Positions 1-58,049 of a stretch of 58,049 nucleotides of DNA are shown piece by piece. The translations under genes and the position numbers were made by a program. This stretch comes from Waddliaceae bacterium (GTDB taxonomy: Bacteria > Chlamydiota > Chlamydiia > Chlamydiales > SLFE01). The stretch covers positions 1 through 58,049 of the forward strand of contig CAWAPJ010000002.1 of the NCBI GenBank assembly GCA_963783885.1, in the 5' to 3' direction. Under the pieces are notes generated by a model that was not told the DNA's origin, did no database searches, and saw only the letters and a program-made list of their open reading frames with translations. Positions within the stretch are counted from its first letter, which is position 1. Every line of letters begins with the position of its first letter.

Positions 1-384
<384 letters not shown>

Positions 385-490
385 CAATACACCTCTTTTA
401 GTAAGGCTCATCATATCCACGAACGAATATATTGGAAAGAGGCTTTCCAATTTCTCGTCAATTCGTTATCCTGAATCCAACAAATTAAAG

Positions 491-652
491 GAGCCCTTTG
501 CAAAATTCCGGCAGACTGCTTTTTGGCTCTTTCACCGACCTTAGCCATTTGGTGCAAATTCCCTACTCTAAAGAGCATGTGAATTTGCACCAAATGGCTA
601 ATCTCGGCAAAATAGCTCAAAATCGGTTTTGCCGGAATTTTGCAAAGGGCTC
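491..652. repeat. 162-bp palindromic element (MITE/REP-like) between divergent eno and recA
   Basis: Terminal inverted repeat GAGCCCTTTGCAAAATTCCGGCA (491-513 / 630-652); inner stem TTAGCCATTTGGTGCAAATTC (541-561 / 581-601). Confidence 0.9.
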
Positions 653-666
653 TAAAGGAGTAAATC

Positions 667-1731
667 ATGTCCCAATCTTTGGATGAAAAGAAAAAAGCGC
701 TTGATAGCGCCGTGAGTTATATCAAAAAACAGTTCGGCGATGGAGCGATCATGTCGCTTGGACAAACCGGCCACCGAGAGGCAAGTGTGATTCCTACAGG
801 GGCGCTGACGCTCGATACTGCCCTGGGAATAGGCGGGGTGCCAAGAGGGCGCGTTGTGGAGCTATACGGCCCCGAATCGTCCGGGAAGTCGACGCTGGCG
901 CTGCACATCGTTGCCAACGCCCAAAAAACCGGCGGGCTGGCTGCCTACATCGACGCGGAACATGCGATCGATCCGGGCTATGCCGCAAAAATAGGCGTGA
1001 ATGTGGACGATTTGCTCATTTCTCAGCCCGATTGCGGCGAAGAAGCGCTCAATATCGCAGAAACCCTTGCCCGCTCCAATGCTGTTGATGTGATTGTTAT
1101 TGACTCGGTTGCGGCCCTCCTTCCAAGAGCTGAGCTTGAGGGGGAAATCGGAGACTCTTTCATGGGACTTCAGGCTCGAATGATGTCTCAAGCGCTCAGA
1201 AAGCTGACTGCAGCCCTCTCAAAGAGCAACACTTGTGCAATTTTCATCAACCAGGTAAGAGAAAAGATCGGCATAGTCTACGGCAACCCCGAAACAACAA
1301 CCGGAGGACGCGCGCTGAAGTTTTATTCCTCTATCCGCATGGAGATACGGCGCACGGCAAGCGTCAAAGGAAGCGACAACACCGATGCCGGCAACCGTGT
1401 GAAGGTCAAGGTCGTCAAAAATAAAATGGCGCCTCCGTTCCGCATCGCTGAATTTGATATCATGTTCAATGAGGGCATCTCCCGCACAGGCACTGTAATC
1501 GATCTTGGCGTCGAATACGGCATTATCGACAAAAAAGGGGCCTGGTTCAGCTGCAACGGCGAGAGGCTCGGCCAAGGCAGAGAGGCCGTTCGTGAGCTGC
1601 TCAAAGGCAATTCCGAGCTTCTCGATGAGCTGGAGAAGAAAATTTTGGAAAAACACAGAGAAATTTGCGGACTGCAACCTGTTGATAGTGAAAAAGATAA
1701 GAATCTGGAAGAGGCGAGCAAGTCCAATTAA
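667..1731 (+). CDS. recA: Recombinase A
   Basis: GPESSGKS Walker [27 protein letters not shown] at 655-660. Confidence 0.99.
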
Positions 1732-1792
1732 AACCGAAAGACCCTTCTGAATAAATAGTCATCCGGATATTGGTACAACAAAGAGGTGTTGT

Positions 1793-3514
1793 ATGGATAT
1801 CCGGTCTGATTTTTCAAGCCTTCCTGAAACCGTTTATAAAAGTCGCACAGCTTCTTATCTCGCTAAAACAGAAGGAGCTTTGCTTCGTTTGTCAGAGGGG
1901 ACGGGGGAAGTGGTCCGCGAGCAATATCAGGAGGCCAAACGGGGAGGAAAGCCCGAGTATTATCAGTTCTTCCTGAACCTCAATAGGTCACAGGAAAGTG
2001 CCGACGAAGTGGAAACCCTTTCTGCAAATGCGTTCCCCATTTCTCGGGAAAATGAAAAAAAGGCGCAAAAATACCTTTTCGACAATTATTTGATCCGCAA
2101 AGTGGAAAAACCGACGGTTGCCAAGGCGTTTGCCGGGTACGTTGGTGAATCTGTAACTCTTTCCCTGGTTGCAACGCTTATGGGCATTTCGGGGGTCGTA
2201 ACAGGGCCGGCGGCACTGACAGCTTTGGGAATTCGCCGGGCTTTACAAGGGAGAACAAATGATATCATTGGTATCGCCCCCCTCTGTGGTCAAAGATTTT
2301 TAAAAGAGGGAAAAAAGTTTTCGATTTTGACGCTCAATACAGGTCTTTCTCAATCTGAAATTATGAATTCTATCAACGGACTAAAAGATTCTTTCGTCCG
2401 TTCTAAAGCCCTGGCCCGCTTCTTGACAAAGGAAAATCCGGGAATCATTTTACTGCAGGAAGCCTTCCACTCCGAGGCGGTTCAAACTAATATCATTCCC
2501 TCCTTAGTCGATAACAAATACTCAGTTATCTACACCGTAAAACCGGAAAAAACACTAGGTCTTTCGGCGGGTCTTCTAATAGCCAGCAAACACCCTATAC
2601 GAGAAGTCGCTTTTTATAAATACCGCCACCCCGAGGGAGTGGACAAGCGAGCTAAAAAAGGGGTGTTAATGGCTATCGTGGAAGTCAAGGAAGGAGAATT
2701 TATTTGCATTGCCAATACGCATATGCAGGGCAAATTTACAGGAGAAGACGCTGTCCTAAAGAGAAAAAGCCAATTTATCAAGGCAAAAAGAGCTGTTTAT
2801 GAGTTTTGCGAGCAGTCTGAATACCCGATAAAGGATGTTTTCTTTTGCGGCGATTTCAATACATCCAGGTTCAAGCCACAAGAAGACGGCAAACTGAATA
2901 TGGCGAGATTCACTCCAGATTACATGTCGATGGAAGAAGGGCTTCTCAAAAAAGACAAAACAACGAAAATGCGATTAAAAGACCTGACGGTGCCCGACGT
3001 CAAACGAAGCTTTAAGCAGTTTAGTAAAAGGAAGCTTTATACAAAGATGAAGAGCGAAAACAAACGGATTCGGAATAACGAATCGGGGTCGGAAATGGGA
3101 ACGACCGTTGATACCGACTCCTTTACGCATAAATTCTACCTCACGCTTGTCATCCAGAGTGTTTGGGACGATATTCACTACAAAGAAAGTAAGGAGCTTA
3201 GTGAAAAACTTCAGAGAAGACATATCATTAAGCTCGTCAAAGCGGAAGTTTACGGTAATAAGAGGCCAAAATTCCTCAAAAGCAGCTCATTGAGTTTATC
3301 GGAATGCGAAATTAACAAAATTGATAAAATCATCAAAAAACGACTTTGTAAAGCCAGGAAAATGAAGTTTACAAAACCTCAATGCACAGACCACATCTGC
3401 TTGGCCCAAAGAGAGGAAAATCTTTTTTCGGAAAAAGGGTATACTTACCAAATTAAAGTTCCCGACGACAGCTCGGATCACAATGCGCTTAAGGTAAAAC
3501 TGAAGCAGCTCTAA
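1793..3514 (+). CDS. Endonuclease/exonuclease/phosphatase (EEP) superfamily protein, sphingomyelinase-like
   Basis: EEP motifs LNT, LQEAF, NTH, GDFN, DHI and terminal SDH; long N-terminal extension with a hydrophobic stretch. Confidence 0.75.
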   Translation: MDIRSDFSSLPETVYKSRTASYLAKTEGALLRLSEGTGEVVREQYQEAKRGGKPEYYQFFLNLNRSQESADEVETLSANAFPISRENEKKAQKYLFDNYLIRKVEKPTVAKAFAGYVGESVTLSLVATLMGISGVVTGPAALTALGIRRALQGRTNDIIGIAPLCGQRFLKEGKKFSILTLNTGLSQSEIMNSINGLKDSFVRSKALARFLTKENPGIILLQEAFHSEAVQTNIIPSLVDNKYSVIYTVKPEKTLGLSAGLLIASKHPIREVAFYKYRHPEGVDKRAKKGVLMAIVEVKEGEFICIANTHMQGKFTGEDAVLKRKSQFIKAKRAVYEFCEQSEYPIKDVFFCGDFNTSRFKPQEDGKLNMARFTPDYMSMEEGLLKKDKTTKMRLKDLTVPDVKRSFKQFSKRKLYTKMKSENKRIRNNESGSEMGTTVDTDSFTHKFYLTLVIQSVWDDIHYKESKELSEKLQRRHIIKLVKAEVYGNKRPKFLKSSSLSLSECEINKIDKIIKKRLCKARKMKFTKPQCTDHICLAQREENLFSEKGYTYQIKVPDDSSDHNALKVKLKQL

Positions 3515-4062
3515 AAAAGAGCGATTTGTCCAAGAGCGATATCCGTTTTCTCAACGGGAAGCGGCCTTTTCACCTGCTGCTCGGTAAAACCAATGCCAAG
3601 AGTGCATTCAGTGCCATTGAATTCGGAAAGGAGCTTGTCGTAATGCCCTTTTCCATATCCCAAACGGTGATTGAATGGGTCGAAGGCAAGGCCCGGCACG
3701 ACAGCAAAAGAGAGCTCGTTCGGCGTGACCGGCTCACAAAGATCGGGGTTCGGTTCCAAAATGCCCCACTTTGAAACCGCAAGTTCGGATTTGATATTAT
3801 TCACTCTGTAAAGCCGCAGGCATTCCTTCGCGACTCGAGGAAGAACAAGCCGTTTTTCTTTCGCCAGCAGAAAATTGAAATCCCACGTGCAGAGCTCCGA
3901 TCCAAAGCTGGCATAGGACAGAATACAGCCGCTCTTCGGAACGGCAGAAAGAAGAGCGTTTATGGCTTTTTCTTTCGCCTGTCTTCGCCGACGTTTGGAG
4001 AGAGCGTCGCGCTGCATGCGCATTAGACGGCGAATATCGGCTTTACAAGACAGGTTTTCCAT
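3511..4062 (-). CDS. ygfA: 5-formyltetrahydrofolate cyclo-ligase
   Basis: WGILEP, VPGLAFD, RLGYGKGHYD motifs. Confidence 0.95.
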   Translation of the reverse strand: MENLSCKADIRRLMRMQRDALSKRRRRQAKEKAINALLSAVPKSGCILSYASFGSELCTWDFNFLLAKEKRLVLPRVAKECLRLYRVNNIKSELAVSKWGILEPNPDLCEPVTPNELSFAVVPGLAFDPFNHRLGYGKGHYDKLLSEFNGTECTLGIGFTEQQVKRPLPVEKTDIALGQIALF

Positions 4063-5320
4063 TTTTTACCGTCGCTTTGGCTTTAAAATTTCCATCGGCG
4101 TCAAAGAGAGTGACTGTGCCGTCTCCATCTTGCACTCTTGAAAGTGGGACGGAGTCGCTTTTCTTGTAATATTCCCCCCTGACAAGCTTATTCTTTTCAT
4201 ATTCTTCGATCAGCATCAAATTTCCGTCGCGATACCAGGCTGTCAACATCCCATGCTTGGCACCGTTATTGAGCTCCCTTTGGCTCTCCTGAACCCCGTC
4301 CGGATACCAGGTCTTTACCATCCCTTGCAGCTGTCCCTCCATCCAATAAGTGGAAATTTTAGGAATCGTCCCTTTGCTTTGCGGGTAATATTCGATATCC
4401 TCCCCATGCTTCATGCCGTTTTTTACATGGTAAAGCTGAACCAGGTCCCCTTCATTGTTATAAACCTTGATCTCCCCCTCCGGCAATCCGCCCATGTATT
4501 GCTGATGCTGGACGATTCTGTCTTTTCCGAAGATGGATTTGTATCCTTCTCCATAATGAACGGCAGAGGAAAGGGAGCCGTCGGGATTGTAGTAGTTGCC
4601 GGTTTGCAAATATCCTTTGTCATAATGTTCTTCGGAGGCCAGTTCACCAGGTCCCCAGTACCGCATCGCTTTGCCGTGCGGCATTCCTTCCTTAAAGTTT
4701 GTTGTGGATAAAATGTCTCCGCTCTCCAGGTAGACAACGCGCTCGCCTTCCATCAGGTCCTTGTGGAATGTGACTGTTTTCCAGATAGTTCCCGTTGGAT
4801 GGTAATAGACAGACTCTCCTTCAAGAACTCCTTTACAATAGGGAATTTGCGCCAAAAGGTTGCCGTCGTCATCCCAAACATAGGATGTGCCGTCGAATAC
4901 CCATGTTTGCTGCGCTCCTTCTGTAAATTCAGGATCTCCCCCGATAACGGTGGCCTGGATGTTCATCGTTCCGTTGCTGTGCCATTCATAGTAGTTGCCA
5001 AAAACGCGCCCGTTGACAATCTCGACAAATTGCGCGGGTTGTCCATTGGGATGGTAGTTGATCAGCTCTCCCTGGACATTGCCCTGAAAGTCTCTTTGAT
5101 AGACTCTCATGACCCTTTCGTAGGGCTGGCAGGAGAGAAAGTCGACATTTTCATACCGTTCGAGCCGGTCGATTGTGCTGATAGTTTCCGAAAATCCGTT
5201 CCTGTCGGTGATGCTGATTGTGGCAAGCTTGGGCTGGCCGCTTATGCCTCTGGAGCAGCCCGACACAGTCAAGGCAACTACGGCGATAAAATAAAGTGAA
5301 TATTTAAGGATTTTATTCAT
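4043..5320 (-). CDS. MORN-variant repeat lipoprotein (YwqK-like), conserved chlamydial protein
   Basis: Lipobox-like VSGC; repeated G..HG....Y..NG units; position next to ygfA. Confidence 0.8.
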   Translation of the reverse strand: MNKILKYSLYFIAVVALTVSGCSRGISGQPKLATISITDRNGFSETISTIDRLERYENVDFLSCQPYERVMRVYQRDFQGNVQGELINYHPNGQPAQFVEIVNGRVFGNYYEWHSNGTMNIQATVIGGDPEFTEGAQQTWVFDGTSYVWDDDGNLLAQIPYCKGVLEGESVYYHPTGTIWKTVTFHKDLMEGERVVYLESGDILSTTNFKEGMPHGKAMRYWGPGELASEEHYDKGYLQTGNYYNPDGSLSSAVHYGEGYKSIFGKDRIVQHQQYMGGLPEGEIKVYNNEGDLVQLYHVKNGMKHGEDIEYYPQSKGTIPKISTYWMEGQLQGMVKTWYPDGVQESQRELNNGAKHGMLTAWYRDGNLMLIEEYEKNKLVRGEYYKKSDSVPLSRVQDGDGTVTLFDADGNFKAKATVKNGKPVL

Positions 5321-5326
5321 AAATTC

Positions 5327-5965
5327 CTAAGGCTCCGCGGTATATTCTCGTTTTAAAAGTTTTATATTGAGATTGAACACTTCGTTGTCATTGCTTGTCT
5401 TCCTTTTTTCCAGTTTCAAGTCGGTTATGATCAACTGAGGGGGATTCGGGCCCGGTTTGTAGAGGCCGATATCGATATCCTCTATCTTTGCCAAAATATT
5501 TTGGAGGTCGTTTAAGTCAATTTCTACCGGATGGACGAGAGTTTCGGCCGTCTCGCTGAAATAGGGATAGGTCTGAACGACTCCTTCGGCAAAAACCAGC
5601 GAATTTTTATTTGTTAGAAACTTCAGCCGGTTTGTCACCTCTTCATTTTCGATGAAGTTGTTTTGCTTGGAAATCTTTTCCAAAGCTTCGATCTCGGGTT
5701 TTAGCAGAGTGATCGCCTCGATATTTTTATCTATGTAAAACCGGTCAGCATCTCGATAATGAGACATAACTGCTTTATTGACGGCTTGTTTCTTTTCCTT
5801 GAGCAGAGCCATTTCCGTTAAATTCCGGACATGATCTCCAAGCGTGTTGATTTCGGTTAATTTTGAATAGATATGAAACAAGACAAGAGCCGCCGGGATC
5901 AACCCGAGGATCACAGCATAAGCGATCAGTCGCGAGCGGGGGATGGAAGACAAAAACTTATTCAT
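5327..5965 (-). CDS. Conserved chlamydial membrane-anchored protein (PilO/GspM-like position)
   Basis: Single N-terminal TM helix; start overlaps the stop of the upstream PilM/GspL-like gene. Confidence 0.6.
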   Translation of the reverse strand: MNKFLSSIPRSRLIAYAVILGLIPAALVLFHIYSKLTEINTLGDHVRNLTEMALLKEKKQAVNKAVMSHYRDADRFYIDKNIEAITLLKPEIEALEKISKQNNFIENEEVTNRLKFLTNKNSLVFAEGVVQTYPYFSETAETLVHPVEIDLNDLQNILAKIEDIDIGLYKPGPNPPQLIITDLKLEKRKTSNDNEVFNLNIKLLKREYTAEP

Positions 5966-7614
5966 GAGCTTACCTCTCCTTTGCTAGATACCCGTTTCGG
6001 CGGCCTGTTCTTCAGGAAAAACGATGTACGGAAAGTGTCGCCGCTTGTGCTCCATTTGACCTCCCCTTTAGGGTCGACAAGATCATTCGGGGCGATCAGT
6101 GCGTCATGGAATTCGCGCGCCATCATCGGAGCATCTGTACTGAACTCCAGCTCCACCTTCACGCGGTACTTTTGATTCCTGCTTTTGGCTGTCGGCTGCT
6201 TGACTAAGACGTAATGAAAATTTTTGATGTTGAGCAAAGGTTTTCCCGCCGCAGAATCGGTGACCAGATTGTGTGTTGCTAGCCACGCCAGGACATCGCT
6301 GACTTTGGGCACATCTGGATATAAGTTGAAGGTATTAGGAGCGTTGAGGACCTGATTTTCCAGATAATCGACGCGGCGGGTCAGCTTCTCCGGGGTCATT
6401 TCCTTGATATTCGGGGTTTTGTCAAAGGGGTTGTTTTGCTGGTATTGGTTTTCAAAGGGGGTGTAGGGCTTTTCAAGCGATTCTAAAAGCGAAGCGTATT
6501 GCGCTTTTACACCATCCACTTTTCCGTCTATCCAGACACCGCCTAAAATCCAAAGGGCCAAAGCCAGCAGAATGGATGCGCCGAAAAAGCTGTAAAGGGG
6601 AACTTTCAGCCTTTTCCAGGGATCCCCGTAGGTAAATTTTTCCCGGCGAAAGTTAATATCGGATTCTGAGCTCTTAAGCGAACCTACCGCAAGACCTATC
6701 GGTATGGCATATTCCTGAAGTACTTCCGATGTTTGGCCGAACTGGGGCTCGGGTCGGGAGACATTGATGTGGAGCCCTTCGGAAAAAATGGACTCGACGC
6801 CTTTAATCTGTCCTCCCTGACCCGTTAAGAGGACTTTCGATAGTTTTTGTCCTTTGTGCTGTTTGACAAGAGAAAACGTCGCCCGGCTGACCTCCTGTTT
6901 CAATATTGTCGCAGCCCCGGCAAGTTCCGAATTGCCGCTAAGCGCTGTTAAGTCAATCTCTGAAATCTCAGGGGTTTGTCCCGTGTCGTTTTTCACTGCC
7001 TGGATGAGGCTTGAGACGCCCTTTTTGATGGCGTGGTCGGCGATCAGCTTGCCGTCCTCTGCAAGCACGCAAAGGGTCTCGTCGCTATCGAAGTGGATAA
7101 TCAGTGTCGGAAGACCATTAGAGGCGCTATTGATGACCTTAGAAAAGGATGCCAGCGCTGCAGGAGATGCCGAAACAATTTCGGGGTCGGTACCAAGTTC
7201 ATCCATTGTGCTGAGATGAGAAGCGATCAACTCTTTTTTTACCGAGAGTACAGTCAGCAGAGTGCTATCTTTGCCATGTCCTATCTCGATATGTTGGAGA
7301 ATGGCCTCTTCTACAGGGAAAGGAATGAGCGGTTCAGCTTGGAACGGAAGGACTGATTCGACATCCTTTTTTTTGGTCAATTTGATTTCAAGAGACCGCA
7401 CCAAAACATCGCCTGCTCCAAGGCATGTGGAGACAATCGCCTTTTTGCCGGCAATGTCAAGCCGCTTTACATTTCTCTTAAATTCCTCTAGATCGACCGT
7501 TTTCACCTCGGTAATATGGGGAATGCCGTTTTTTGACACTGCCCTGGCATATTTGATCGAGGGCCCGCTTAGCGAGAGGCCGATAGCTGGGGGGTTATTA
7601 AAAAAATCGAGCAT
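5962..7614 (-). CDS. PilM/GspL-like actin-fold protein with C-terminal TM and periplasmic domain
   Basis: IGLSLSGPSIK N-terminus, FQAEPLIPFP, VLLTGQGG, INFRR followed by a TM helix. Confidence 0.7.
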   Translation of the reverse strand: MLDFFNNPPAIGLSLSGPSIKYARAVSKNGIPHITEVKTVDLEEFKRNVKRLDIAGKKAIVSTCLGAGDVLVRSLEIKLTKKKDVESVLPFQAEPLIPFPVEEAILQHIEIGHGKDSTLLTVLSVKKELIASHLSTMDELGTDPEIVSASPAALASFSKVINSASNGLPTLIIHFDSDETLCVLAEDGKLIADHAIKKGVSSLIQAVKNDTGQTPEISEIDLTALSGNSELAGAATILKQEVSRATFSLVKQHKGQKLSKVLLTGQGGQIKGVESIFSEGLHINVSRPEPQFGQTSEVLQEYAIPIGLAVGSLKSSESDINFRREKFTYGDPWKRLKVPLYSFFGASILLALALWILGGVWIDGKVDGVKAQYASLLESLEKPYTPFENQYQQNNPFDKTPNIKEMTPEKLTRRVDYLENQVLNAPNTFNLYPDVPKVSDVLAWLATHNLVTDSAAGKPLLNIKNFHYVLVKQPTAKSRNQKYRVKVELEFSTDAPMMAREFHDALIAPNDLVDPKGEVKWSTSGDTFRTSFFLKNRPPKRVSSKGEVSS

Positions 7615-7721
7615 ATTTAGAAATTATTTTGCCCGCAGGCAAAGCTCCCTTTACATAATATTCGTAAGAGTTTAATATACAATATAATTTTACTTTTTAT
7701 CAAGTAAAGCTGGGTTTCTTT

Positions 7722-7988
7722 ATGTTATTGTTTATAGAGGTGGTTGATAAATTATTTTTGATCTATATGATCATGATATTTGTCCGTATCCTGAGCTCCT
7801 GGTTTCCCGATTTTCAAAATTCTATTGCCGTTCGCTTCGTCTCTCACTATACCGACCCTTATCTCAATATATTCAGAAGAATCATTCCTCCTCTCGGCAT
7901 GTTTGATTTCAGTCCCATTGTCGCAATTTTGGCCCTCCAGGTTATTGAAACAGTCATTAAATCTTTGCTTTACAGATTATTCGTTTGA
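7722..7988 (+). CDS. yggT: YggT family membrane protein
   Basis: RILSSWFP...TDPYLNIFRRIIPPLGMFDFSPIVA. Confidence 0.92.
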   Translation: MLLFIEVVDKLFLIYMIMIFVRILSSWFPDFQNSIAVRFVSHYTDPYLNIFRRIIPPLGMFDFSPIVAILALQVIETVIKSLLYRLFV

Positions 7989-7989
7989 T

Positions 7990-8979
7990 ATGAAATATTT
8001 GAAACGGCATTTTTATCTCGGTAAAACCAGGCTTCCAAACAACATTTTTTATGCTCCTCTGGCCGGATGTTCCGACTACCCCTTCCGTCAAATGACATCT
8101 CGTTTTGAACCAGGTCTGATTTTTTGCGAAATGGTCAAGATGGAGGCCCTGATTCGCAACGATCCCAACACATTCCGTCTCCTCGATTACAACGCAAGCA
8201 TGCATCCTATTGGGGGACAAATAGTTGGGAGTAATCCCAAAATCTCCGGAAAAAGCGCGAAAATGATCGAGGAGCTGGGGTTTGATGTGGTCGACCTCAA
8301 CTGCGGCTGTCCGGTAGACAAAGTGACTAAAGACGGAAGCGGATCGGGAATGCTCAAAACCCCCGAGCTGATTGGAGATGTATTGGCAGAAATGGTCGCT
8401 GCCGTAGACATACCGGTCACCGTCAAAATCCGCGCAGGGTGGGATGAATCGTCCATCAATGCCCCTCTCATTACGCAAATCGCCGAATCAGCCGGAGCCG
8501 CCGCCATCACTATTCATGGCCGCACCCGAAAACAAGCCTACCGCGGCAGCGCCAATTGGGACTGGATTAAAGAGTGCAAAGAGATTGCAAAAACAATAAA
8601 AGTTATTGGAAACGGCGATGTGACAAGCGGCCAAGCCGCAGAAGAGATGTTTTCCCTGACAAATTGCGATGCCGTTCTCGTTTCCCGAGGAACTATGGGG
8701 CAGCCCTGGATTGCCCACGACATCATCACCTATCTCCTTGAGAAAAAGACAACTCCCCGCCTGCTCGAAGATGCCCGCGATGCCCTCTTCGAGCACTACA
8801 AGCTTGTCCTCGACTATCAGCACAGCCGCAAGGCCACTGTCGACGCCCGCCGCATAGGGTGCTGGTACTTAAAAAGCGCCCCGGGGACTAAAGAATTTCG
8901 CCAAAAGATCAGCCGTGTGGAGTCGCCTGAGAAAGCTCTCGAGCTGATTCAAAACTTTCAAGCTTCCCCTGAGAAGTGA
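7990..8979 (+). CDS. dusB: tRNA dihydrouridine synthase DusB
   Basis: APLAG, DLNCGCP, VTVKIRAGWD, IHGRT, GNGDV; ATG at 7990 directly follows yggT. Confidence 0.93.
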   Translation: MKYLKRHFYLGKTRLPNNIFYAPLAGCSDYPFRQMTSRFEPGLIFCEMVKMEALIRNDPNTFRLLDYNASMHPIGGQIVGSNPKISGKSAKMIEELGFDVVDLNCGCPVDKVTKDGSGSGMLKTPELIGDVLAEMVAAVDIPVTVKIRAGWDESSINAPLITQIAESAGAAAITIHGRTRKQAYRGSANWDWIKECKEIAKTIKVIGNGDVTSGQAAEEMFSLTNCDAVLVSRGTMGQPWIAHDIITYLLEKKTTPRLLEDARDALFEHYKLVLDYQHSRKATVDARRIGCWYLKSAPGTKEFRQKISRVESPEKALELIQNFQASPEK

Positions 8980-9556
8980 GCCGGAACCGGCTGATCGACC
9001 CGTTAGGCACTTCTACATATCCTTTCCGTCCGCTCTCTTTCATGAGCACCCTGACTACCCCTCCGTGCGTGACGATCAGCACTCTCACATCATCTGAATA
9101 TCTCCCTCTGAGATCACTCAGAAAAGAAACAACCTTTTCTCGAAACTCCTCTTTGGTTTCCGCTCCTTTTGCCGCTGCCCCTTCAAGAACCGCCCGTTTT
9201 AGATCAGCGTTTGGAAAATGCTGCCCCTCGAACTCGCCAAAACTCTTTTCCCGAATCCTTTCATCTGTGAATATTCCTTTAGGAGCAGTTTCCAGTTTCT
9301 TAACGATCAACTTTCCCGTGACATTGGCTCTCTTTAGGTCGGATGTGTAGACAACGTCGAATTTTTCGCTTTTTAGCTGCTCTCCTGCATTTTGAGCTTG
9401 TGAAATTCCCGTCGCGTTCAACTCAATATCCGTATGGCCCTGGAGGCGCTTTTGCAAATTCCAATTTGTTTCTCCATGCCGCACAATGACAAGTTCGATT
9501 CCAAAAAGCGGCCCAACTAACAAAATAACTCCGATGACAAACAGTTTAATGAACAT
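8909..9556 (-). CDS. Histidine phosphatase (phosphoglycerate mutase family), with signal peptide-like N-terminus
   Basis: RHGETNWN, SDLKRA, VTHGG motifs. Confidence 0.88.
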   Translation of the reverse strand: MFIKLFVIGVILLVGPLFGIELVIVRHGETNWNLQKRLQGHTDIELNATGISQAQNAGEQLKSEKFDVVYTSDLKRANVTGKLIVKKLETAPKGIFTDERIREKSFGEFEGQHFPNADLKRAVLEGAAAKGAETKEEFREKVVSFLSDLRGRYSDDVRVLIVTHGGVVRVLMKESGRKGYVEVPNGSISRFRLTSQGKLESFESARELSQATPHG

Positions 9557-9568
9557 AAAAATCCTTTT

Positions 9569-9868
9569 TTATTTTTCCCTGAAATATAAATCCCGAGTGA
9601 GATGTGTCAATTTGTCCCAAGAAACGCAAAAGGCGCCCACTCCAACAAAAGCTCCCAGGCTCAAAGCAACGCTCAATTCAAAAGATGCTGTGAAAATAAT
9701 TACGGCAAGGGAGGCGATAATGAAAGCAAGATCGATATAAATGAAATTTCTCACAGTTTGTATTTTTTCAAATTTTCTTAACTTTTGAATATTGAGAGAT
9801 ATATTCGACTTAATCTTTTCAACAGTTCCGGGATATATATAATATAAGTTGTTGTAAATCGACTGCAT
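9569..9868 (-). CDS. Small hypothetical membrane protein with a long bilobed hydrophobic segment (Inc-like)
   Basis: ORF from ATG 9868; ~40-residue hydrophobic stretch FIYIDLAF...GAFCVSW. Confidence 0.5.
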   Translation of the reverse strand: MQSIYNNLYYIYPGTVEKIKSNISLNIQKLRKFEKIQTVRNFIYIDLAFIIASLAVIIFTASFELSVALSLGAFVGVGAFCVSWDKLTHLTRDLYFREK

Positions 9869-9939
9869 ATTCGATTTCCTTTGTGAAAATGTTGTAGAAA
9901 AGACTATAACATAATGGAAAAAATAAAAGAATAGAGGTT

Positions 9940-12414
9940 TTGATGACAATTGCGGACTGTTTCGTTCATCAACAAAAAATTTTAAATGATCTAACAGCTT
10001 CACTGTGCGACTTAAATTCTGATAAAAAAATCGTTGACAGCAGAATAAAAAGGATCATTCGGGAATTTCAAATTTTTGAAACAATTTATCTCGACTGGGA
10101 AACTTGTCTGATTGGATTAAATGATACTTCTAATGATCTGCAGCGTGTGTGTTTTTTGGTATTAGCTCATAGCAAGCTGGCTTTGTCAAAGGAACAGAAT
10201 GTGATTTTGTTAAAACTTTTTACATCCATTGGAAACAATACAAAGTGGACAAAATTATTATTTGTTAATCTAAAAGATTATCATGATATTTATCTTCAAA
10301 ATTATCAATCATCGTCATTAGATGAGAATACTTTGCAAAATTTTCTCACAGATAGCAGAACGTTGTCTCGACTCAGTTTACTTTTTTCAGAACAAATCAT
10401 TCGGATAAAAAAAAAATTTTCAGGCCGAGTTTTTAATGACAAATGTATTCAGCATATGTGCGATATGCGCCCACTAGCCATTTTTTGGAATACAGATCCC
10501 CTGACTGATCTTGCAGGTACATTTAAAATTGATGCTTCAAACATTTACCGCAAGTCCCTCGTTAGTTATTTTCAAACATCAGATAGCATAACAGCTCTTG
10601 CCTCTTACCGTTTTGCCAACCAAGTCCTCATTTCAAAATGCTTGGAAGTGATACAAAAAAATAACAGGAAAAAAGAAAACAGCCTTTTAAGCCGCTATAT
10701 TCTTTCTGTTTCTGAAGAGGTTTATAATCATTGCTACCGAGCAATCAAAGCCACCCCACTTCCGACTAGATCGCTTGGGAATGTTTTAAAGAACGAGGCC
10801 AGACAAGTCTTTTTGTTTGGAATCGGGACTCAAGAGCATCTTTCCTTAAAGGAAATCAAATATCAAAAACAACTGGCCGATTGCGGATATAACATGAGGG
10901 ACAAACTTTCGGAATGTCTCAGTCGCATTCGAGTGAGTTCAAGTAAAAATTGGCTGAATGAAATTGGTTGTGAAATCCGGGAATTTATCAAATGGGCAGA
11001 TGAGTATCCTCACCTAGCTGAAGAGATCACAGTCTCTATTGCGCTTGCCTTGTCAAGATTGGAATCGGACAATTTTTTTACTCCCATCAAAGGAGCCTTG
11101 AAAGCGAAGCTCATTGTCCATGCATTTTTAGGCGGTCTTGGAGAGGAAAAAAAATATTCCTTCGATCCAAACAGCCGGTATTTACATTTTCTGGCGATTA
11201 GAGACTTTTGCTCTTATCTTCCTGAAATCATCTCTATTGTCAAGTCATGCGGCGATATTACGGGGAGTACGCTCTTTGATTTAGTGAATGCTGCGGGAAA
11301 ATTTTATCAAACCAGAATGCAGAAAAGAATTATTAAACAGATACCTTATAACTGGACAGCTGAAGCCATTTCTCTGATCAATATTATTCGGGGGGATTCG
11401 TTTTATGAGCTTCTCCAAAGCAATGCTGAAATGCAGATGATCAAATTTGCCGGAACCTTCAGAAAAGCTGTGTTAAATCCTCGAAAGCTTTGGAAATATC
11501 TGAAACTCGAATTTTTTAAATGGTGGATTCCTCTCAAAAAGTCAGAGGGATTTGAAAGGTTCTGTCGATCGCTCATCCATATAGGACTTCCCGCAGTTTC
11601 CGCAGGAGCGGTTATCGGAGCTTTTACTCTTACAGGAATTTTATCTGCTTTGAGTCTGTCGCTTGGCATTTTGACACTATCACTTGTTTTCTACCGAATT
11701 TCTCGAAGTCTTTTGGATAAACACTATCATGTGAATTCAGACTTTGATTCCCGCAAAGAATTTAGTCTTGATGAACTGAAAAATGACGAAACATCTTTTC
11801 AAGTATTTCAAACGAAAATACATAATTTTCTTGATAACGCACGAAGAACATATGCTCTTATGCAGGCGGCAGAAGTCAATCCCAATCCCGCTGTCCAACA
11901 TTGGTTTGAAAATCATTCATCAGAGATTCAAGGGCTTGCAGAGGATCTCCTCGATCTCCTCGATCAGGAAGAAAACACAACAATTCAGGAAATTTTCAAC
12001 AGCTTCAACAAAACCTTGCAGCCTGAAACTTTGAGAACTCAACTCAAGAAGCTTTATCCGCAATTATTCGAAGGATTAAAAAAGGATTCGCCGCTTGCAA
12101 AAGAGTATCTGGCTCATAATCTCATCAAACGTCTCGAACAGCAGTGGCTCATTCCCAAGGTAACAGCTTTTTTCACCGATTGCTATGCCAAAAATTTCGC
12201 ACTTAATAGCACCAATCGAGATAAGAATCTCAATCGAAAATTAAATAATCAATTAGAGGAGTGCGCACCCCTGCTGCAAAAAGACCGTTGGTCTAATGCC
12301 GAAGTCAAAAACATAGTAAAAAAATTAGCTGTGCATGAACCGAGTCTTCGAAAAGGTTCACTCCTTGTCGAAACAACCGAGGATATGATTGATCACATTT
12401 TTCCTAGATTTTAA
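9940..12414 (+). CDS. Large hypothetical protein (824 aa), AT-rich, with internal bilobed hydrophobic domain
   Basis: Long uninterrupted ORF; hydrophobic block LIHIGLPAV...LSLVFY; no recognised family. Confidence 0.7.
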   Translation: MMTIADCFVHQQKILNDLTASLCDLNSDKKIVDSRIKRIIREFQIFETIYLDWETCLIGLNDTSNDLQRVCFLVLAHSKLALSKEQNVILLKLFTSIGNNTKWTKLLFVNLKDYHDIYLQNYQSSSLDENTLQNFLTDSRTLSRLSLLFSEQIIRIKKKFSGRVFNDKCIQHMCDMRPLAIFWNTDPLTDLAGTFKIDASNIYRKSLVSYFQTSDSITALASYRFANQVLISKCLEVIQKNNRKKENSLLSRYILSVSEEVYNHCYRAIKATPLPTRSLGNVLKNEARQVFLFGIGTQEHLSLKEIKYQKQLADCGYNMRDKLSECLSRIRVSSSKNWLNEIGCEIREFIKWADEYPHLAEEITVSIALALSRLESDNFFTPIKGALKAKLIVHAFLGGLGEEKKYSFDPNSRYLHFLAIRDFCSYLPEIISIVKSCGDITGSTLFDLVNAAGKFYQTRMQKRIIKQIPYNWTAEAISLINIIRGDSFYELLQSNAEMQMIKFAGTFRKAVLNPRKLWKYLKLEFFKWWIPLKKSEGFERFCRSLIHIGLPAVSAGAVIGAFTLTGILSALSLSLGILTLSLVFYRISRSLLDKHYHVNSDFDSRKEFSLDELKNDETSFQVFQTKIHNFLDNARRTYALMQAAEVNPNPAVQHWFENHSSEIQGLAEDLLDLLDQEENTTIQEIFNSFNKTLQPETLRTQLKKLYPQLFEGLKKDSPLAKEYLAHNLIKRLEQQWLIPKVTAFFTDCYAKNFALNSTNRDKNLNRKLNNQLEECAPLLQKDRWSNAEVKNIVKKLAVHEPSLRKGSLLVETTEDMIDHIFPRF

Positions 12415-12563
12415 TCTGTACTGATGAACCTAATACTCAACAAAAATCTTACTTTGTAAGGAATGCGCATACAAACCGAATGAATCAAGAAACAAGTACA
12501 AGCAGAACCTCTCTTCACATACCGATGATGTTTTATCCGAACTCTATGGAGCCGATTTATAAT

Positions 12564-12948
12564 TTATTGTTGTTGATTAGGTTTATCAAAGGGGCTATGT
12601 ATTTGGACATCGGGAATTTGGACATCGGGAATTTTGTGGCTGGGGATTCTATTGCTGGGGATTTTGATATCCGGAATAGGATGGCTGGGAATTCTGATAC
12701 TAGGAATTGGATAGCTGGGGATTTTGATATCCGGGATGGGATGGCTGGGAATGCGGACGCTAGGAATGCTGTAACTTGGAATTTTGACATCCGGAATCTT
12801 ATAATCTGGAATCCGGTTGCTTGGAGTCAGGGCTGCCAAGGTGAGGGTTTTGAATGAACTTGATGAGGGCATCATCTTTAGCCCCTGTGACGCATAGGGA
12901 CACCCCGGTGAAAACGATAACCAGGCATTTTAAGACTTTATTATACAT
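12564..12948 (-). CDS. Small, possibly secreted IPxxx pentapeptide-repeat protein; apparent +1 frameshift near 12882-12885
   Basis: AGGA RBS and ATG at 12948 give a signal-like MYNKVLKCLVIVFTGVSLCVTG. Removing one base at the G4 run joins it to the IP-repeat ORF 12564-12875. Confidence 0.55.
12601..12825. repeat. 15 tandem degenerate 15-bp repeats encoding IP(S/D)xx, with a 60-bp higher-order period
   Basis: Units such as atttggacatcggga, attttgatatccgga, ataggatggctggga. Confidence 0.9.
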
Positions 12949-13479
12949 ATGATTTATCCTCTTATTACAAATATTATTATATCATAAAAGTAATAATATA
13001 ATCACAATAATAAGCTTAAGTAATTTAAGTTCAAGCAATTACATTTCAGACAAGATCAAGCAATATAAGTCTCTGAATCTAATTGAGATAAATTCCGAGT
13101 AATGCTAACCTATTGTGCAATTAACTTTTGTTAATGACTAAAAGGAGAAGAATTTATGAATAATGTAGTTCGCACAACGCCTATGGAGAAATCATATAGG
13201 GCAGACACAAGAAGATTATTAGATTTAGAACAAAAGCCCATTTTGCCAGCAGTAGAAATAGCACATGACTTTCCAATGTCTCGAAATGAGTACAAACCAA
13301 TTTCAGTGGGAAAAACACTTTGCTGAGCTAAACAGCTTAATTCAATCAGATAATCCAATAAAACACTTAAGAATGATATAAAAATAATTGATCTTAAATC
13401 ACCAACTTCTATCTTAATTCAGCGCAAGGTTGTCTCTTTAAGTGGAAAATACTTACTCAAAGGTACCACAAATAACTGG

Positions 13480-13920
13480 TTGAATCCTCCCAAAAAAAGT
13501 AATGAAGCCACAAAGGAAAAACCTTCGGGAATAATTAGAAAAAGTAAAAGATATGTGTGCAAAGCGATCTCTTTCTGCGATCAATCTGTAAGACTCAGTG
13601 CTCGGGTAATCTATGGCATTGCAGTTGGTATCTTGATTGCTCCAATAGGAATTGCTTATCATTCGGCAAAGACTTTTCAACATGGAGTTTTCCCAAAGAA
13701 ACACGGGGGCGATACCGAATTGGCCCTAGATCATTTGCAAGCGCTCATTCGTGATATCGGATATTTTGTTTTAACTTTGGGAGGCTTTGCGGCTCCATAT
13801 GCGTATGGTTTCCTACCCGAAGAGGTGACAGCAATTCTTCATCCCTCCGATGAACAGGAAAATCTTGAAGAATCATTGTTCAACAGAAAATATCCTATCG
13901 ACAATACAGTCCAATCATAG
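13480..13920 (+). CDS. Hypothetical protein with hydrophobic segments
   Basis: 146-aa ORF followed by a hairpin at ~13933-13970; true start uncertain. Confidence 0.5.
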   Translation: MNPPKKSNEATKEKPSGIIRKSKRYVCKAISFCDQSVRLSARVIYGIAVGILIAPIGIAYHSAKTFQHGVFPKKHGGDTELALDHLQALIRDIGYFVLTLGGFAAPYAYGFLPEEVTAILHPSDEQENLEESLFNRKYPIDNTVQS

Positions 13921-13998
13921 AATATGATTTTTCTTCTCGCCCATACACTTCATTTTTTCGGGCGAGAGGATTCATTTTGAGTTTCTACTAAAAAATTT

Positions 13999-14027
13999 TT
14001 GACAGACAAAAACCGAATCGGTAATAT
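13999..14027 (+). promoter_or_regulatory. sigma66/sigma70-type promoter
   Basis: TTGACA-N17-TAATAT. Confidence 0.5.
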
Positions 14028-14288
14028 CCCTAACTTAAATAATCCCCCTAGCACTTTTTTCCGTGTAAATGAAAAATTTTCTCCGTAAACTTTTAGTCTC
14101 AATATCATACCAATGAGGCTAACCTATGACCATTCTCATTAGAAATTCCCTTTGTGCTGTCTCACAATCTGTAAAATCTAATCACTTCCTAGAGCGTCTC
14201 ACAGCGGATTAGGGCCACAATCAGGGTTTAAGAAATACACTTTTGTATATAATAATTAAGAAATATCTAAGCTATAAAGGAGATTAAT

Positions 14289-15422
14289 TTGAAAATTGTC
14301 GTTGCAGGCGGCGGGGCTGCCGGGTTTTTTGCGGCCATTGCAGCGAAGGAGACCTATCCGCACGCTGCAGTTATTCTACTCGAACGCGCAGCTAAGCTTT
14401 TAAGCAAAGTCCGTATTTCCGGTGGTGGAAGATGCAACGTCACCCATGCTTGTTTCGACCCGAAAGAGCTTGTTAAAAATTATCCGAGAGGCTTTAAAGA
14501 ACTTTTAGGGCCATTTCACCGTTTTCAACCAGCAGACACAGTCCAATGGTTTTCAGACAGGGGCGTCGAGCTAAAGACTGAAGATGATGGACGGATGTTT
14601 CCCATCACCGATTCTTCAGAGACCATTATTGACTGCTTGCTAGCGGAAGCCAATCGACTTGGGGTTATCATCCGGCTGCAAACGAAATTCAGCCTAAATG
14701 AAATGAAAGCTGATCGGATGATCCTTGCCACAGGCAGCGCTAAAGGCGGCTTTGACATCGCTTCAAAGCTTGGACACACAATTCAACCGCCGGTCCCGTC
14801 GCTTTTCACCTTTAATATTCCTAATTTTCAGTTAGAATCAATAGCAGGGGTTTCCGTCGACAGCGTCCGTTTGAGTCTAGAAGGAAGTAAACTCTTCCAA
14901 GAAGGTCCCATGCTCATTACGCATTGGGGATTTAGCGGTCCTGCAGCCTTGAAACTGTCTGCTTTCGGGGCGCGCTTCCTTGCTGAAAAAAACTATGAGA
15001 TTGGACTTTGCGTAGACTGGCTTCCTAATTTTTCAGTTGATGAATTAATGGCGCTTTTGGCGCTTGAAAATTCAACAAAAAAGCTGGGAAATATCAAATC
15101 AATACCGCTGCCGAAAAGACTGTGGAAGCTTCTATGCGGAAGGGAAAATCAGCTTTTAAGCGGCATGAGCAAACCTGCAATGCGCAAACTGTTCGAAAAG
15201 CTAAAGTCTGATCGGTACCAAGTAAAGGGGAAAACAACGAATAAAGAAGAGTTTGTCACTTGCGGCGGTGTGACATTGTCCGAGATTAATTTTAAAACTA
15301 TGGAGAGTAAGATCTATCCAGGACTCTATTTCTGCGGAGAAATCCTTGATATCGATGGAGTTACCGGCGGCTTTAACTTCCAAAACGCCTGGACTACAGG
15401 ATGGATCGCAGGGACAGCTTAG
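14289..15422 (+). CDS. HI0933/YhiN (BaiN) family FAD-dependent oxidoreductase
   Basis: GGGAAG, KVRISGGGRCNVT, VTCGGV, GEILDIDGVTGGFNFQNAW. Confidence 0.93.
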   Translation: MKIVVAGGGAAGFFAAIAAKETYPHAAVILLERAAKLLSKVRISGGGRCNVTHACFDPKELVKNYPRGFKELLGPFHRFQPADTVQWFSDRGVELKTEDDGRMFPITDSSETIIDCLLAEANRLGVIIRLQTKFSLNEMKADRMILATGSAKGGFDIASKLGHTIQPPVPSLFTFNIPNFQLESIAGVSVDSVRLSLEGSKLFQEGPMLITHWGFSGPAALKLSAFGARFLAEKNYEIGLCVDWLPNFSVDELMALLALENSTKKLGNIKSIPLPKRLWKLLCGRENQLLSGMSKPAMRKLFEKLKSDRYQVKGKTTNKEEFVTCGGVTLSEINFKTMESKIYPGLYFCGEILDIDGVTGGFNFQNAWTTGWIAGTA

Positions 15423-15425
15423 AGA

Positions 15426-16367
15426 CTAACTCCTAATCTTCCAGCAACGGTGAATATTTTTCTTATTAAAATCTTCAGGGATCGTTCTATCGGATATCTC
15501 TTCGACCCTGCACAAGGGAAAAGCCCCTTCGTCAAAGGCAAATCTTCTATAATTAGTGCTGAAATAAATGACACCATCCTTTTCAAGCAGCCTCAGCGCC
15601 AAAGTGATCAAGTTAACGTAATCCTTTTGAACATCAAACATTTCATTCATACGCTTTGATCGAGAAATTGTGGGCGGGTCAATCACAATAATGTCATATT
15701 TTTTAACTTCATGCTCAAGAAACCGCATACAGTCATCCCTGATAATGGGATTATCCTTAGCAGGGAGATGGTTCAATTCAAAATTATCACGTCCCCAGGA
15801 GGTATAAGTATTTGACATGTCGACACTTTTTGTATAAACCGCCCCGGAAGCTGCAGCATGAACACTAAAAGAGCAGGTATAGGCAAATAGATTAAGAAGT
15901 CTTTTTCCCTTAGCCGCTGAGGCGACTATTCTTCTAGTCGTACGATGGTCGAGAAATAAACCGGTATCTAAATAGTCTTTGAGGTTAATTTTAAACTTGA
16001 CGCCATGTTCGTGAGCAGTAAAAAACTCTTTATCTTCACCTCTTTTTTCGTACTGCTGCAGTTTGCGTCGACGGATCCTTGAGCGCGAGTAGATTTGACA
16101 ATCACCAAATAAAGAGGTGAGAACTTCATCCACTTCGGAGGTGTCTAATTCGTCATCGCCGCGGCCTGAGGAGAAGTGTTGCACGCAAAACCGGCCGGCG
16201 TAAATATCGATGGCCAAAGGATATTCTTTAATATCTCGGTCATAGATTCGAAAACAGTCTGTGTCCGTCCGTTTAGCCCACTTGCGAAGATGCCTGTAGT
16301 TTTTCCGGATGCGATTTTTAAGCGGCGAGCTTTTATCCTCTCCATCGCTTATATGAGGTAAAATCAT
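15426..16367 (-). CDS. Class I SAM-dependent rRNA methyltransferase (RlmK/RlmI-like)
   Basis: NRIRKN, FRIYDRDIKEY, YLDTGLFLDHR, LNLFAYT, VDMSNTY, DPPT; resembles the RlmK half of RlmKL. Confidence 0.88.
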   Translation of the reverse strand: MILPHISDGEDKSSPLKNRIRKNYRHLRKWAKRTDTDCFRIYDRDIKEYPLAIDIYAGRFCVQHFSSGRGDDELDTSEVDEVLTSLFGDCQIYSRSRIRRRKLQQYEKRGEDKEFFTAHEHGVKFKINLKDYLDTGLFLDHRTTRRIVASAAKGKRLLNLFAYTCSFSVHAAASGAVYTKSVDMSNTYTSWGRDNFELNHLPAKDNPIIRDDCMRFLEHEVKKYDIIVIDPPTISRSKRMNEMFDVQKDYVNLITLALRLLEKDGVIYFSTNYRRFAFDEGAFPLCRVEEISDRTIPEDFNKKNIHRCWKIRS

Positions 16368-16501
16368 GATGTATATGGATTTATAATACGTTTTATTGAT
16401 GATTGAAATCAATGTATGAAAAATCATTGGTTGAAGCGCGGGAAAAAATCTGTTATCAAAATGCCAAAATAATCCTGAAAATCTAATGATATTAGATCAG
16501 A

Positions 16502-16864
16502 GTCCAAGTTCGTAAGGTCTCCTTAGGCTGGGCGAAGCTGATCGCGTGCATCTATGAAGTCAATCCTCTCCTTTGTAAATGCGGCCAAGAGACGTTGCCT
16601 TTGTGACCCGCACCGCTGATATAAGAAGGTTCTTAAGCGGCATTGGCTGGTCCACCAAGATCCCAGAGTTTGATCCTGGGTATGACTTTCCCGATCGGGA
16701 AAGGTTCAAGTAACAGTAGAAAAAGGTCCAGATCCTCCTTTCCTAAGAAGATTGACTTTGAAGATGATCCTCTGAATAAATCAACCGCTTTAAGGTAGCG
16801 GGACTATTCCTTTCAGAATTTCGGTTGGACTTTTACCAACTAAATTCCATTCATGCCAAGCGCA
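16502..16864 (+). mobile_element. IS91-family (Y2 HUH) transposase 3' remnant plus terminal structure
   Basis: Frameshifted fragment WAKLIACIYEVNPLLCKCGQE / VAFVTRTADIRRFLSGIG resembles the IS91-type C-terminal WA.LI.R.YE.DPL.C..CG motif; hairpin end GGTTGGACTTTTACCAAC...CATGCCAAGCGCA. Confidence 0.65.
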
Positions 16865-17204
16865 GCTCGGTAAGCTCTAAAGAGCTTATTATTTGTTACG
16901 TAAGTTCAATCGCTAACATCACTTGACGAACGAGATTAGGTTACAATCAAGGGTTAAATAGTCTGGCTATTAAATTTTTAATTTGCTAAAAGTTGTTTTA
17001 TTTCTTGATACTTTTCGCCCTTTAGTGGTAATATTTGCTATTAATGTTGTTCATCCGCACGGTTTAGAACAAATATTTCATTTTAAAAAGGCGCGCTTTC
17101 GATCAGCGCCTATACTCTTTTCAGTATACCCCGACACTAAGTAACATGTGCCTGGATCGATCATAAGTGAAAACTTTTGCAGGGGCAGTTTTGGAGAATT
17201 TTGT

Positions 17205-18461
17205 ATGTCATTTGATACTCTCGGCTTATCGGCCGAACTCATTCTAGCTGTTACCGAACAGGGCTATAGCAATCCCACCCCGATCCAACGTCAGGCTATT
17301 CCTGTCATACTTAAGGGCTTAGATGTTTTGGGCGGTGCTGAAACCGGTACGGGAAAAACCGCCGGGTTTACCCTGCCGCTGCTGCATTGTTTAAATAAAA
17401 AAGTAGTGAGCAAAGGATGCTCTTCACCGCGCGCACTGATCTTAACGCCAACACGAGAACTTGCTGCCCAGGTGCATGAGAGCGTCAGGATTTATGGTAA
17501 GTATCTACCCTTGAAATCCACTGTCATTTTTGGTGGAGTCAATATTAATTCCCAGATTGCAAAACTTAAAAAGGGCGTTGACATCCTTGTAGCTACACCT
17601 GGACGTTTGCTTGATCATGTCAGTCAAAAAACCGTAGATCTTTCAAAAGTCGAAATCCTAGTGCTAGATGAAGCCGATCGAATGCTGGATATGGGTTTTA
17701 TTCACGATGTGCGGAAAATTATCAGACTGCTCCCTAGAAAAAGGCAGAATCTGCTTTTTTCGGCAACATTCTCAATTGAAATAAAAAAACTTGCAGACGA
17801 CTTTCTAAATTCTCCGGTAATGATCGAAGTAGCTCGAAAAAACATGGCATCAGAACATATAAAGCAGCTGATACATCCTGTTGACCGCAAGCTAAAACCT
17901 GAGCTGTTATCTCATCTGATTCGTACTGGAAACTGGAAACAAGCGCTAGTCTTCACTCGCACAAAACACGGTGCAAATCGTTTAACAAAGCAACTTGAAA
18001 AAGATGGGATCAGCGCTGTCGCCATCCATGGCAACAAAAGCCAAGCGGCCCGCACTAAAGCGCTAACGAGTTTCAAAAATGGGCTAGTGCGTATACTTGT
18101 TGCAACTGACATTGCAGCTCGAGGCTTAGATATCGATCAATTGCCGCATGTTGTCAACTTCGAGTTGCCGAATGTTCCTGAAGATTATGTGCATCGCATA
18201 GGCCGTACCGGCCGTGCCGGCAATAGCGGTGAGGCCATATCATTGGTCTGTATCGATGAACACAAACTTCTAAAGGATATAGAACACTTGACCAAACTCA
18301 AATTGCCAAAGGTTGTAATTTCCGGGTTTGAACCTGACCTAACGATTAAAGCTGAACCTATTCAAAAAATGCGCAAAGGCCGTTCTACTAAAAATCGCAG
18401 CTTCTTCGGCAAAGCAAAAGGAAAGCATCCATACAAGTCAATGAGATTGAAAAAAATCTAA
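17205..18461 (+). CDS. rhlE: DEAD-box RNA helicase RhlE
   Basis: Q motif, [29 protein letters not shown]-terminal GFEPD typical of RhlE; RBS GGAG upstream. Confidence 0.92.
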
Positions 18462-18676
18462 TTCCGCAGTCTCATAATGATTGAAATGGTTAAAATAGTT
18501 AACAATTAATCATCCTCAACGAAGGTCTCTGGAATTGATAACTCTTCTTTTTTTTCTTTTAACCTGCTCCCGTGCATAGCGTCAATTTCAGAAACTTGTT
18601 CCCTATCCTCTTGAGATAGATTCTTATGTTTAATAAGACTCATACGAAATGACTGGTTTTCTTTAAGGCAAAAGGG

Positions 18677-19467
18677 GGTAGTCCTAAACTTGTAATGCTT
18701 TTCTCTGGTTATAGTCACATATAAAATATTTTATCATGCCAATGTGGTTCTCACTAGCCTTGAGCATCGCTGCCCGAGCGTGTTATTAAATCTCTCAATG
18801 TAGCTTGTCTTACCTGACTCCTTTCCGACTGGGCGATGTTGTTCCCAAGGAAGGACTTCGTAGTAGATTGAGAACTTATCCGTATAAAAGACGGCTTTTT
18901 TTTTAAGTCCTCGGGGAGCTTCGCTAATAAGGATTCTGCTGCTTGCTTATTTCTTTTTCCTACATGCATAGCTAATACCTGTCGTGTACCTGAATGAAAT
19001 GCGAGCCAAAGCCATATTGGATTTTTTTTCTTTCCTACATAGCTCCACTGTTCATCAAGCTCAAGTAGAGTTTGAGATAGCTACCTCAAACTCTTCTTCT
19101 CCAGTTACATCCGCATTCAAATCTTCTGGAAGATCTTCGATTATTCTGTTCATAAAATTCAAAAGCCAGGGCATGCTGACGTCAAAGATTCTACAAATAC
19201 CTTCGAGAGAAACGTGTTCAAGCAATGCCTGTCTTACTCTTGATTTTGTCTCATCTGATATTATTTTTTGCAGAGGATCGATGACGAATTGCCTTCCACA
19301 AGACAAACACCTATGATTTTGCTTTCCACTGTGAATATGGCCGTTCTTTTTGATACTGGTGGATTTACAGTTAGGACAAGTGGGTGTCATTTGGGTCCTC
19401 CATTCGTTTTAGAAACAAAGGAAAACGCACAAGGAAATCAATGTCAATTCAAAAATTGAGCATTACA
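18677..19467 (-). mobile_element. Degenerate IS1-family element (insA/insB)
   Basis: CPNCKS...KKNG...GKQNHRCLSCGRQF; DEQWSYVG; A8G slippery site near 18897-18904; IERFN...QRCSRLV with an internal deletion; imperfect IRs GGTAGTCCTAAA / TGTAATGCTCAA; extra frameshift near 19070. Confidence 0.88.
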
Positions 19468-19908
19468 TGTTATGGACCACCCGCTCCTGCATATGATCTT
19501 AAATCAGTTCCAACAGCTACCAGTGATTCTGTTATATTTGATAAGGAATTAAATCAAGATATTTTGAAGATCTTTCAAGAGACTGGATGTACTTTATTGT
19601 TGGGAGATGGTGCAGGTTTAAATTATCTCTCCACAGACAAAAAAATCACTAAAATTTTAGAAGAATTAAAAAATTCATAAAATTCTTGATAGGGCCGTGA
19701 TAACCTATCTCGGAGCTTCATTAAGGAGCCAAAGCTGAATTTCGGATTGTTTTACGGCCTTGTTCACTTCTTTGGCTAGTTTTCGGTCGACTGCGAGGCC
19801 CCATCTGACGATCGATTGCTTCTCGGCAATAGCTAAAGCTATTCCCTTGTCGCAATCGTCACTTCCCGTGAAATAGTGTGGGAAAATTCTCCTCAAAGGC
19901 TTTTCTTT

Positions 19909-20070
19909 AACTCGACTTTATGATTTTTATCGTCTCGCTGGCTTCAGAGAGAACACTGATCTTTAAATTATTTTCACGGATTAGGTAATTTACCTGAATC
20001 CGTGAAAATAATTTAAAGCTGAGCGCCCTCTCTATTGCCATCAAATCGATAAAAATCATAAAGTCGAGTT
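19909..20070. repeat. 162-bp palindromic element upstream of the respiratory operon
   Basis: 24-bp perfect terminal IR AACTCGACTTTATGATTTTTATCG (19909-19932 / 20047-20070); 22-bp inner stem 19961-19982 / 19997-20018. Confidence 0.9.
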
Positions 20071-20122
20071 TAAAAAATGTCTGGTTTCTGTTACTTTTTT
20101 CCTTCAGTGGGGGAATTGTCGC

Positions 20123-21952
20123 ATGGAGGATGAGTTACAACGAGTTTATCGACAGCTCTATGATGTCGTCATCCCCGATCTCGATTATTATTTGCGCCAA
20201 ATTGACTGCAGGGACGGCTGTCCGGTGAATACGGACGGCAGGGGCTATATGCTGGCGATTCACGCGGGCAATTTGTTGGAGGGATACAAGATTGCCAGGG
20301 GGCCGAACCCTTTCGCTTCTATTTGCGGCATGATCTGCGGGGCGCCGTGCGAGATGACGTGCCGGAGGGACAGGGTCGATAAGACGCTGACGATTAGGGC
20401 GCAGAAGCGGTATTTGGACGAGTGGTTCGGTTTGGACAAAGAGGCTCATGTCAAGTCGCTGGAAATGAGTTACTCGAGGGGGTCGACAAATCCGAAACCC
20501 AACGGGCTGAAGGTGGCTTGCATTGGGGCGGGGGTGGCGTCGCTGACGGTCGCTCATGATTTGCTTCGTCTAGGGTATGCCGTCGATGTGTATGAGATGA
20601 TGCGGATGCCGGGAGGAATGCTGACTTATGGCGTGCCGACATATCGCCTGAAGAATGATGTGGCGTTGAATGAATGTTTCGCGATTGAACATCTCGGGGC
20701 GAACATCATTTGCAACTGCAAGGTGGGTCGCGATATCACGATGACCGAGCTCCAGGAAAAGTACGACGCTGTCTTTATCGGAGTGGGGCTTTGGAAGTCG
20801 AGGGATCTGCCGATACCGGGCGCGGATGGGCCTGACGTGATTCGGGGGATCGAGTATTTGCGGGTCAAGTGCGCTGAAGAGGAGTGGAAGATCGGCGACA
20901 ATCTGGTTGTTGTCGGGGGCGGAAATGTTGCGTTCGATGTGGCGAGGACTTCGGTGAGAAACGGGGCGAAAGTGACGATGGTGTGCCTTGAGGCGCGCGA
21001 TGAACAGACAGCGGATGAATTTGAGATCGAGGACGGGCTTGAAGAGGGGATTACGATCATCAACAGGATGGGCCCGAAAGAAATATTGCGCGATGAAAAC
21101 GGCAGGATTGAGGCGATCAGGGTGCAGCGGGTTTCGAAGCTTTTCAATTACAAGGGAGGATTCGCTCCGGAGTTCGTCGAGGGGGATGTGTTCGATATTC
21201 CCTGCAATGCGGTGGCTCTTTCTATTGGCCAGACAATGGACGAGAGTTTTTTAAATGGCTGGGATAGAAGAGACGAGCTGGTTGTCGAAAGAGGCGTTGT
21301 GAAGGTGGAGCGGGAGACGGGACGGACTTCTGTTGAAGGCGTGTATGCGGCGGGCGATGCTGCCTATGGGGCGGCGCTTTTCATTACGGCGATACGGCAG
21401 GGGCAGGAGACCGCGAGAGCGATCGACGCGGATCTTCGGGGGACGCGGCCGTACATGGAAGTTCTTGGGGAGTTTACCGAAATTTCTCCGATGAGAGGCA
21501 AAGAGTATTTGCGAACCGGTTATGCTTTGCCGACGTCGCAGCCTGCGCATGTTCGGCAGGACAATTACAATATGGTGGAAAACAACTATACGGCCGAAGA
21601 GGTGCATCAGCAGGCCAACCGCTGTCTGCAATGCCATGTCAATCCGGTTTTTGACGGAGCGCTTTGCATCAAGTGCAACGGGTGCGTCGATGTTTGTCCG
21701 TGCAATTGTTTGAAGCAGGTTCCGCTGAGTCAATTGAACATGGATCTTGGAGAGGGCAATATAAGAACGGCTGTCGATCATTATTACGGGATAGATTCTG
21801 CGAATACTGATGAGGAAGAACTTGAATTGATAGGGACGGCAATGTTAAAAGATGAAGATTTATGTATTCGGTGCGGACTGTGCGCTGAAAAGTGTCCGAC
21901 GCAGGCTGTGACGATGGATGTGATGAATTATTCTTTCCGGTGGATCGGATAA
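20123..21952 (+). CDS. FAD/NAD(P)-dependent iron-sulfur oxidoreductase (GltD/NfnB/DsrL-like) with C-terminal 2x[4Fe-4S] domain
   Basis: N-terminal CRDGCP...CGMICGAPCEMTC; GAGVAS and GGGNVA Rossmann motifs; AAGD; RCLQC; CIKCNGCVDVCP; CIRCGLCAEKCP. Confidence 0.9.
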   Translation: MEDELQRVYRQLYDVVIPDLDYYLRQIDCRDGCPVNTDGRGYMLAIHAGNLLEGYKIARGPNPFASICGMICGAPCEMTCRRDRVDKTLTIRAQKRYLDEWFGLDKEAHVKSLEMSYSRGSTNPKPNGLKVACIGAGVASLTVAHDLLRLGYAVDVYEMMRMPGGMLTYGVPTYRLKNDVALNECFAIEHLGANIICNCKVGRDITMTELQEKYDAVFIGVGLWKSRDLPIPGADGPDVIRGIEYLRVKCAEEEWKIGDNLVVVGGGNVAFDVARTSVRNGAKVTMVCLEARDEQTADEFEIEDGLEEGITIINRMGPKEILRDENGRIEAIRVQRVSKLFNYKGGFAPEFVEGDVFDIPCNAVALSIGQTMDESFLNGWDRRDELVVERGVVKVERETGRTSVEGVYAAGDAAYGAALFITAIRQGQETARAIDADLRGTRPYMEVLGEFTEISPMRGKEYLRTGYALPTSQPAHVRQDNYNMVENNYTAEEVHQQANRCLQCHVNPVFDGALCIKCNGCVDVCPCNCLKQVPLSQLNMDLGEGNIRTAVDHYYGIDSANTDEEELELIGTAMLKDEDLCIRCGLCAEKCPTQAVTMDVMNYSFRWIG

Positions 21953-22089
21953 TGTTTGAGACTTTGGTCTTTACATTGGCCGCCGGGTGTACAGGATTGT
22001 TGATCTGCCTGTACTTTTGGAGGAGGGGGCAGTTCGAAGATTGTGAAGATGTGAAATATCAAATGTTTCGTGATGAAGAGTGTGATTGA
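21952..22089 (+). CDS. CcoS-like cbb3 oxidase assembly microprotein (45 aa)
   Basis: TAATG coupling to the upstream gene; TM helix followed by [10 protein letters not shown]. Confidence 0.7.
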
Positions 22090-22091
22090 TT

Positions 22092-22604
22092 ATGCCTAAA
22101 CATAGAAATTCATTGAATGTCGACAAAGATAGCGAGGACCCGAGGATCTCCCGCCGATCGTTTCTTGCGCTTTTGGGGGTGGGAGCGGGAATCATCGGAG
22201 CGGGACAAATGTTCGGGGTGTCGATGCTGGGATTTCTATATCCCAACGCGATGAAGACGCCGCCGAGTACGTTTTCTATCGGCCGCCCGAATGAAGTGCT
22301 GTCGAAGGACGGAAAAATTTTTTACCCGAAGCAGAAAGTGTTTATCGAAACGCTTGGGGGGAAGGTGCGCGTGCAGACGGCTGTCTGCACTCACTTGGGC
22401 TGCACGGTGAATATGGTTGAGACGGGCTATGCCTGCCCCTGCCACGGGTCGACGTATGACCAGCATGGACGGAATACAGGGGGGCCTGCCCCTCTTCCGT
22501 TGGTTTACTTCAATGTTTATCAGGGGGCGTCAGGCGATATTATGGTGGACAAATCCAAGACAACACTGGACTACCGGGCGGCGTGGTTTTCGCCGACGGC
22601 ATGA
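22092..22604 (+). CDS. Rieske [2Fe-2S] subunit of a Rieske/cytochrome b complex
   Basis: Tat motif SRRSFL plus TM helix; CTHLGC and [15 protein letters not shown]. Confidence 0.95.
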
Positions 22605-22618
22605 ACTAAAGGAACGGT

Positions 22619-23944
22619 ATGGCAGTATTTACAGGAAAACCTCGGGAGACGTGGGCGGAGCATATTGCAAGACTCCCGGCCAATTTTGTGCGGTCGATTT
22701 TTCGGCATAACTATCCGAACAACGACGTGGATCGTTCGGAGATCGTTTTTAAGAATTTTTTTCTTCATTTTCATCCGGTAAAGTGCCACAAGCGCTCGCT
22801 CGACCCTTTTTATACTTTGGGACTGGGGACGATCACAACGAGCTTGTTTATCCTTTTGACGATTACAGGCGTGATATTGATGTTCTATTACATACCGGCC
22901 GAGGATCGGGCATTCAACATCATGAAGGACTGGCAGGACACGACGCCGTTTGCCATGATGTACCGCAATATGCACCGGTGGAGCGCTCATATGATGGTGC
23001 TTTTTGTGTTTTTGCACATGTCGCGGGTCTTTTACACGGCCGGATACAAAAGCACGCGGAAGTTTAACTGGGTTGTGGGCGTGATTTTAATGGTGCTGAC
23101 GCTTCTGCTTTCGTTTACTGGGTATCTGCTTCCCTGGGACCAGCTGGCGTTTTGGGCGGTGACGGTGGGATCGGAGATTGCCGGCTACGCGCCGAACATT
23201 CCCGGTTTTGAGTACAATATCAACAAAGTGATGCTGCTGGCGTCGACGACGGTCGGCCAAGATGCTTTGATTCGGTTTTACGTGCTGCATGTCGCGCTTC
23301 TTCCACTGGTGACGGGGATGATGATCGGGGTGCACTTTTGGCGCATCCGAAAAGATGGCGGGCTCTCCCGCCCTCCCGATAAAATCCGTCCCGATCCCTG
23401 CCGCGTGATTCAGAGGTCGGATACAAAAGAGTCGTTCGCTCCCGGAGTGAAGCGGACATACGGTTTGATGGAGCTTGTGAGGGGAACATGTCCGACAGTG
23501 GACAAGGGGCCTTACAAATTCGTGTTTACATGGCCGCATCTTTTGAGGGCGGAGCTTTTGGTCTTTTTCCTGACGACGGTGCTTATTTTGGGGCTGAGTT
23601 TTATCAACGCCCCGCTCGAAGAGCCGGCCAACCCGAGCAAGCCGCCGAACCCGTCGAAAGCTCCTTGGTATTTTCTGGGGTTGCAGGAGATGGTTTCTTA
23701 CAGCGCGTTTTGGGGCGGCGTTGGAATTCCGGCGTTGATTATTGTTGGATTGATGCTCATCCCCTATCTCGATCGCAACCCCAATGGCGAGGGATACTGG
23801 TTTCACAGAAGCCGCTACCTGGCTGTCTTCTTGTATACCGCGTTTATGACAATGCAGGGGATATTGATTGTGATTGGGTCGATATTTAGAGGGGCTAACT
23901 GGGGATGGATATGGCCTTGGACAGAAACATTTGCGAGACACTAG
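22619..23944 (+). CDS. Cytochrome b (b6 + subunit IV fused)
   Basis: Heme ligands in MHRW, FLHMSRVF, FYVLH, GVHFW; GYLLPWDQ; APLEEPANP...APWYF. Confidence 0.95.
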   Translation: MAVFTGKPRETWAEHIARLPANFVRSIFRHNYPNNDVDRSEIVFKNFFLHFHPVKCHKRSLDPFYTLGLGTITTSLFILLTITGVILMFYYIPAEDRAFNIMKDWQDTTPFAMMYRNMHRWSAHMMVLFVFLHMSRVFYTAGYKSTRKFNWVVGVILMVLTLLLSFTGYLLPWDQLAFWAVTVGSEIAGYAPNIPGFEYNINKVMLLASTTVGQDALIRFYVLHVALLPLVTGMMIGVHFWRIRKDGGLSRPPDKIRPDPCRVIQRSDTKESFAPGVKRTYGLMELVRGTCPTVDKGPYKFVFTWPHLLRAELLVFFLTTVLILGLSFINAPLEEPANPSKPPNPSKAPWYFLGLQEMVSYSAFWGGVGIPALIIVGLMLIPYLDRNPNGEGYWFHRSRYLAVFLYTAFMTMQGILIVIGSIFRGANWGWIWPWTETFARH

Positions 23945-23945
23945 A

Positions 23946-26900
23946 ATGAGACTTAGATCGGAAGATTATTATCAAATCGCGCTCATCGCATCGGCGGTGG
24001 TGGTTACGGTTTTGTTCGGAGTCTTTTTATATCGCGAGATTTACCCTCAGTATAAGATTTTTCAGAAAGATTACGTGGCTCTTGAGGACTTTCGATCGAC
24101 TTATACAGCAGCCCCTCCTCCCCCGTTTAAATTCGGGGTGAAACAGATTGTGATACCCGATCCGGAAAAAGGTCCTCCAACGATCGACAGGTGCATCTCC
24201 TGCCATGTGGCCCTTAAATTTGAACATTTTTCCCCGACAGTGATTGCCCGCGATGTGAACGGCTTAATCATCTACGACAAAAACGGTGTTCCAAAGAAGG
24301 GGCCAAATCCGAATTATATCTGGAAAAAGCTCGATGAAAAAATCGCCGACTTGAAGCAAAAAGGCGATGATGGCAAAGCCGAAAGGCTAGAGTCTTTAAA
24401 AACCGTTCATGTTGACGGCCACGACTACCGGGTCGACAAAGCGCTGATCATGCACCCTTTGATTGGAAGGGAGACTCGTCCCTTCGAGTATCATCCGATT
24501 GATGAGTATGGATGCGCGGTATGCCATGGAGGAAATGGAAGAAGCCTTGTCACATCCCGCGCACACGGTCCTGTTTATGAAGGGCAGTATGAAGAAACTT
24601 ATATGGGTCCGAAGCCGGAGTTTCTCGAAGAGGATATCGAGAACAATCCGAAGTTTGCCAAAGCTTACAGCGGCAAGCCGGGCCACGAGCTCCTTTTTCA
24701 AACGACGCCGCTTCTTGTGGGGAATTTAATTCAGGCCAAATGCGTTCTCTGCCACAAGCCGACAAGCCAGAAATTGTCCGGCCTGGCGTCCAATGTCAAA
24801 AAGGTTGCCGAGACGAAATCGGAGCAGATCGATGTGATCAGGAAAGCATTTGAGCAGGAATACAACGCTTTAGTGGCTCTTCTTTCCTTAAGGAAGTTTT
24901 TGAATGATCGAGGGATTCAGCAGGCGTTCAAGACTCTGCAGAAACAATCGGAGAACTACGCCCTTCCTCCCGAGGAGCTGAAAAAGATTCGGGGCAACAT
25001 CAACTATTTGCGCGAGTCGATTGTTCAGGCGGAGCAGGAGCCTTATCAGGAACAGAAGGTTTTGAAAAAAATCGATGCGGATCTGCTGAAGCTTTTAGGA
25101 TCGAAGAAAGTTGTCGAGGCAGTGCAGAAGGCGTTTGATAAAAATGAAGATATGACCCTGGATCAGATGTGGGAGCTTTTGAAGAAAGAGAGGGGTGAAG
25201 GGAATCAGGGATCGCTTTATATCAAAGGCGAAATTCTTGAGAAGCAAAAAAGTCTGAAGACCAGTGTGGAAAGCATGACCTATTCGGTGAGCCGGGCGGC
25301 GGGGTCGAAGGAATTGGTTTCGGGACTTGAAAGCGATATCGATCGGTTGACGAAAGATTTTCAGCGAGGCGAAGAACTTTTCTTCTCCCAGGCCTGCTAT
25401 GCCTGCCACAGAATTACCGGCCTTTCGCGGGGAGGCGTCGGCCCCGAGCTGACCGATGAAGGGCTTCGGGAGCCGTGGTTTGTCAAAGAGTCGATTGTGT
25501 GGCCGCAGGCGGACCTGAAAACCTCGACGATGCCAAACTACAAAATGGATCACGAAGAGGTCGAAGATCTCGTGACCTTTCTGCTCGCGCAGCGCCCCGA
25601 AAACCAGTCGAGGCAGGGGATGGTGGAGAAGAGCCGCCTGAAAGCTTGGGAAGAGGGGAAAAAGAACGAGTGGGAAGAGGCGATAGCTCCCGGAGAGATA
25701 CGGGATTTGCAAAGAGCGATGGAGATTTTTGCGACCGAAGGGTGTGCCGCTTGCCACCGGTTGAAAGGTTTTGACGCGAATGTCGGGTTCGCCATTGAAA
25801 AAGACAATCCCACTTTTGATGAGCTGTATGAAGAGAAGCAATGGTTCCAAAAACTGTTCCCCGAGCATGAGCTCGGATCAAATATTGTGCAGACGATCGA
25901 AAGTCACAAGGAAGAGATCGACAAAAGAATTGTCGACAGTGTGCGCAAAGACGCCATTTTGGATGAGATAGAAAAGAAATATCCTAAGCTCATCGAATCC
26001 TTTTATGCCGATTTTAAATTTGCCTCGCGGGCCAAAAATCATGAGTATGAAACGCAGATCGAAAACGCATCGAGTCCGGAAAAGAAAAGGGCTTTAAAAG
26101 AAGGGCTTAGCGCCTGGAAAGAGCGGGTTCATCGGATTTTGCTCATGTTTGTTCAGGAATATGGGCTCGGAAGGCAGATCGGCCCTAGGCTGAACTGGTC
26201 GGGCATCTATCGATCGGACAAATGGCTGATGGAGCACTTTTGGAATCCCTCGTCGCTTGTGGCGCGCTCGATCATGCCTGTTTTTCCTTTTGACAATACT
26301 AAGTTTTTGGCTCTGACTTATATGCTCGATTCCCTGGGTCAAAAAAATCGCAGCGAGCTCAGAGAAGTTTGGGACAACAAGGGCTTCAATCCCGAAATGG
26401 CTTTCGATATGCTTTGCGCCCAGTGTCATGGAAACCATTTAAAAGGGAACGGACCCGTTTCGGAATGGATTTATCCCGTTCCGAAAAATTTGAGCAATCC
26501 TGTCTTTATGCGCAATTTGACAAAAGAGCGGGCGATCGAGTCGATCACTCATGGGATCCATGGCACCCCTATGCCTCCCTGGGGAGAAGCGGCAACAGAC
26601 AAAAACTTTGTCAATAATGCTCCTGTGTTGGGAAAAGACGATATTGCCGAGCTGGTGAACTGGATATACCGCAATCTTCCGGGAGAGAGATTTATTCGGG
26701 AAGAAGAGAAAGAGGTGCAGAAGTGGGAATACCGCCCGGAAGATGTGATTCGGGATCTCCAGAAAGCAGGAGATGTTTTAAAGTCGAAGCCGCAGTCGAG
26801 CTTGGGGCTTCCCACAGGTGAAGAGTATATCGCCTCGCTGATCCCGGTGATAGCTGCGGCGCCCTCAAAAAACCTGACAGTCGAGGATGTTTTCGATGTT

Positions 26901-27983
26901 GTGCCCAATCCTTATGGCGGCCCGGAAAAAAACAATTACTATATCAAAAAGAAGTACTATACCAAAGAGAATCTAGCTGAAGGGAAGGCGTTTTTTGAGC
27001 TCAACTGCGCCATATGCCATGGCAAGGAGGCCGATGGCGCAGGTCTTCGCGCCGGAGTTATGGAAGAGGCAAAGCCTAGAATGCTCATCAATCTTCCGTG
27101 GATTGAAAGCCGAGATGATTTGAGGCTGATCCGTTCAATCTATTATGGCGTTCCCGGTACATCCATGATCCCATGGGGGGACCAGACAACGTCGAAGCAG
27201 CGCCTACAACTTGTGATGTATATACGGAGTTTGACGGAAAGTAAGAGGGATTACGAACAGTTTAAAAATGTTCTCTTTCAAGTTTTTCAAAATCCTATCT
27301 GGGCCATTGAAGACGCCCGTTCGTCTGTGTCGAAAAAGATCAAGGAGTTGGAAAAACAGTCTTATGAAACGAGAGAGGCGCGCCAGAAGATGGAAGATCT
27401 GGTCAAAACGGGACAGGTGAAGCCGGAGAAGATCGCTGCCGTCTACAGCAAGGAGCTCAATTCCCTAAGAAAGCTTCAAAAGTATCGAGAGACAGACGAA
27501 ATCCTTGCCGATTTGATTGGCCAGGTCAAAAAAGAACAAAATCTTTACCAGTCTCTGGGCGACTCGATTTTCAAACTGTATGGCGAATCGGTGGCTTTTA
27601 CCGATTTTTTGAAAGCTATTGCTGCGAATCAAAATCATTTTTCCTATGAAGATGGAAAACTCCAGCAGCGGCATGCCGATGAAAAAAAACTTGCAGAGTT
27701 TAAAACCGATATTTTAAAGATCATCGGCGATGATATTCAAGTTCTCAAATATCAGGAAAGTGTGGAAAAGGGAAAAATTTCAACATCTGGAAAAAGAGAA
27801 AAACTCAGCGAGATCAAAAAAAGCTTGCAGCAGCAAAAACAGCTTGAAAACGAGACCATATCGACTTTTTCCCAGCTTGACCGTTTGCGTGAAAAGCAAA
27901 AGAAAACTTATGAAGATTATATGAAAAAACTCAAGACTTTGGAACAAAGCGATGACAGAAGCAGCGAAAGCAAAATATCATGA
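23946..27983 (+). CDS. Membrane-anchored multiheme cytochrome c (7 CXXCH) with helical/coiled-coil inserts
   Basis: CISCH, CAVCH, CVLCH, CYACH, CAACH, CAQCH, CAICH; N-terminal TM helix; ATG two bases after the cytochrome b stop. Confidence 0.9.
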   Translation: MRLRSEDYYQIALIASAVVVTVLFGVFLYREIYPQYKIFQKDYVALEDFRSTYTAAPPPPFKFGVKQIVIPDPEKGPPTIDRCISCHVALKFEHFSPTVIARDVNGLIIYDKNGVPKKGPNPNYIWKKLDEKIADLKQKGDDGKAERLESLKTVHVDGHDYRVDKALIMHPLIGRETRPFEYHPIDEYGCAVCHGGNGRSLVTSRAHGPVYEGQYEETYMGPKPEFLEEDIENNPKFAKAYSGKPGHELLFQTTPLLVGNLIQAKCVLCHKPTSQKLSGLASNVKKVAETKSEQIDVIRKAFEQEYNALVALLSLRKFLNDRGIQQAFKTLQKQSENYALPPEELKKIRGNINYLRESIVQAEQEPYQEQKVLKKIDADLLKLLGSKKVVEAVQKAFDKNEDMTLDQMWELLKKERGEGNQGSLYIKGEILEKQKSLKTSVESMTYSVSRAAGSKELVSGLESDIDRLTKDFQRGEELFFSQACYACHRITGLSRGGVGPELTDEGLREPWFVKESIVWPQADLKTSTMPNYKMDHEEVEDLVTFLLAQRPENQSRQGMVEKSRLKAWEEGKKNEWEEAIAPGEIRDLQRAMEIFATEGCAACHRLKGFDANVGFAIEKDNPTFDELYEEKQWFQKLFPEHELGSNIVQTIESHKEEIDKRIVDSVRKDAILDEIEKKYPKLIESFYADFKFASRAKNHEYETQIENASSPEKKRALKEGLSAWKERVHRILLMFVQEYGLGRQIGPRLNWSGIYRSDKWLMEHFWNPSSLVARSIMPVFPFDNTKFLALTYMLDSLGQKNRSELREVWDNKGFNPEMAFDMLCAQCHGNHLKGNGPVSEWIYPVPKNLSNPVFMRNLTKERAIESITHGIHGTPMPPWGEAATDKNFVNNAPVLGKDDIAELVNWIYRNLPGERFIREEEKEVQKWEYRPEDVIRDLQKAGDVLKSKPQSSLGLPTGEEYIASLIPVIAAAPSKNLTVEDVFDVVPNPYGGPEKNNYYIKKKYYTKENLAEGKAFFELNCAICHGKEADGAGLRAGVMEEAKPRMLINLPWIESRDDLRLIRSIYYGVPGTSMIPWGDQTTSKQRLQLVMYIRSLTESKRDYEQFKNVLFQVFQNPIWAIEDARSSVSKKIKELEKQSYETREARQKMEDLVKTGQVKPEKIAAVYSKELNSLRKLQKYRETDEILADLIGQVKKEQNLYQSLGDSIFKLYGESVAFTDFLKAIAANQNHFSYEDGKLQQRHADEKKLAEFKTDILKIIGDDIQVLKYQESVEKGKISTSGKREKLSEIKKSLQQQKQLENETISTFSQLDRLREKQKKTYEDYMKKLKTLEQSDDRSSESKIS

Positions 27984-29397
27984 CGGTCCGACAAAGTGGC
28001 TGATCTATCCGGCCCTCTGTTTTATGATTGTAGGGATGACCATCGGGGTTTTTATCTCCTACAACACATTTATCTTCCCCGATTATTTTTCGGGCGAGTA
28101 TATCCATTTCGGGAAACTCAGGCCTGTCCACGTGATGGGCGTTTTGCTCCTTTGGCTGCTGTCGGCGAACCTGGGACTTTGCTATTTTTTGGTGCAGAGG
28201 CTTTGCGGGGTGAGGATATGGAGCGTCAAACTCGCTTACGTGTCGATCGCCCTTTGGTGGTTCGGATTGATCTTTAGCCAGTTTTCCTATCCCTTCGGAA
28301 CAAATTACGGTTGGGAGTATGACGAAACTCCCATGTTTGTTTGGTGGCTGCCGGTTAAGCCGATTATTGTTTTGGCTTGGGTTTTGACGCTGTTTAATTT
28401 TTATGCCACTACTTATTACAGAAAAAATGAAAAGCTTTATGTTTCGATGTGGTATGTTCTTGCCGCGATGCTTTGGGCGACTGTGGTCTTTTGGGTGGGA
28501 GGCTTTAGCTTGGAGTTTTTGCCGATGGGGATTTCGCGGGTAAACGCGGAGTTCTTTTATGTCCACAACTTGGTTGGATTGATATTCACTCCCCTGGGAC
28601 TTGCGATTGCTTATTATTATCTGCCAAAGCTTGCCAATACGCCGATATACAGCCATAAATTGTCGATGATCGGTTTTTGGTCTCTTGCCTTTGTCTATGG
28701 CTGGGTCGGGGCCCACCATATCATTCATGGACCGATCACCCAATGGATCCAGACGGTTTCGATCATCTTTTCGGTTTGGCTTTTCGTTCCGGTCTTTACC
28801 GTTGTCCTCAATATTTTTGCCACGCTCCAGCCGAATTGGAAGCAGTATACCGAAAGCGCCGCCGTCCGTTTCATTGTGATGGGAAACATATTCTATCTGA
28901 TCACCTCGGTTCAGGGGACGTTTATGGCCCTTCGCAATATCAACGAAATCACATCCAAAACCGATTGGGTGATTGGACACTCCCATATTGCCCTTTACGG
29001 AACGTTCACGTTTTTTGCTATGGCAGGCATTTTTTATGTGGTTCCGGTGATGACCAAAAAGCCCCTTTGGTCGACAAAACTTGCCAACTGGACGTTTGCC
29101 CTAAATGTCTTTGGAAGCGTCCCCTTTATTTTGGCGCTCTGGATAGGCGGCTATCTTCAGGGGCTGATGTGGGCGAGTTGGGCGACGGGGGTCACCTATG
29201 CCGAGTTTCAGGCCAATTTGAGCAATCTCCCCTTTTTGCAAACGCTGGCCAATACGTACCCCTGGTGGCTTCTCCGCAGCATCGGCGGGACGATTATTCT
29301 TTTTGCCAACATTTTATTTGTGGTCAATATTTTCAATACGATTGTGTTAAAACCGAGAGAGGATGTGGCGAAAGTTAACGTTGAGGCGGCAACATGA
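27952..29397 (+). CDS. ccoN: cbb3-type (C-family) heme-copper oxygen reductase subunit I
   Basis: LRPVH, FYVHNLVG, YYYLPK...PIYSHKLS, VYGWVGAHH, TDWVIGHSH. Confidence 0.9.
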   Translation: MTEAAKAKYHDGPTKWLIYPALCFMIVGMTIGVFISYNTFIFPDYFSGEYIHFGKLRPVHVMGVLLLWLLSANLGLCYFLVQRLCGVRIWSVKLAYVSIALWWFGLIFSQFSYPFGTNYGWEYDETPMFVWWLPVKPIIVLAWVLTLFNFYATTYYRKNEKLYVSMWYVLAAMLWATVVFWVGGFSLEFLPMGISRVNAEFFYVHNLVGLIFTPLGLAIAYYYLPKLANTPIYSHKLSMIGFWSLAFVYGWVGAHHIIHGPITQWIQTVSIIFSVWLFVPVFTVVLNIFATLQPNWKQYTESAAVRFIVMGNIFYLITSVQGTFMALRNINEITSKTDWVIGHSHIALYGTFTFFAMAGIFYVVPVMTKKPLWSTKLANWTFALNVFGSVPFILALWIGGYLQGLMWASWATGVTYAEFQANLSNLPFLQTLANTYPWWLLRSIGGTIILFANILFVVNIFNTIVLKPREDVAKVNVEAAT

Positions 29398-30668
29398 GCG
29401 AAAACAATAATAAGAAATTTATGGATACTGTCCATCGGTCTTTTTTGCTCACATTTTTGGGCATCGTCCTTCTGTTTTCTACTGCTATCACGGTGACTCT
29501 CATCGCCCCGAGGCATGTCGACCCCACATGGAAGCAGCCGTCGAGCTATTATCAGGTGCAGATGTTCGAAGTTGCCGACCCCAATTTTTTTATCAGCAGC
29601 GAAGCCAGTGGAATCAAAAGACTCGAGTATATCAAAAGGCTTGTGAAGGATTTCAGTCTTCTTGCATTCGAGGAAAACGAGACCTCGAGAATTATCGCTC
29701 CTCCCGAACTTGAAAAGTTTGTCACGAAAAACGGAGAAAAGAAGCTCAAACTCACCTCGCGGCTTCTTTTGCTTCGCGATCCGGTATCGTCTGAGCAATT
29801 CGATGCCGAAAAAATCGCGAAAGACTTGAAAGAAAAGCTTCAACAAGAGTCCAAGAAGCAGGGTAAATATTTGATCGACTACAGGATTTTAGAGCTCTAC
29901 GATCCCGGCCTTGAAGAAGCGTTTACCATGTCCAGCTCAGAGGGAATCATAGAAGATTTTGTCGATCAAGATTACGAGATTTTGGACAATGAGCCCAAAC
30001 AGCTGTGGCACCGCGATCCCGGAGTGATCTTCACAAAAAATCCCGAAGAGTACCGCATCCGGCCGATCGGTACCGGCAGGCAGAGAGGCTGGAGGTACGA
30101 TCCGGAAGGCAAAAGAATTGAAGGCGTTTCCCAGCTGGAGAGCCCCGAGCTTGGATTCCGTTCAAGGAAAGAGCTGATCGAATTGGGGCAGACCACTTAT
30201 GCGCATGAGGGATGCTGGTACTGCCACACCCAGCAGACAAGAACGCTTGTGCAAGATGTTGTGCTCAACGGCTCCGAATCCTATCCCGCTCCCCCGTCCG
30301 CACCCAATGAATACATCTATCAAAAGGTCTCCTTCCCGGGCACAAGGCGCATCGGTCCCGATTTATCGCGCGTGGGGGTCAAGAGGCCGAGCAGAGACTG
30401 GCACAAAGCTCATTTTTGGTCGCCAAGAACAGCCAGCGCGGGAAGCATCATGCCGTCGTTCCGCCATTTCTTCGACTTCAACCCAAGGGGAACGAGAAAA
30501 ACGGTAGTGGGCATTCCCAATTACCGCTTCGAGGCCGTCTACCAGTATTTGATGACGATGGGCACCCGCATCACTCCCCCCACAGAAGCGTGGTGGCTGG
30601 GCAAGGACCCTGTGCAAACTTTGGAAATTATCGAAGGGAGGAAAGCCGTTGATCATCGCGGACCTTGA
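29394..30668 (+). CDS. ccoO: cbb3-type oxidase subunit II, enlarged
   Basis: TM helix; G...YAHEGCWYCHTQQTR; GTRRIGPDLSRVG; WHKAHFWSPR...SIMPSF; ATGA coupling to ccoN. Confidence 0.88.
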   Translation: MSENNNKKFMDTVHRSFLLTFLGIVLLFSTAITVTLIAPRHVDPTWKQPSSYYQVQMFEVADPNFFISSEASGIKRLEYIKRLVKDFSLLAFEENETSRIIAPPELEKFVTKNGEKKLKLTSRLLLLRDPVSSEQFDAEKIAKDLKEKLQQESKKQGKYLIDYRILELYDPGLEEAFTMSSSEGIIEDFVDQDYEILDNEPKQLWHRDPGVIFTKNPEEYRIRPIGTGRQRGWRYDPEGKRIEGVSQLESPELGFRSRKELIELGQTTYAHEGCWYCHTQQTRTLVQDVVLNGSESYPAPPSAPNEYIYQKVSFPGTRRIGPDLSRVGVKRPSRDWHKAHFWSPRTASAGSIMPSFRHFFDFNPRGTRKTVVGIPNYRFEAVYQYLMTMGTRITPPTEAWWLGKDPVQTLEIIEGRKAVDHRGP

Positions 30669-30822
30669 CGGATTCGGCGTGACCGGATCTTATCTGCACT
30701 TTACCCTCTCCGCAGCTTTAGTGGGAAGCTCCCTTCTGGTTTTGATTGTGCTGTGGCGAAAAGGGCGCCTCGACTTTGACGAGAGCCCAAAAATCACTAT
30801 GATGGAAAGTGACGAAGGATAG
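30649..30822 (+). CDS. Second CcoS/CcoQ-like single-TM microprotein (57 aa), not in the ORF track
   Basis: GGAGG RBS at 30637-30641, TTG start; MIIADLDGFGVTGSYLHFTLSAALVGSSLLVLIVLWRKGRLDFDESPKITMMESDEG. Confidence 0.65.
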   Translation: MIIADLDGFGVTGSYLHFTLSAALVGSSLLVLIVLWRKGRLDFDESPKITMMESDEG

Positions 30823-30825
30823 CTT

Positions 30826-31092
30826 ATGAGCGAGAAAGAGTATCTGTTTTACGAGGATGACGACTCCGTCCCACCCTATAAAAAAGAGGACCCCGGCGTG
30901 CCCCTTTGGCTGAAGCTTGTGATTCTGACCGTCCCATTTTGGGGATTTGCCACATTTTACATCTACTGGAACGGCAATTTCGGGGACTGGCTCGACAGGG
31001 GCTACTGGGGCGAGCTTCAGCAAGCGGCCAACACCACTTTTCCCCCCGAGACCAAAATCCCCGCTTCAGCAAAGAAGATTGAAGAGAAGTAG
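30826..31092 (+). CDS. CcoP N-terminal-like membrane protein lacking heme domains
   Basis: DPGVPLWL...WGFATFYIYW...GYW resembles the CcoP membrane anchor; no CXXCH. Confidence 0.6.
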   Translation: MSEKEYLFYEDDDSVPPYKKEDPGVPLWLKLVILTVPFWGFATFYIYWNGNFGDWLDRGYWGELQQAANTTFPPETKIPASAKKIEEK

Positions 31093-31178
31093 CTCTTTGG
31101 AAAAGCTAAAAATACCTGATTATAGCTTTCCAAGAGAGCTAAAAATATCCAAATTTAGTTTTCTTAGAGAGCTAAATC

Positions 31179-32231
31179 TTACTGGACAGGAGAGCTATTG
31201 CTAAGCTGTCCTTTGATTTCATCCAAGACCTCATCGACGGTGATCTCCTTCATGCAGCGAAAGTCTATGGGGCAGACTCTTTTGTAGCAGGGCGAGCAGG
31301 AGGGCCGTTTGTGGATGACCACCCCGCCGTTGTAGGGGCCGGTTTTGATGTCGCTTGTCGAGCCGAAAAGGGCGACAAGCTTTGTGCCGAGGGCAGAGGC
31401 GATGTGCATCGGCCCGCTGTCATTGGTGAGGAAGACGTCGCAAAGCTGGATCAGGGCCATGAGCTCGCGGAGGTTGGTTTTTCCCGCAAGGTCGATGACT
31501 CTTTCGGGAAGGTCTTTGCAGATATGGTCGACCAAGGGCCTTGTTTTACTGTCCCCGAAAAAAATGATGTAGGTGTCCGGGTCTTCGATGAGCCTGCCTG
31601 CCGTCTCGCAGAACCTTTCGGGAATCCAGCATTTGGCGCTGCCGTAGGCGGCCCCCGGGTTGATCCCGACAATCGTTTTCCCTTCCGGAATTTTGCATCG
31701 CCTGAGAAGCTCTTTCGCGCCTTGGATCTCATCGTAGCTGACGTAGAGTTTGGGCGCGGTTTTGGACAGCGGTATCCCCAAAGGGAGGAGGAGGTGTTTA
31801 TAGACATTGACGAGGTGGAGGTTTTCCTTGTCCTCGGGAAAGGGAACGGATTTGTTCAGCAAGGGGTCTCGCATATCGCCTCTAAAGCCGACGCGGTTTT
31901 TTACGTGGCCGCGCCAAAACCACCATGCCGAGGAAAAAGAGTTGGTCAGCAGAATGCCGAGGTCGTAGTCTCCATGCCTCAAAGGGTTGAGGATATGGCG
32001 CGCGGCATCCCTGTGGAGCCAGCCGCTCGGCCGGTTGAAAGTGAATATTTCATCGATATTGGGGTCGTTTAAGAGGAGCTGCCCTCCAGGCTCTTGGCAC
32101 ATAGCGGTCAATTTGGCATCGGGCCACCGGCTTCTAATATCCTGCATAACAGGAGTGGCCATCACAAGATCCCCGAGCCAGTTGGGCATTCTGACGATGA
32201 TGTTTTTAGGGGTATTTACCTTAAATCCCAT
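31179..32231 (-). CDS. waaF: Lipopolysaccharide heptosyltransferase II (GT9)
   Basis: PNWLGDLVMATP, NPGAAYGSAKCW, LAGKT, NDSGPMHIA, LFGST, CSPC...CP...CM. Confidence 0.92.
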   Translation of the reverse strand: MGFKVNTPKNIIVRMPNWLGDLVMATPVMQDIRSRWPDAKLTAMCQEPGGQLLLNDPNIDEIFTFNRPSGWLHRDAARHILNPLRHGDYDLGILLTNSFSSAWWFWRGHVKNRVGFRGDMRDPLLNKSVPFPEDKENLHLVNVYKHLLLPLGIPLSKTAPKLYVSYDEIQGAKELLRRCKIPEGKTIVGINPGAAYGSAKCWIPERFCETAGRLIEDPDTYIIFFGDSKTRPLVDHICKDLPERVIDLAGKTNLRELMALIQLCDVFLTNDSGPMHIASALGTKLVALFGSTSDIKTGPYNGGVVIHKRPSCSPCYKRVCPIDFRCMKEITVDEVLDEIKGQLSNSSPVQ

Positions 32232-32489
32232 AGATTAAAAATGATGCTTAAGTGAGAATAATTTAGCAAGAGGGATTTCGATGCAGTTTTTACAAGTAAG
32301 TGTGAGAAAAGCGGGTGCGAAAGAGAGGTATTCTCATCAAATCTTTTTCGTGAAATGACCTTGAAACCGCCCTAATTCTTCTCAAAGACCTCTTATTTTC
32401 AATTGCAAGAAAATATTTAATTATCTTGAATTAAATATTTTATTTTGATATAATTTTTTTTAATATAAAAAATATTAAGGAGTAATACT

Positions 32490-33358
32490 ATGCAAGTAGA
32501 TAAAACTAATCAAACTAAATCAACAAATAATACAGGGCAAAATTCAGCCTCTCTTGACCCTGCGGGCGTTCTCCCTGGTGAAATGGTTTTAGGGATATTT
32601 TCCAACTTAGGCCCTGCTGATCTTGCGGCATGCCAGCTGGTCAGCAGAACCTGGCAACCCTTGGCAGTAGATCCCAAGCTTCCTGGTTTAAACGCCATAG
32701 CTCAAGTTCGCGAGCTGAAAAAGGAATTCCCCCATCTTTTCATCTTTGGTCCCGAAGAGTGGATAACATACTATGGCAGTATCGATATAAATGATATTCC
32801 CCCTGTTAAACCGCAAATGATCAAGATTCTCGAAGACAACTGGCCCAAATGCCAAAGAAGGAAAGGTCATGAGATCCTTAAGCTGACTTATTTTCCTAAA
32901 ACCGTCAATGGAAAGCCGCTGACCCTGAACAACTTTGAAGATCTGATCAAGAACCCCCAAAAGGGTCATGCGACTGAATATCATTACTTTTCGTGTGATG
33001 CTAGGAAAGAACATGGCGACACACCGATCGAAAGAGCCCATTGGACTTTATCGACAAAAGATGTAATCGAAGGAAGCAAAGGCAAACCAAAGGATGAGCT
33101 ATTGGCCCTTGCCAAAAGTATTGGCCCCGGCTGGGAAGGAGCCCACAGCATTGGAAGCGGTAGTCTCTACTGCATCAGAGCATACCGCCACAGGAGTTTC
33201 GTCGACTTGGTGGCAGTCCTTTTTTTACATATACGCTCTGTAAAGAGCAGACATCTGGGAATAAAGTAGCGGTTGGCGGCTTTGGCAGCACGGGGCTCCG
33301 CATCATCCGCAACTTCCTTTCCGAAAACGTCGGTGTTGCGTCGCAGTGGAAGTCCTAA
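32490..33358 (+). pseudogene. F-box-like domain effector protein; several +1 indels at ~33140-33230
   Basis: F-box LPGEMVLGIFSNL...CQLVSRTW; downstream frames continue PTALEAVVS...TYTLCKE...VGGFG...VGVASQWKS* ending at 33358. Confidence 0.7.
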
Positions 33359-33579
33359 AGAGCTTGGCTCTTGGATTGGGCATCATTTTTTTCAGAAGTT
33401 TGACTCCGGTGTGCGTCCCTTTGCCGCGGCGGCTGGAAAGGGGGGGGATTGCAAAACTCTGGCAGACCGCTTTTCGGCTCTTTCTTTAAGTTTTGCAACT
33501 TCCTCATAAATTTAGATGTTGAACTTCTGACAAAAAAGGGTTATTTTTTGAATAGCAGTCATACATCGCGAGACTTTTA

Positions 33580-35466
33580 ATGGAAACGAAACAACGCTAT
33601 TCGGATCAGGAAGTCAGAAACCTTCTTCATATTCTCGAAGCGGAGAAGAAGTCTGTTCGCAATCTCAGAAAAAGAATCGCCGGGCTTGAATCGGCCAAAA
33701 CCGAGGTCGAGTCGCTTGAAGAAGAAACCCAGAAGCTCAGGCGCATGGTCGAGCACTATCGCGGCAAATACGAGGCCAAGGATACCTATACGGACGAAGT
33801 CTATCGGGAGAACGAAAAGCTGAAGGCCCTTCTCCAAAAGGAAAGGGAGGCCTACCGCTCGGTTCAAATCGATCTTGAGGAAAATTCCCGGTATATTGGC
33901 GAGCTTCAGGAAAAGCTTGGAAAGGTTGTTTCAATCCCAGAGGGTGGAGATGCCAGAGAGATAAAGAAGCAATTGGAGCTGAAAACTTCTCTTCTCGATA
34001 ATGCTGAAGCGGGAAAATCTCAAGCTCTTGAAACTCTTCGTGAAAGGGAAGAGGAGCTGGGGGGACTCAGGCAGGATTTGGAGCGGGTGCAAAAGCATCT
34101 TGCTGTCGAAAAACAAAATTCCGGCGATCTCGCCGTGGAGATTGAAGAAAAAAACCGTCTGCTTGCCGAATACGAACGCCTCCAAAATAATTACCAGTCG
34201 GTAATCGAAAAACGGCGGGAGCTGGAAGGTGTGATCCAGGAAGAGACCGACCAGATCAAATTATTGGAAGATAAAAATAAGCAGCAGGAAAAAGAGCTCC
34301 AGGATGCAAATCTCCATGGCCGTCAGCTGGAAAAAGGGATTCAGTATTTAAGGGAAAAGCTCGAAGAAGCAGAGAATAGCTGCAAAGAGTCATTGGAAAG
34401 GGAAAAAGAGCTTGCTGCAAAGCTGGAGCAAAATAATGATTTTGAAAAAACAAAACAAGTCGAAGGGGAGCTGAAAAGGGCTTTAGAAACGTGCGCTTGC
34501 CTTAAGTCCGAAAAAGAAACATTTCAGATGGCTCTTGGAGAGCGGGATCAAACCTTGGTCAAGCTTGAAAACGAAATGGCGCTTGCCAGAAAGCAAATTG
34601 ATGAGAACAAACGGCTCAAAGAATGGCTCGCAGACAAGGAAGGGGTTATTGAAAGGCAGGCCGAAGTTCTGATCGCCAAACAGGAGCAGATCCAAAACAT
34701 TGAGGCGGGAACCAAAGACAAGCTGAAAAGTCTGGAAGAGCGGCTTGCGGCATATGCGGAAAGGGAAAAGAGGGCAGAAGAACTCAAGCGGGAACTTGAA
34801 AAGATCATTCGGGAAAAAGAGTCGGCTTTTGAAGAAAAGAAAAACGCCTTGGAATCGCGCGAAGCTAAAATTGCCCAGATGACTTATGAGATGCAGAAGT
34901 TTCGCGATCAAATGTACAAAATACAAGCCCAGGTGGAAGAGAAGGAAGTTTCTCTCAAGACTGCTCAGCAGCATCTTGCCAAAAAAATGAAGGAAATTAC
35001 CCAGTTTAAGAGTACTGCCGAGGAACAAAAATCGCTTCTCAGTCATCAGCACAACCGTATGGAAACTCTGCAGCAAAAAGTCGAAGATCAGAATAGGGAG
35101 ATTGAGAGCCTTAAAAAAGAACTTCAAGACATTCAGGAGTCTTTTGAAAAGGCGCGAAAAGAATTTCAGAGGGAGTTGGCTGTCAAATCCGAAGAGATTA
35201 AAAAGATAAAAGAGGAAAACGCTCAATTGCAACAAAGCAATCAGGACCTGATGGCTATTGAAGAAAAATATAACCAGCTGCAGCAGGGCTTCGCCCAGCT
35301 TGGTAGCGTTTTTCAAACCGGCGTTGTTGAAAAGCCTCCCGCCCAGGAGTCTGTAAAACCTGAGCTTCCCGTTAAAACTCAAGAAAAGATCGATCGAGAG
35401 GAGGGGGATCTTTTCGCCGCGGCGGCCTCTTCGAAGCGGCATCGCCACTCGTTTTTTGATGAATAG
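33580..35466 (+). CDS. Long coiled-coil hypothetical protein
   Basis: E/K/Q/L-rich heptad-like sequence over most of 628 aa; stop overlaps ruvC start. Confidence 0.85.
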   Translation: METKQRYSDQEVRNLLHILEAEKKSVRNLRKRIAGLESAKTEVESLEEETQKLRRMVEHYRGKYEAKDTYTDEVYRENEKLKALLQKEREAYRSVQIDLEENSRYIGELQEKLGKVVSIPEGGDAREIKKQLELKTSLLDNAEAGKSQALETLREREEELGGLRQDLERVQKHLAVEKQNSGDLAVEIEEKNRLLAEYERLQNNYQSVIEKRRELEGVIQEETDQIKLLEDKNKQQEKELQDANLHGRQLEKGIQYLREKLEEAENSCKESLEREKELAAKLEQNNDFEKTKQVEGELKRALETCACLKSEKETFQMALGERDQTLVKLENEMALARKQIDENKRLKEWLADKEGVIERQAEVLIAKQEQIQNIEAGTKDKLKSLEERLAAYAEREKRAEELKRELEKIIREKESAFEEKKNALESREAKIAQMTYEMQKFRDQMYKIQAQVEEKEVSLKTAQQHLAKKMKEITQFKSTAEEQKSLLSHQHNRMETLQQKVEDQNREIESLKKELQDIQESFEKARKEFQRELAVKSEEIKKIKEENAQLQQSNQDLMAIEEKYNQLQQGFAQLGSVFQTGVVEKPPAQESVKPELPVKTQEKIDREEGDLFAAAASSKRHRHSFFDE

Positions 35467-35986
35467 GAAAACAAGCCCGCAGACTGTAAAAGAATCCGTT
35501 GTGATGGGAGTCGATCCCGGAACGATCATCACAGGATTTGGCATCGTTAAAGAAGAGGGGGCAAAAATTCTGCCTCTTGACTACGGATGCATTAAACCCC
35601 CGGCCTCAAAAAAGCTGAGCGACCGTTACTGGATCATTTTTTCAGCTTTGTCGGACTTGATGGACAAGTATCTTCCCGACTCTGTGGTTGTGGAAACGCA
35701 GTATGTGAATAAAAATGTTCAAAGCGCAATGAAGCTCGGGATGGCAAGAGGCGGGGTGATCATTGCCGCAAGAAGCAAGGGGTTGCCTATTTACGAATAT
35801 TCCCCTACAAAAGCGAAATTGGCCGTTACGGGAAACGGCCGTGCCAGCAAGCCGCAAATTCAGTCGATGACTATGAGGTTATTGAATTTGCCAAAATTGC
35901 CTGAGCCCGATGATGCCGCCGATGCTCTGGCCTTGGCCATTTGCCATCTGCATGCTAAACAATCGTATAAAGGAGTCGAAATCTAA
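35459..35986 (+). CDS. ruvC: Holliday junction resolvase
   Basis: GVDPG, VVE, ARG, EYSP, G.GRASK, DDAADALALAICH. Confidence 0.97.
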   Translation: MNRKTSPQTVKESVVMGVDPGTIITGFGIVKEEGAKILPLDYGCIKPPASKKLSDRYWIIFSALSDLMDKYLPDSVVVETQYVNKNVQSAMKLGMARGGVIIAARSKGLPIYEYSPTKAKLAVTGNGRASKPQIQSMTMRLLNLPKLPEPDDAADALALAICHLHAKQSYKGVEI

Positions 35987-36594
35987 TGTACGCCCATCTT
36001 CAGGGAAAGCTGTTTGAGTCCAGACCTTCTTTTGTCATCGTCGAAGCAGGAGGCGTGGGATATAAAATTTTGATTTCCGCCAGCTGTTTTTCAAAACTGC
36101 CTCAAGCCGGCGAGACAATTTTTCTCCATACGTCATTTATCTGCAGGGAAAATAGCCAGGCTCTTTACGGATTCCTGACAAGTAAAGAACGCGATGTTTT
36201 CGAAGTGTTGATCAATATCAGCGGCATCGGTCCAAAACTGGCGCTCAGCCTGGTCGGCCATATGACTCTTGCGGATCTGCACAGCGCTGTTATTAGCGCC
36301 GACGCTAAATCAATCAGCCGCGTGCCGGGCGTCGGCAAAAAAACCGCGGAACGTCTGATCGTCGAAATGAAAGGAAAGCTTCCCAACATGTTTGGAAAAG
36401 ATCCTTCCGAATATGCGATTCAAATTTCTTCGGAAGGTGCAGCCGATTTATCGCAGGATATTATCGGAGCGCTTATCAATCTCGGATACAATCAGGCAAA
36501 AGCGCAATCTGCCGCAAAGAAGTCGCTCGAGAAACATTCCGAGTCGGCAGACTTGTCGATACTTATCCGTGAAGCGTTAAAATTCGTAAATTAA
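35986..36594 (+). CDS. ruvA: Holliday junction branch migration protein
   Basis: GGVGY, LYGF, ISGIGPKLA, VPGVGKKTAERL, ALINLGY. Confidence 0.97.
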   Translation: MYAHLQGKLFESRPSFVIVEAGGVGYKILISASCFSKLPQAGETIFLHTSFICRENSQALYGFLTSKERDVFEVLINISGIGPKLALSLVGHMTLADLHSAVISADAKSISRVPGVGKKTAERLIVEMKGKLPNMFGKDPSEYAIQISSEGAADLSQDIIGALINLGYNQAKAQSAAKKSLEKHSESADLSILIREALKFVN

Positions 36595-36644
36595 TCTTTT
36601 CACAATTTCTCTAATTTTGTAGTCTTTTCTTTTAACAAAAGGAG

Positions 36645-37679
36645 ATGGCTATGATTAAACTAAAGAAATGGCTGCTGGCAGCCTTGATATCACTGACACC
36701 TGCATTTATTTCCGCCGATGATTGCTGTGAAAATTATCGAAATATCTGCAATCCCTGTACGAACCTTTCGTGTTTTGACGATATTTGGGTCGGAGCGGAA
36801 TTTCTGTGGTGGGAGCCATGCATCAATGATTTGGAATTTGCGACCACATACGATTTGGATTTTACCGGTCTGAATGTTTTTGAGGCCAATGGCCACACGC
36901 ATTTCATTGTGCATGACTGGGCTCCGGGGTTTCGCGTTCGGGCAGGGAAAGAAAATGTCTTCAGCGATTGGGATACGGAATTCTCATATACTCGGGTGTC
37001 CGGAAACGATTCTGCCACGGCTCATGCTCCCGCGGGAGGAGTTTTGTTTTCTTCTCTTGGCATTGTCATCACAAACCTGTCGGATCTTCAGATTGCATGG
37101 GCAAAACATGAATATACCTATCAGAATTTTGATGCTTTGCTCGGTTTTGACTATTGTTTAACGCCTTGTCATATTCTCCATCCGTTTATCGGCATTGAAG
37201 GCATGTGGTTCAATCAGGTCACGGAATCGAACATCGAGGGGGGAATTCTTTCCGATTTTGATGCTCACTTACGGTGGGATTCCGATTTCTGGGGAGTGGG
37301 ATTCAAGGCCGGCACCGAATATACATGCCGCGTGTTTAACTGCCTGGATTTCTTTGGAAAAGGATCGTTTACCATTTTGAGAGGGCATATCGACAGCATG
37401 GTCCATCAGAATGGAAGAAGCACACCTGGCGATTTTGCTCTTAACCTTGATGAAAATATTTGCGTGTATATTCCAGGCTATCATATTCAGCTCGGATTTA
37501 ATTATACTAAGTGCTGGTGTGAAAAAGTGTTCACTTTAACATTCGGATGGGAGTTTCTTGACTGGTTGAATACGCCGCAAATCAAAAAGTTTACCGGATT
37601 TAACCCTACAGCAACACAATCGAGGGGATCGAATTTTGGATTCCAGGGATTATTTGTTGGAGGTTCGTTTCAATATTGA
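36645..37679 (+). CDS. Lpg1974/MOMP-like outer membrane beta-barrel, paralog 1
   Basis: Signal peptide; EFLWWEPCINDLEFA; PGFRV; GWEFLDWLN; terminal GLFVGGSFQY. Confidence 0.85.
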   Translation: MAMIKLKKWLLAALISLTPAFISADDCCENYRNICNPCTNLSCFDDIWVGAEFLWWEPCINDLEFATTYDLDFTGLNVFEANGHTHFIVHDWAPGFRVRAGKENVFSDWDTEFSYTRVSGNDSATAHAPAGGVLFSSLGIVITNLSDLQIAWAKHEYTYQNFDALLGFDYCLTPCHILHPFIGIEGMWFNQVTESNIEGGILSDFDAHLRWDSDFWGVGFKAGTEYTCRVFNCLDFFGKGSFTILRGHIDSMVHQNGRSTPGDFALNLDENICVYIPGYHIQLGFNYTKCWCEKVFTLTFGWEFLDWLNTPQIKKFTGFNPTATQSRGSNFGFQGLFVGGSFQY

Positions 37680-37725
37680 CGGCATTGGGGATGATGCAAA
37701 ACGTTTATGAAAGGAGATCAAATAG

Positions 37726-38706
37726 ATGAATTACCTGCGTAAATTGCTAATCATAATTCCTTGTATATTGACCATGATTCCGGCATATGGCGATTTGTGT
37801 CCATGGGATGACTTGGAATTTGGCGCCGATTTCATTTATTGGAAACCCTGCTTAAACGATCTCGATTATGCCATTTCATATAGTGGAGATCCAGAAATAG
37901 GAGGGAAGTATCAATATTTGGACCATTGCTACAGTCCGGGGTTCCGTGTTTTTGGCCGCCTTGATGACCTCTGGTGCGGCCTGGGAATTTCGGGAAGCTA
38001 TACTTATCTTTGGGATAAAGAGGAGAATAAAGTTTTGCTGCCAGCTGGAGGCGATCTTTTATCCACGCTGGCCCGAAGCGAATTCAATATCGGCACCTCA
38101 TCGGAGATTCGGGCGAGCCACTCACTCCGCTACCAAACATTCGACGCTCTGTTTTTTTATAGCTTCAATTGCTGCGGCCCCTGCAGCCTGTTGATCCCAT
38201 TTCTGGGAGTCGAGGGAATGAAACTTGAACAGGATACCATTTCCAATGCCGTATCGGAAAATAATCCCAATGAATTCGTGAAAATTCATTGGGATTCAGA
38301 ATATCTCGGGCTCGGTCTTAAGCTCGGGACAGAGTACCGCATTCTGCTGCCTTGTCATTTTCATTGGTTTTTCAAAGGATCCTTTACCGTACTTGGAGGG
38401 GTTAACAATTCATACAACACATTGATACATGATGAAGGGACGGAGGTTAAATTCACATTTAAGGACTGTGAAAATCTTTGTCTCCCCGGGTGTCATTTGG
38501 CTGCGGGGCTTAGGTATGAACTTTCATTGTGTGGCAGAACCATCAAATTTCAATTGGGTTACGAATTCCTTGATTGGTGGAACATACCGAAAATCCGGCG
38601 GGCAAGTGTCAGCGATGAGGATCTCTTCATCGAACCTGCGACACTGTCAACCGGATCAAATCTAACCTTGCATGGCCTCTTTGCCGGATTGGATTTTGGA
38701 TTTTAA
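37726..38706 (+). CDS. Lpg1974/MOMP-like outer membrane beta-barrel, paralog 2
   Basis: DFIYWKPCLNDLDYA; PGFRV; GYEFLDWWN; HGLFAGLDFGF. Confidence 0.85.
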   Translation: MNYLRKLLIIIPCILTMIPAYGDLCPWDDLEFGADFIYWKPCLNDLDYAISYSGDPEIGGKYQYLDHCYSPGFRVFGRLDDLWCGLGISGSYTYLWDKEENKVLLPAGGDLLSTLARSEFNIGTSSEIRASHSLRYQTFDALFFYSFNCCGPCSLLIPFLGVEGMKLEQDTISNAVSENNPNEFVKIHWDSEYLGLGLKLGTEYRILLPCHFHWFFKGSFTVLGGVNNSYNTLIHDEGTEVKFTFKDCENLCLPGCHLAAGLRYELSLCGRTIKFQLGYEFLDWWNIPKIRRASVSDEDLFIEPATLSTGSNLTLHGLFAGLDFGF

Positions 38707-38730
38707 AGCATAATAAGGAGAACTAAGAAA

Positions 38731-39813
38731 ATGGCTCAAAACATTCTGAACTCTATCAAAACGCTTTTCCTCGCCTGCTTATTTGTTGTTGCTTCTGAGG
38801 CGGCAGCCCAGGGTTGCAGTCCATGCTGCACCTCTAATGATTGCTGCTGCGAACCGGAGTGTTTTTGTCGATTTCCCAATTTTGATCCGTGCTGCAAGGG
38901 TATTGGAAACCGATTTTTGATCACCGGTGAATTTTTGTGGTGGACTCCGTGCTTCAATAATCTGGATTACGCAATCTTTACAGATGATTTAGGACTTGTC
39001 GGCAACGTTGTTTTTGAAGACGATTCCTACCAAAATGTCCAGCATCAATGGATGCCGGGTTTTCGTGTCGGATTGGAAATCGACCAGGTGTATTGCAATT
39101 GGGATTTGCGGTTCAATTACACTTGGTTTCAGGGAAAAGACAAACAGGATGTCAAAGGGCAGCTGGGTTATGCAACCCCGACCATATTCCATCCCGGAAC
39201 GATTACCTTTTTTGAGTCGTTCAATCAGATTACCGGAAGTCATAAGTATCAGTATCAAACTTTTGAAATTCAGTTCGGGCAGACATTCAAGCTGGCCTGT
39301 TGCCATCGGTTATTCCCCTTCTTTGGACTGGAGGGCGTCAAGTTGGATCAGGTCATTAAATCCAATGGTATTGAAGCCGATGTGACCAGAGCTAAAGTTC
39401 GCTGGGAATCCTGCTATGAAGCTTTAGGATTGGAAATTGGAGCCGATTACCGTTTTCATCTTCTATCTGGCCTGGAGTTTTTTGCTCAAGGAACGTTTAC
39501 CGTTGTCGGCGGCTGCAGCAAGAGCGTCAATCGACAGGAGGATGTCAATGATTCCAGAATTGTTTTTTTCAATACTGACGATAAAATCTGCACTCCGGGA
39601 CTTCACTTGAAAGCTGGGGCCGATTATACAATCGAGTCTTGCGGACATGAATTTCTTGTCACGATTGGTTATGAGTTTATAGAGTGGTTCAACATGCCTC
39701 AAATCCGTCGATTTCTTTCAGATTCTTCCGAAAGTATCGGTTTATCGACATCGGTTAATGGATCACGGATAGGGTTTCATGGATTATTTGTGGGAGTTGG
39801 ATTTAGCATCTGA
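38731..39813 (+). CDS. Lpg1974/MOMP-like outer membrane beta-barrel, paralog 3
   Basis: Cys-rich N-terminus; EFLWWTPCFNNLDYA; PGFRV; GYEFIEWFN; HGLFVGVGFSI. Confidence 0.85.
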   Translation: MAQNILNSIKTLFLACLFVVASEAAAQGCSPCCTSNDCCCEPECFCRFPNFDPCCKGIGNRFLITGEFLWWTPCFNNLDYAIFTDDLGLVGNVVFEDDSYQNVQHQWMPGFRVGLEIDQVYCNWDLRFNYTWFQGKDKQDVKGQLGYATPTIFHPGTITFFESFNQITGSHKYQYQTFEIQFGQTFKLACCHRLFPFFGLEGVKLDQVIKSNGIEADVTRAKVRWESCYEALGLEIGADYRFHLLSGLEFFAQGTFTVVGGCSKSVNRQEDVNDSRIVFFNTDDKICTPGLHLKAGADYTIESCGHEFLVTIGYEFIEWFNMPQIRRFLSDSSESIGLSTSVNGSRIGFHGLFVGVGFSI

Positions 39814-39886
39814 TTTGTATTTTGAAAAAAAAAGAAACTTGATATAACTAAAATATCTCAATCTCAGTGTTTAGGAGACTGGAGTC

Positions 39887-40954
39887 ATGACCATTTCAAC
39901 GCTTAAGACCAGGCTTGCGCTCATTCTGACATGTTTCGCTTTGATTCCAACATTTGTAAATGCCCAAACAATTAGTGAATACGATTCTTGCTGTTCTGAA
40001 GCGTGCAATCCCTTAGCTTCTTGGTGCAGAGGATTCGAAGTGGGGGTCGATTTTATTTATTGGAAGCCTTGCCTAAACGACCTCGATTATGCGATTAAAT
40101 TCGACACCGATCCCAATACCACGAATACAACATCTCAGGGTCGATATGAATACCTCAACCATGACTTTGAGCCGGGATTCCGCGTTTATGGCCTTAAGAA
40201 AGACATTTGGTGCGGATGGGATGTGTGGGGTTCTTATACATGGCTGTTAGCGAATACAAGCGAAAGCCTAATCCCCCCTGTGCCAAACGGTGTGATCTTT
40301 TCCACTCTGGATCACGGGGGGCTGGATATAGGGGGCATCACGCAAATAGACGCAAGCCACAGCTTCCGGTACCAATCTTTCGATGTTCTTTTCCGTTACG
40401 AGTTCAATTGTTTCGGTCCTTGCAATTCTCTCATACCTTTTTGGGGAATCGAGGGGATCAAAATCGATCAGGATACGGATTCTTTTGCTGTCGGATCATT
40501 TGGCGGCAACTCCGCCACATACAAAGTTCATTGGGATTCCGAAGTGCTGGCCCTGGGACTTAAGGTTGGAACCGAGTACTGGTATTCGATTTGCAATGGA
40601 TTCAAGTGGTTTACAAATGCTTCGCTCAGTGTTGTTGGAGGGAGTAACGATACGGTCAACACTCAAAGACGTGACATTTTAGAATCCATTCCCAACAATG
40701 AGGAATATAAATTTACAAACTGTACAGATATTTGTCTGCCAGGATGCCACCTCATGGCCGGACTTAGCTATGAGAAAGATTGGTGTGGTATGTTATTGAG
40801 AGCCCGAATAGGCTATGAATTTCTTGACTGGTGGAATATTCCCCAAATTCGCCGGTTCTTTAACGATGGCAATGAGTTTGGTATTTCAACAGGGGCTGTC
40901 GGATCTAATTTAGCCCTTCATGGGCTCTTTGTCGGCTTGGATGCCGGATTCTAA
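39887..40954 (+). CDS. Lpg1974/MOMP-like outer membrane beta-barrel, paralog 4
   Basis: DFIYWKPCLNDLDYA; PGFRV; GYEFLDWWN; HGLFVGLDAGF. Confidence 0.85.
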   Translation: MTISTLKTRLALILTCFALIPTFVNAQTISEYDSCCSEACNPLASWCRGFEVGVDFIYWKPCLNDLDYAIKFDTDPNTTNTTSQGRYEYLNHDFEPGFRVYGLKKDIWCGWDVWGSYTWLLANTSESLIPPVPNGVIFSTLDHGGLDIGGITQIDASHSFRYQSFDVLFRYEFNCFGPCNSLIPFWGIEGIKIDQDTDSFAVGSFGGNSATYKVHWDSEVLALGLKVGTEYWYSICNGFKWFTNASLSVVGGSNDTVNTQRRDILESIPNNEEYKFTNCTDICLPGCHLMAGLSYEKDWCGMLLRARIGYEFLDWWNIPQIRRFFNDGNEFGISTGAVGSNLALHGLFVGLDAGF

Positions 40955-40956
40955 GA

Positions 40957-41973
40957 TTGGAGTGTAACGTGTTTTTAAAAAATCAAACGATTCAAGTTTT
41001 CTTTCTTGCAATTTTGATGCTTGCATCCTTGCTGTCAGCGGATGACAGAGGGGGTGTTGCGGGTTATCAGAGCCGCCATATCTCCAACAAAGAACAACAT
41101 GGCTGTATCGAAGCGGGATGCCAAACAAATTCTAAAGATAAAAAAAACACCAAACAAGAAGAGGATGACACTCCGCAAGTCTGGTACAGAAAACCTCGCA
41201 TTGCCGCACCTCCGTCGCCTCCTGGCCCTTATCACCCCGCCCGTAAAAACGCCATGACGTCTGCTGTCAATGCTCCCAAGCCGGCAAGTAATCCTATGCC
41301 TTATAATCCGGATTATGAGGATGACGGATACGGTGATGAATATTATGATCCTGCCTATGACTACGATGATCGAGATTATTACAATCCTTCATATGACTAC
41401 GATGATCGAGATTATTACAATCCTTCATATGACTACGATGATCGAGATTATTACAATCCTTCATATGACTACGATGATCCCGGGTACGGTAATAATTATT
41501 CTGGGCCTGAATACGAATATTATGAAGAGTATCCATATGAGTGTAATCAAAAACCTCGCTCCAAATGGAATAAATTCCTTTTTCCCGCAGCCGTGACAAT
41601 AGCCGGCGTTTCAGCAGGAGCTGTTTACGCAACGAGAAACAATCATCATTGCAAGGAATCAGAACAAGTTGTTTCTGAAGAAGGTGAATCGTTTCTTACT
41701 TTCGACCTTGCATCGGACAATGGGAATATAACAAACGAACTCGAAATCCTGGATCAGAATAGCAATATTGTGCAATTCTCTCAGGTCAATACAAATGGAG
41801 AGACAGTTTCCAGCCAGACGTTTGGCGATCGGCAGTTTACAGTAAGAGTTGCGTCTGTTTCTGATAGTGCAGACTCTTTGGAAATCAAAGCCTATTTTAA
41901 TTCTTCGCTCTACGAAACACAAACGATTTTCAAGCCTCAAGTTGGAGATTTCGTCACTTTTACAACTCCATAG
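40957..41973 (+). CDS. Hypothetical exported/membrane protein with Pro-rich linker and Tyr/Asp-rich repeats
   Basis: Signal-like hydrophobic N-terminus, PPSPPGP, YDYDDRDYYNPS repeats, internal TM-like segment; true start uncertain. Confidence 0.7.
   Translation: MECNVFLKNQTIQVFFLAILMLASLLSADDRGGVAGYQSRHISNKEQHGCIEAGCQTNSKDKKNTKQEEDDTPQVWYRKPRIAAPPSPPGPYHPARKNAMTSAVNAPKPASNPMPYNPDYEDDGYGDEYYDPAYDYDDRDYYNPSYDYDDRDYYNPSYDYDDRDYYNPSYDYDDPGYGNNYSGPEYEYYEEYPYECNQKPRSKWNKFLFPAAVTIAGVSAGAVYATRNNHHCKESEQVVSEEGESFLTFDLASDNGNITNELEILDQNSNIVQFSQVNTNGETVSSQTFGDRQFTVRVASVSDSADSLEIKAYFNSSLYETQTIFKPQVGDFVTFTTP
41356..41479. repeat. 36-bp perfect tandem repeat, 3 copies plus a partial (in frame, YDYDDRDYYNPS)
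   Basis: tatgactacgatgatcgagattattacaatccttca at 41356, 41392 and 41428; partial at 41464. Confidence 0.95.
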
Positions 41974-42060
41974 AGCTGTATTTGTCAACAACAATTCCCG
42001 TAGAAATTTTCACCAAAAAAAGATCGTAAGAGTCCGCAAAAAGAAGGTTATGATTTTTAT

Positions 42061-42386
42061 CTAAACTCGCCGAAAAACCTCTTCTTTTAGGAAGAGGATG
42101 TAAGGCGTTTTGTTTTAAATTCCCTTCCATGTTAGCATTTTCCTGTCTTTAGAGACATGCCGTCGGGCAGACGGAAGTTAAAGTCTGTGGAGAGAATGTG
42201 AGACCTGGGGGACATGAGTTGGTACAAAACCGTAAAAGTCCCCACGGCGGGATAATTACGGCGAAAACCAAGCCATTTCCTCTGGGCGGTCTCGGTGAAG
42301 CAGAAACCTGCTGGAAAGCATGGCAAGTACAGCCCTTGTGAGTCATCATAAGGAATTCCCTTCGTTTACGTGGAAGAGGATGTCAA
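42061..42386 (+). mobile_element. Non-autonomous IS200/IS605-family derivative (PATE-like), no tnpA/tnpB
   Basis: TTTAT immediately 5'; left-end hairpin CCTCTTC-TTTTAG-GAAGAGG (42078-42097); right-end hairpin ending GGAAGAGGATGTCAA; both ends share GGAAGAGGATGT. Confidence 0.75.
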
Positions 42387-42406
42387 AATAAAACTATCTC
42401 TTTGAC
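42159..42406 (+). ncRNA. Putative TnpB omegaRNA (reRNA) scaffold plus flanking guide
   Basis: tnpB-3'-type sequence GCCGTCGGGCAGACGG...GTCTGTGGAG...TGAAGCAGAAAC...GGAATTCCC...TCAA; paired stems GAGACC/GGTCTC and GGGGAC/GTCCCC; boundaries approximate. Confidence 0.6.
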
Positions 42407-42532
42407 CTTTGTGGTAAATGAATAACGCTGTTGCATAAATCACCACCGAGTCGGGGGTGATTTATGCAAAAACGCCTATGAATACTTAACATTGAGTTGA
42501 TTGTACTGCGGCAGCTAAACGAATGTGAAGGC

Positions 42533-42559
42533 AAAAAAAGGGAAGGTTTCCCTTCCCTT
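42533..42559 (-). terminator. Rho-independent terminator for the 42571-43674 gene
   Basis: Minus strand AAGGGAAGG-GAAA-CCTTCCC followed by T7. Confidence 0.75.
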
Positions 42560-42570
42560 AGCATGATCGT

Positions 42571-43674
42571 TTATGGCGACGGCGCAATCGGCAGGGTCAG
42601 GAGCGGCTGCTCCGGACATCCGCTTTGGAGGGCCATCAATTGGGCGAGCATAGAAAACGTCGATTTAGACGAAAGATCCCTGTCGTCAATATAGAAGATG
42701 GACCCGCGATAACATACCGAAACAAATGGGCAGGGATAGCACTCTTTTTTGAGTTTGAGGGGATGACTGTGAACTGCAAAAAGATTGGCAAGTACATTAT
42801 TTTCCCAGTCAAAAATATTTCCCATTTGATCGGTTGTCAAAGTGACTCGTCCAGACATTTCATCACGGGTCGGCACAGCGACGCCATGAGAAAGGTAATA
42901 GAGAACACTGAGCGGCGACCTGGTTTCGATGGTGATCTCATTGCCCTGGTGATGCCTTCCGTGATATCGGCTCAGGTGAAATTCGTAGGTACCGGGGGTC
43001 AGCTCCAAAATATTCCAGAATCTGTTCATGACATTGAGATTGGCGTGGTTCTCTTCAACGTGGAGAACATAGTGGGCTTTCCCTTCTTCATCTTTTTTCT
43101 TATCGATGTGAAGAGCGTCGTGGTTGTCGAGTTCCTGAAATATTTGGGCGAGTTCGAGGAATTCTTTATACACCGGTTCGGTATGGGGCGTTGGACCCGA
43201 GGCTCTGGTGGCATTTCTCACATTATTCATTCGCTGAATGCAGCAGCGCAAGAGTCTTTCGGTTTTCCACCCGGAAGCGTTGAGCAGCAAAAAGGTATCG
43301 AACTTAATGGGGGCTAAAAGCTGTTCGACAAAACTTTTCCCTGAAAGGGGATTGTAAGTTGTAGTCGGTTTTTCCGAGTACTCTAGGCCGATCGAGGGTT
43401 TCCAGCCGACACTCGGAAAATCCGTATTGCCTGTCTCAAACGCGTTATTGAACGATCGCTTGAAGTCATAAGAGGCGGAAACAACGCCGACATCGAGGAA
43501 AGAAGGAGTATCCCGATAGCGGAGGCGGACGATATTCAGTAATAATTGCCTGTCAGCGCCGGTCTGAATGGCTTCATTGTAGTAGACGCTGTCCTGGCGA
43601 AGATTGCGCGGGCCAACTTTGATTCCGCAGCTGGTTGCGACAATGCATATAAGGGGAAGTAGTAGTTTTCTCAT
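42571..43674 (-). CDS. Hypothetical lipoprotein
   Basis: Lipobox ATSC; YNEAIQ...QLLLNIVRLRYRDTP.FL; PT.TY.PL.G..F; DD.DL.SKSTF. Confidence 0.8.
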   Translation of the reverse strand: MRKLLLPLICIVATSCGIKVGPRNLRQDSVYYNEAIQTGADRQLLLNIVRLRYRDTPSFLDVGVVSASYDFKRSFNNAFETGNTDFPSVGWKPSIGLEYSEKPTTTYNPLSGKSFVEQLLAPIKFDTFLLLNASGWKTERLLRCCIQRMNNVRNATRASGPTPHTEPVYKEFLELAQIFQELDNHDALHIDKKKDEEGKAHYVLHVEENHANLNVMNRFWNILELTPGTYEFHLSRYHGRHHQGNEITIETRSPLSVLYYLSHGVAVPTRDEMSGRVTLTTDQMGNIFDWENNVLANLFAVHSHPLKLKKECYPCPFVSVCYRGSIFYIDDRDLSSKSTFSMLAQLMALQSGCPEQPLLTLPIAPSP

Positions 43675-43739
43675 GAGTTCAAATTCCTGGTTTTAACATT
43701 ATGTCTGGATTAAAATCATAACCCGGCAGTCACTTAATT

Positions 43740-44360
43740 TCAACCGGAGATTTTTGAACAGATAGGGCATTTTTTAGGATCGTGCTTTTTCGCCTGGCAA
43801 AACTTGCGGGCAAAATAAATAATTTGCAGATGGAGTTTGATCCATGAATCTTCTGGAAAAACTTTTTTTAGATCCTTTTCTGTTTGGACGACGTTTTTTC
43901 CGGAACTCAGGCCCCACCGCTTGGCCAAGCGGTGAATGTGGGTGTCGACAGGGAAGGCCGGTTTGTGAAATGCCTGGGCCATCACGACAGAAGCGGTTTT
44001 ATGCCCCACGCCGGGAAGGGCTTCCAGTTCCTCAAAGGTGTCGGGGACCTTTCCTCCATGGTTTTCAAGCAATTGCTTGGATAAGTTCCATATGGCTTTG
44101 GCTTTGCTCGGCGCCAGTCCGCACGGGCGGATAATGTCTTCGATCTCGTCAACGGGCAGCCGGACCATCTTTTCCGGAGTGCGGGCTTTTTTAAATAGTT
44201 TAGGGGTTGTCAGATTGACTCTGGCATCTGTGCATTGGGCTGAAAGAAGGACTGCTATCAGAAGGGTGTAGTTATCCGTGTGGTCCAAGGGTATAGGGGG
44301 ATTGGGAAAAAGTTTATCGAGTATTTTTTGGATGAGGGCGGCTTTTTCTTTTTTTTTCAT
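43740..44360 (-). CDS. nth: Endonuclease III
   Basis: LLSAQCTD, LPGVGHKTA HhH, VDTH; start overlaps the mnmE stop. Confidence 0.95.
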   Translation of the reverse strand: MKKKEKAALIQKILDKLFPNPPIPLDHTDNYTLLIAVLLSAQCTDARVNLTTPKLFKKARTPEKMVRLPVDEIEDIIRPCGLAPSKAKAIWNLSKQLLENHGGKVPDTFEELEALPGVGHKTASVVMAQAFHKPAFPVDTHIHRLAKRWGLSSGKNVVQTEKDLKKVFPEDSWIKLHLQIIYFARKFCQAKKHDPKKCPICSKISG

Positions 44361-45736
44361 TTTCCAATACAAAATTTGGAGAAGATAGCGCTTAAAATAT
44401 CTTCGGTTATGTCGATTCCAATGATTTTTCCGAGCTCTGCCAGTGTCTGCCGCATGTCGAGGGACAGAAATTCCGGAGAGTGTTTCTCTTTGAGGCCAAC
44501 GATGAGGTTTTCGCAATGAGATAGTGCTTTTTCAATCGCTTCTTTATGGCGTACGTTGGTGATCAGCACTTCTTCAAAAGATGGGGGGCCTCGGTTCCAG
44601 ACGATGTCGTCGATTTGTTTTTTCAATGCGTCGAATCCCTGTTTTGTTTTGGCCGATATCGTGGCGGTGTGGGAAAATTGCAAAGAGGGAGGCTTATCGT
44701 GCGGAAGGTCGGCTTTATTCCAAACCGCGAGGGTTTTGTGCCTGGGGACAATTTCGAAGAGTTTGCGGTCGAGAGTCGAAATCCCACTTTGCAAGTCGAG
44801 GACGAGAAGGACTAAGTCGGCCTCGTTCATCGCTTTTTGCGAGCGGACAACCCCTTCCTTTTCGATGAGATCTTCGGTTTCTCTGATGCCGGCCGTATCG
44901 GTTAAGCGAAAGTTCAGACCATTTAAGCGGAGGTGGTCTTCGAGGATGTCCCGGGTGGTGCCGGGGATGTGGGAAACGATGGCCCTATCGCGGTCTAGCA
45001 TGGCGTTCATCAGCGAGGATTTCCCCACATTGGGGCTTCCCACCAGGCAGAGGGAGATGCCGTTTTGGGCGATCTTTCCGTCGTGGAATGTTTCGCTGAG
45101 AGTTTTCATGTCGTCTTTAACAGCTGATAAGTGTTTCACAACCTCTTCAATGCTTGCGAATTCAATGTCTTCTTCGGGAAAGTCGACCCACGCTTCAAGC
45201 ATCGCGGCAATGTCGGTGAGGCGGATTTGAAATGAGCGGATTTTTTCCGACAGCGCCCCCTGCAGCTGCTGCTCGGCGGCGTTAACGGCATGTTCATTTT
45301 TGGCGGAGACGAGCGCCTGTATGGCCTCTGCCTGCGCCAAATCGAGTTTGCCGTTCATAAAGGCTTTGAAGGAAAATTCTCCGGGCCAGGCCTGCCGGGC
45401 CCCCGCTTTCAGAACGACGTCCAGTACGCGGCGGGTGATGAGCGCGCCGCCGTGGCAGTGGATTTCCACAGTGTCTTCGCCGGTGAACGACCGTTTTCCC
45501 AGCATAGGAAGCAGCAAGGCGTCGTCGATATGGCGTCCCTTTTCATCGATGATGTGTCCAAAATGTGCAGTATGTGAATCATAAGTTTCTACAGGTCCCG
45601 AAAAGACCCGGCCTGCAACCGAGACGGCCTCTTTGCCTGAAATGCGGATAATCGCCACCCCCCCTTCTCCCGGAGGCGTCGCAATCGCGGCTATTGTTTC
45701 TCCGGGCTGATAGGGTTGGTGGATAAAGGATTCCAT
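44357..45736 (-). CDS. mnmE: tRNA modification GTPase MnmE
   Basis: TIAAIATP, GSPNVGKSS, GTTRD, DTAG, NKAD, FCIGK. Confidence 0.98.
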   Translation of the reverse strand: MESFIHQPYQPGETIAAIATPPGEGGVAIIRISGKEAVSVAGRVFSGPVETYDSHTAHFGHIIDEKGRHIDDALLLPMLGKRSFTGEDTVEIHCHGGALITRRVLDVVLKAGARQAWPGEFSFKAFMNGKLDLAQAEAIQALVSAKNEHAVNAAEQQLQGALSEKIRSFQIRLTDIAAMLEAWVDFPEEDIEFASIEEVVKHLSAVKDDMKTLSETFHDGKIAQNGISLCLVGSPNVGKSSLMNAMLDRDRAIVSHIPGTTRDILEDHLRLNGLNFRLTDTAGIRETEDLIEKEGVVRSQKAMNEADLVLLVLDLQSGISTLDRKLFEIVPRHKTLAVWNKADLPHDKPPSLQFSHTATISAKTKQGFDALKKQIDDIVWNRGPPSFEEVLITNVRHKEAIEKALSHCENLIVGLKEKHSPEFLSLDMRQTLAELGKIIGIDITEDILSAIFSKFCIGK

Positions 45737-45747
45737 AAGATTAGATT

Positions 45748-46572
45748 TTAGGTTTTATCCGGCAAGGCATTTTGGTACTCGGTCACCACGCAAAGATAGG
45801 CAACTACAAGTCCGGTTCCGACAATCATCAAAGTAGGCGCGCCGAAAAGACACATTGTGATGACGGCGATTTTTCCGAGGTTTTCGACGCTCTTGAGTTC
45901 TTGCAAGACCACCTTGCCCCAGTTGACTTCTTTGCCTTCTTCTTTGGCTTTTTTCATCTCTGCCCGCACTTTGCTGAAGCATTGGTAACCCGAGATTCCG
46001 AGGAAAACAATCAAACTGACATTTCTTACGGTGTTGAGGCTGATGGAAGTTAAGCAATTGGCGACTGACGCGAGGTTATTGCCGCCGATAGCAAAGGCAA
46101 TTTTTGCTGTGTATGTGGTGAATGCCTGTCCAAGAAGGGCTACTTGTGGGACAAAACAGGTTTTTACGGCGATGTAGGCTGTGGCCAGAGTGGCGACCGT
46201 CAGCGCGACAATTTTTACGGCATAAGGAATTTGATATTTGCAATTAATCCCTGCGGTATTGGCAATCCCTTTTACATCTTTCCCTGGCTTGAAAATACTT
46301 CTGTCAATGAATCCATGGGCGAGGCCGTAGCCGTCCACAAAGAGTTTGCTTGTCAGATCGAGCACGGTGCTTGTAGCTTTCAGTTGGGGCAAGACGGGAA
46401 TACTTCTGAATGCCAAGCTGAGCATATTGAACGCGGAGGCGGCCAGTTTTACAGTCTTGGCGGTGGCTTTTATGTTGTTTTCTTTCCAAATTGTGTAAAG
46501 CATATTGTCAGGGTGGCGAAGAGGGCGGAATAAAGCTGTTGGCACTGATTGGGCTTTGTATATTTCGGACAT
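45748..46572 (-). CDS. Hypothetical multi-hydrophobic-segment protein
   Basis: 274-aa ORF with AGGAG RBS; several hydrophobic helices; inserted between mnmE and psd. Confidence 0.7.
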   Translation of the reverse strand: MSEIYKAQSVPTALFRPLRHPDNMLYTIWKENNIKATAKTVKLAASAFNMLSLAFRSIPVLPQLKATSTVLDLTSKLFVDGYGLAHGFIDRSIFKPGKDVKGIANTAGINCKYQIPYAVKIVALTVATLATAYIAVKTCFVPQVALLGQAFTTYTAKIAFAIGGNNLASVANCLTSISLNTVRNVSLIVFLGISGYQCFSKVRAEMKKAKEEGKEVNWGKVVLQELKSVENLGKIAVITMCLFGAPTLMIVGTGLVVAYLCVVTEYQNALPDKT

Positions 46573-46755
46573 TTCGGTTCTCCTTTTTATGATCGTGCAA
46601 ATGAATGAAAATTATATGATTATAGTGATTTTAAAACAATATAGATTGAGCTTTAGACTCACATTGTGATATCATCTGTGTGATGATAAAAATAAAATTT
46701 TTAATTTTCTTTACATTTTTTTCCAGTATTGCCGAGAAGCAGCAGGGCGATTAAT

Positions 46756-47628
46756 ATGATCGAGGTCATCAATCGGGAAACGGGTCAGATTGAAACGGAA
46801 AAGATCTACGGTGAGAAAGCCCTCCGTTTTATCACAGGGAGCCGCTGGTATCAAAAAATGGCGCTTTCCTTCGCATGCCGATTTCCTTTTTGCTCAATAT
46901 TGTACGGATGGTTTCAATCGCTTCCTCTGACCAGATGGAAAATAGCGGGCTTTGTGAAGCAATTCGAGCTCGACATGTCGCAATTTGAAAAGCAGGTGAA
47001 TGAATACCGTTCGTTCAATGATTTTTTTACCCGGAAACTGCAGGCGGGATCGCGCCTGATCGCCCAGGGAGACGCTGTTATCATCCCCGCCGACGGACGG
47101 TATATGTTTTACAAAAATATCGATTCTTCCTCGGGATTTGTTATCAAGGGAAAGACATTCTTTCTCGAGACGTTTCTTAAAGATTCCCGGCTCGCTAAAA
47201 GATATGAAAACGGAAGCCTGGCGATAGGCCGTTTGGCCCCTTCCGATTATCACCGGGTTCATTTCCCCTGCGACGGGCTCCCCTCCGAGTCCCGAATCAT
47301 CAATGGGCCGCTTTATTCGGTGAATCCCCTCGCGAACCTCGCTGCGCTTGCCGAAAACAAGCGCTCTATTTGCGAGCTGGAGACCGAAAAGTATGGGAAA
47401 ATTCTTATGATTGAAATCGGGGCGACCAATGTCGGTTCAATTCATCAAACCTATGAGCCAAACCGTCCCGTTGAAAAGGGGATGGAAAAATCCTATTTTT
47501 CTTTTGGCGGTTCGGCAATAGCTTTAGTTTTTGAGCCCGGCAAGGCGGTGTTCAGTTCCGATCTTCTCGCTTATTCCCAAAAGGGGCGCGAAATTTTGTG
47601 CCGCATGGGCCAGCCTATGGTATCTTAA
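46756..47628 (+). CDS. psd: Phosphatidylserine decarboxylase
   Basis: FNDFFTRKL, PADG, RLAPSDYHR.H.P, YSVNP, GATNVGSI, FGGS processing motif. Confidence 0.95.
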   Translation: MIEVINRETGQIETEKIYGEKALRFITGSRWYQKMALSFACRFPFCSILYGWFQSLPLTRWKIAGFVKQFELDMSQFEKQVNEYRSFNDFFTRKLQAGSRLIAQGDAVIIPADGRYMFYKNIDSSSGFVIKGKTFFLETFLKDSRLAKRYENGSLAIGRLAPSDYHRVHFPCDGLPSESRIINGPLYSVNPLANLAALAENKRSICELETEKYGKILMIEIGATNVGSIHQTYEPNRPVEKGMEKSYFSFGGSAIALVFEPGKAVFSSDLLAYSQKGREILCRMGQPMVS

Positions 47629-48374
47629 CGGCTGGAACGGACCTTGGAGAGCAGCCGCAAAATTTCTATATAGAGCCAAACCAAAGTGACCATCAGCGCG
47701 AAGGCGCCGTACCACTCCATGTATTTCGGAACGCCTGCCGAGGATCCTTTTTCAATCACATCAAAGTCGATAATGAGATTCAGGGCGGCAATGACCACAA
47801 CGACAAGGCTGAATCCGATGCCGGCCCAGCCATTGCCGTAAATGAATCCGAAATGGATTCCGAAAAAACTCAGAATCAGGGAGGCAAAGTAGACAAGAAA
47901 AATGGCGCCGGTCGCGGCGACTATTCCCAGCTTGAATTTTTCTGTGGCCTTTATCAGCCCTGTCGAGTAGGCAAAAAGCATCACTGCCAGCGTGCCGAAT
48001 GTGAGCGCGACGGCCTGAACGACGATCCCCGGGTATTGTGCGTTGAGGATCGAAGAGATGCTGCCGAGGAACAGGCCCTCGAAAAGGGCGTATATCGGGG
48101 CGGAAATGGGAGCCCACTCTTTTTTGAAAATCGTTGCGACTGCGGCAATCAGCCCTCCTATAATTCCTCCGATCATCCAGGGGGTAAGGGCTGCGGGGTT
48201 TGCCGACTTGAGAAACAGTCCCCAGGTGTATCCGGCTGTCAGCAGGACGCATCCAAGAAGGATGAATGTTTTTAAGACAGTTCCCCCGATTGTCATCGCA
48301 TTGCTTGGCCGGGCATGGCTTCTTAAGCCGGAAAAGGTGCCTTGTGTCAAGGCCGGGTTGGCAGAACGCATCAT
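47625..48374 (-). CDS. Bax inhibitor-1/YccA family membrane protein
   Basis: MT..G...KT, YPGIVVQAV, NL..DFD.I, EWY.AF.LMVTLVWLYIEILRL. Confidence 0.9.
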   Translation of the reverse strand: MMRSANPALTQGTFSGLRSHARPSNAMTIGGTVLKTFILLGCVLLTAGYTWGLFLKSANPAALTPWMIGGIIGGLIAAVATIFKKEWAPISAPIYALFEGLFLGSISSILNAQYPGIVVQAVALTFGTLAVMLFAYSTGLIKATEKFKLGIVAATGAIFLVYFASLILSFFGIHFGFIYGNGWAGIGFSLVVVVIAALNLIIDFDVIEKGSSAGVPKYMEWYGAFALMVTLVWLYIEILRLLSKVRSSR

Positions 48375-48480
48375 AATTTAAGTCTCCTATATTGTATTCA
48401 GACCTATTATAAATGATGGTTCACTTGTAGAAAACAAGTTTTTGAGGTACAATATATTCTTGTAATGGAGCAGGATTCGC

Positions 48481-51400
48481 ATGGTATCATTCATAAAAAA
48501 AATATTTGGCACCTGGCAGGACCGCGTTGTCCGAAAATACCGTAAAATTGTTAAGGATATCAATAAGCTTGAAGAAGAGCTTCAGTCGCTTAGCGATCAG
48601 CAGATCAGAGCCAAAACTGATGAGTTTAAAAAGCGTTTGCAAGAAGGCGAGCCCATCGACCAAATCCTTCCTGAGGCGTATGCGGTTGTAAAAGATGTTT
48701 GTCGGAGGCTCGTCGGCACCGAGGTCCACGTTTCCGGCTATGACCAAAAGTGGGACATGGTTCCCTATGATGTGCAGCTGATCGGGGCTATCGCCATGCA
48801 CTACGGGACGATTGCCGAAATGCAGACCGGAGAGGGAAAGACTCTGACGGCAACGCTCCCCCTTTATCTCAACGCCTTGACCGGACAGCCTGTCCACCTT
48901 GTGACCGTCAACGATTACCTTGCCGAACGGGATTGCCAGTGGACCGGCTCGATATTGAGGTGGCTGGGGCTGAAGACCGGCGCCCTGACGAACGGCACGC
49001 CGATGGAGCAGCGCAAAGGAATCTACGAATGCGACGTCGTCTACGGCACCGCCTCGGAATTCGGTTTCGACTATCTTCGCGATAATTCCATGGCGGTCAG
49101 CAAAGAGCAGCAGGTGCAGCGGGGGTATTATTTTGCGATTATCGACGAAGTCGACTCCATTTTGATTGACGAGGCCAGAACGCCTCTGATTATTTCCGGA
49201 CCGGCGCCCGAAAGCTATCAGATGTATGGTGATCTCAAGGGAAGCGTCAACGAGCTGGTACGCCGCCAGCGCGACCTCTGCAACCGGCTTGCCACCGAGG
49301 CAAGGCGTGTTTTGGATAAAAGGGATCTGGAAGGGTCTCTCCGCCCTTCAGATGAAGAGATTGACGGAGCTGTCAGAAAATTGTGGATTGTCAGCAAGGG
49401 AACTCCGCGCCACAAGGTGGTCAAAAGGATGCAGGAAGATCCCGATCTTCGAGCCGCTATTGACAACATCGACCTCTATTATCATGGAGAGCAGGGAAAA
49501 AGGGAAAAAGCCCAGGCTTTGGCCGATCTTTATATCATTGTTGATGAGAAGGGCAACGAATATGAATTGACCGATCGCGGTATCGCGACGTGGTCAGAGA
49601 TTGCCGGAGACGGCCATGACGATGACTTTGTCATGATGGACATCAGCGACGAGTATCTGAAAATCGACGGCGATCCGTCCTTAAGCGATGAAGAGAAAAT
49701 GCAGCAAAAAGTCGCCGTTCAGGACGAGGATGCCAAGAGGAAGGAGAGGGCCCACAATGTCCGGCAGATGCTAAGAGCTCATCTTCTGATGGAAAAGGAT
49801 GTCGACTACATCATTCAAGACGGCAAGATTGTCATCATCGACGAAAATACGGGACGGCCTCAGCCCGGCCGCCGCTTTTCCGACGGTCTGCATCAAGCGA
49901 TCGAGGCAAAAGAGGGAGTTTCCATTCAGCGCGAGACTCAGACGTATGCGACGATTACCCTGCAAAACTTCTTCCGCATGTACGGCAAGCTGTCGGGAAT
50001 GACGGGAACGGCGATTACCGAAGCGGCTGAATTCAAAGAGATTTACGAGCTTGAGTGTCTACCCATTCCGACGCACAAGCCCTGCATTCGTGAAGACGCC
50101 AATGACGAGATTTACATGACCGAGAGGGAAAAATACAACGCGATTCTCACCGATGTCAAGATCGAGCAAGAAAAAGGGAGGCCGATTCTTATCGGAACCG
50201 AGTCGGTGGAAGTGTCGGAAAAGCTCGCGAGGATTTTCAGGCAGAATCATTTGGAACATGTTGTCTTGAACGCCAAGAATCACGCGCGGGAAGCGGAAAT
50301 TGTCGCCAATGCCGGACAAAAAGCGGCGATCACAATCGCGACCAACATGGCCGGCCGGGGAACCGATATCAAGCTTGGCGAAGGGATTGCGTCTATCGGC
50401 GGCCTTTACGTCATCGGCACCACCCGCCACCAGTCCCGCCGAATCGACCGTCAGCTTAGAGGGCGGAGCGCACGTCAGGGAGACCCGGGAAGTTCCAAGT
50501 TTTATGTGTCGTTTGAAGATGCTCTTATGCGTCTTTTTGCGTCTCCAAGACTCAACGCGATTCTCCAGAAATTCAGACCTCCCGAGGGAGAGCCCATTTC
50601 CGCAAAAATTCTGAACCGCTCGATTGAGACTGCGCAAAAAAGGGTGGAACAGAGGAATTACACCATACGCAAGCATACCCTCGAATACGATGATGTAATG
50701 AATAAGCAAAGGCAGGAGATCTATTCCTTCCGCAACGATATTCTCGGCAATCCCCAAGTGATCGATCTGGCCTGCGAAGTCCTTGAGGATGTGGTTTATC
50801 AGGGTGCCGAGGAATATTTTTCCAGCCGCGTGGTTGAAGGGGGTTGGAATAACGAAGGATTCCGCGAGTGGCTTCTCGCCCACTTTCCCCTCAAGATCGG
50901 AGAGGGTGAGCTCGACAGGGACGACTACAGCGTTGATGATATCGCCAATCTGGCTGCCGAAAAGGTGACTTCGGCTTTTCGGGAAAAGTGCGAGCGCGAA
51001 GTCGAAAAAATTGTCGATCCTGCAAACCCCGCTCCTGCAGACAGGGACAATCCAGTTGAATACGCTGTCAGGAACTTGATGATACGGGAGGTCGACAGGC
51101 TGTGGCAGCGTCACCTCCTCTCGATGGATCATCTTCGGTCCGATGTCGTTCTGCGCCAGTTCGGCCAGCGCGATCCTCTTATGGAATTCAAACATGAAGC
51201 GTTTCAGCTTTTCCACGAGCTGAGCGTCAACCTCCGCACCACGATCGCTCAAAATCTCTTTAAGTTCGAACTGATGGCTGTCAATACCTCCCAGCTCGAG
51301 GCCATTTTAGGCCAGATGCAGATGGAAAAAGAAAGATCCCTTGTGGATCCGCTTGAACAGCCTGTTCAAGGACAGCCTGACCAGCAGCAGGAGCCCGAAG

Positions 51401-51513
51401 GAGAAAAATCTGCTCCTGTTCAAGTTATTAAGGGCTCCGGCCGCAACGATCCCTGCCCTTGCGGGAGCGGGAAAAAATATAAAAAATGCTGCGGCGCCAG
51501 TGTCGTGTCGTAA
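48481..51513 (+). CDS. secA: Preprotein translocase ATPase SecA
   Basis: MQTGEGKT, DEVDSILIDEARTPLIISG, TNMAGRGTDI, SEC-C GRNDPCPCGSGKKYKKCC. Confidence 0.99.
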   Translation: MVSFIKKIFGTWQDRVVRKYRKIVKDINKLEEELQSLSDQQIRAKTDEFKKRLQEGEPIDQILPEAYAVVKDVCRRLVGTEVHVSGYDQKWDMVPYDVQLIGAIAMHYGTIAEMQTGEGKTLTATLPLYLNALTGQPVHLVTVNDYLAERDCQWTGSILRWLGLKTGALTNGTPMEQRKGIYECDVVYGTASEFGFDYLRDNSMAVSKEQQVQRGYYFAIIDEVDSILIDEARTPLIISGPAPESYQMYGDLKGSVNELVRRQRDLCNRLATEARRVLDKRDLEGSLRPSDEEIDGAVRKLWIVSKGTPRHKVVKRMQEDPDLRAAIDNIDLYYHGEQGKREKAQALADLYIIVDEKGNEYELTDRGIATWSEIAGDGHDDDFVMMDISDEYLKIDGDPSLSDEEKMQQKVAVQDEDAKRKERAHNVRQMLRAHLLMEKDVDYIIQDGKIVIIDENTGRPQPGRRFSDGLHQAIEAKEGVSIQRETQTYATITLQNFFRMYGKLSGMTGTAITEAAEFKEIYELECLPIPTHKPCIREDANDEIYMTEREKYNAILTDVKIEQEKGRPILIGTESVEVSEKLARIFRQNHLEHVVLNAKNHAREAEIVANAGQKAAITIATNMAGRGTDIKLGEGIASIGGLYVIGTTRHQSRRIDRQLRGRSARQGDPGSSKFYVSFEDALMRLFASPRLNAILQKFRPPEGEPISAKILNRSIETAQKRVEQRNYTIRKHTLEYDDVMNKQRQEIYSFRNDILGNPQVIDLACEVLEDVVYQGAEEYFSSRVVEGGWNNEGFREWLLAHFPLKIGEGELDRDDYSVDDIANLAAEKVTSAFREKCEREVEKIVDPANPAPADRDNPVEYAVRNLMIREVDRLWQRHLLSMDHLRSDVVLRQFGQRDPLMEFKHEAFQLFHELSVNLRTTIAQNLFKFELMAVNTSQLEAILGQMQMEKERSLVDPLEQPVQGQPDQQQEPEGEKSAPVQVIKGSGRNDPCPCGSGKKYKKCCGASVVS

Positions 51514-51661
51514 AATTTTTTTGTTCAAATTCTCAGTCTAAGCTGCCGGGCTGAGTCGATCATAAGTGTCTTAATATTAATCAATATTGAGTCACTTATG
51601 ATCGGTTCATCGCGGCACTTAAAATGGGAATTTGTCGAAAAAATTTTTGCGACACGACACT
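51499..51661. repeat. 163-bp palindromic element inserted in the last codons of secA
   Basis: Terminal IR AGTGTCGTGTCG / CGACACGACACT; inner stem CGATCATAAGTG / CACTTATGATCG. Confidence 0.9.
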
Positions 51662-51676
51662 GGGGAAGAAGTCGCC

Positions 51677-51743
51677 AATTAAGTAAGTATTTTTGGTGAC
51701 CTTAGTTCTCCGGGGACTTAAGGTACCGAATGCTTACCCAATT
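51677..51743. repeat. Second, shorter imperfect palindrome downstream of secA
   Basis: GTAAGTATT...GGT.ACCTTAG / CTTAAGGTACC...AATGCTTAC. Confidence 0.6.
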
Positions 51744-51834
51744 AAACTCTTGCATGAAAAAGAGAATTTAATTCATAAAAACCATTAGAGAAAGCACTGA
51801 AGACATCGCCTTCTAAGCTTAGGACTTATTTATT

Positions 51835-52308
51835 ATGACCGCAACAAAAAAAACAAAGCTTTGTTGGAATTGCGAAGGAGTGGTAGACCGCAGTGCGGAA
51901 AACTGTATATACTGCGGCGTTTACCTTCATCCGGAAGAAGAAGACCTTGAGGATCACGAGCAGGAAGCTCCCCCTTCCCCTTATCAATCAACTGACTCTT
52001 ATGGAGATAAGGAACCGCCCAAACCCTCTTATCAATCCAAGGATGAAGAGTATAATATCGAAGAGCTTGAATCCGAAGAGGTTTTCAAAGGCTCGGAAGA
52101 TATTCGCGGAGTGATCCTTCCTCTTATTTTTCTCTTGGCGGGTTCTGTTTTCCTTCTCTTTAGTTTTGTTCTTTACTTCTTTTCCAAAGACGGCGTTTTC
52201 GTCCTGAAGTGGAACGCCAATTACTGGTTTATTTACCTCTTTTTCTCCATTCCCCTTCTCTATATTGGCTGGAGGACTCTTCAATACTTCGAAGAGCGGG
52301 GGAGTTGA
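51835..52308 (+). CDS. Conserved chlamydial protein with N-terminal Zn-ribbon and two C-terminal TM helices
   Basis: CWNC...CIYC; acidic linker; two TM segments; follows secA as in other chlamydiae. Confidence 0.8.
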   Translation: MTATKKTKLCWNCEGVVDRSAENCIYCGVYLHPEEEDLEDHEQEAPPSPYQSTDSYGDKEPPKPSYQSKDEEYNIEELESEEVFKGSEDIRGVILPLIFLLAGSVFLLFSFVLYFFSKDGVFVLKWNANYWFIYLFFSIPLLYIGWRTLQYFEERGS

Positions 52309-53165
52309 TTCAATTTTTAGGCAAAGTCTACGAAAAGGCCCTTGACAAACAGTTGGAAACAGGTGAGCCTGTCTGGCGTCATATTACGTTGATGCTCAAT
52401 CGATCATTTGCAGGAGCTTTAGGCGAGACAGTGTGCAAAGATGAGCTGTATTCTCTAAAAGAGAGGCTGCTTGCCGGAAATGAAGTATACAAAGAGGGAA
52501 TAGACATTCTTTTTGATGAAGTGATTCAAATCGAGGAGGAAAACGCAGGCGACAGCCTGTCGGAATGGAAACAGAGAAGAAAAAAAGCCCTTTTGCATGG
52601 AAGACCCTCAACATTATCCCATGAGAATATCGGAGAGTTTCTGGAGGAAATATATACTCCCTTTTACGGCAGCAAAGAATTTTCCTTAAATCCTGATGAA
52701 CTGGCGTCAGACATTCCTCTGGAAACAATGAGAGATTGTTTCAGAAGGCTTGGCGTTGTTCCGCTTAGGCGGTGGGAATCTGATTGGGACACATTAGTGA
52801 TCGGCTGCGGCAATCTTCGCCAGACGGGATGCGATGGAGAAAAAATCAACGATTTGTTCTATGCCAAAGAGCATGAACATGAAGGACAAGTGACCATTTC
52901 TCCCGATTTATGCGACAATCCCCACCTTCTGGCATTCGTGGGCAGTCAATTTATAGCCCCTTATTTTCAAGGGAAAAAATTTAAAAGGGTTATTTTTGAG
53001 GGCTTTTTTCCCTTCCCCCGAATGCGAAAAGAATTCTGCCGTGATCTCAATAAGATCGCGGACGGCAATATTCTCTTCGTTGAGGGAGGTAAAATCATCA
53101 ACATGACCGAAAAATTCAGAAACGTTTATGAAGATGTAGTTTTCTTTTCGGTTTCCTGTGAATAA
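52305..53165 (+). CDS. Hypothetical protein (degenerate Rossmann-like LVIGCG segment)
   Basis: TTG at 52305 overlaps the upstream TGA; long ORF. Confidence 0.6.
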   Translation: MIQFLGKVYEKALDKQLETGEPVWRHITLMLNRSFAGALGETVCKDELYSLKERLLAGNEVYKEGIDILFDEVIQIEEENAGDSLSEWKQRRKKALLHGRPSTLSHENIGEFLEEIYTPFYGSKEFSLNPDELASDIPLETMRDCFRRLGVVPLRRWESDWDTLVIGCGNLRQTGCDGEKINDLFYAKEHEHEGQVTISPDLCDNPHLLAFVGSQFIAPYFQGKKFKRVIFEGFFPFPRMRKEFCRDLNKIADGNILFVEGGKIINMTEKFRNVYEDVVFFSVSCE

Positions 53166-53337
53166 TCTGTAATGTAGAATCCCGATCCTTTGAAGGAGAG
53201 GCCGATTCCTCCGCCAAAGCCTCTTTTAAGAGTGGGCTTTTTGCAGTTGGGGCAGTCTCTAAGCGGCTCGTCGCTCATTTTCTGAAGAGCTTCGAGCCGC
53301 TTTTTGCAGCTTGTGCATTGGTACTCGTAGGTCGGCA

Positions 53338-53338
<1 letters not shown>
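53126..53338 (-). CDS. FmdB family zinc-ribbon protein
   Basis: MPTYEYQC..C...Q.MSD.P...CP.C; FKGSGFYITDY. Confidence 0.92.
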
Positions 53339-55358
<2,020 letters not shown>

Positions 55359-55389
55359 ATAACGCTCTCCTTGTTTATCTCAATTATCA

Positions 55390-55419
55390 ATTTTATGGCT
55401 ATAATCCTTTTTAAGTCAA
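55390..55419 (-). promoter_or_regulatory. sigma66-type promoter of groES
   Basis: Minus strand TTGACT-N18-TAAAAT. Confidence 0.5.
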
Positions 55420-55436
55420 GCTGATTGGGAATGTTT

Positions 55437-55463
55437 TTAGCAATAAAAATCATAGAGTGCCAG
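55437..55463. promoter_or_regulatory. Degenerate CIRCE (HrcA operator)
   Basis: TTAGCAATA-N9-GAGTGCCAG versus consensus TTAGCACTC-N9-GAGTGCTAA (7/9 in each arm), upstream of groES. Confidence 0.65.
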
Positions 55464-56763
55464 ATTTTAACTCCCGGCCAATAAAATTGACGCTGTAGAG
55501 GCTTGTTAGGACGACACCGGTCAAAATCGCGAAGACAAGGGGAATACAGGCGGAAATGCTTGGCAAAAACAGCAAAAGTCCCTGGAAGACTCCCGATCCC
55601 AGGGATTTTCCAAAGCGCGAGCCGATGCCGTCGATGTGGGTCTTGGCTTTGAGCTTTTCGTCGGAGCTAAAAGGGATAAACGCCATCTCTTTTGCCATAT
55701 CCAGAAGCGTGTAGCGGCTGCTGCGGCTGAGTACAACGTGCAGAGTGCCGAGAAAAAGGGCGCCGGCTGTGGAAAAAATCAAGGGGAGAAAAAAGAAAAG
55801 AGCCGAACCGAAAGTGACAACGGGTGTGATTAAGGCGATGGATGTCCAACTGCGCTTGCCAAGGAGAAAACCCAATGTGATGAGAGTGGACACAGCGCCG
55901 ATAGCGATAGAGACTTTGTTCATATAGGCGTTGTATTCGCCAGGGCTGGGATAGAACGCCACGACTTGGTCTTTCCAAATGACTTCACTTAAATTGATAA
56001 TTAGATTGAAGCCGATCACAAGAAGCAAAAGAGAGAGGAAGTAAGGTGATTGTTTGACGAACTTGATGGATTCGACAAAACCCATTTTTTCTCTTTGTTT
56101 GATGCAGAGCAGCGAAGGGGAGTCTTCGGAAAGAAAAGAAAAGAGGATAAGCGTCCAAAGTCCCAGAGCGATGATGAGGGTTGTGAGTATGTTAAATGTC
56201 AGCGTCCAGGAAGCAAAGGTTAAAAAAGTGACTGCAGCCCCTGCGATGATGGCGGAAAGGTTCCCTGCTAAAATGACAGCGGGGTAGTGCTTTTTGGCCT
56301 CCTCGAAAGCGATGATCTCATTGGCAATGCCCCAAAACAAGATATACCAGACTATTGTGGCCCAGCTTTCGGCCATAACATAAAATAGTGAAAGCGGCCA
56401 GAAGCGGATCATTGCTGTAAACCCTGTCCACCCTTCGGGGAAGAGAAGCTGGATTGAATCGGCAGCTCTATGAAAATACAGGGCATCTCCAAGAGGATAG
56501 AGGAGAAAGGCGAAAAAGGCGAAAAAAATGAGAAAGAATGAGATGACTGTTGAAAAGAGCTTTTTTAGACTCATGCGGCCCGCAAGCCATGTGAAGATCA
56601 TTGTCAGCAATACTGTGGAGGGGAGAAGGGCCCAGGTTTTGAGAAAGGGGATGATTTCGGCTCCGGTTTCGGGGATGATCAGCGCGTCTTTTAAATTTCT
56701 CAAAATATAGTAGTTGATACAGATGAGAGAACAGATAGCTGCGAGTAAAATGGTTTTTTTCAT
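55450..56763 (-). CDS. NTT/Npt (TLC) family nucleotide transporter, divergent
   Basis: ILRNLKDAL, GAEIIPFLKTW, YVMAESW, FWGIANEI, KEMAFIP, RFGKS.GS. Confidence 0.9.
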   Translation of the reverse strand: MKKTILLAAICSLICINYYILRNLKDALIIPETGAEIIPFLKTWALLPSTVLLTMIFTWLAGRMSLKKLFSTVISFFLIFFAFFAFLLYPLGDALYFHRAADSIQLLFPEGWTGFTAMIRFWPLSLFYVMAESWATIVWYILFWGIANEIIAFEEAKKHYPAVILAGNLSAIIAGAAVTFLTFASWTLTFNILTTLIIALGLWTLILFSFLSEDSPSLLCIKQREKMGFVESIKFVKQSPYFLSLLLLVIGFNLIINLSEVIWKDQVVAFYPSPGEYNAYMNKVSIAIGAVSTLITLGFLLGKRSWTSIALITPVVTFGSALFFFLPLIFSTAGALFLGTLHVVLSRSSRYTLLDMAKEMAFIPFSSDEKLKAKTHIDGIGSRFGKSLGSGVFQGLLLFLPSISACIPLVFAILTGVVLTSLYSVNFIGRELKSGTL

Positions 56764-57405
56764 AAAAGGGTGATGATTGTCAGGTGCCTGTCTTGTGTTT
56801 TGTCTCTTCGATAGGAATAAAATTCCTTTTCGTTTTCATAGGTGCAGATGCCTGCGATCTCCAAATGGTGGGGAAGGATGCCGCTCTTCAGTGCCTGCTT
56901 TCGGCTGATTTCCCAAAAGTCGAAATGGTTTTCTTTGATCCGATAATGGCCAAAATTCTTCGGGAATCTCTTTTTTGAAGTGGATAAATTCGGCATGGTC
57001 CGGCCCGAGGCTGGGACCTATGCACATGATGAGGTCAGCGGGTTTCGAGCCGTAATCTTTTTGCATGCGTGCAATTGTCTTGCCGTAAATATTTTGTATG
57101 CTTCCCCTCCATCCGGAGTGAACGCAGGCTGCGGCATGCCGGATAGGATCGTAGATGATCGCTGCCTGGCAGTCGGCATGTTTGACGGCGATGGAAAGGT
57201 TTTTTGTATCGGTGGTCAGCGCGTCGCCGACGAGCGGCGGATTTGCGGGCAGTTTGAGGATTTTGGATCCATGGACCTGGGTGGCTGTAACAAAAGAACA
57301 CTTGGGATCGAAACCCTTCAGGGTGACCAAGTGGCTGAGGCGGGGAAATTCCTGAAGCAGGGAGAATTCCAGCCACTCCGATGATTCTGTATTCTTTTTT
57401 ATCAT
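56760..57405 (-). CDS. pgeF: YfiH/PgeF (purine nucleoside enzyme/laccase-domain) protein; apparent +1 frameshift near 56945
   Basis: QVHG, DALTT, HADCQ, HSGWRG, IGPS; other frame continues ICTY...FYSYRR. Confidence 0.88.
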
Positions 57406-57418
57406 AGAGGAAGTAATT

Positions 57419-58049
57419 TTAGGACTTGTCGAGCCATTTTTTCAAGGTCTTTTGCAATTTGGGCTTCCTAATGGGTTTTTTGATATAGTCGTCCATGCCG
57501 GCGTTATAACATTTTTGATCTTCTCCTCTTCCGACACGCGCTGTCAGGGCTATAATGGGAGTTTTTTGCATTTTTCTTTCTTTCTCCAGCTCCCGAATGG
57601 TTTTTGCCGCTTCGTAACCGTCCATTTCCGGCATCACGCAGTCCATGAGGATCAGGTTGTAGCGATGCGACTTGGCCATGATCACTGCCTCTTTTCCGTT
57701 ACGCGCAATGGAGACCCGGAAGCCCCATTTTGTTAACAAATCGTGAATTACCTGCTGGCTGATCGGGTTGTCTTCGACGACGAGAATATGGAAGGTGTCC
57801 GAGATTTCGGAAACAAAGGGGGCGCTTTCCTGTTTTGCTTCGTGTTCTTGTCCTTCTTTTTTTCATGAAGCAGTGAATCGGCTTCATTTAAAAGATTGTC
57901 TACTAAAAGAGGTTTGGTCAGGATAGCGTTCCAGCTGTTTTGCGAATGCGATGGAACTTCGGCAAAATTGTGCTCAATCAAAACAAAAGGAGTCTCTTTT
58001 AATGATTCAAGAGATTGTATGTCTTTGATGGTTTTTTCCAATTCCTTAT
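57419..58049 (-). CDS. C-terminus of a hybrid sensor kinase/response regulator (receiver domains); frameshift at an A7 run near 57860; runs off window end
   Basis: ILVVEDNPISQ...LILMDCVMPEMDGYEA...PIIALTA...GMDDYIKKP; upstream degenerate receiver ILTKP. Confidence 0.85.

Follow-up and report, generated by a model that had tools for sequence, protein, structure and literature searches.

A chlamydial nine-gene block that may encode a single respiratory module from menaquinol to O2 with an NAD(H) branch

Genes for an FeS flavoprotein, a Rieske/cytochrome b pair, a multihaem cytochrome c and a cbb3-type oxidase lie side by side in a 58,049-nt stretch from a Waddliaceae bacterium (contig CAWAPJ010000002.1; the whole stretch is the window below), raising the question of whether they act as one respiratory module and, if so, in which direction electrons pass between quinone and NAD(H). 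We lean towards reading the nine genes as one module, in which a chain from menaquinol to O2 would carry an NAD(H) branch at cytochrome b. Judged from sequence, its cofactor-binding parts are all intact, and its genes are packed as a unit and inherited together.

The block and its distribution

The block spans 20123-31092:

20123..21952, + strand: g1, FeS flavoprotein, NfnB/GltD-like (609 aa; Pfam, NCBIfam)
21952..22089, + strand: g2, CcoS/FixS-like single-helix peptide (45 aa; ORF listed from 21892)
22086..22604, + strand: g3, Rieske [2Fe-2S] protein with TAT signal and membrane anchor
22619..23944, + strand: g4, cytochrome b, b6 part fused to subunit IV part (Pfam/NCBIfam)
23946..27983, + strand: g5, membrane-anchored heptahaem cytochrome c (ORF open from 23874)
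27952..29397, + strand: g6, CcoN, cbb3-type (C-family) haem-copper oxidase catalytic subunit (COX1 E 6e-75)
29394..30668, + strand: g7, CcoO (424 aa, one CWYCH haem)
30649..30822, + strand: g8, single-helix peptide at the ccoQ position (57 aa; g2 paralogue)
30826..31092, + strand: g9, putative haem-less CcoP/FixP N-terminal anchor (88 aa)
31090..31141, no strand assigned: candidate terminator hairpin between the operon end and a convergent heptosyltransferase gene

In the ORF listing of the window all nine ORFs are on the + strand, none is broken, and neighbours overlap by 1-32 nt or are separated by no more than 14 nt, just as an earlier note on this DNA had described them (nine co-oriented, near-abutting genes). 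Its gene labels hold overall, that of a CcoP stub for g9 being moderately supported; its single operon corresponds to a compact, operon-like block kept as a unit across chlamydial loci, and its chlamydial host agrees with the named relatives, which are Waddliaceae and Parachlamydiaceae MAGs. Past the last gene, the RNA fold of 31088-31180 is stable (-28.8 kcal/mol, z -4.9; 0/200 shuffles as stable), and the hairpin at 31090..31141 is possibly a terminator; no T run follows it, and a scan for consensus terminators did not rise above chance.

The order of the block was kept in all four named chlamydial MAG loci, and that of g1-g7 in 19/20 genome loci from 13 family codes, g1 lying 4 kb upstream in the twentieth. 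Of 401 genomes sampled from the phylum, 88 have cytochrome b and 95 CcoN; comparing the two lists by hand, we found 85 with both. The small genomes of family code f4 have neither (cytochrome b 0/30, CcoN 0/30), in keeping with the earlier note, where pathogenic Chlamydiaceae have no bc complex or c-type cytochromes. Five genomes were picked for having CcoN and no cytochrome b, and the flavoprotein was gone from all five, one of them carrying a remnant with stops; this joint loss of cytochrome b and flavoprotein with CcoN kept is new here. The variant L135 keeps g5 and the oxidase genes without Rieske/cytochrome b, and g2 stays with the oxidase genes in both variants that keep these. Variants of this sort show that the oxidase half could function by itself, or simply persist.

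Outside the phylum, the flavoprotein homologue adjoins Rieske/cytochrome b or oxidase genes in 68 of 80 distant metagenome loci, most of the other 12 being too short to judge. Rieske and cytochrome b lie directly downstream of it in 54/80, and CcoN and/or CcoO beside it in 15/80; in 10 of these 15 the available stretch also takes in Rieske, cytochrome b and a multihaem cytochrome. The same gene set occurs in Acidobacteriota and Bacteroidota-like contigs, and the two blocks outside the phylum that were read in detail (L053 and L118) have seven haems each. The block is real and widespread, and it is not chlamydia-specific.

The Rieske/cytochrome b pair and the flavoprotein

The Rieske protein g3 matched Pfam Rieske (35.6 bits) as well as TAT and b6f/bc1 Rieske models. 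Both Ser and Tyr are present in its box II (CPCHGSTY), which reads CPCHGS[TV]Y in 21/21 chlamydial loci; this pair goes with +303 mV in Kuste4569 according to the passages of PMC12954380 drawn on here, and g3 is predicted to be a high-potential Rieske protein. Cytochrome b g4 has about seven TM helices, four haem-ligand His (by alignment to solved b6 and as invariant columns) and the Qo motif APWY, found in 20/21 loci. Thr replaces the haem cn Cys (Thr66, invariant in 26 sequences) and, since haem cn sits beside the reductase path in anammox models, that electron path cannot simply be carried over to this protein. MenB scored over its cut-off in the genome, which makes menaquinone the likely quinone.

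In g1, an NfnB/GltD-like N-terminal part of 440 aa (Fer4_20, E 1e-13; Pyr_redox_2, E 4e-23) is followed by a C-terminal 2x[4Fe-4S] domain with an extra CxxC (4Fe-4S dicluster, E 3e-9). Among solved structures it is closest to NfnB, GltD and the NfnB-like domains found in larger oxidoreductases, its score is below the NCBIfam equivalog cut-off, and its identity across 20 chlamydial loci is 70-90%. TM segment prediction gave none, and g1 is by its sequence a cytoplasmic protein. The NfnB-type Arg-Arg pair is a feature of NADPH-type nucleotide sites. Its replacement in g1 by Leu-Glu, with Glu290 invariant in 26 sequences, points to NAD(H) rather than NAD(P)H as the nucleotide partner.

In the reading that we favour, menaquinol would be oxidised at the APWY-type Qo site of a b6f-like Rieske/cytochrome b complex. 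The high-potential electron would pass from the Rieske cluster to the membrane-anchored g5, which would take the place of cytochrome c1/f and also of the haem domains missing from CcoP, and on to CcoO and CcoN, where O2 would be reduced. The low-potential electron would travel over both b haems to the cytoplasmic side, and there g1 would dock via its C-terminal ferredoxin-like domain, its FeS clusters and FAD linking the b haems to NAD(H).

Docking of the cytochrome b dimer with g1 residues 493-609, run with alignments of our own and unlike the calibration, gave an ipSAE of 0.40 (runs 0.39-0.45; best of three controls 0.00), with at least 68% of contacts shared between runs and partner pLDDT of at least 63. 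The mark used is passed by 58/80 solved complexes and 2/110 mismatches, and passes at or below 0.60 comprise just 7 of the 80 solved complexes plus both passing mismatches; in this range most passes are wrong unless the pairing was already likely, and the model lends the contact weak support. That low score, the lack of a TM helix and the many soluble enzymes of the family (NfnB, GltD) would suit a conventional bc complex and cbb3 oxidase with a normal Q cycle, g1 being a separate soluble enzyme that shares only the promoter. We regard this as quite improbable, given that adjacency is kept in 20/20 chlamydial genome loci and extends to Rieske/cytochrome b or oxidase genes in 68/80 distant ones, that g1 was co-lost with cytochrome b in 5/5 genomes, and that in anammox bacteria its homologues migrate together with the complexes they belong to (as cited by PMC12954380 and PMC5600118).

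If g1 does dock on cytochrome b, direction is the step of the path held with least certainty. Quinol-driven NAD+ reduction pulled by O2 reduction, a bifurcation of the kind proposed for anammox complexes, is our tentative choice, at not quite even chances; NADH as electron donor is a real if lesser possibility, and something else is rather unlikely. Na+-NQR is already present in the phylum, as is Nuo in many of its members (PMC9816063), and the cell also encodes an A-type oxidase. With NADH dehydrogenases and that oxidase at hand, quinol-driven NAD+ reduction looks like a futile loop unless it raises coupling. The same anatomy would fit a chain fed by NADH, from FAD/FeS to the b haems or quinone on the cytoplasmic side, the operon being a self-contained NADH:O2 oxidoreductase. 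Such a chain would be thermodynamically downhill with no uphill step needed, and the invariant Glu290 at the Arg-Arg site fits NAD(H); loss of the flavoprotein with cytochrome b fits either direction. It is nonetheless on the unlikely side, as Na+-NQR, and often Nuo, already do this job, and as the pairing of a low-potential quinone with a Rieske protein predicted to be of high potential is what the anammox authors, in the passages drawn on, take as the signature of very-low-potential b haems, which an NADH donor would not need. The uncharacterised APWY Qo clade, moreover, has been debated as a case of unusual or reverse operation (PMC4122944).

The heptahaem cytochrome and the oxidase

The high-potential branch of the proposed menaquinol:O2 chain would run through g5. 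Its likely start is ATG 23946, one base past the g4 stop, and the protein carries a single TM helix plus seven CXXCH motifs (residues 107, 214, 290, 508, 624, 848 and 1045), a number found in 20/21 orthologues. The trihaem part at its N terminus could be told apart from a class I domain, a CcoO-like stretch at residues 767-815, a pair of CcoP-type domains and two long insertions of helical structure (Pfam: Cytochrom_C, Cytochrome_CBB3, FixO); AF2 modelling of residues 485-1140 gave pLDDT 76.

The closest solved relatives of g6 are cbb3 CcoN chains, with which its ligand motifs align, and its TIGR00780 score is 260 bits, under the cut-off of 583. In g7, about 200 extra residues separate the anchor helix from the haem domain, and FixO (79.5 bits) spans residues 262-361 only; the full length is conserved in chlamydial loci, while Acidobacteriota and Bacteroidota-like versions have 198-208 aa. 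The anchor of g9 is followed by a conserved WNGSxGWLDRGYW motif. A Pfam search with this copy had no match, FixP_N matched 5/19 orthologues (best 1.8e-5), and the two best PDB matches of its profile were CcoP N-terminal anchors (E 0.078 and 1.6).

The conserved part of g2 begins at ATG 21952, overlapping the g1 stop as TAATG; FixS scored 20.6 bits in this copy, under the 23.1 cut-off, and matched 19/21 orthologues at E <= 0.01 (best 3e-11). The start of g8 is TTG with GGGAGGA upstream, and it is homologous to g2 (hhalign of the families, 98.4%, E 1e-14); this copy had no Pfam match, and in its family FixS matched 0/13 and FixQ 1/13 members. Both CcoS-like peptides may work for the oxidase, either in its maturation or among its small subunits. 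Elsewhere in the genome we found system II cytochrome c maturation genes (CcsB, plus CcsA cut by the contig end), and profile searches of this 88.9%-complete genome did not find FixH or FixG_C.

Whether g5 bridges two complexes stably is a separate matter. The earlier note put forward a supercomplex, and a use for the block in a symbiont at low oxygen; both are candidate readings. The electron path could be the same with no stable supercomplex, g5 being a tethered shuttle between two complexes and the shared operon a matter of co-regulation only. We give this appreciable but minority weight: the helical insertions differ between lineages and are absent from two, as expected of a flexible tether, L135 keeps g5 and oxidase without Rieske/cytochrome b, and Foldseek matched g5 weakly (E about 0.04, target TM 0.33-0.35) to the dihaem QcrC that belongs to obligate III2IV2 supercomplexes. 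Against it, a search of the genome for a soluble cytochrome c found none, the sole other c-type cytochrome detected being an anchored dihaem SoxA/TsdA-like protein, and CcoP is reduced to an anchor while its type of haem domain sits in g5, which suggests that g5 docks on the oxidase.

Comparison with known systems

Dharamshi et al. 2023 (PMC9816063) list CcoO/N, as a cbb3 oxidase, and PetBD, as a cytochrome bc complex, for protist-associated chlamydiae, with both lost in Chlamydiaceae. These are the same genes as in the block, given there as separate complexes; the passages drawn on name no flavoprotein, heptahaem protein or single operon, which the supplements might list. Baymann et al. 2012 (PMC3509893) put the cytochrome b of Parachlamydia and Waddlia in one group with that of Kuenenia (1 and 2). 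The novelty of the block was at first overstated, as components were already tabulated for chlamydiae and the block also occurs outside the phylum; our literature searches did not find the joined operon or its flavoprotein described.

NfnB/GltD (glutamate synthase small subunit) resembles g1 in its Fer4_20 and FAD/NAD(P) domains (E 1e-49 to 1e-76), whereas g1 adds the C-terminal 2x[4Fe-4S] domain with its conserved CxxC, carries Leu-Glu for Arg-Arg, and has a membrane cytochrome b as genomic partner. Canonical cbb3 oxidases (CcoNOQP/ccoGHIS; 3mk7/5djq, 6xkw, 9g83) share the CcoN ligand motifs, a monohaem CcoO, a CcoS-family peptide and a small peptide at the ccoQ position. The chlamydial block differs in lacking the dihaem CcoP, of which the anchor alone is kept, in the 200-aa insertion of CcoO, and in having two CcoS-like genes inside the structural operon.

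The bc1-cbb3 of Rhodobacter is a III-IV supercomplex wired by bound cytochrome c. Likewise, in actinobacterial bcc-aa3 (7q21, 6adq) a membrane-bound multihaem cytochrome c replaces the soluble carrier, as g5 would in the chlamydial block, and its QcrC chains are among the weak g5 matches noted above. Such supercomplexes have no flavoprotein, two rather than seven haems and separate operons, and a physical association of the chlamydial complexes is putative.

The nearest likeness is to Kustd1480-1485 and Kuste4569-4574 of Kuenenia stuttgartiensis, which co-encode a Rieske protein, a b6-type cytochrome b, a multihaem cytochrome c and a cytoplasmic FeS flavoprotein, with menaquinone and a Rieske protein bearing the potential-raising Ser (and Tyr); g1 is of the flavoprotein kind of these anammox clusters, a parallel also drawn in the earlier note. 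In the passages of PMC12954380 and PMC5600118 drawn on, the function and direction of the anammox complexes are unresolved. Compared with Kuenenia, taken by its published description, the chlamydial cytochrome b is fused rather than split and lacks the haem cn Cys, the g1 nucleotide site looks NADH-type, and the positive-side partner would be a cbb3 O2 reductase reached via the heptahaem protein instead of HAO-like or other anaerobic modules.

Layout and inheritance of the operon

The segment 20123-31092 of the window holds nine + strand open reading frames, none of them broken. The earlier note had described nine co-oriented genes with overlapping or nearly abutting stops and starts, and this was borne out: all frames are intact, Pfam and NCBIfam identities could be assigned, and the junctions are tight.

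Genes of the operon, in order
g1, + strand, 609 aa: flavoprotein with Fer4_20, a pyridine-nucleotide/FAD domain and a C-terminal 4Fe-4S dicluster (Pfam, NCBIfam)
g2, + strand: small FixS-like peptide
g3, + strand: Rieske protein with a TAT signal
g4, + strand, 441 aa: cytochrome b, with the b6 part fused to the subunit IV part
g5, 23946-27983, + strand: very long c-type cytochrome with seven CXXCH motifs and one TM helix
g6, + strand: CcoN
g7, 29394-30668, + strand, 424 aa: CcoO
g8 and g9, + strand: two small membrane peptides, no Pfam match

The g1/g2 and g6/g7 junctions are TAATG and ATGA, respectively. Overlaps of 4 nt (g2/g3; a 2-nt gap instead if g3 begins at its ATG), 32 nt (g5/g6) and 20 nt (g7/g8, with GGGAGGA ahead) join three further pairs, and the remaining ones are separated by 14 nt with an AAGGAA motif within (g3/g4), by 1 nt given a g5 start at the ATG at 23946 (g4/g5), and by 3 nt (g8/g9). 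Translation of g2 and g5 probably begins later than listed, by 60 and 72 nt, respectively. A stable hairpin lies 3' of g9, ahead of a convergent heptosyltransferase gene. Consensus scans of 18400-32400 were uninformative for both promoters (19 sites vs 13.0 +/- 4.5 in shuffles) and terminators (23 sites vs 16.6 +/- 4.6), and Rfam gave zero matches in the whole window. A query for RNA sequencing runs with 21093-31092 listed none.

A search with the heptahaem cytochrome in a collection of species genomes returned four loci, including two Waddliaceae MAGs and one Parachlamydiaceae MAG. All four have the nine genes in the same order, and two show broken frames of the kind common in long-read assemblies. 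Of 401 genomes sampled from the phylum, the window's own included, 88 gave a cytochrome b match (at 74-100% identity except for two weak matches) and 95 a CcoN match. Comparison of the two lists by hand gave 85 genomes with both, 10 with CcoN alone and three with cytochrome b alone, the latter including the two weak matches; three families of the sample, f4 (0/30, genomes of ~1.1 Mb), f8 (0/35) and f9 (0/90), have neither. Gene order was followed in 20 loci, which represent 13 family codes and include one on the same contig as another locus, L004. The order g1-g7 is kept in 19, and in the remaining one ~4 kb separates g2 from a g1 placed upstream in the same orientation; tblastn gave no g8 match in five of the 20 and no g9 match in one. 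In the complete genome G303 (L052, G303:C1:2036500-2044500), an insertion of ~4 kb separates the flavoprotein gene from the CcoS-like gene.

The ~1.66 kb 5' of the operon (18462-20122) contains only short ORFs, without Pfam or Rfam matches, and its GC content is 0.40 vs 0.52 in g1, where GC skew is +0.28. This difference in GC prompted the idea of a horizontal transfer of the operon into the genome, which we rejected as a recent event because 13 family codes share the block and the flavoproteins of chlamydiae group in a single clade. Two genes 3' of the operon, 32490-33269 (+) encodes a protein with an F-box, a eukaryote-like domain (Pfam F-box-like, E 8e-9).

Cofactor sites and supporting genes

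Both the Fer4_20 and the FAD/NAD(P) Rossmann domains of g1 exceed the Pfam cut-offs, and among solved structures it comes nearest to NfnB, to GltD and to the NfnB-like domains of larger oxidoreductases (E down to 1e-75). The NfnB-type Arg-Arg after the second Rossmann beta2 strand, which we take to be the site for the NADPH 2'-phosphate, is absent: g1 has CLE vs YRR in 9bov and 9n5u, and the Glu of this Cys-Leu-Glu is invariant in 26 sequences. Because of this replacement of Tyr-Arg-Arg, and given the role of the site, g1 may use NAD(H) rather than NADP(H). The best 120 matches in a homologue search with g1 were all chlamydial. In a library of representatives at 50% identity, the chlamydial flavoproteins make up one cluster (75% identity, 1097 bits), and the next relatives are at 42-46% identity and 496 bits or below.

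The Rieske protein g3 exceeds the Pfam cut-off and carries the cluster boxes CTHLGC and CPCHGSTY. The box motif is kept in 21/21 loci, and in all 21 so are both its Ser and its Tyr, the residues that raise the potential of the cluster. In the anammox Rieske protein Kuste4569, the accessible text of PMC12954380 has this Ser/Tyr pair go with +303 mV. The four haem-ligand His residues of g4 align with those of solved b6, and H119, H133, H224 and H239 are invariant in 26 cytochrome b sequences. Its Qo motif is APWY, a named variant of PEWY, and an 'APWY clade' spanning several phyla is presented as uncharacterised and possibly reverse-running in the available passages of Kao and Hunte 2014 (PMC4122944). 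Alignment to solved b6 places a Thr in g4 at the Cys position of CxGG; this Thr (T66) is invariant in 26 sequences, 20 chlamydial and six acidobacterial, whereas in b6f it is the Cys there that binds haem cn.

CcoN aligns with solved cbb3 CcoN through the His motifs that we assign to the ligands of haem b, haem b3 and CuB, as well as the helix VII Tyr, and scores 260 bits with TIGR00780, below the cut-off of 583. CcoO exceeds its cut-off (FixO, 79.5 bits vs 29.6) and has a single CWYCH motif, as a monohaem protein. No CXXCH was found in g9, which resembles only the FixP_N anchor and not a dihaem CcoP. For g2, the window copy scores 20.6 bits against Pfam PF03597 (FixS), for which the cut-off is 23.1, and FixS matches 19/21 of the orthologues at E <= 0.01 (best 3e-11); these profile matches suggest that it is, at the family level, a FixS/CcoS member, and g8 is its paralogue.

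CcoP-type haem domains and a CcoO-like piece were located inside g5. The AF2 model of its N-terminal trihaem part (residues 25-335, 17-row alignment) had a mean pLDDT of 59.8, falling below 50 in the haem 2-3 region. With the model of residues 485-1140, Foldseek against the PDB gave one match at E <= 0.001, the Kuenenia dihaem subunit 6h5l_B, the others being class I cytochrome c domains of a generic kind. CcoP and CcoO are absent among the matches listed, and this search lends no support to a recognisable, entire CcoP fold within g5. The long helical insertions of g5 (~300-490 and ~1130-1369) differ among lineages, the first being absent in two loci (L023 and L037), and the orthologue at L028 has six CXXCH motifs rather than seven.

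Elsewhere in the genome, system II cytochrome c maturation is represented by CcsB (679 aa; locus L040:565-2604 (+), on contig C3) and by the last ~30 codons of CcsA at the very end of contig C31. Loss of CcsA (PF01578) was rejected: the gene is cut by the contig end, an assembly gap, and CcsA was found in 5/5 relatives tested. MenB exceeds its cut-off, and the MqnA/MqnD family (PF02621) was not found in the genome; nor, at 88.9% genome completeness, were FixH and FixG_C. A second haem-copper oxidase subunit I (L001, G000:C29:69886-74235, in the window's own genome; COX1 485 bits, 658-aa open frame) presumably belongs to an A-type quinol or cytochrome c oxidase. The sole other c-type cytochrome detected, a 300-aa anchored dihaem protein (L046:3765-4664 (-), on G000:C7), combines a SoxA/TsdA-like domain with a class I domain and might feed additional electrons into the haem wire or the oxidase.

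Deletion variants and relatives outside the phylum

Four of the 10 genomes with CcoN but no cytochrome b match were inspected. In L133 (G055:C1:2376000-2394000, on one contig), CcoN, CcoO, g8 and g9 are intact next to g2, a Rieske scrap and a C-terminal remnant of g1 carrying two stops. L135 (G156:C36:24000-38969) has kept g2, g5, CcoN, CcoO, g8 and g9, and g1, g3 and g4 are gone. L136 (G366:C3:28500-46500) has lost everything between residue 32 of cytochrome b and residue 629 of g5, a deletion that joins the beginning of the former to the middle of the latter, and L134 (G109) has only a divergent CcoN. At E <= 1e-10 the flavoprotein was not found in genomes G055, G156, G109, G095 and G216, save for the G055 remnant. 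Because it is absent or a remnant in these five cytochrome b-less genomes, the fate of the flavoprotein tracks cytochrome b and not the oxidase, which is a pattern without a statistic, the five having been picked by feature and their kin being non-independent. The small peptide g2 stays with the oxidase in both variants that retain the oxidase genes (L133 and L135).

Metagenome contigs scanned with an alignment of 13 distant flavoprotein relatives yielded 80 loci, whose gene content was read by tblastn with the nine window proteins. The flavoprotein, Rieske and cytochrome b genes occur in this order and without a cbb3 match in 53, and 12 have the flavoprotein alone, 11 of them with less than 2 kb on at least one side. 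CcoN and/or CcoO lies directly upstream of the flavoprotein in 14; nine of these have the full string Rieske, cytochrome b, multihaem cytochrome, CcoN, CcoO, flavoprotein, and the other five are cut. L053 is the single locus of the 80 with the chlamydial order.

Among the metagenome loci, L118 has a flavoprotein 100% identical to a Bryobacteraceae MAG protein and 73-84% identical to proteins of Paludibaculum, Holophaga, Geothrix and Mesoterricola, and relatives of L053 at 70-77% identity come from Bacteroidetes, Bacteroidota and Ignavibacteriae MAGs. The seven-haem count matches in both, as a 603-aa heptahaem cytochrome in L118 and as 5 + 2 haems over two proteins in L053, where cytochrome b is split and a CcoS-like peptide lies between flavoprotein and Rieske. 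CcoO is of normal length in both loci; the chlamydial CcoO is longer by ~200 residues, which its Acidobacteriota and Bacteroidota-like counterparts lack.

In an unrooted FastTree tree of 101 flavoproteins, the chlamydial sequences form one clade (support 100), which L053 and a further locus, L054, adjoin (support 96, with a long-branch warning). All 14 loci with the flavoprotein last fall in one clade, and 60 cbb3-less loci in another. A chlamydial MAG has, on a 4.5-kb contig (L051, G199:C155:1-4491), a second, divergent flavoprotein (42%) and cytochrome b (49% identity), and the pair is either paralogous or a contaminant; this flavoprotein falls among the non-chlamydial, cbb3-less loci.

Proposed electron path and relation to known systems

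These analyses establish what the module consists of, which cofactor motifs its parts carry, how they are packed and that they are inherited together. Contact between the flavoprotein and cytochrome b was addressed by docking a cytochrome b dimer (26-row alignment) with flavoprotein residues 493-609. The ipSAE was 0.40 (0.39-0.45 in three runs) vs 0.00 for the best of three controls, in a job unlike the tool's calibration set; the runs share at least 68% of contacts, with partner pLDDT of at least 63. In that calibration the mark was reached by 58/80 solved complexes and 2/110 mismatches, and passes with ipSAE <=0.60 comprise only seven of the 80 solved complexes plus both passing mismatches. 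The modelled score raises the odds that g1 sits on cytochrome b only slightly.

Menaquinol would be oxidised at Qo, with one electron passing from Rieske to the heptahaem cytochrome, CcoO, CcoN and O2, and the other to the cytoplasmic face, where the flavoprotein would link the b haems with NAD(H). It is conceivable, if rather doubtful, that the module is an O2-pulled, electron-bifurcating menaquinol:NAD+ oxidoreductase, sending one electron to O2 and the other uphill to NAD+. The uphill electron would then travel via the b haems and the FeS/FAD chain, and the NADH made would re-enter via ion-pumping NADH dehydrogenases. Running by way of the NADH pool, such an 'extended Q cycle' would tap the large menaquinol-O2 gap. 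According to the part of PMC12954380 consulted, the fall of one electron by ~450 mV pays for 250 mV uphill. Quinol-driven NAD+ reduction finds support in the pairing of menaquinone with a Rieske protein of the high-potential type and in the analogy with the anammox proposal, and the opposite direction, with NADH as the electron donor, has simplicity in its favour and is to us likewise a tentative prospect, on the unlikely side. Since haem cn is absent, the route that electrons take in the Kuenenia model cannot be carried over as it stands.

If bifurcation does hold, chlamydiae, Acidobacteriota and Bacteroidota-like bacteria would have an aerobic, tractable form of the reaction proposed for anammox. 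For more than a decade, Rieske/cytochrome b complexes bearing a flavoprotein of the NAD(P) type have posed a riddle in the bioenergetics of anammox, and here the same design is hard-wired to O2, an everyday acceptor that is easy to supply. Its carriers include growable organisms, namely amoeba-hosted chlamydiae and cultured Acidobacteriota with homologues, and with O2 as acceptor this makes the question testable by standard membrane biochemistry.

The components are already in chlamydial gene lists: 'PetBD' and 'CcoO/N' are listed in chlamydiae in the portion of PMC9816063 available, and accessible sections of two other papers place the chlamydial cytochrome b in group A2 with Kuenenia (PMC3509893) and have such cytochromes b accompany NAD(P)-binding FeS proteins 'in many other cases' (PMC5600118). 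In the part of the full-text literature covered, supplements and subscription papers being outside its scope, no description of, or experiment on, a single flavoprotein-Rieske/b-heptahaem-cbb3 operon was found. The 'complex III' and 'cbb3' boxes of published charts for chlamydiae form a single genetic unit, two components of which go unlisted. For anammox, quinol-coupled NAD(P)+ reduction is itself described as a proposal, not a demonstration, in the available text (PMC12954380). The anammox Rieske/cytochrome b clusters with an NAD(P) oxidoreductase and the present operon have in common an FeS flavoprotein gene and a multihaem cytochrome c, and, judged from its sequence, the operon is a real, conserved module and a variant of these known, unsolved NAD(P)-linked Rieske/cytochrome b complexes.

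Follow-up and report, generated by a model that had tools for sequence, protein, structure and literature searches.

What does an iron-sulphur flavoprotein do at the head of an operon for a Rieske/cytochrome b (bc) complex and a cbb3-type oxidase? The question is raised by a locus of a Waddliaceae bacterium, lying in the 58,049-nt stretch of DNA that was analysed as a whole and is called the window here. A sequence-only reading of the window had suggested that the flavoprotein docks on the cytoplasmic face of cytochrome b and passes low-potential electrons to or from NAD(P).

Organization of the operon

The flavoprotein gene (20123..21952) is an ORF of 609 amino acids starting with ATG; it and all genes described below lie on the forward strand. 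The sequence-only reading had given the span 20123..22604 to this gene, but 22604 is the end of the Rieske gene, and the span also contains a 45-aa ORF. The translational coupling it had described was found, a TAATG at 21950-21954, the coupled gene being this small ORF (21952..22089), whose start overlaps the flavoprotein stop. The 45-aa product has a single hydrophobic segment and resembles FixS/CcoS (PF03597, E 3.6e-4), with 20.6 bits and thus below the Pfam cut-off of 23.1. A homolog occupies the equivalent position in a Waddliaceae MAG (locus L047, 44% identity) and also in loci L094 and L095.

The next gene, from ATG 22092 (or TTG 22086) to 22604, codes for a Rieske [2Fe-2S] protein (E 8.8e-9) with a TAT signal (twin-arginine leader RRSFL) and one membrane helix; its cluster boxes, CTHLGC and CPCHGSTY, are of the Ser/Tyr type. 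It is followed by a fused cytochrome b6 and subunit-IV-like protein of 441 aa (22619..23944), which is ExtP/ExtQ-like with scores under the cut-offs, and by a membrane-anchored heptahaem cytochrome c (23946..27983) with seven CxxCH motifs, one N-terminal helix, and FixO-like and cbb3-subunit-III-like domains. The heptahaem ORF is open from TTG 23874; its likely start is ATG 23946, two bases past the cytochrome b stop.

Two oxidase genes come next: a CcoN-like catalytic subunit of a cbb3-type haem-copper oxidase (27952..29397, 481 aa; COX1 253 bits) and a CcoO-like monohaem subunit (29394..30668, 424 aa; FixO 79.5 bits), the latter with a long N-terminal extension, one CxxCH and one membrane helix. 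The COX1 and FixO matches exceed the Pfam cut-offs, whereas the NCBIfam ccoN and ccoO equivalogs fall short of theirs (TIGR00780 ccoN, 259.8 bits against 583), which makes this a divergent oxidase. The operon has no separate CcoP. Two small ORFs close it (30649-30822, 57 aa; 30826-31092, 88 aa), each with a hydrophobic stretch and neither with a Pfam match at E <= 1.

Just upstream of the operon lies a long imperfect inverted repeat (19897..20082) with 86-nt arms (19897-19982 and 19997-20082) that are 81% complementary and separated by 14 nt. A sigma-70-like sequence at 20035-20064, a consensus match only, falls inside it. The repeat may be a regulatory site or a small mobile element.

In comparison with canonical b6f/bc1 complexes and bc1-cbb3 supercomplexes such as those of Pseudomonas and Rhodobacter, so far as the published descriptions used here go, the Rieske protein, a dihaem cytochrome b with four histidines and a c-type cytochrome are held in common, and the cbb3 oxidase serves as electron sink in the supercomplexes as it does here. 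What sets the window apart is a further flavoprotein, predicted to lie on the n-side, together with APWY instead of PEWY and a heptahaem anchor protein that takes the position of cytochrome c1, f or CcoP; a single operon encodes all of it.

Domain structure and relatives of the flavoprotein

Pfam assigned residues 28-102 to Fer4_20 (E 1e-13), residues 130-427 to Pyr_redox_2 (E 4.1e-23) and residues 515-599 to Fer4/Fer4_7. Two dinucleotide-fold glycine motifs (GAGVAS, 135-140; GGGNVA, 265-270), an RCLxC segment (C501, C504) and two CxxCxxCxxxCP motifs (C515-C525 and C581-C591) were recognized. The domain string proposed earlier, an N-terminal Fe-S domain, FAD and NAD(P) Rossmann folds and a C-terminal two-cluster ferredoxin, is present by Pfam, by motifs and by fold: a GltD/NfnB-type Fe-S/FAD/NAD core carries a C-terminal 2x[4Fe-4S] ferredoxin domain. 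There was no indication of a signal peptide, in line with the earlier reading; the N-terminus is acidic and the hydropathy scan returned no hydrophobic segment. The flavoprotein is cytoplasmic.

In a 43-row family alignment, C33, C72, C76, C80, C501, C504, C515, C518, C521, C525, C581, C584, C587 and C591 were invariant. The best 120 matches were all relatives at 77-90% identity, and the AlphaFold2 model reached a mean pLDDT of 93.0 and a pTM of 0.91; with such relatives and so confident a model the gene is real, well past chance.

The best Foldseek matches were 9bov_A, 8oh5_C and 9n5u_A, followed by NfnB and then GltD. Against the Bfu-type, NfnB and GltD structures the E values ran from 7.7e-47 to 3e-30 (TMq 0.58-0.69), and a sequence search against these solved structures gave E values of 1.3e-75 to 1.6e-48. 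The NfnB-like NADP(H) module of Bfu-type NfnABC (9bov/9bp5, 9n5u) and of StnABC (8oh5) has an Fe-S/FAD/NAD(P) core like that of the window protein, the core fold is common to classical NfnB (4ylf_B, 5jca_L) and GltD (6s6s, 2vdc), and in 9bov_A the RCLxC segment also stands behind the flavin domain. All these enzymes are soluble and work with NfnA, HydB-like or GltB partners, none of which was found among the window neighbours. Unlike them, the window protein has a C-terminal two-cluster ferredoxin domain of its own, Glu290 instead of Arg and a linkage to membrane bc genes. A similar domain string, with N-terminal Fe-S domain, FAD/NAD(P) folds and C-terminal ferredoxin, is that of DsrL; no dsr genes were seen among the scanned neighbours.

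These relatives raise the possibility that the protein is an ordinary GltD, NfnB or SudA-type subunit standing beside respiratory genes by chance. The homologous core and the names in the source records ('glutamate synthase beta subunit-like', 'NADPH-Fe(3+) oxidoreductase subunit beta') would fit. Yet all of the 25 flavoprotein matches listed, out of 78 in NCBIfam, stayed under their cut-offs, including gltA (242 bits against 471.75), gltD_gamma (181.5 against 482.95) and the best match, NF009410/PRK12771 (375.1 against 516). The lack of gltB, nfnA and dsr nearby, reported in the earlier reading, held when the neighbours from 14289 to 35466 were scanned with Pfam, and the 88.9%-complete assembly gave no match at all to Glu_synthase (PF01645). 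Together with the extra ferredoxin domain, the RCLxC segment shifted behind the flavin domain and the strict linkage to Rieske/cytochrome b genes described below, this disfavours a GltD/NfnB/SudA small subunit, which we regard as very improbable.

Linkage to Rieske and cytochrome b genes

In a sample of 401 Chlamydiota genomes, the flavoprotein was present in 85 and cytochrome b in 88. Cytochrome b was co-present in 83 of the 84 other flavoprotein holders; in 80 of the 84 it lay downstream on the same strand, at gaps of 509-4616 nt, and in three holders the two genes were on separate contigs. The sole genome with the flavoprotein only (G366) has lost, through a deletion, half of the haem protein together with residues 32-441 of cytochrome b. 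Two genomes have cytochrome b only; the contig of one (G172) stops a few hundred bases past the FixS-like ORF, beyond which, upstream, the flavoprotein would lie, and in the other (G208) the cytochrome b match begins at base 3 of the contig.

Outside the Chlamydiota, the best 80 of 584 confirmed loci were inspected. The gene was full-length, that is, extended through the second ferredoxin motif, at 36 of them; Rieske or cytochrome b genes adjoined 32 of these 36, and both adjoined 31, compared with none of the 44 loci of the truncated type, counts that overstate independence because the 80 loci are the top scorers to one query and some are closely related. By record title the holders belong to Ignavibacteriota, Acidobacteriota, Planctomycetes, Verrucomicrobia, Victivallales, Nitrospirae, Actinomycetes, Zixiibacteriota, Eisenbacteria, Abyssobacteria and Chloracidobacterium. 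The terminal module beside the flavoprotein varies: it may be a cbb3 oxidase or a molybdoenzyme, the latter accompanied either by Fer4_11 and EB_dh subunits or by Fe-S subunits. What stays the same across phyla is the Rieske/cytochrome b pair.

Co-occurrence with cytochrome b, which had been put forward as a check, thus speaks strongly for a functional link, both in the Chlamydiota and among the full-length loci of other phyla; far from being found mostly without bc genes, the homologs stand beside them in 80/84 and 32/36 cases, respectively. At 4 of the 36 full-length loci Rieske and cytochrome b were absent from the available DNA; at two of these four, Capsulimonadaceae loci with 4-10 kb of flank, an Fe-S_biosyn protein follows the flavoprotein and no bc genes are seen. 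Some members must therefore function with no bc complex in the vicinity.

Conserved features of the linked cytochrome b

The window cytochrome b has four haem-ligand histidines, the motif APWY where PEWY is usual, and an N-terminal extension with invariant R29 and H50, the latter conserved in 24/24 alignment rows. Its best matches among solved structures are b6 chains (E 1e-37). In a HMMER alignment T66 and G68 fall at Cys35 of b6, so that the haem cN cysteine is missing; among the aligned flavoprotein-linked cytochrome b sequences it was kept in that of locus L024 only.

KAPWYF occurs in all flavoprotein-linked loci in which the pattern was found, anammox-type loci included, and CPCHGS followed by Y or F in every Rieske gene of the examined loci. 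The APWY-type cytochrome b to which the sequence-only reading had pointed is the hallmark of each flavoprotein-linked cluster examined. A flavoprotein-less cytochrome b within the same acidobacterial locus does not have the R29/H50 extension.

Relation to the anammox bc complexes

Docking on the cytoplasmic face and transfer of low-potential electrons to NAD(P) have already been proposed for the Kuenenia complexes Kuste4569-4574 and Kustd1480-1485 (PMC12954380), and the idea is therefore not new. The portions of that paper used here attribute the original proposal to Kartal 2013 and the complexome to de Almeida 2016, and state, citing the latter, that all subunits of the anammox complex comigrate. 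They present Rieske structures, potentials and AlphaFold3 models of the anammox complexes, and treat the formation of NAD(P)H directly from quinol as still a proposal without demonstration (PMC12954380). Complexes of this type, with an NAD(P)-binding flavoprotein, have been under discussion as such a route in anammox bacteria for over ten years.

Five genomes with two HZS_alpha-domain ORFs each, of about 810-826 aa, were taken as anammox-type. Each of them contains two full-length members of the flavoprotein family (563-607 bits) in Rieske/cytochrome b clusters, whose gene orders agree with the published numbering Kuste4569-71 and Kustd1480-83. Over residues 13-604 the anammox-type flavoproteins share 30-32% identity with the window protein, with aligned cysteine motifs, the same domain order (Fe-S, FAD/NAD folds, RCLxC, 2x[4Fe-4S] ferredoxin) and the same nearest solved structures. 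Both systems also have in common the neighbours (Rieske protein, b6-type cytochrome b with subunit IV, multihaem cytochrome c), the KAPWYF Qo motif, the CPCHGS Rieske box and an N-terminal histidine of cytochrome b: the counterpart of H50 is residue 43 from Met in the anammox-type loci L091-L093, matching His43 of Kuste4571 as given in the portions of PMC12954380 used here.

The two systems differ in several respects. The host is a heterotrophic, host-associated chlamydia and not an anammox autotroph, and the terminal partner is a cbb3 O2 reductase instead of an HAO-like enzyme. In the window cytochrome b is fused to subunit IV, the flavoprotein gene comes first and a FixS-like peptide is inserted after it, unlike in the anammox clusters. 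The nucleotide pocket reads CLE in the window and YRR in the anammox proteins. The haem cN cysteine, missing in the window cytochrome b, is kept by the anammox-type proteins, so that the anammox electron path is not transferable one to one.

Proposed docking of the flavoprotein on cytochrome b

Complex prediction was run with two copies of cytochrome b and a 115-residue fragment of the flavoprotein (residues 495-609). It returned scores of 0.38, 0.32 and 0.34, with 0.00 for the highest of three controls; the runs had at least 73% of contacts in common and a partner pLDDT of at least 68. In the calibration 116 of 157 solved complexes and 2 of 215 mismatched pairs reached the mark; at scores <= 0.60 it was reached by 18 of the 157 solved complexes and by both mismatches, so that most passes at such a score are false unless the interaction was already probable on prior grounds. 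The predicted contact (0.34 against 0.00 in the best control) lends weak support to docking, which we infer.

The flavoprotein might instead be a soluble NAD(P)H-dependent oxidoreductase that is merely co-transcribed and does not dock on cytochrome b, for example one supplying reducing power for haem, copper or Fe-S maturation in the bc and oxidase complexes. The missing membrane segment, the adjoining FixS/CcoS-like maturation peptide, the weak docking prediction and the two Capsulimonadaceae loci, where the gene is paired with an Fe-S_biosyn protein and the flanks hold no bc genes, all suit such a role. It is made improbable by the Rieske/cytochrome b pair being the constant partner across phyla whatever the terminal enzyme, a role that maturation genes do not have; by the R29/H50 extension, shared by the linked cytochromes b and missing from the flavoprotein-less acidobacterial one; by docking controls that all scored 0.00; and by the comigration of the anammox subunits (PMC12954380, citing de Almeida 2016).

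Proposed function and direction of electron flow

We favour, at not quite even confidence, the reading that the flavoprotein serves an anammox-type Rieske/cytochrome b complex as its cytoplasmic subunit for NAD(H) binding and wires the b-haem chain to NAD+/NADH. By such a subunit the NAD+/NADH pool is probably linked directly to the inner face of cytochrome b. The protein would hold FAD and four Fe-S clusters, two of them in the GltD/NfnB-like module, completed by C501 and C504 behind the flavin domain, and the remaining two in the C-terminal ferredoxin domain. The ferredoxin end would contact the cytochrome b dimer from the n-side, on the face that carries the R29/H50 extension; H50 corresponds to the histidine that, in the anammox models, is predicted to bind one more haem at the interface. 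In this way the b haems of low potential would be connected to NAD+/NADH, and the high-potential branch would lead from the Rieske protein by way of the heptahaem cytochrome c to the operon's own cbb3 oxidase. Of this picture, the architecture, the homology, the genomic linkage and the common motifs are observed; binding, cofactor content, preference for NADH and direction belong to the proposal.

The window pocket consists of C288-L289-E290, and the second Arg of the YRR found in 9bov_A, in NfnA-type and in anammox-type proteins corresponds to E290. This position is Glu in 39 of the 43 family rows, and Y-R-R occurs in 2 of 43. An acidic residue here is a signature of NADH. The pocket therefore looks NADH-type rather than NADPH-type, judged by its residues, and the Glu would suit NADH oxidation no less than NAD+ reduction.

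With the same binding, electrons could flow in the opposite direction, the flavoprotein being an NADH dehydrogenase module on the bc complex, a reading we consider possible though somewhat unlikely. The path would lead from NADH to FAD, the four Fe-S clusters, haem bN and menaquinone at an n-side site, and a single operon would encode a whole NADH-to-O2 chain. Injection of electrons by ferredoxin/FNR into the n-side of cytochrome b6f is a proposed analog. The reaction would be downhill throughout, all the linkage evidence fits it equally well, E290 is the prevailing pocket residue, NADH is the catabolic carrier and the hosts are heterotrophic. Neither NuoD nor PntB was found in the 88.9%-complete assembly; MenD and NqrA are present, and UbiG had no match over its cut-off.

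The Na+-NQR already in the genome for NADH oxidation argues against this direction, and APWY together with the lost haem cN cysteine may cast doubt on an n-side quinone site. A further argument comes from the anammox Rieske proteins, of Ser/Tyr and Ser/Phe types, which titrate at +303 and +335 mV beside menaquinone-7; according to the authors, in the portions used here, these potentials force haem bP low enough for NAD(P)+ reduction (PMC12954380). By extension from that work, a Ser/Tyr Rieske protein with menaquinone predicts a very low-potential b chain in the window, which would make entry from NADH at haem bN less favourable.

For the anammox-type subunit that we favour, we infer a lean toward NAD+ reduction because the window Rieske protein is of the Ser/Tyr type, as is one of the two high-potential anammox ones, its potential being deduced from two residues and the quinone type from one marker gene. 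Menaquinol would be oxidised at the APWY-type Qo site, with one electron delivered to O2 and the second carried through the membrane to NAD+, and the resulting NADH would re-enter the chain via Na+-NQR. It counts against this lean that a heterotroph with NADH from catabolism lacks an obvious need for quinol-driven NAD+ reduction.

Carried further, this would amount to an 'extended Q cycle' in Chlamydiae and many menaquinone-using phyla, in which quinol drives NAD+ reduction with O2 as the driving acceptor; we advance it as a rather doubtful proposal. One menaquinol electron would go from the APWY Qo site and the high-potential Rieske protein to the heptahaem cytochrome, the cbb3 oxidase and O2, and the other through the b haems, the extra haem bound by His50 and the four Fe-S clusters to NAD+. 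The NADH would be re-oxidised by Na+-NQR or complex I, and since the recycled electron would meet one more coupling site, menaquinol respiration would yield more ions per electron.

Significance

About a fifth of the sampled Chlamydiota genomes have this module at the head of a bc-cbb3 operon, and its recurrence beside Rieske/cytochrome b genes in many phyla marks it as a general but uncharacterised type of complex III rather than a peculiarity of anammox bacteria. Published reconstructions, in the parts used here, give this chain merely as 'PetBD' and 'CcoNO' (PMC9816063). With O2 as driving acceptor and an NADH-type pocket, simple membrane assays are conceivable, and an extended Q cycle in cultivable organisms, if true, would give the anammox hypothesis an experimental footing. 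For chlamydial biology, the locus points to a direct but unexplained connection of the respiratory chain with the NAD pool in amoeba-associated lineages.

Organization of the operon

The sequence-only reading had treated positions 20123-22604 as a single gene. Its start was correct and its end was not: the span holds three genes, and the flavoprotein is an ATG-initiated ORF of 609 aa that stops at 21952 (20123-21952, + strand, as are all the genes of the operon). It is followed by a FixS/CcoS-like single-helix ORF of 45 aa (21952-22089; a sub-threshold Pfam match, with E 3.6e-4 and 20.6 bits where the cut-off is 23.1), the start of which overlaps the flavoprotein stop in the sequence TAATG, and by the Rieske gene (22092-22604). 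Further downstream, cytochrome b6 and subunit IV are encoded by one fused gene (22619-23944), followed by the gene for a membrane-anchored heptahaem cytochrome c with seven CxxCH motifs (likely ATG 23946, to 27983), by CcoN-like (27952-29397) and CcoO-like (29394-30668) genes and, at the operon end, by two small hydrophobic ORFs of 57 and 88 aa (30649-31092), for which the Pfam scan gave no matches. The operon genes overlap or are only a few bases apart. The tail of the 57-aa ORF, WRKGRLDFDE, is similar to the FixS-like ORF at 21952.

Directly 5' of the first operon gene there is an imperfect inverted repeat (19897-20082) with 86-nt arms, 81% complementary and 14 nt apart, which may have a regulatory function or represent a small mobile element. 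The G+C content rises from 0.38-0.43 in 10001-20000 to 0.52 over the operon's first 4 kb (20001-24000), and the GC skew leaps to +0.28 in 20001-22000; this shift may reflect codon usage or be a sign of acquisition. Beyond the operon, 32490-33269 (+) encodes a 259-aa protein with an F-box-like domain of eukaryote type (Pfam E 8.2e-9), and 33580-35466 a 628-aa protein with weak coiled-coil-type matches alone.

Domain structure of the flavoprotein

Three Pfam domains were assigned to the flavoprotein: Fer4_20 (residues 28-102), Pyr_redox_2 (130-427) and a 4Fe-4S dicluster region (515-599). An AlphaFold2 model built from a 43-row family alignment reached a pLDDT of 93.0 and a pTM of 0.91. The closest solved chains were the NfnB-like modules of the Bfu-type NfnABC (9bov_A, 9n5u_A) and of StnABC (8oh5_C), followed by NfnB (5jfc_L, 4ylf_B) and GltD. 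In spite of this kinship an ordinary GltD/NfnB role is very improbable, because none of the NCBIfam models attained its cut-off with this protein. The same result, together with the lack of a Glu_synthase match in the 88.9%-complete assembly, led us to reject the glutamate synthase and NfnAB readings.

The family alignment contains 14 invariant cysteines, and C29, C68 and C529 are almost invariant. The conserved cysteines fall into three groups: six in the N-terminal domain, two (C501, C504) within an RCLxC segment, which in the window flavoprotein is placed after the flavin domain, and those of two CxxCxxCxxxCP motifs. Judging from these motifs and from the homologs, four Fe-S clusters would be located between the FAD and the protein surface. 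The accessible text of a study on anammox complexes describes models of the corresponding protein with 'four [4/3Fe4S] clusters' (PMC12954380).

Linkage of the flavoprotein and cytochrome b genes in Chlamydiota

A sample of 401 Chlamydiota genomes, the window's own among them, was searched for the flavoprotein (E <= 1e-30) and for the window-type cytochrome b (E <= 1e-20), which were found in 85 and 88 genomes, respectively. The co-occurrence anticipated from the sequence alone was borne out, cytochrome b being present in 83 of the 84 other flavoprotein holders. In 80 of the 84 the cytochrome b gene follows downstream, on the same strand of the same contig, at gaps of 509-4616 nt, mostly 640-850 nt, which is the space required for the small ORF and the Rieske gene. 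Three fragmented assemblies carry the two genes on separate contigs. Relatives 77-80% identical to the flavoprotein carry the labels Chlamydiales, Parachlamydia and Parachlamydiaceae MAGs, names that point to an environmental chlamydia as the source.

Genome G366 is an exception: the flavoprotein, the small ORF and the Rieske gene are kept, and a deletion brings residue 31 of cytochrome b directly next to residue 630 of the haem protein. The operon may be decaying here, or the assembly may be wrong. The same locus, L094 (G366:C3:35000-45000), carries about 1.5 kb of additional DNA between the FixS-like ORF and the Rieske gene. As to the other exceptions, the contig of G172 stops a few hundred bases past the small FixS-like ORF, on the side where the flavoprotein is expected, and in G208 the cytochrome b match begins at contig base 3 (match table). 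The families without a match include one with 30 genomes, of about 1.0-1.2 Mb (size from 21 genomes among those listed).

In the closest relative, from the window's genus, the flavoprotein match is split into residues 1-355 and 351-609 (G379:C3:49717-53541) and the cytochrome b match is fragmented, with three TGA codons within one piece; these split matches are probably frame breaks or assembly errors.

Linkage outside Chlamydiota

The search of a library with one representative for each 50%-identity cluster gave a single chlamydial cluster (75% identity); after it came numerous proteins with lengths of about 600-650 aa, 35-46% identical across the full length. An alignment of 41 such proteins was used to scan one genome per species. 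The scan yielded 584 confirmed relatives, and the best 80 of the 584 loci were analyzed by tblastn with the window proteins; according to the record names, the holders belong to many phyla.

The match reaches through the second ferredoxin motif in 36 of the best 80 loci. Rieske or cytochrome b adjoins the flavoprotein in 32 of these 36 full-length loci, and both do in 31, counts that are not independent samples, since the loci scored highest against a single query and include close kin. Homologs are thus not found mostly away from the bc genes, and that part of the sequence-only reading which links the flavoprotein to cytochrome b has good genomic support from the Chlamydiota holders and the full-length loci alike. 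The commonest order is flavoprotein, Rieske (17-240 nt further on) and cytochrome b. Neither partner is adjacent in any of the 44 remaining loci of the best 80, mostly Firmicutes-type fused proteins in which the match ends near residue 525; six are cut at a contig end.

The four full-length exceptions are a short Anaerolineae contig, a Coriobacteriia contig and two Capsulimonadaceae loci. In the Capsulimonadaceae the full-length flavoprotein is followed by an Fe-S_biosyn (HesB/IscA-like) protein (L014 6878-7357; L066 12634-13092) and the flanks are free of Rieske and cytochrome b; this branch of the family may work in a different mode.

The terminal modules vary among loci. The multihaem cytochrome is followed by ccoNO and ccoG in Ignavibacteriota (L002), Holophagaceae (L023, which adds a P-type ATPase) and Waddliaceae (L047), and by a molybdopterin enzyme with Fe-S subunits in L063. 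In L010 (16214-21787) the bc unit is succeeded by genes for a molybdopterin enzyme of 1166 aa, for a Fer4_11 subunit and for an EB_dh haem subunit; this set is a periplasmic Nar/Nxr-type module tied to the same kind of bc complex, and L012 and L016 are akin to it in gene sizes. The constant partner of the flavoprotein is therefore the Rieske/cytochrome b unit. Beside this constancy, the view that the flavoprotein is a soluble enzyme, merely co-transcribed with the bc-cbb3 operon, appears improbable.

Two further arrangements were observed. In many Acidobacteriota loci (e.g. L003 7831-9963) a conserved gene pair is located directly 5' of the flavoprotein, one member coding for a protein of about 440-600 aa that contains a single CxxCH and gave no Pfam match, the other for one of about 200 aa that combines a cupredoxin (Copper-bind) with a CarboxypepD_reg domain. 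In a Planctomycetales MAG (L007 5365-9417) cytochrome b is apparently fused to a decahaem cytochrome c in one frame of 1350 aa with 10 CxxCH motifs, which may be a true fusion or a missed stop.

Comparison with the anammox complexes

The accessible text of PMC12954380 describes two Kuenenia complexes, each with a putative NAD(P) oxidoreductase on the cytoplasmic side, and proposes that NAD(P)+ reduction is driven by quinol bifurcation. It gives Rieske potentials of +303 and +335 mV alongside menaquinone-7 and reports AlphaFold3 models with a new b haem between two cytochrome b monomers, the ligand being His43 of Kuste4571 (PMC12954380).

The hydrazine-synthase alpha domain, HZS_alpha (PF18582), is promiscuous in Planctomycetota, with matches in 86 of 401 genomes; therefore, only the five genomes with two HZS_alpha ORFs of about 810-826 aa were used as the anammox-type set, a status confirmed through gene order, the position of His43 and the Rieske Ser/Tyr and Ser/Phe pattern. 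In each of the five, the flavoprotein family is represented by two full-length proteins (563-607 bits), both encoded in Rieske/cytochrome b clusters. The gene orders, Rieske-flavoprotein-cytochrome b-subunit IV and Rieske-cytochrome b-flavoprotein-subunit IV, are consistent with the published gene numbers, and the Rieske boxes CPCHGSKYY and CPCHGSGFT agree with the published Ser/Tyr (Kuste4569) and Ser/Phe (Kustd1480) pairs. For the first cluster type, the conserved LH motif places its His at residue 43 from the Met, the Kustd1481-type cytochrome b (His62) lying outside the comparison.

The window flavoprotein is a homolog of the anammox subunit, 30-32% identical to the anammox-type proteins over residues 13-604, it is encoded in a conserved genetic unit, and special features of cytochrome b and the Rieske protein are shared. 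H50 of the window cytochrome b is the same His as in the anammox-type cytochrome b. H50 and R29 are invariant in all 24 linked cytochrome b sequences of an alignment that left out the wrong-frame ORF L003:12505-13287 and the flavoprotein-less L018:4997-5977; a flavoprotein-less cytochrome b from within an acidobacterial flavoprotein locus lacks the whole N-terminal extension. The Qo motif KAPWYF is common to every linked cluster in which the pattern was found, the anammox type included.

The two systems differ in several respects. The triplet that follows the second beta strand of the NAD fold is C288-L289-E290 in the window flavoprotein and Y-R-R in 9bov_A and in all four aligned anammox-type proteins; in the 43-row family alignment Glu occurs in 39 rows and Y-R-R in two. 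In Rossmann folds, Glu at the E290 position favours NADH over NADPH. The sequence of the window pocket therefore points to an NADH-type rather than an NADPH-type enzyme. The cysteine at the b6 haem cN position, present in the anammox-type cytochrome b, is absent from that of the window, and among the other linked sequences it occurs only in the Nitrospirae one. Cytochrome b and subunit IV are fused in the window but encoded by separate genes in the anammox-type clusters, and the high-potential end is an O2 reductase, unlike the anammox version.

Docking prediction and direction of electron flow

The sequence-only reading had placed the flavoprotein on the cytoplasmic face of cytochrome b. Two full copies of cytochrome b and flavoprotein residues 495-609 were submitted to complex prediction without haems or clusters. 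Three runs scored 0.38, 0.32 and 0.34, and the three controls all gave 0.00 (interface not reported); the runs have at least 73% of contacts in common, and partner pLDDT was at least 68. The prediction tool grades this outcome as weak support. Of 157 solved complexes 116 attain the score mark, as do 2 of 215 mismatched pairs; at scores of 0.60 or below just 18 of the 157, along with both mismatches, attain it. Given the strong prior from gene linkage, the predicted docking counts as a small gain in favour of contact, short of proof.

Among the markers sought in the assembly (2.16 Mb, 46 contigs, 88.9% complete) MenD and NqrA were present; every UbiG match was under the cut-off, and MqnA (the futalosine marker), NuoD and PntB were not found. 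MenD, the single marker behind the assignment, suggests that the quinone is menaquinone.

We infer that the flavoprotein is positioned at the n-side, with electrons exchanged between NAD(H) and the b-haem chain. The accessible text of PMC12954380 argues that a Ser/Tyr Rieske protein combined with menaquinone drives haem bP low enough for NAD(P)+ reduction, and on account of this combination, which is also indicated for the window, we lean tentatively, at somewhat less than even chances, towards menaquinol-driven NAD+ reduction by the n-side-bound flavoprotein. Menaquinol would reduce NAD+ with O2 as the pulling acceptor, and the NADH so made would be re-oxidised by Na+-NQR. The reverse flow, in which NADH feeds the n-side of the bc complex, fits the NADH-type pocket and a heterotrophic lifestyle equally well, and seems rather unlikely to us.

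The accessible part of the published reconstruction of chlamydial respiration gives PetBD and CcoO/N and does not mention the flavoprotein (PMC9816063). Our literature search, which covered papers outside subscription, found no description of the flavoprotein in chlamydiae or of the wider spread of the module. As read from its genes, the window complex would be an O2-linked, NADH-type counterpart, devoid of haem cN, of the known anammox-type complex.
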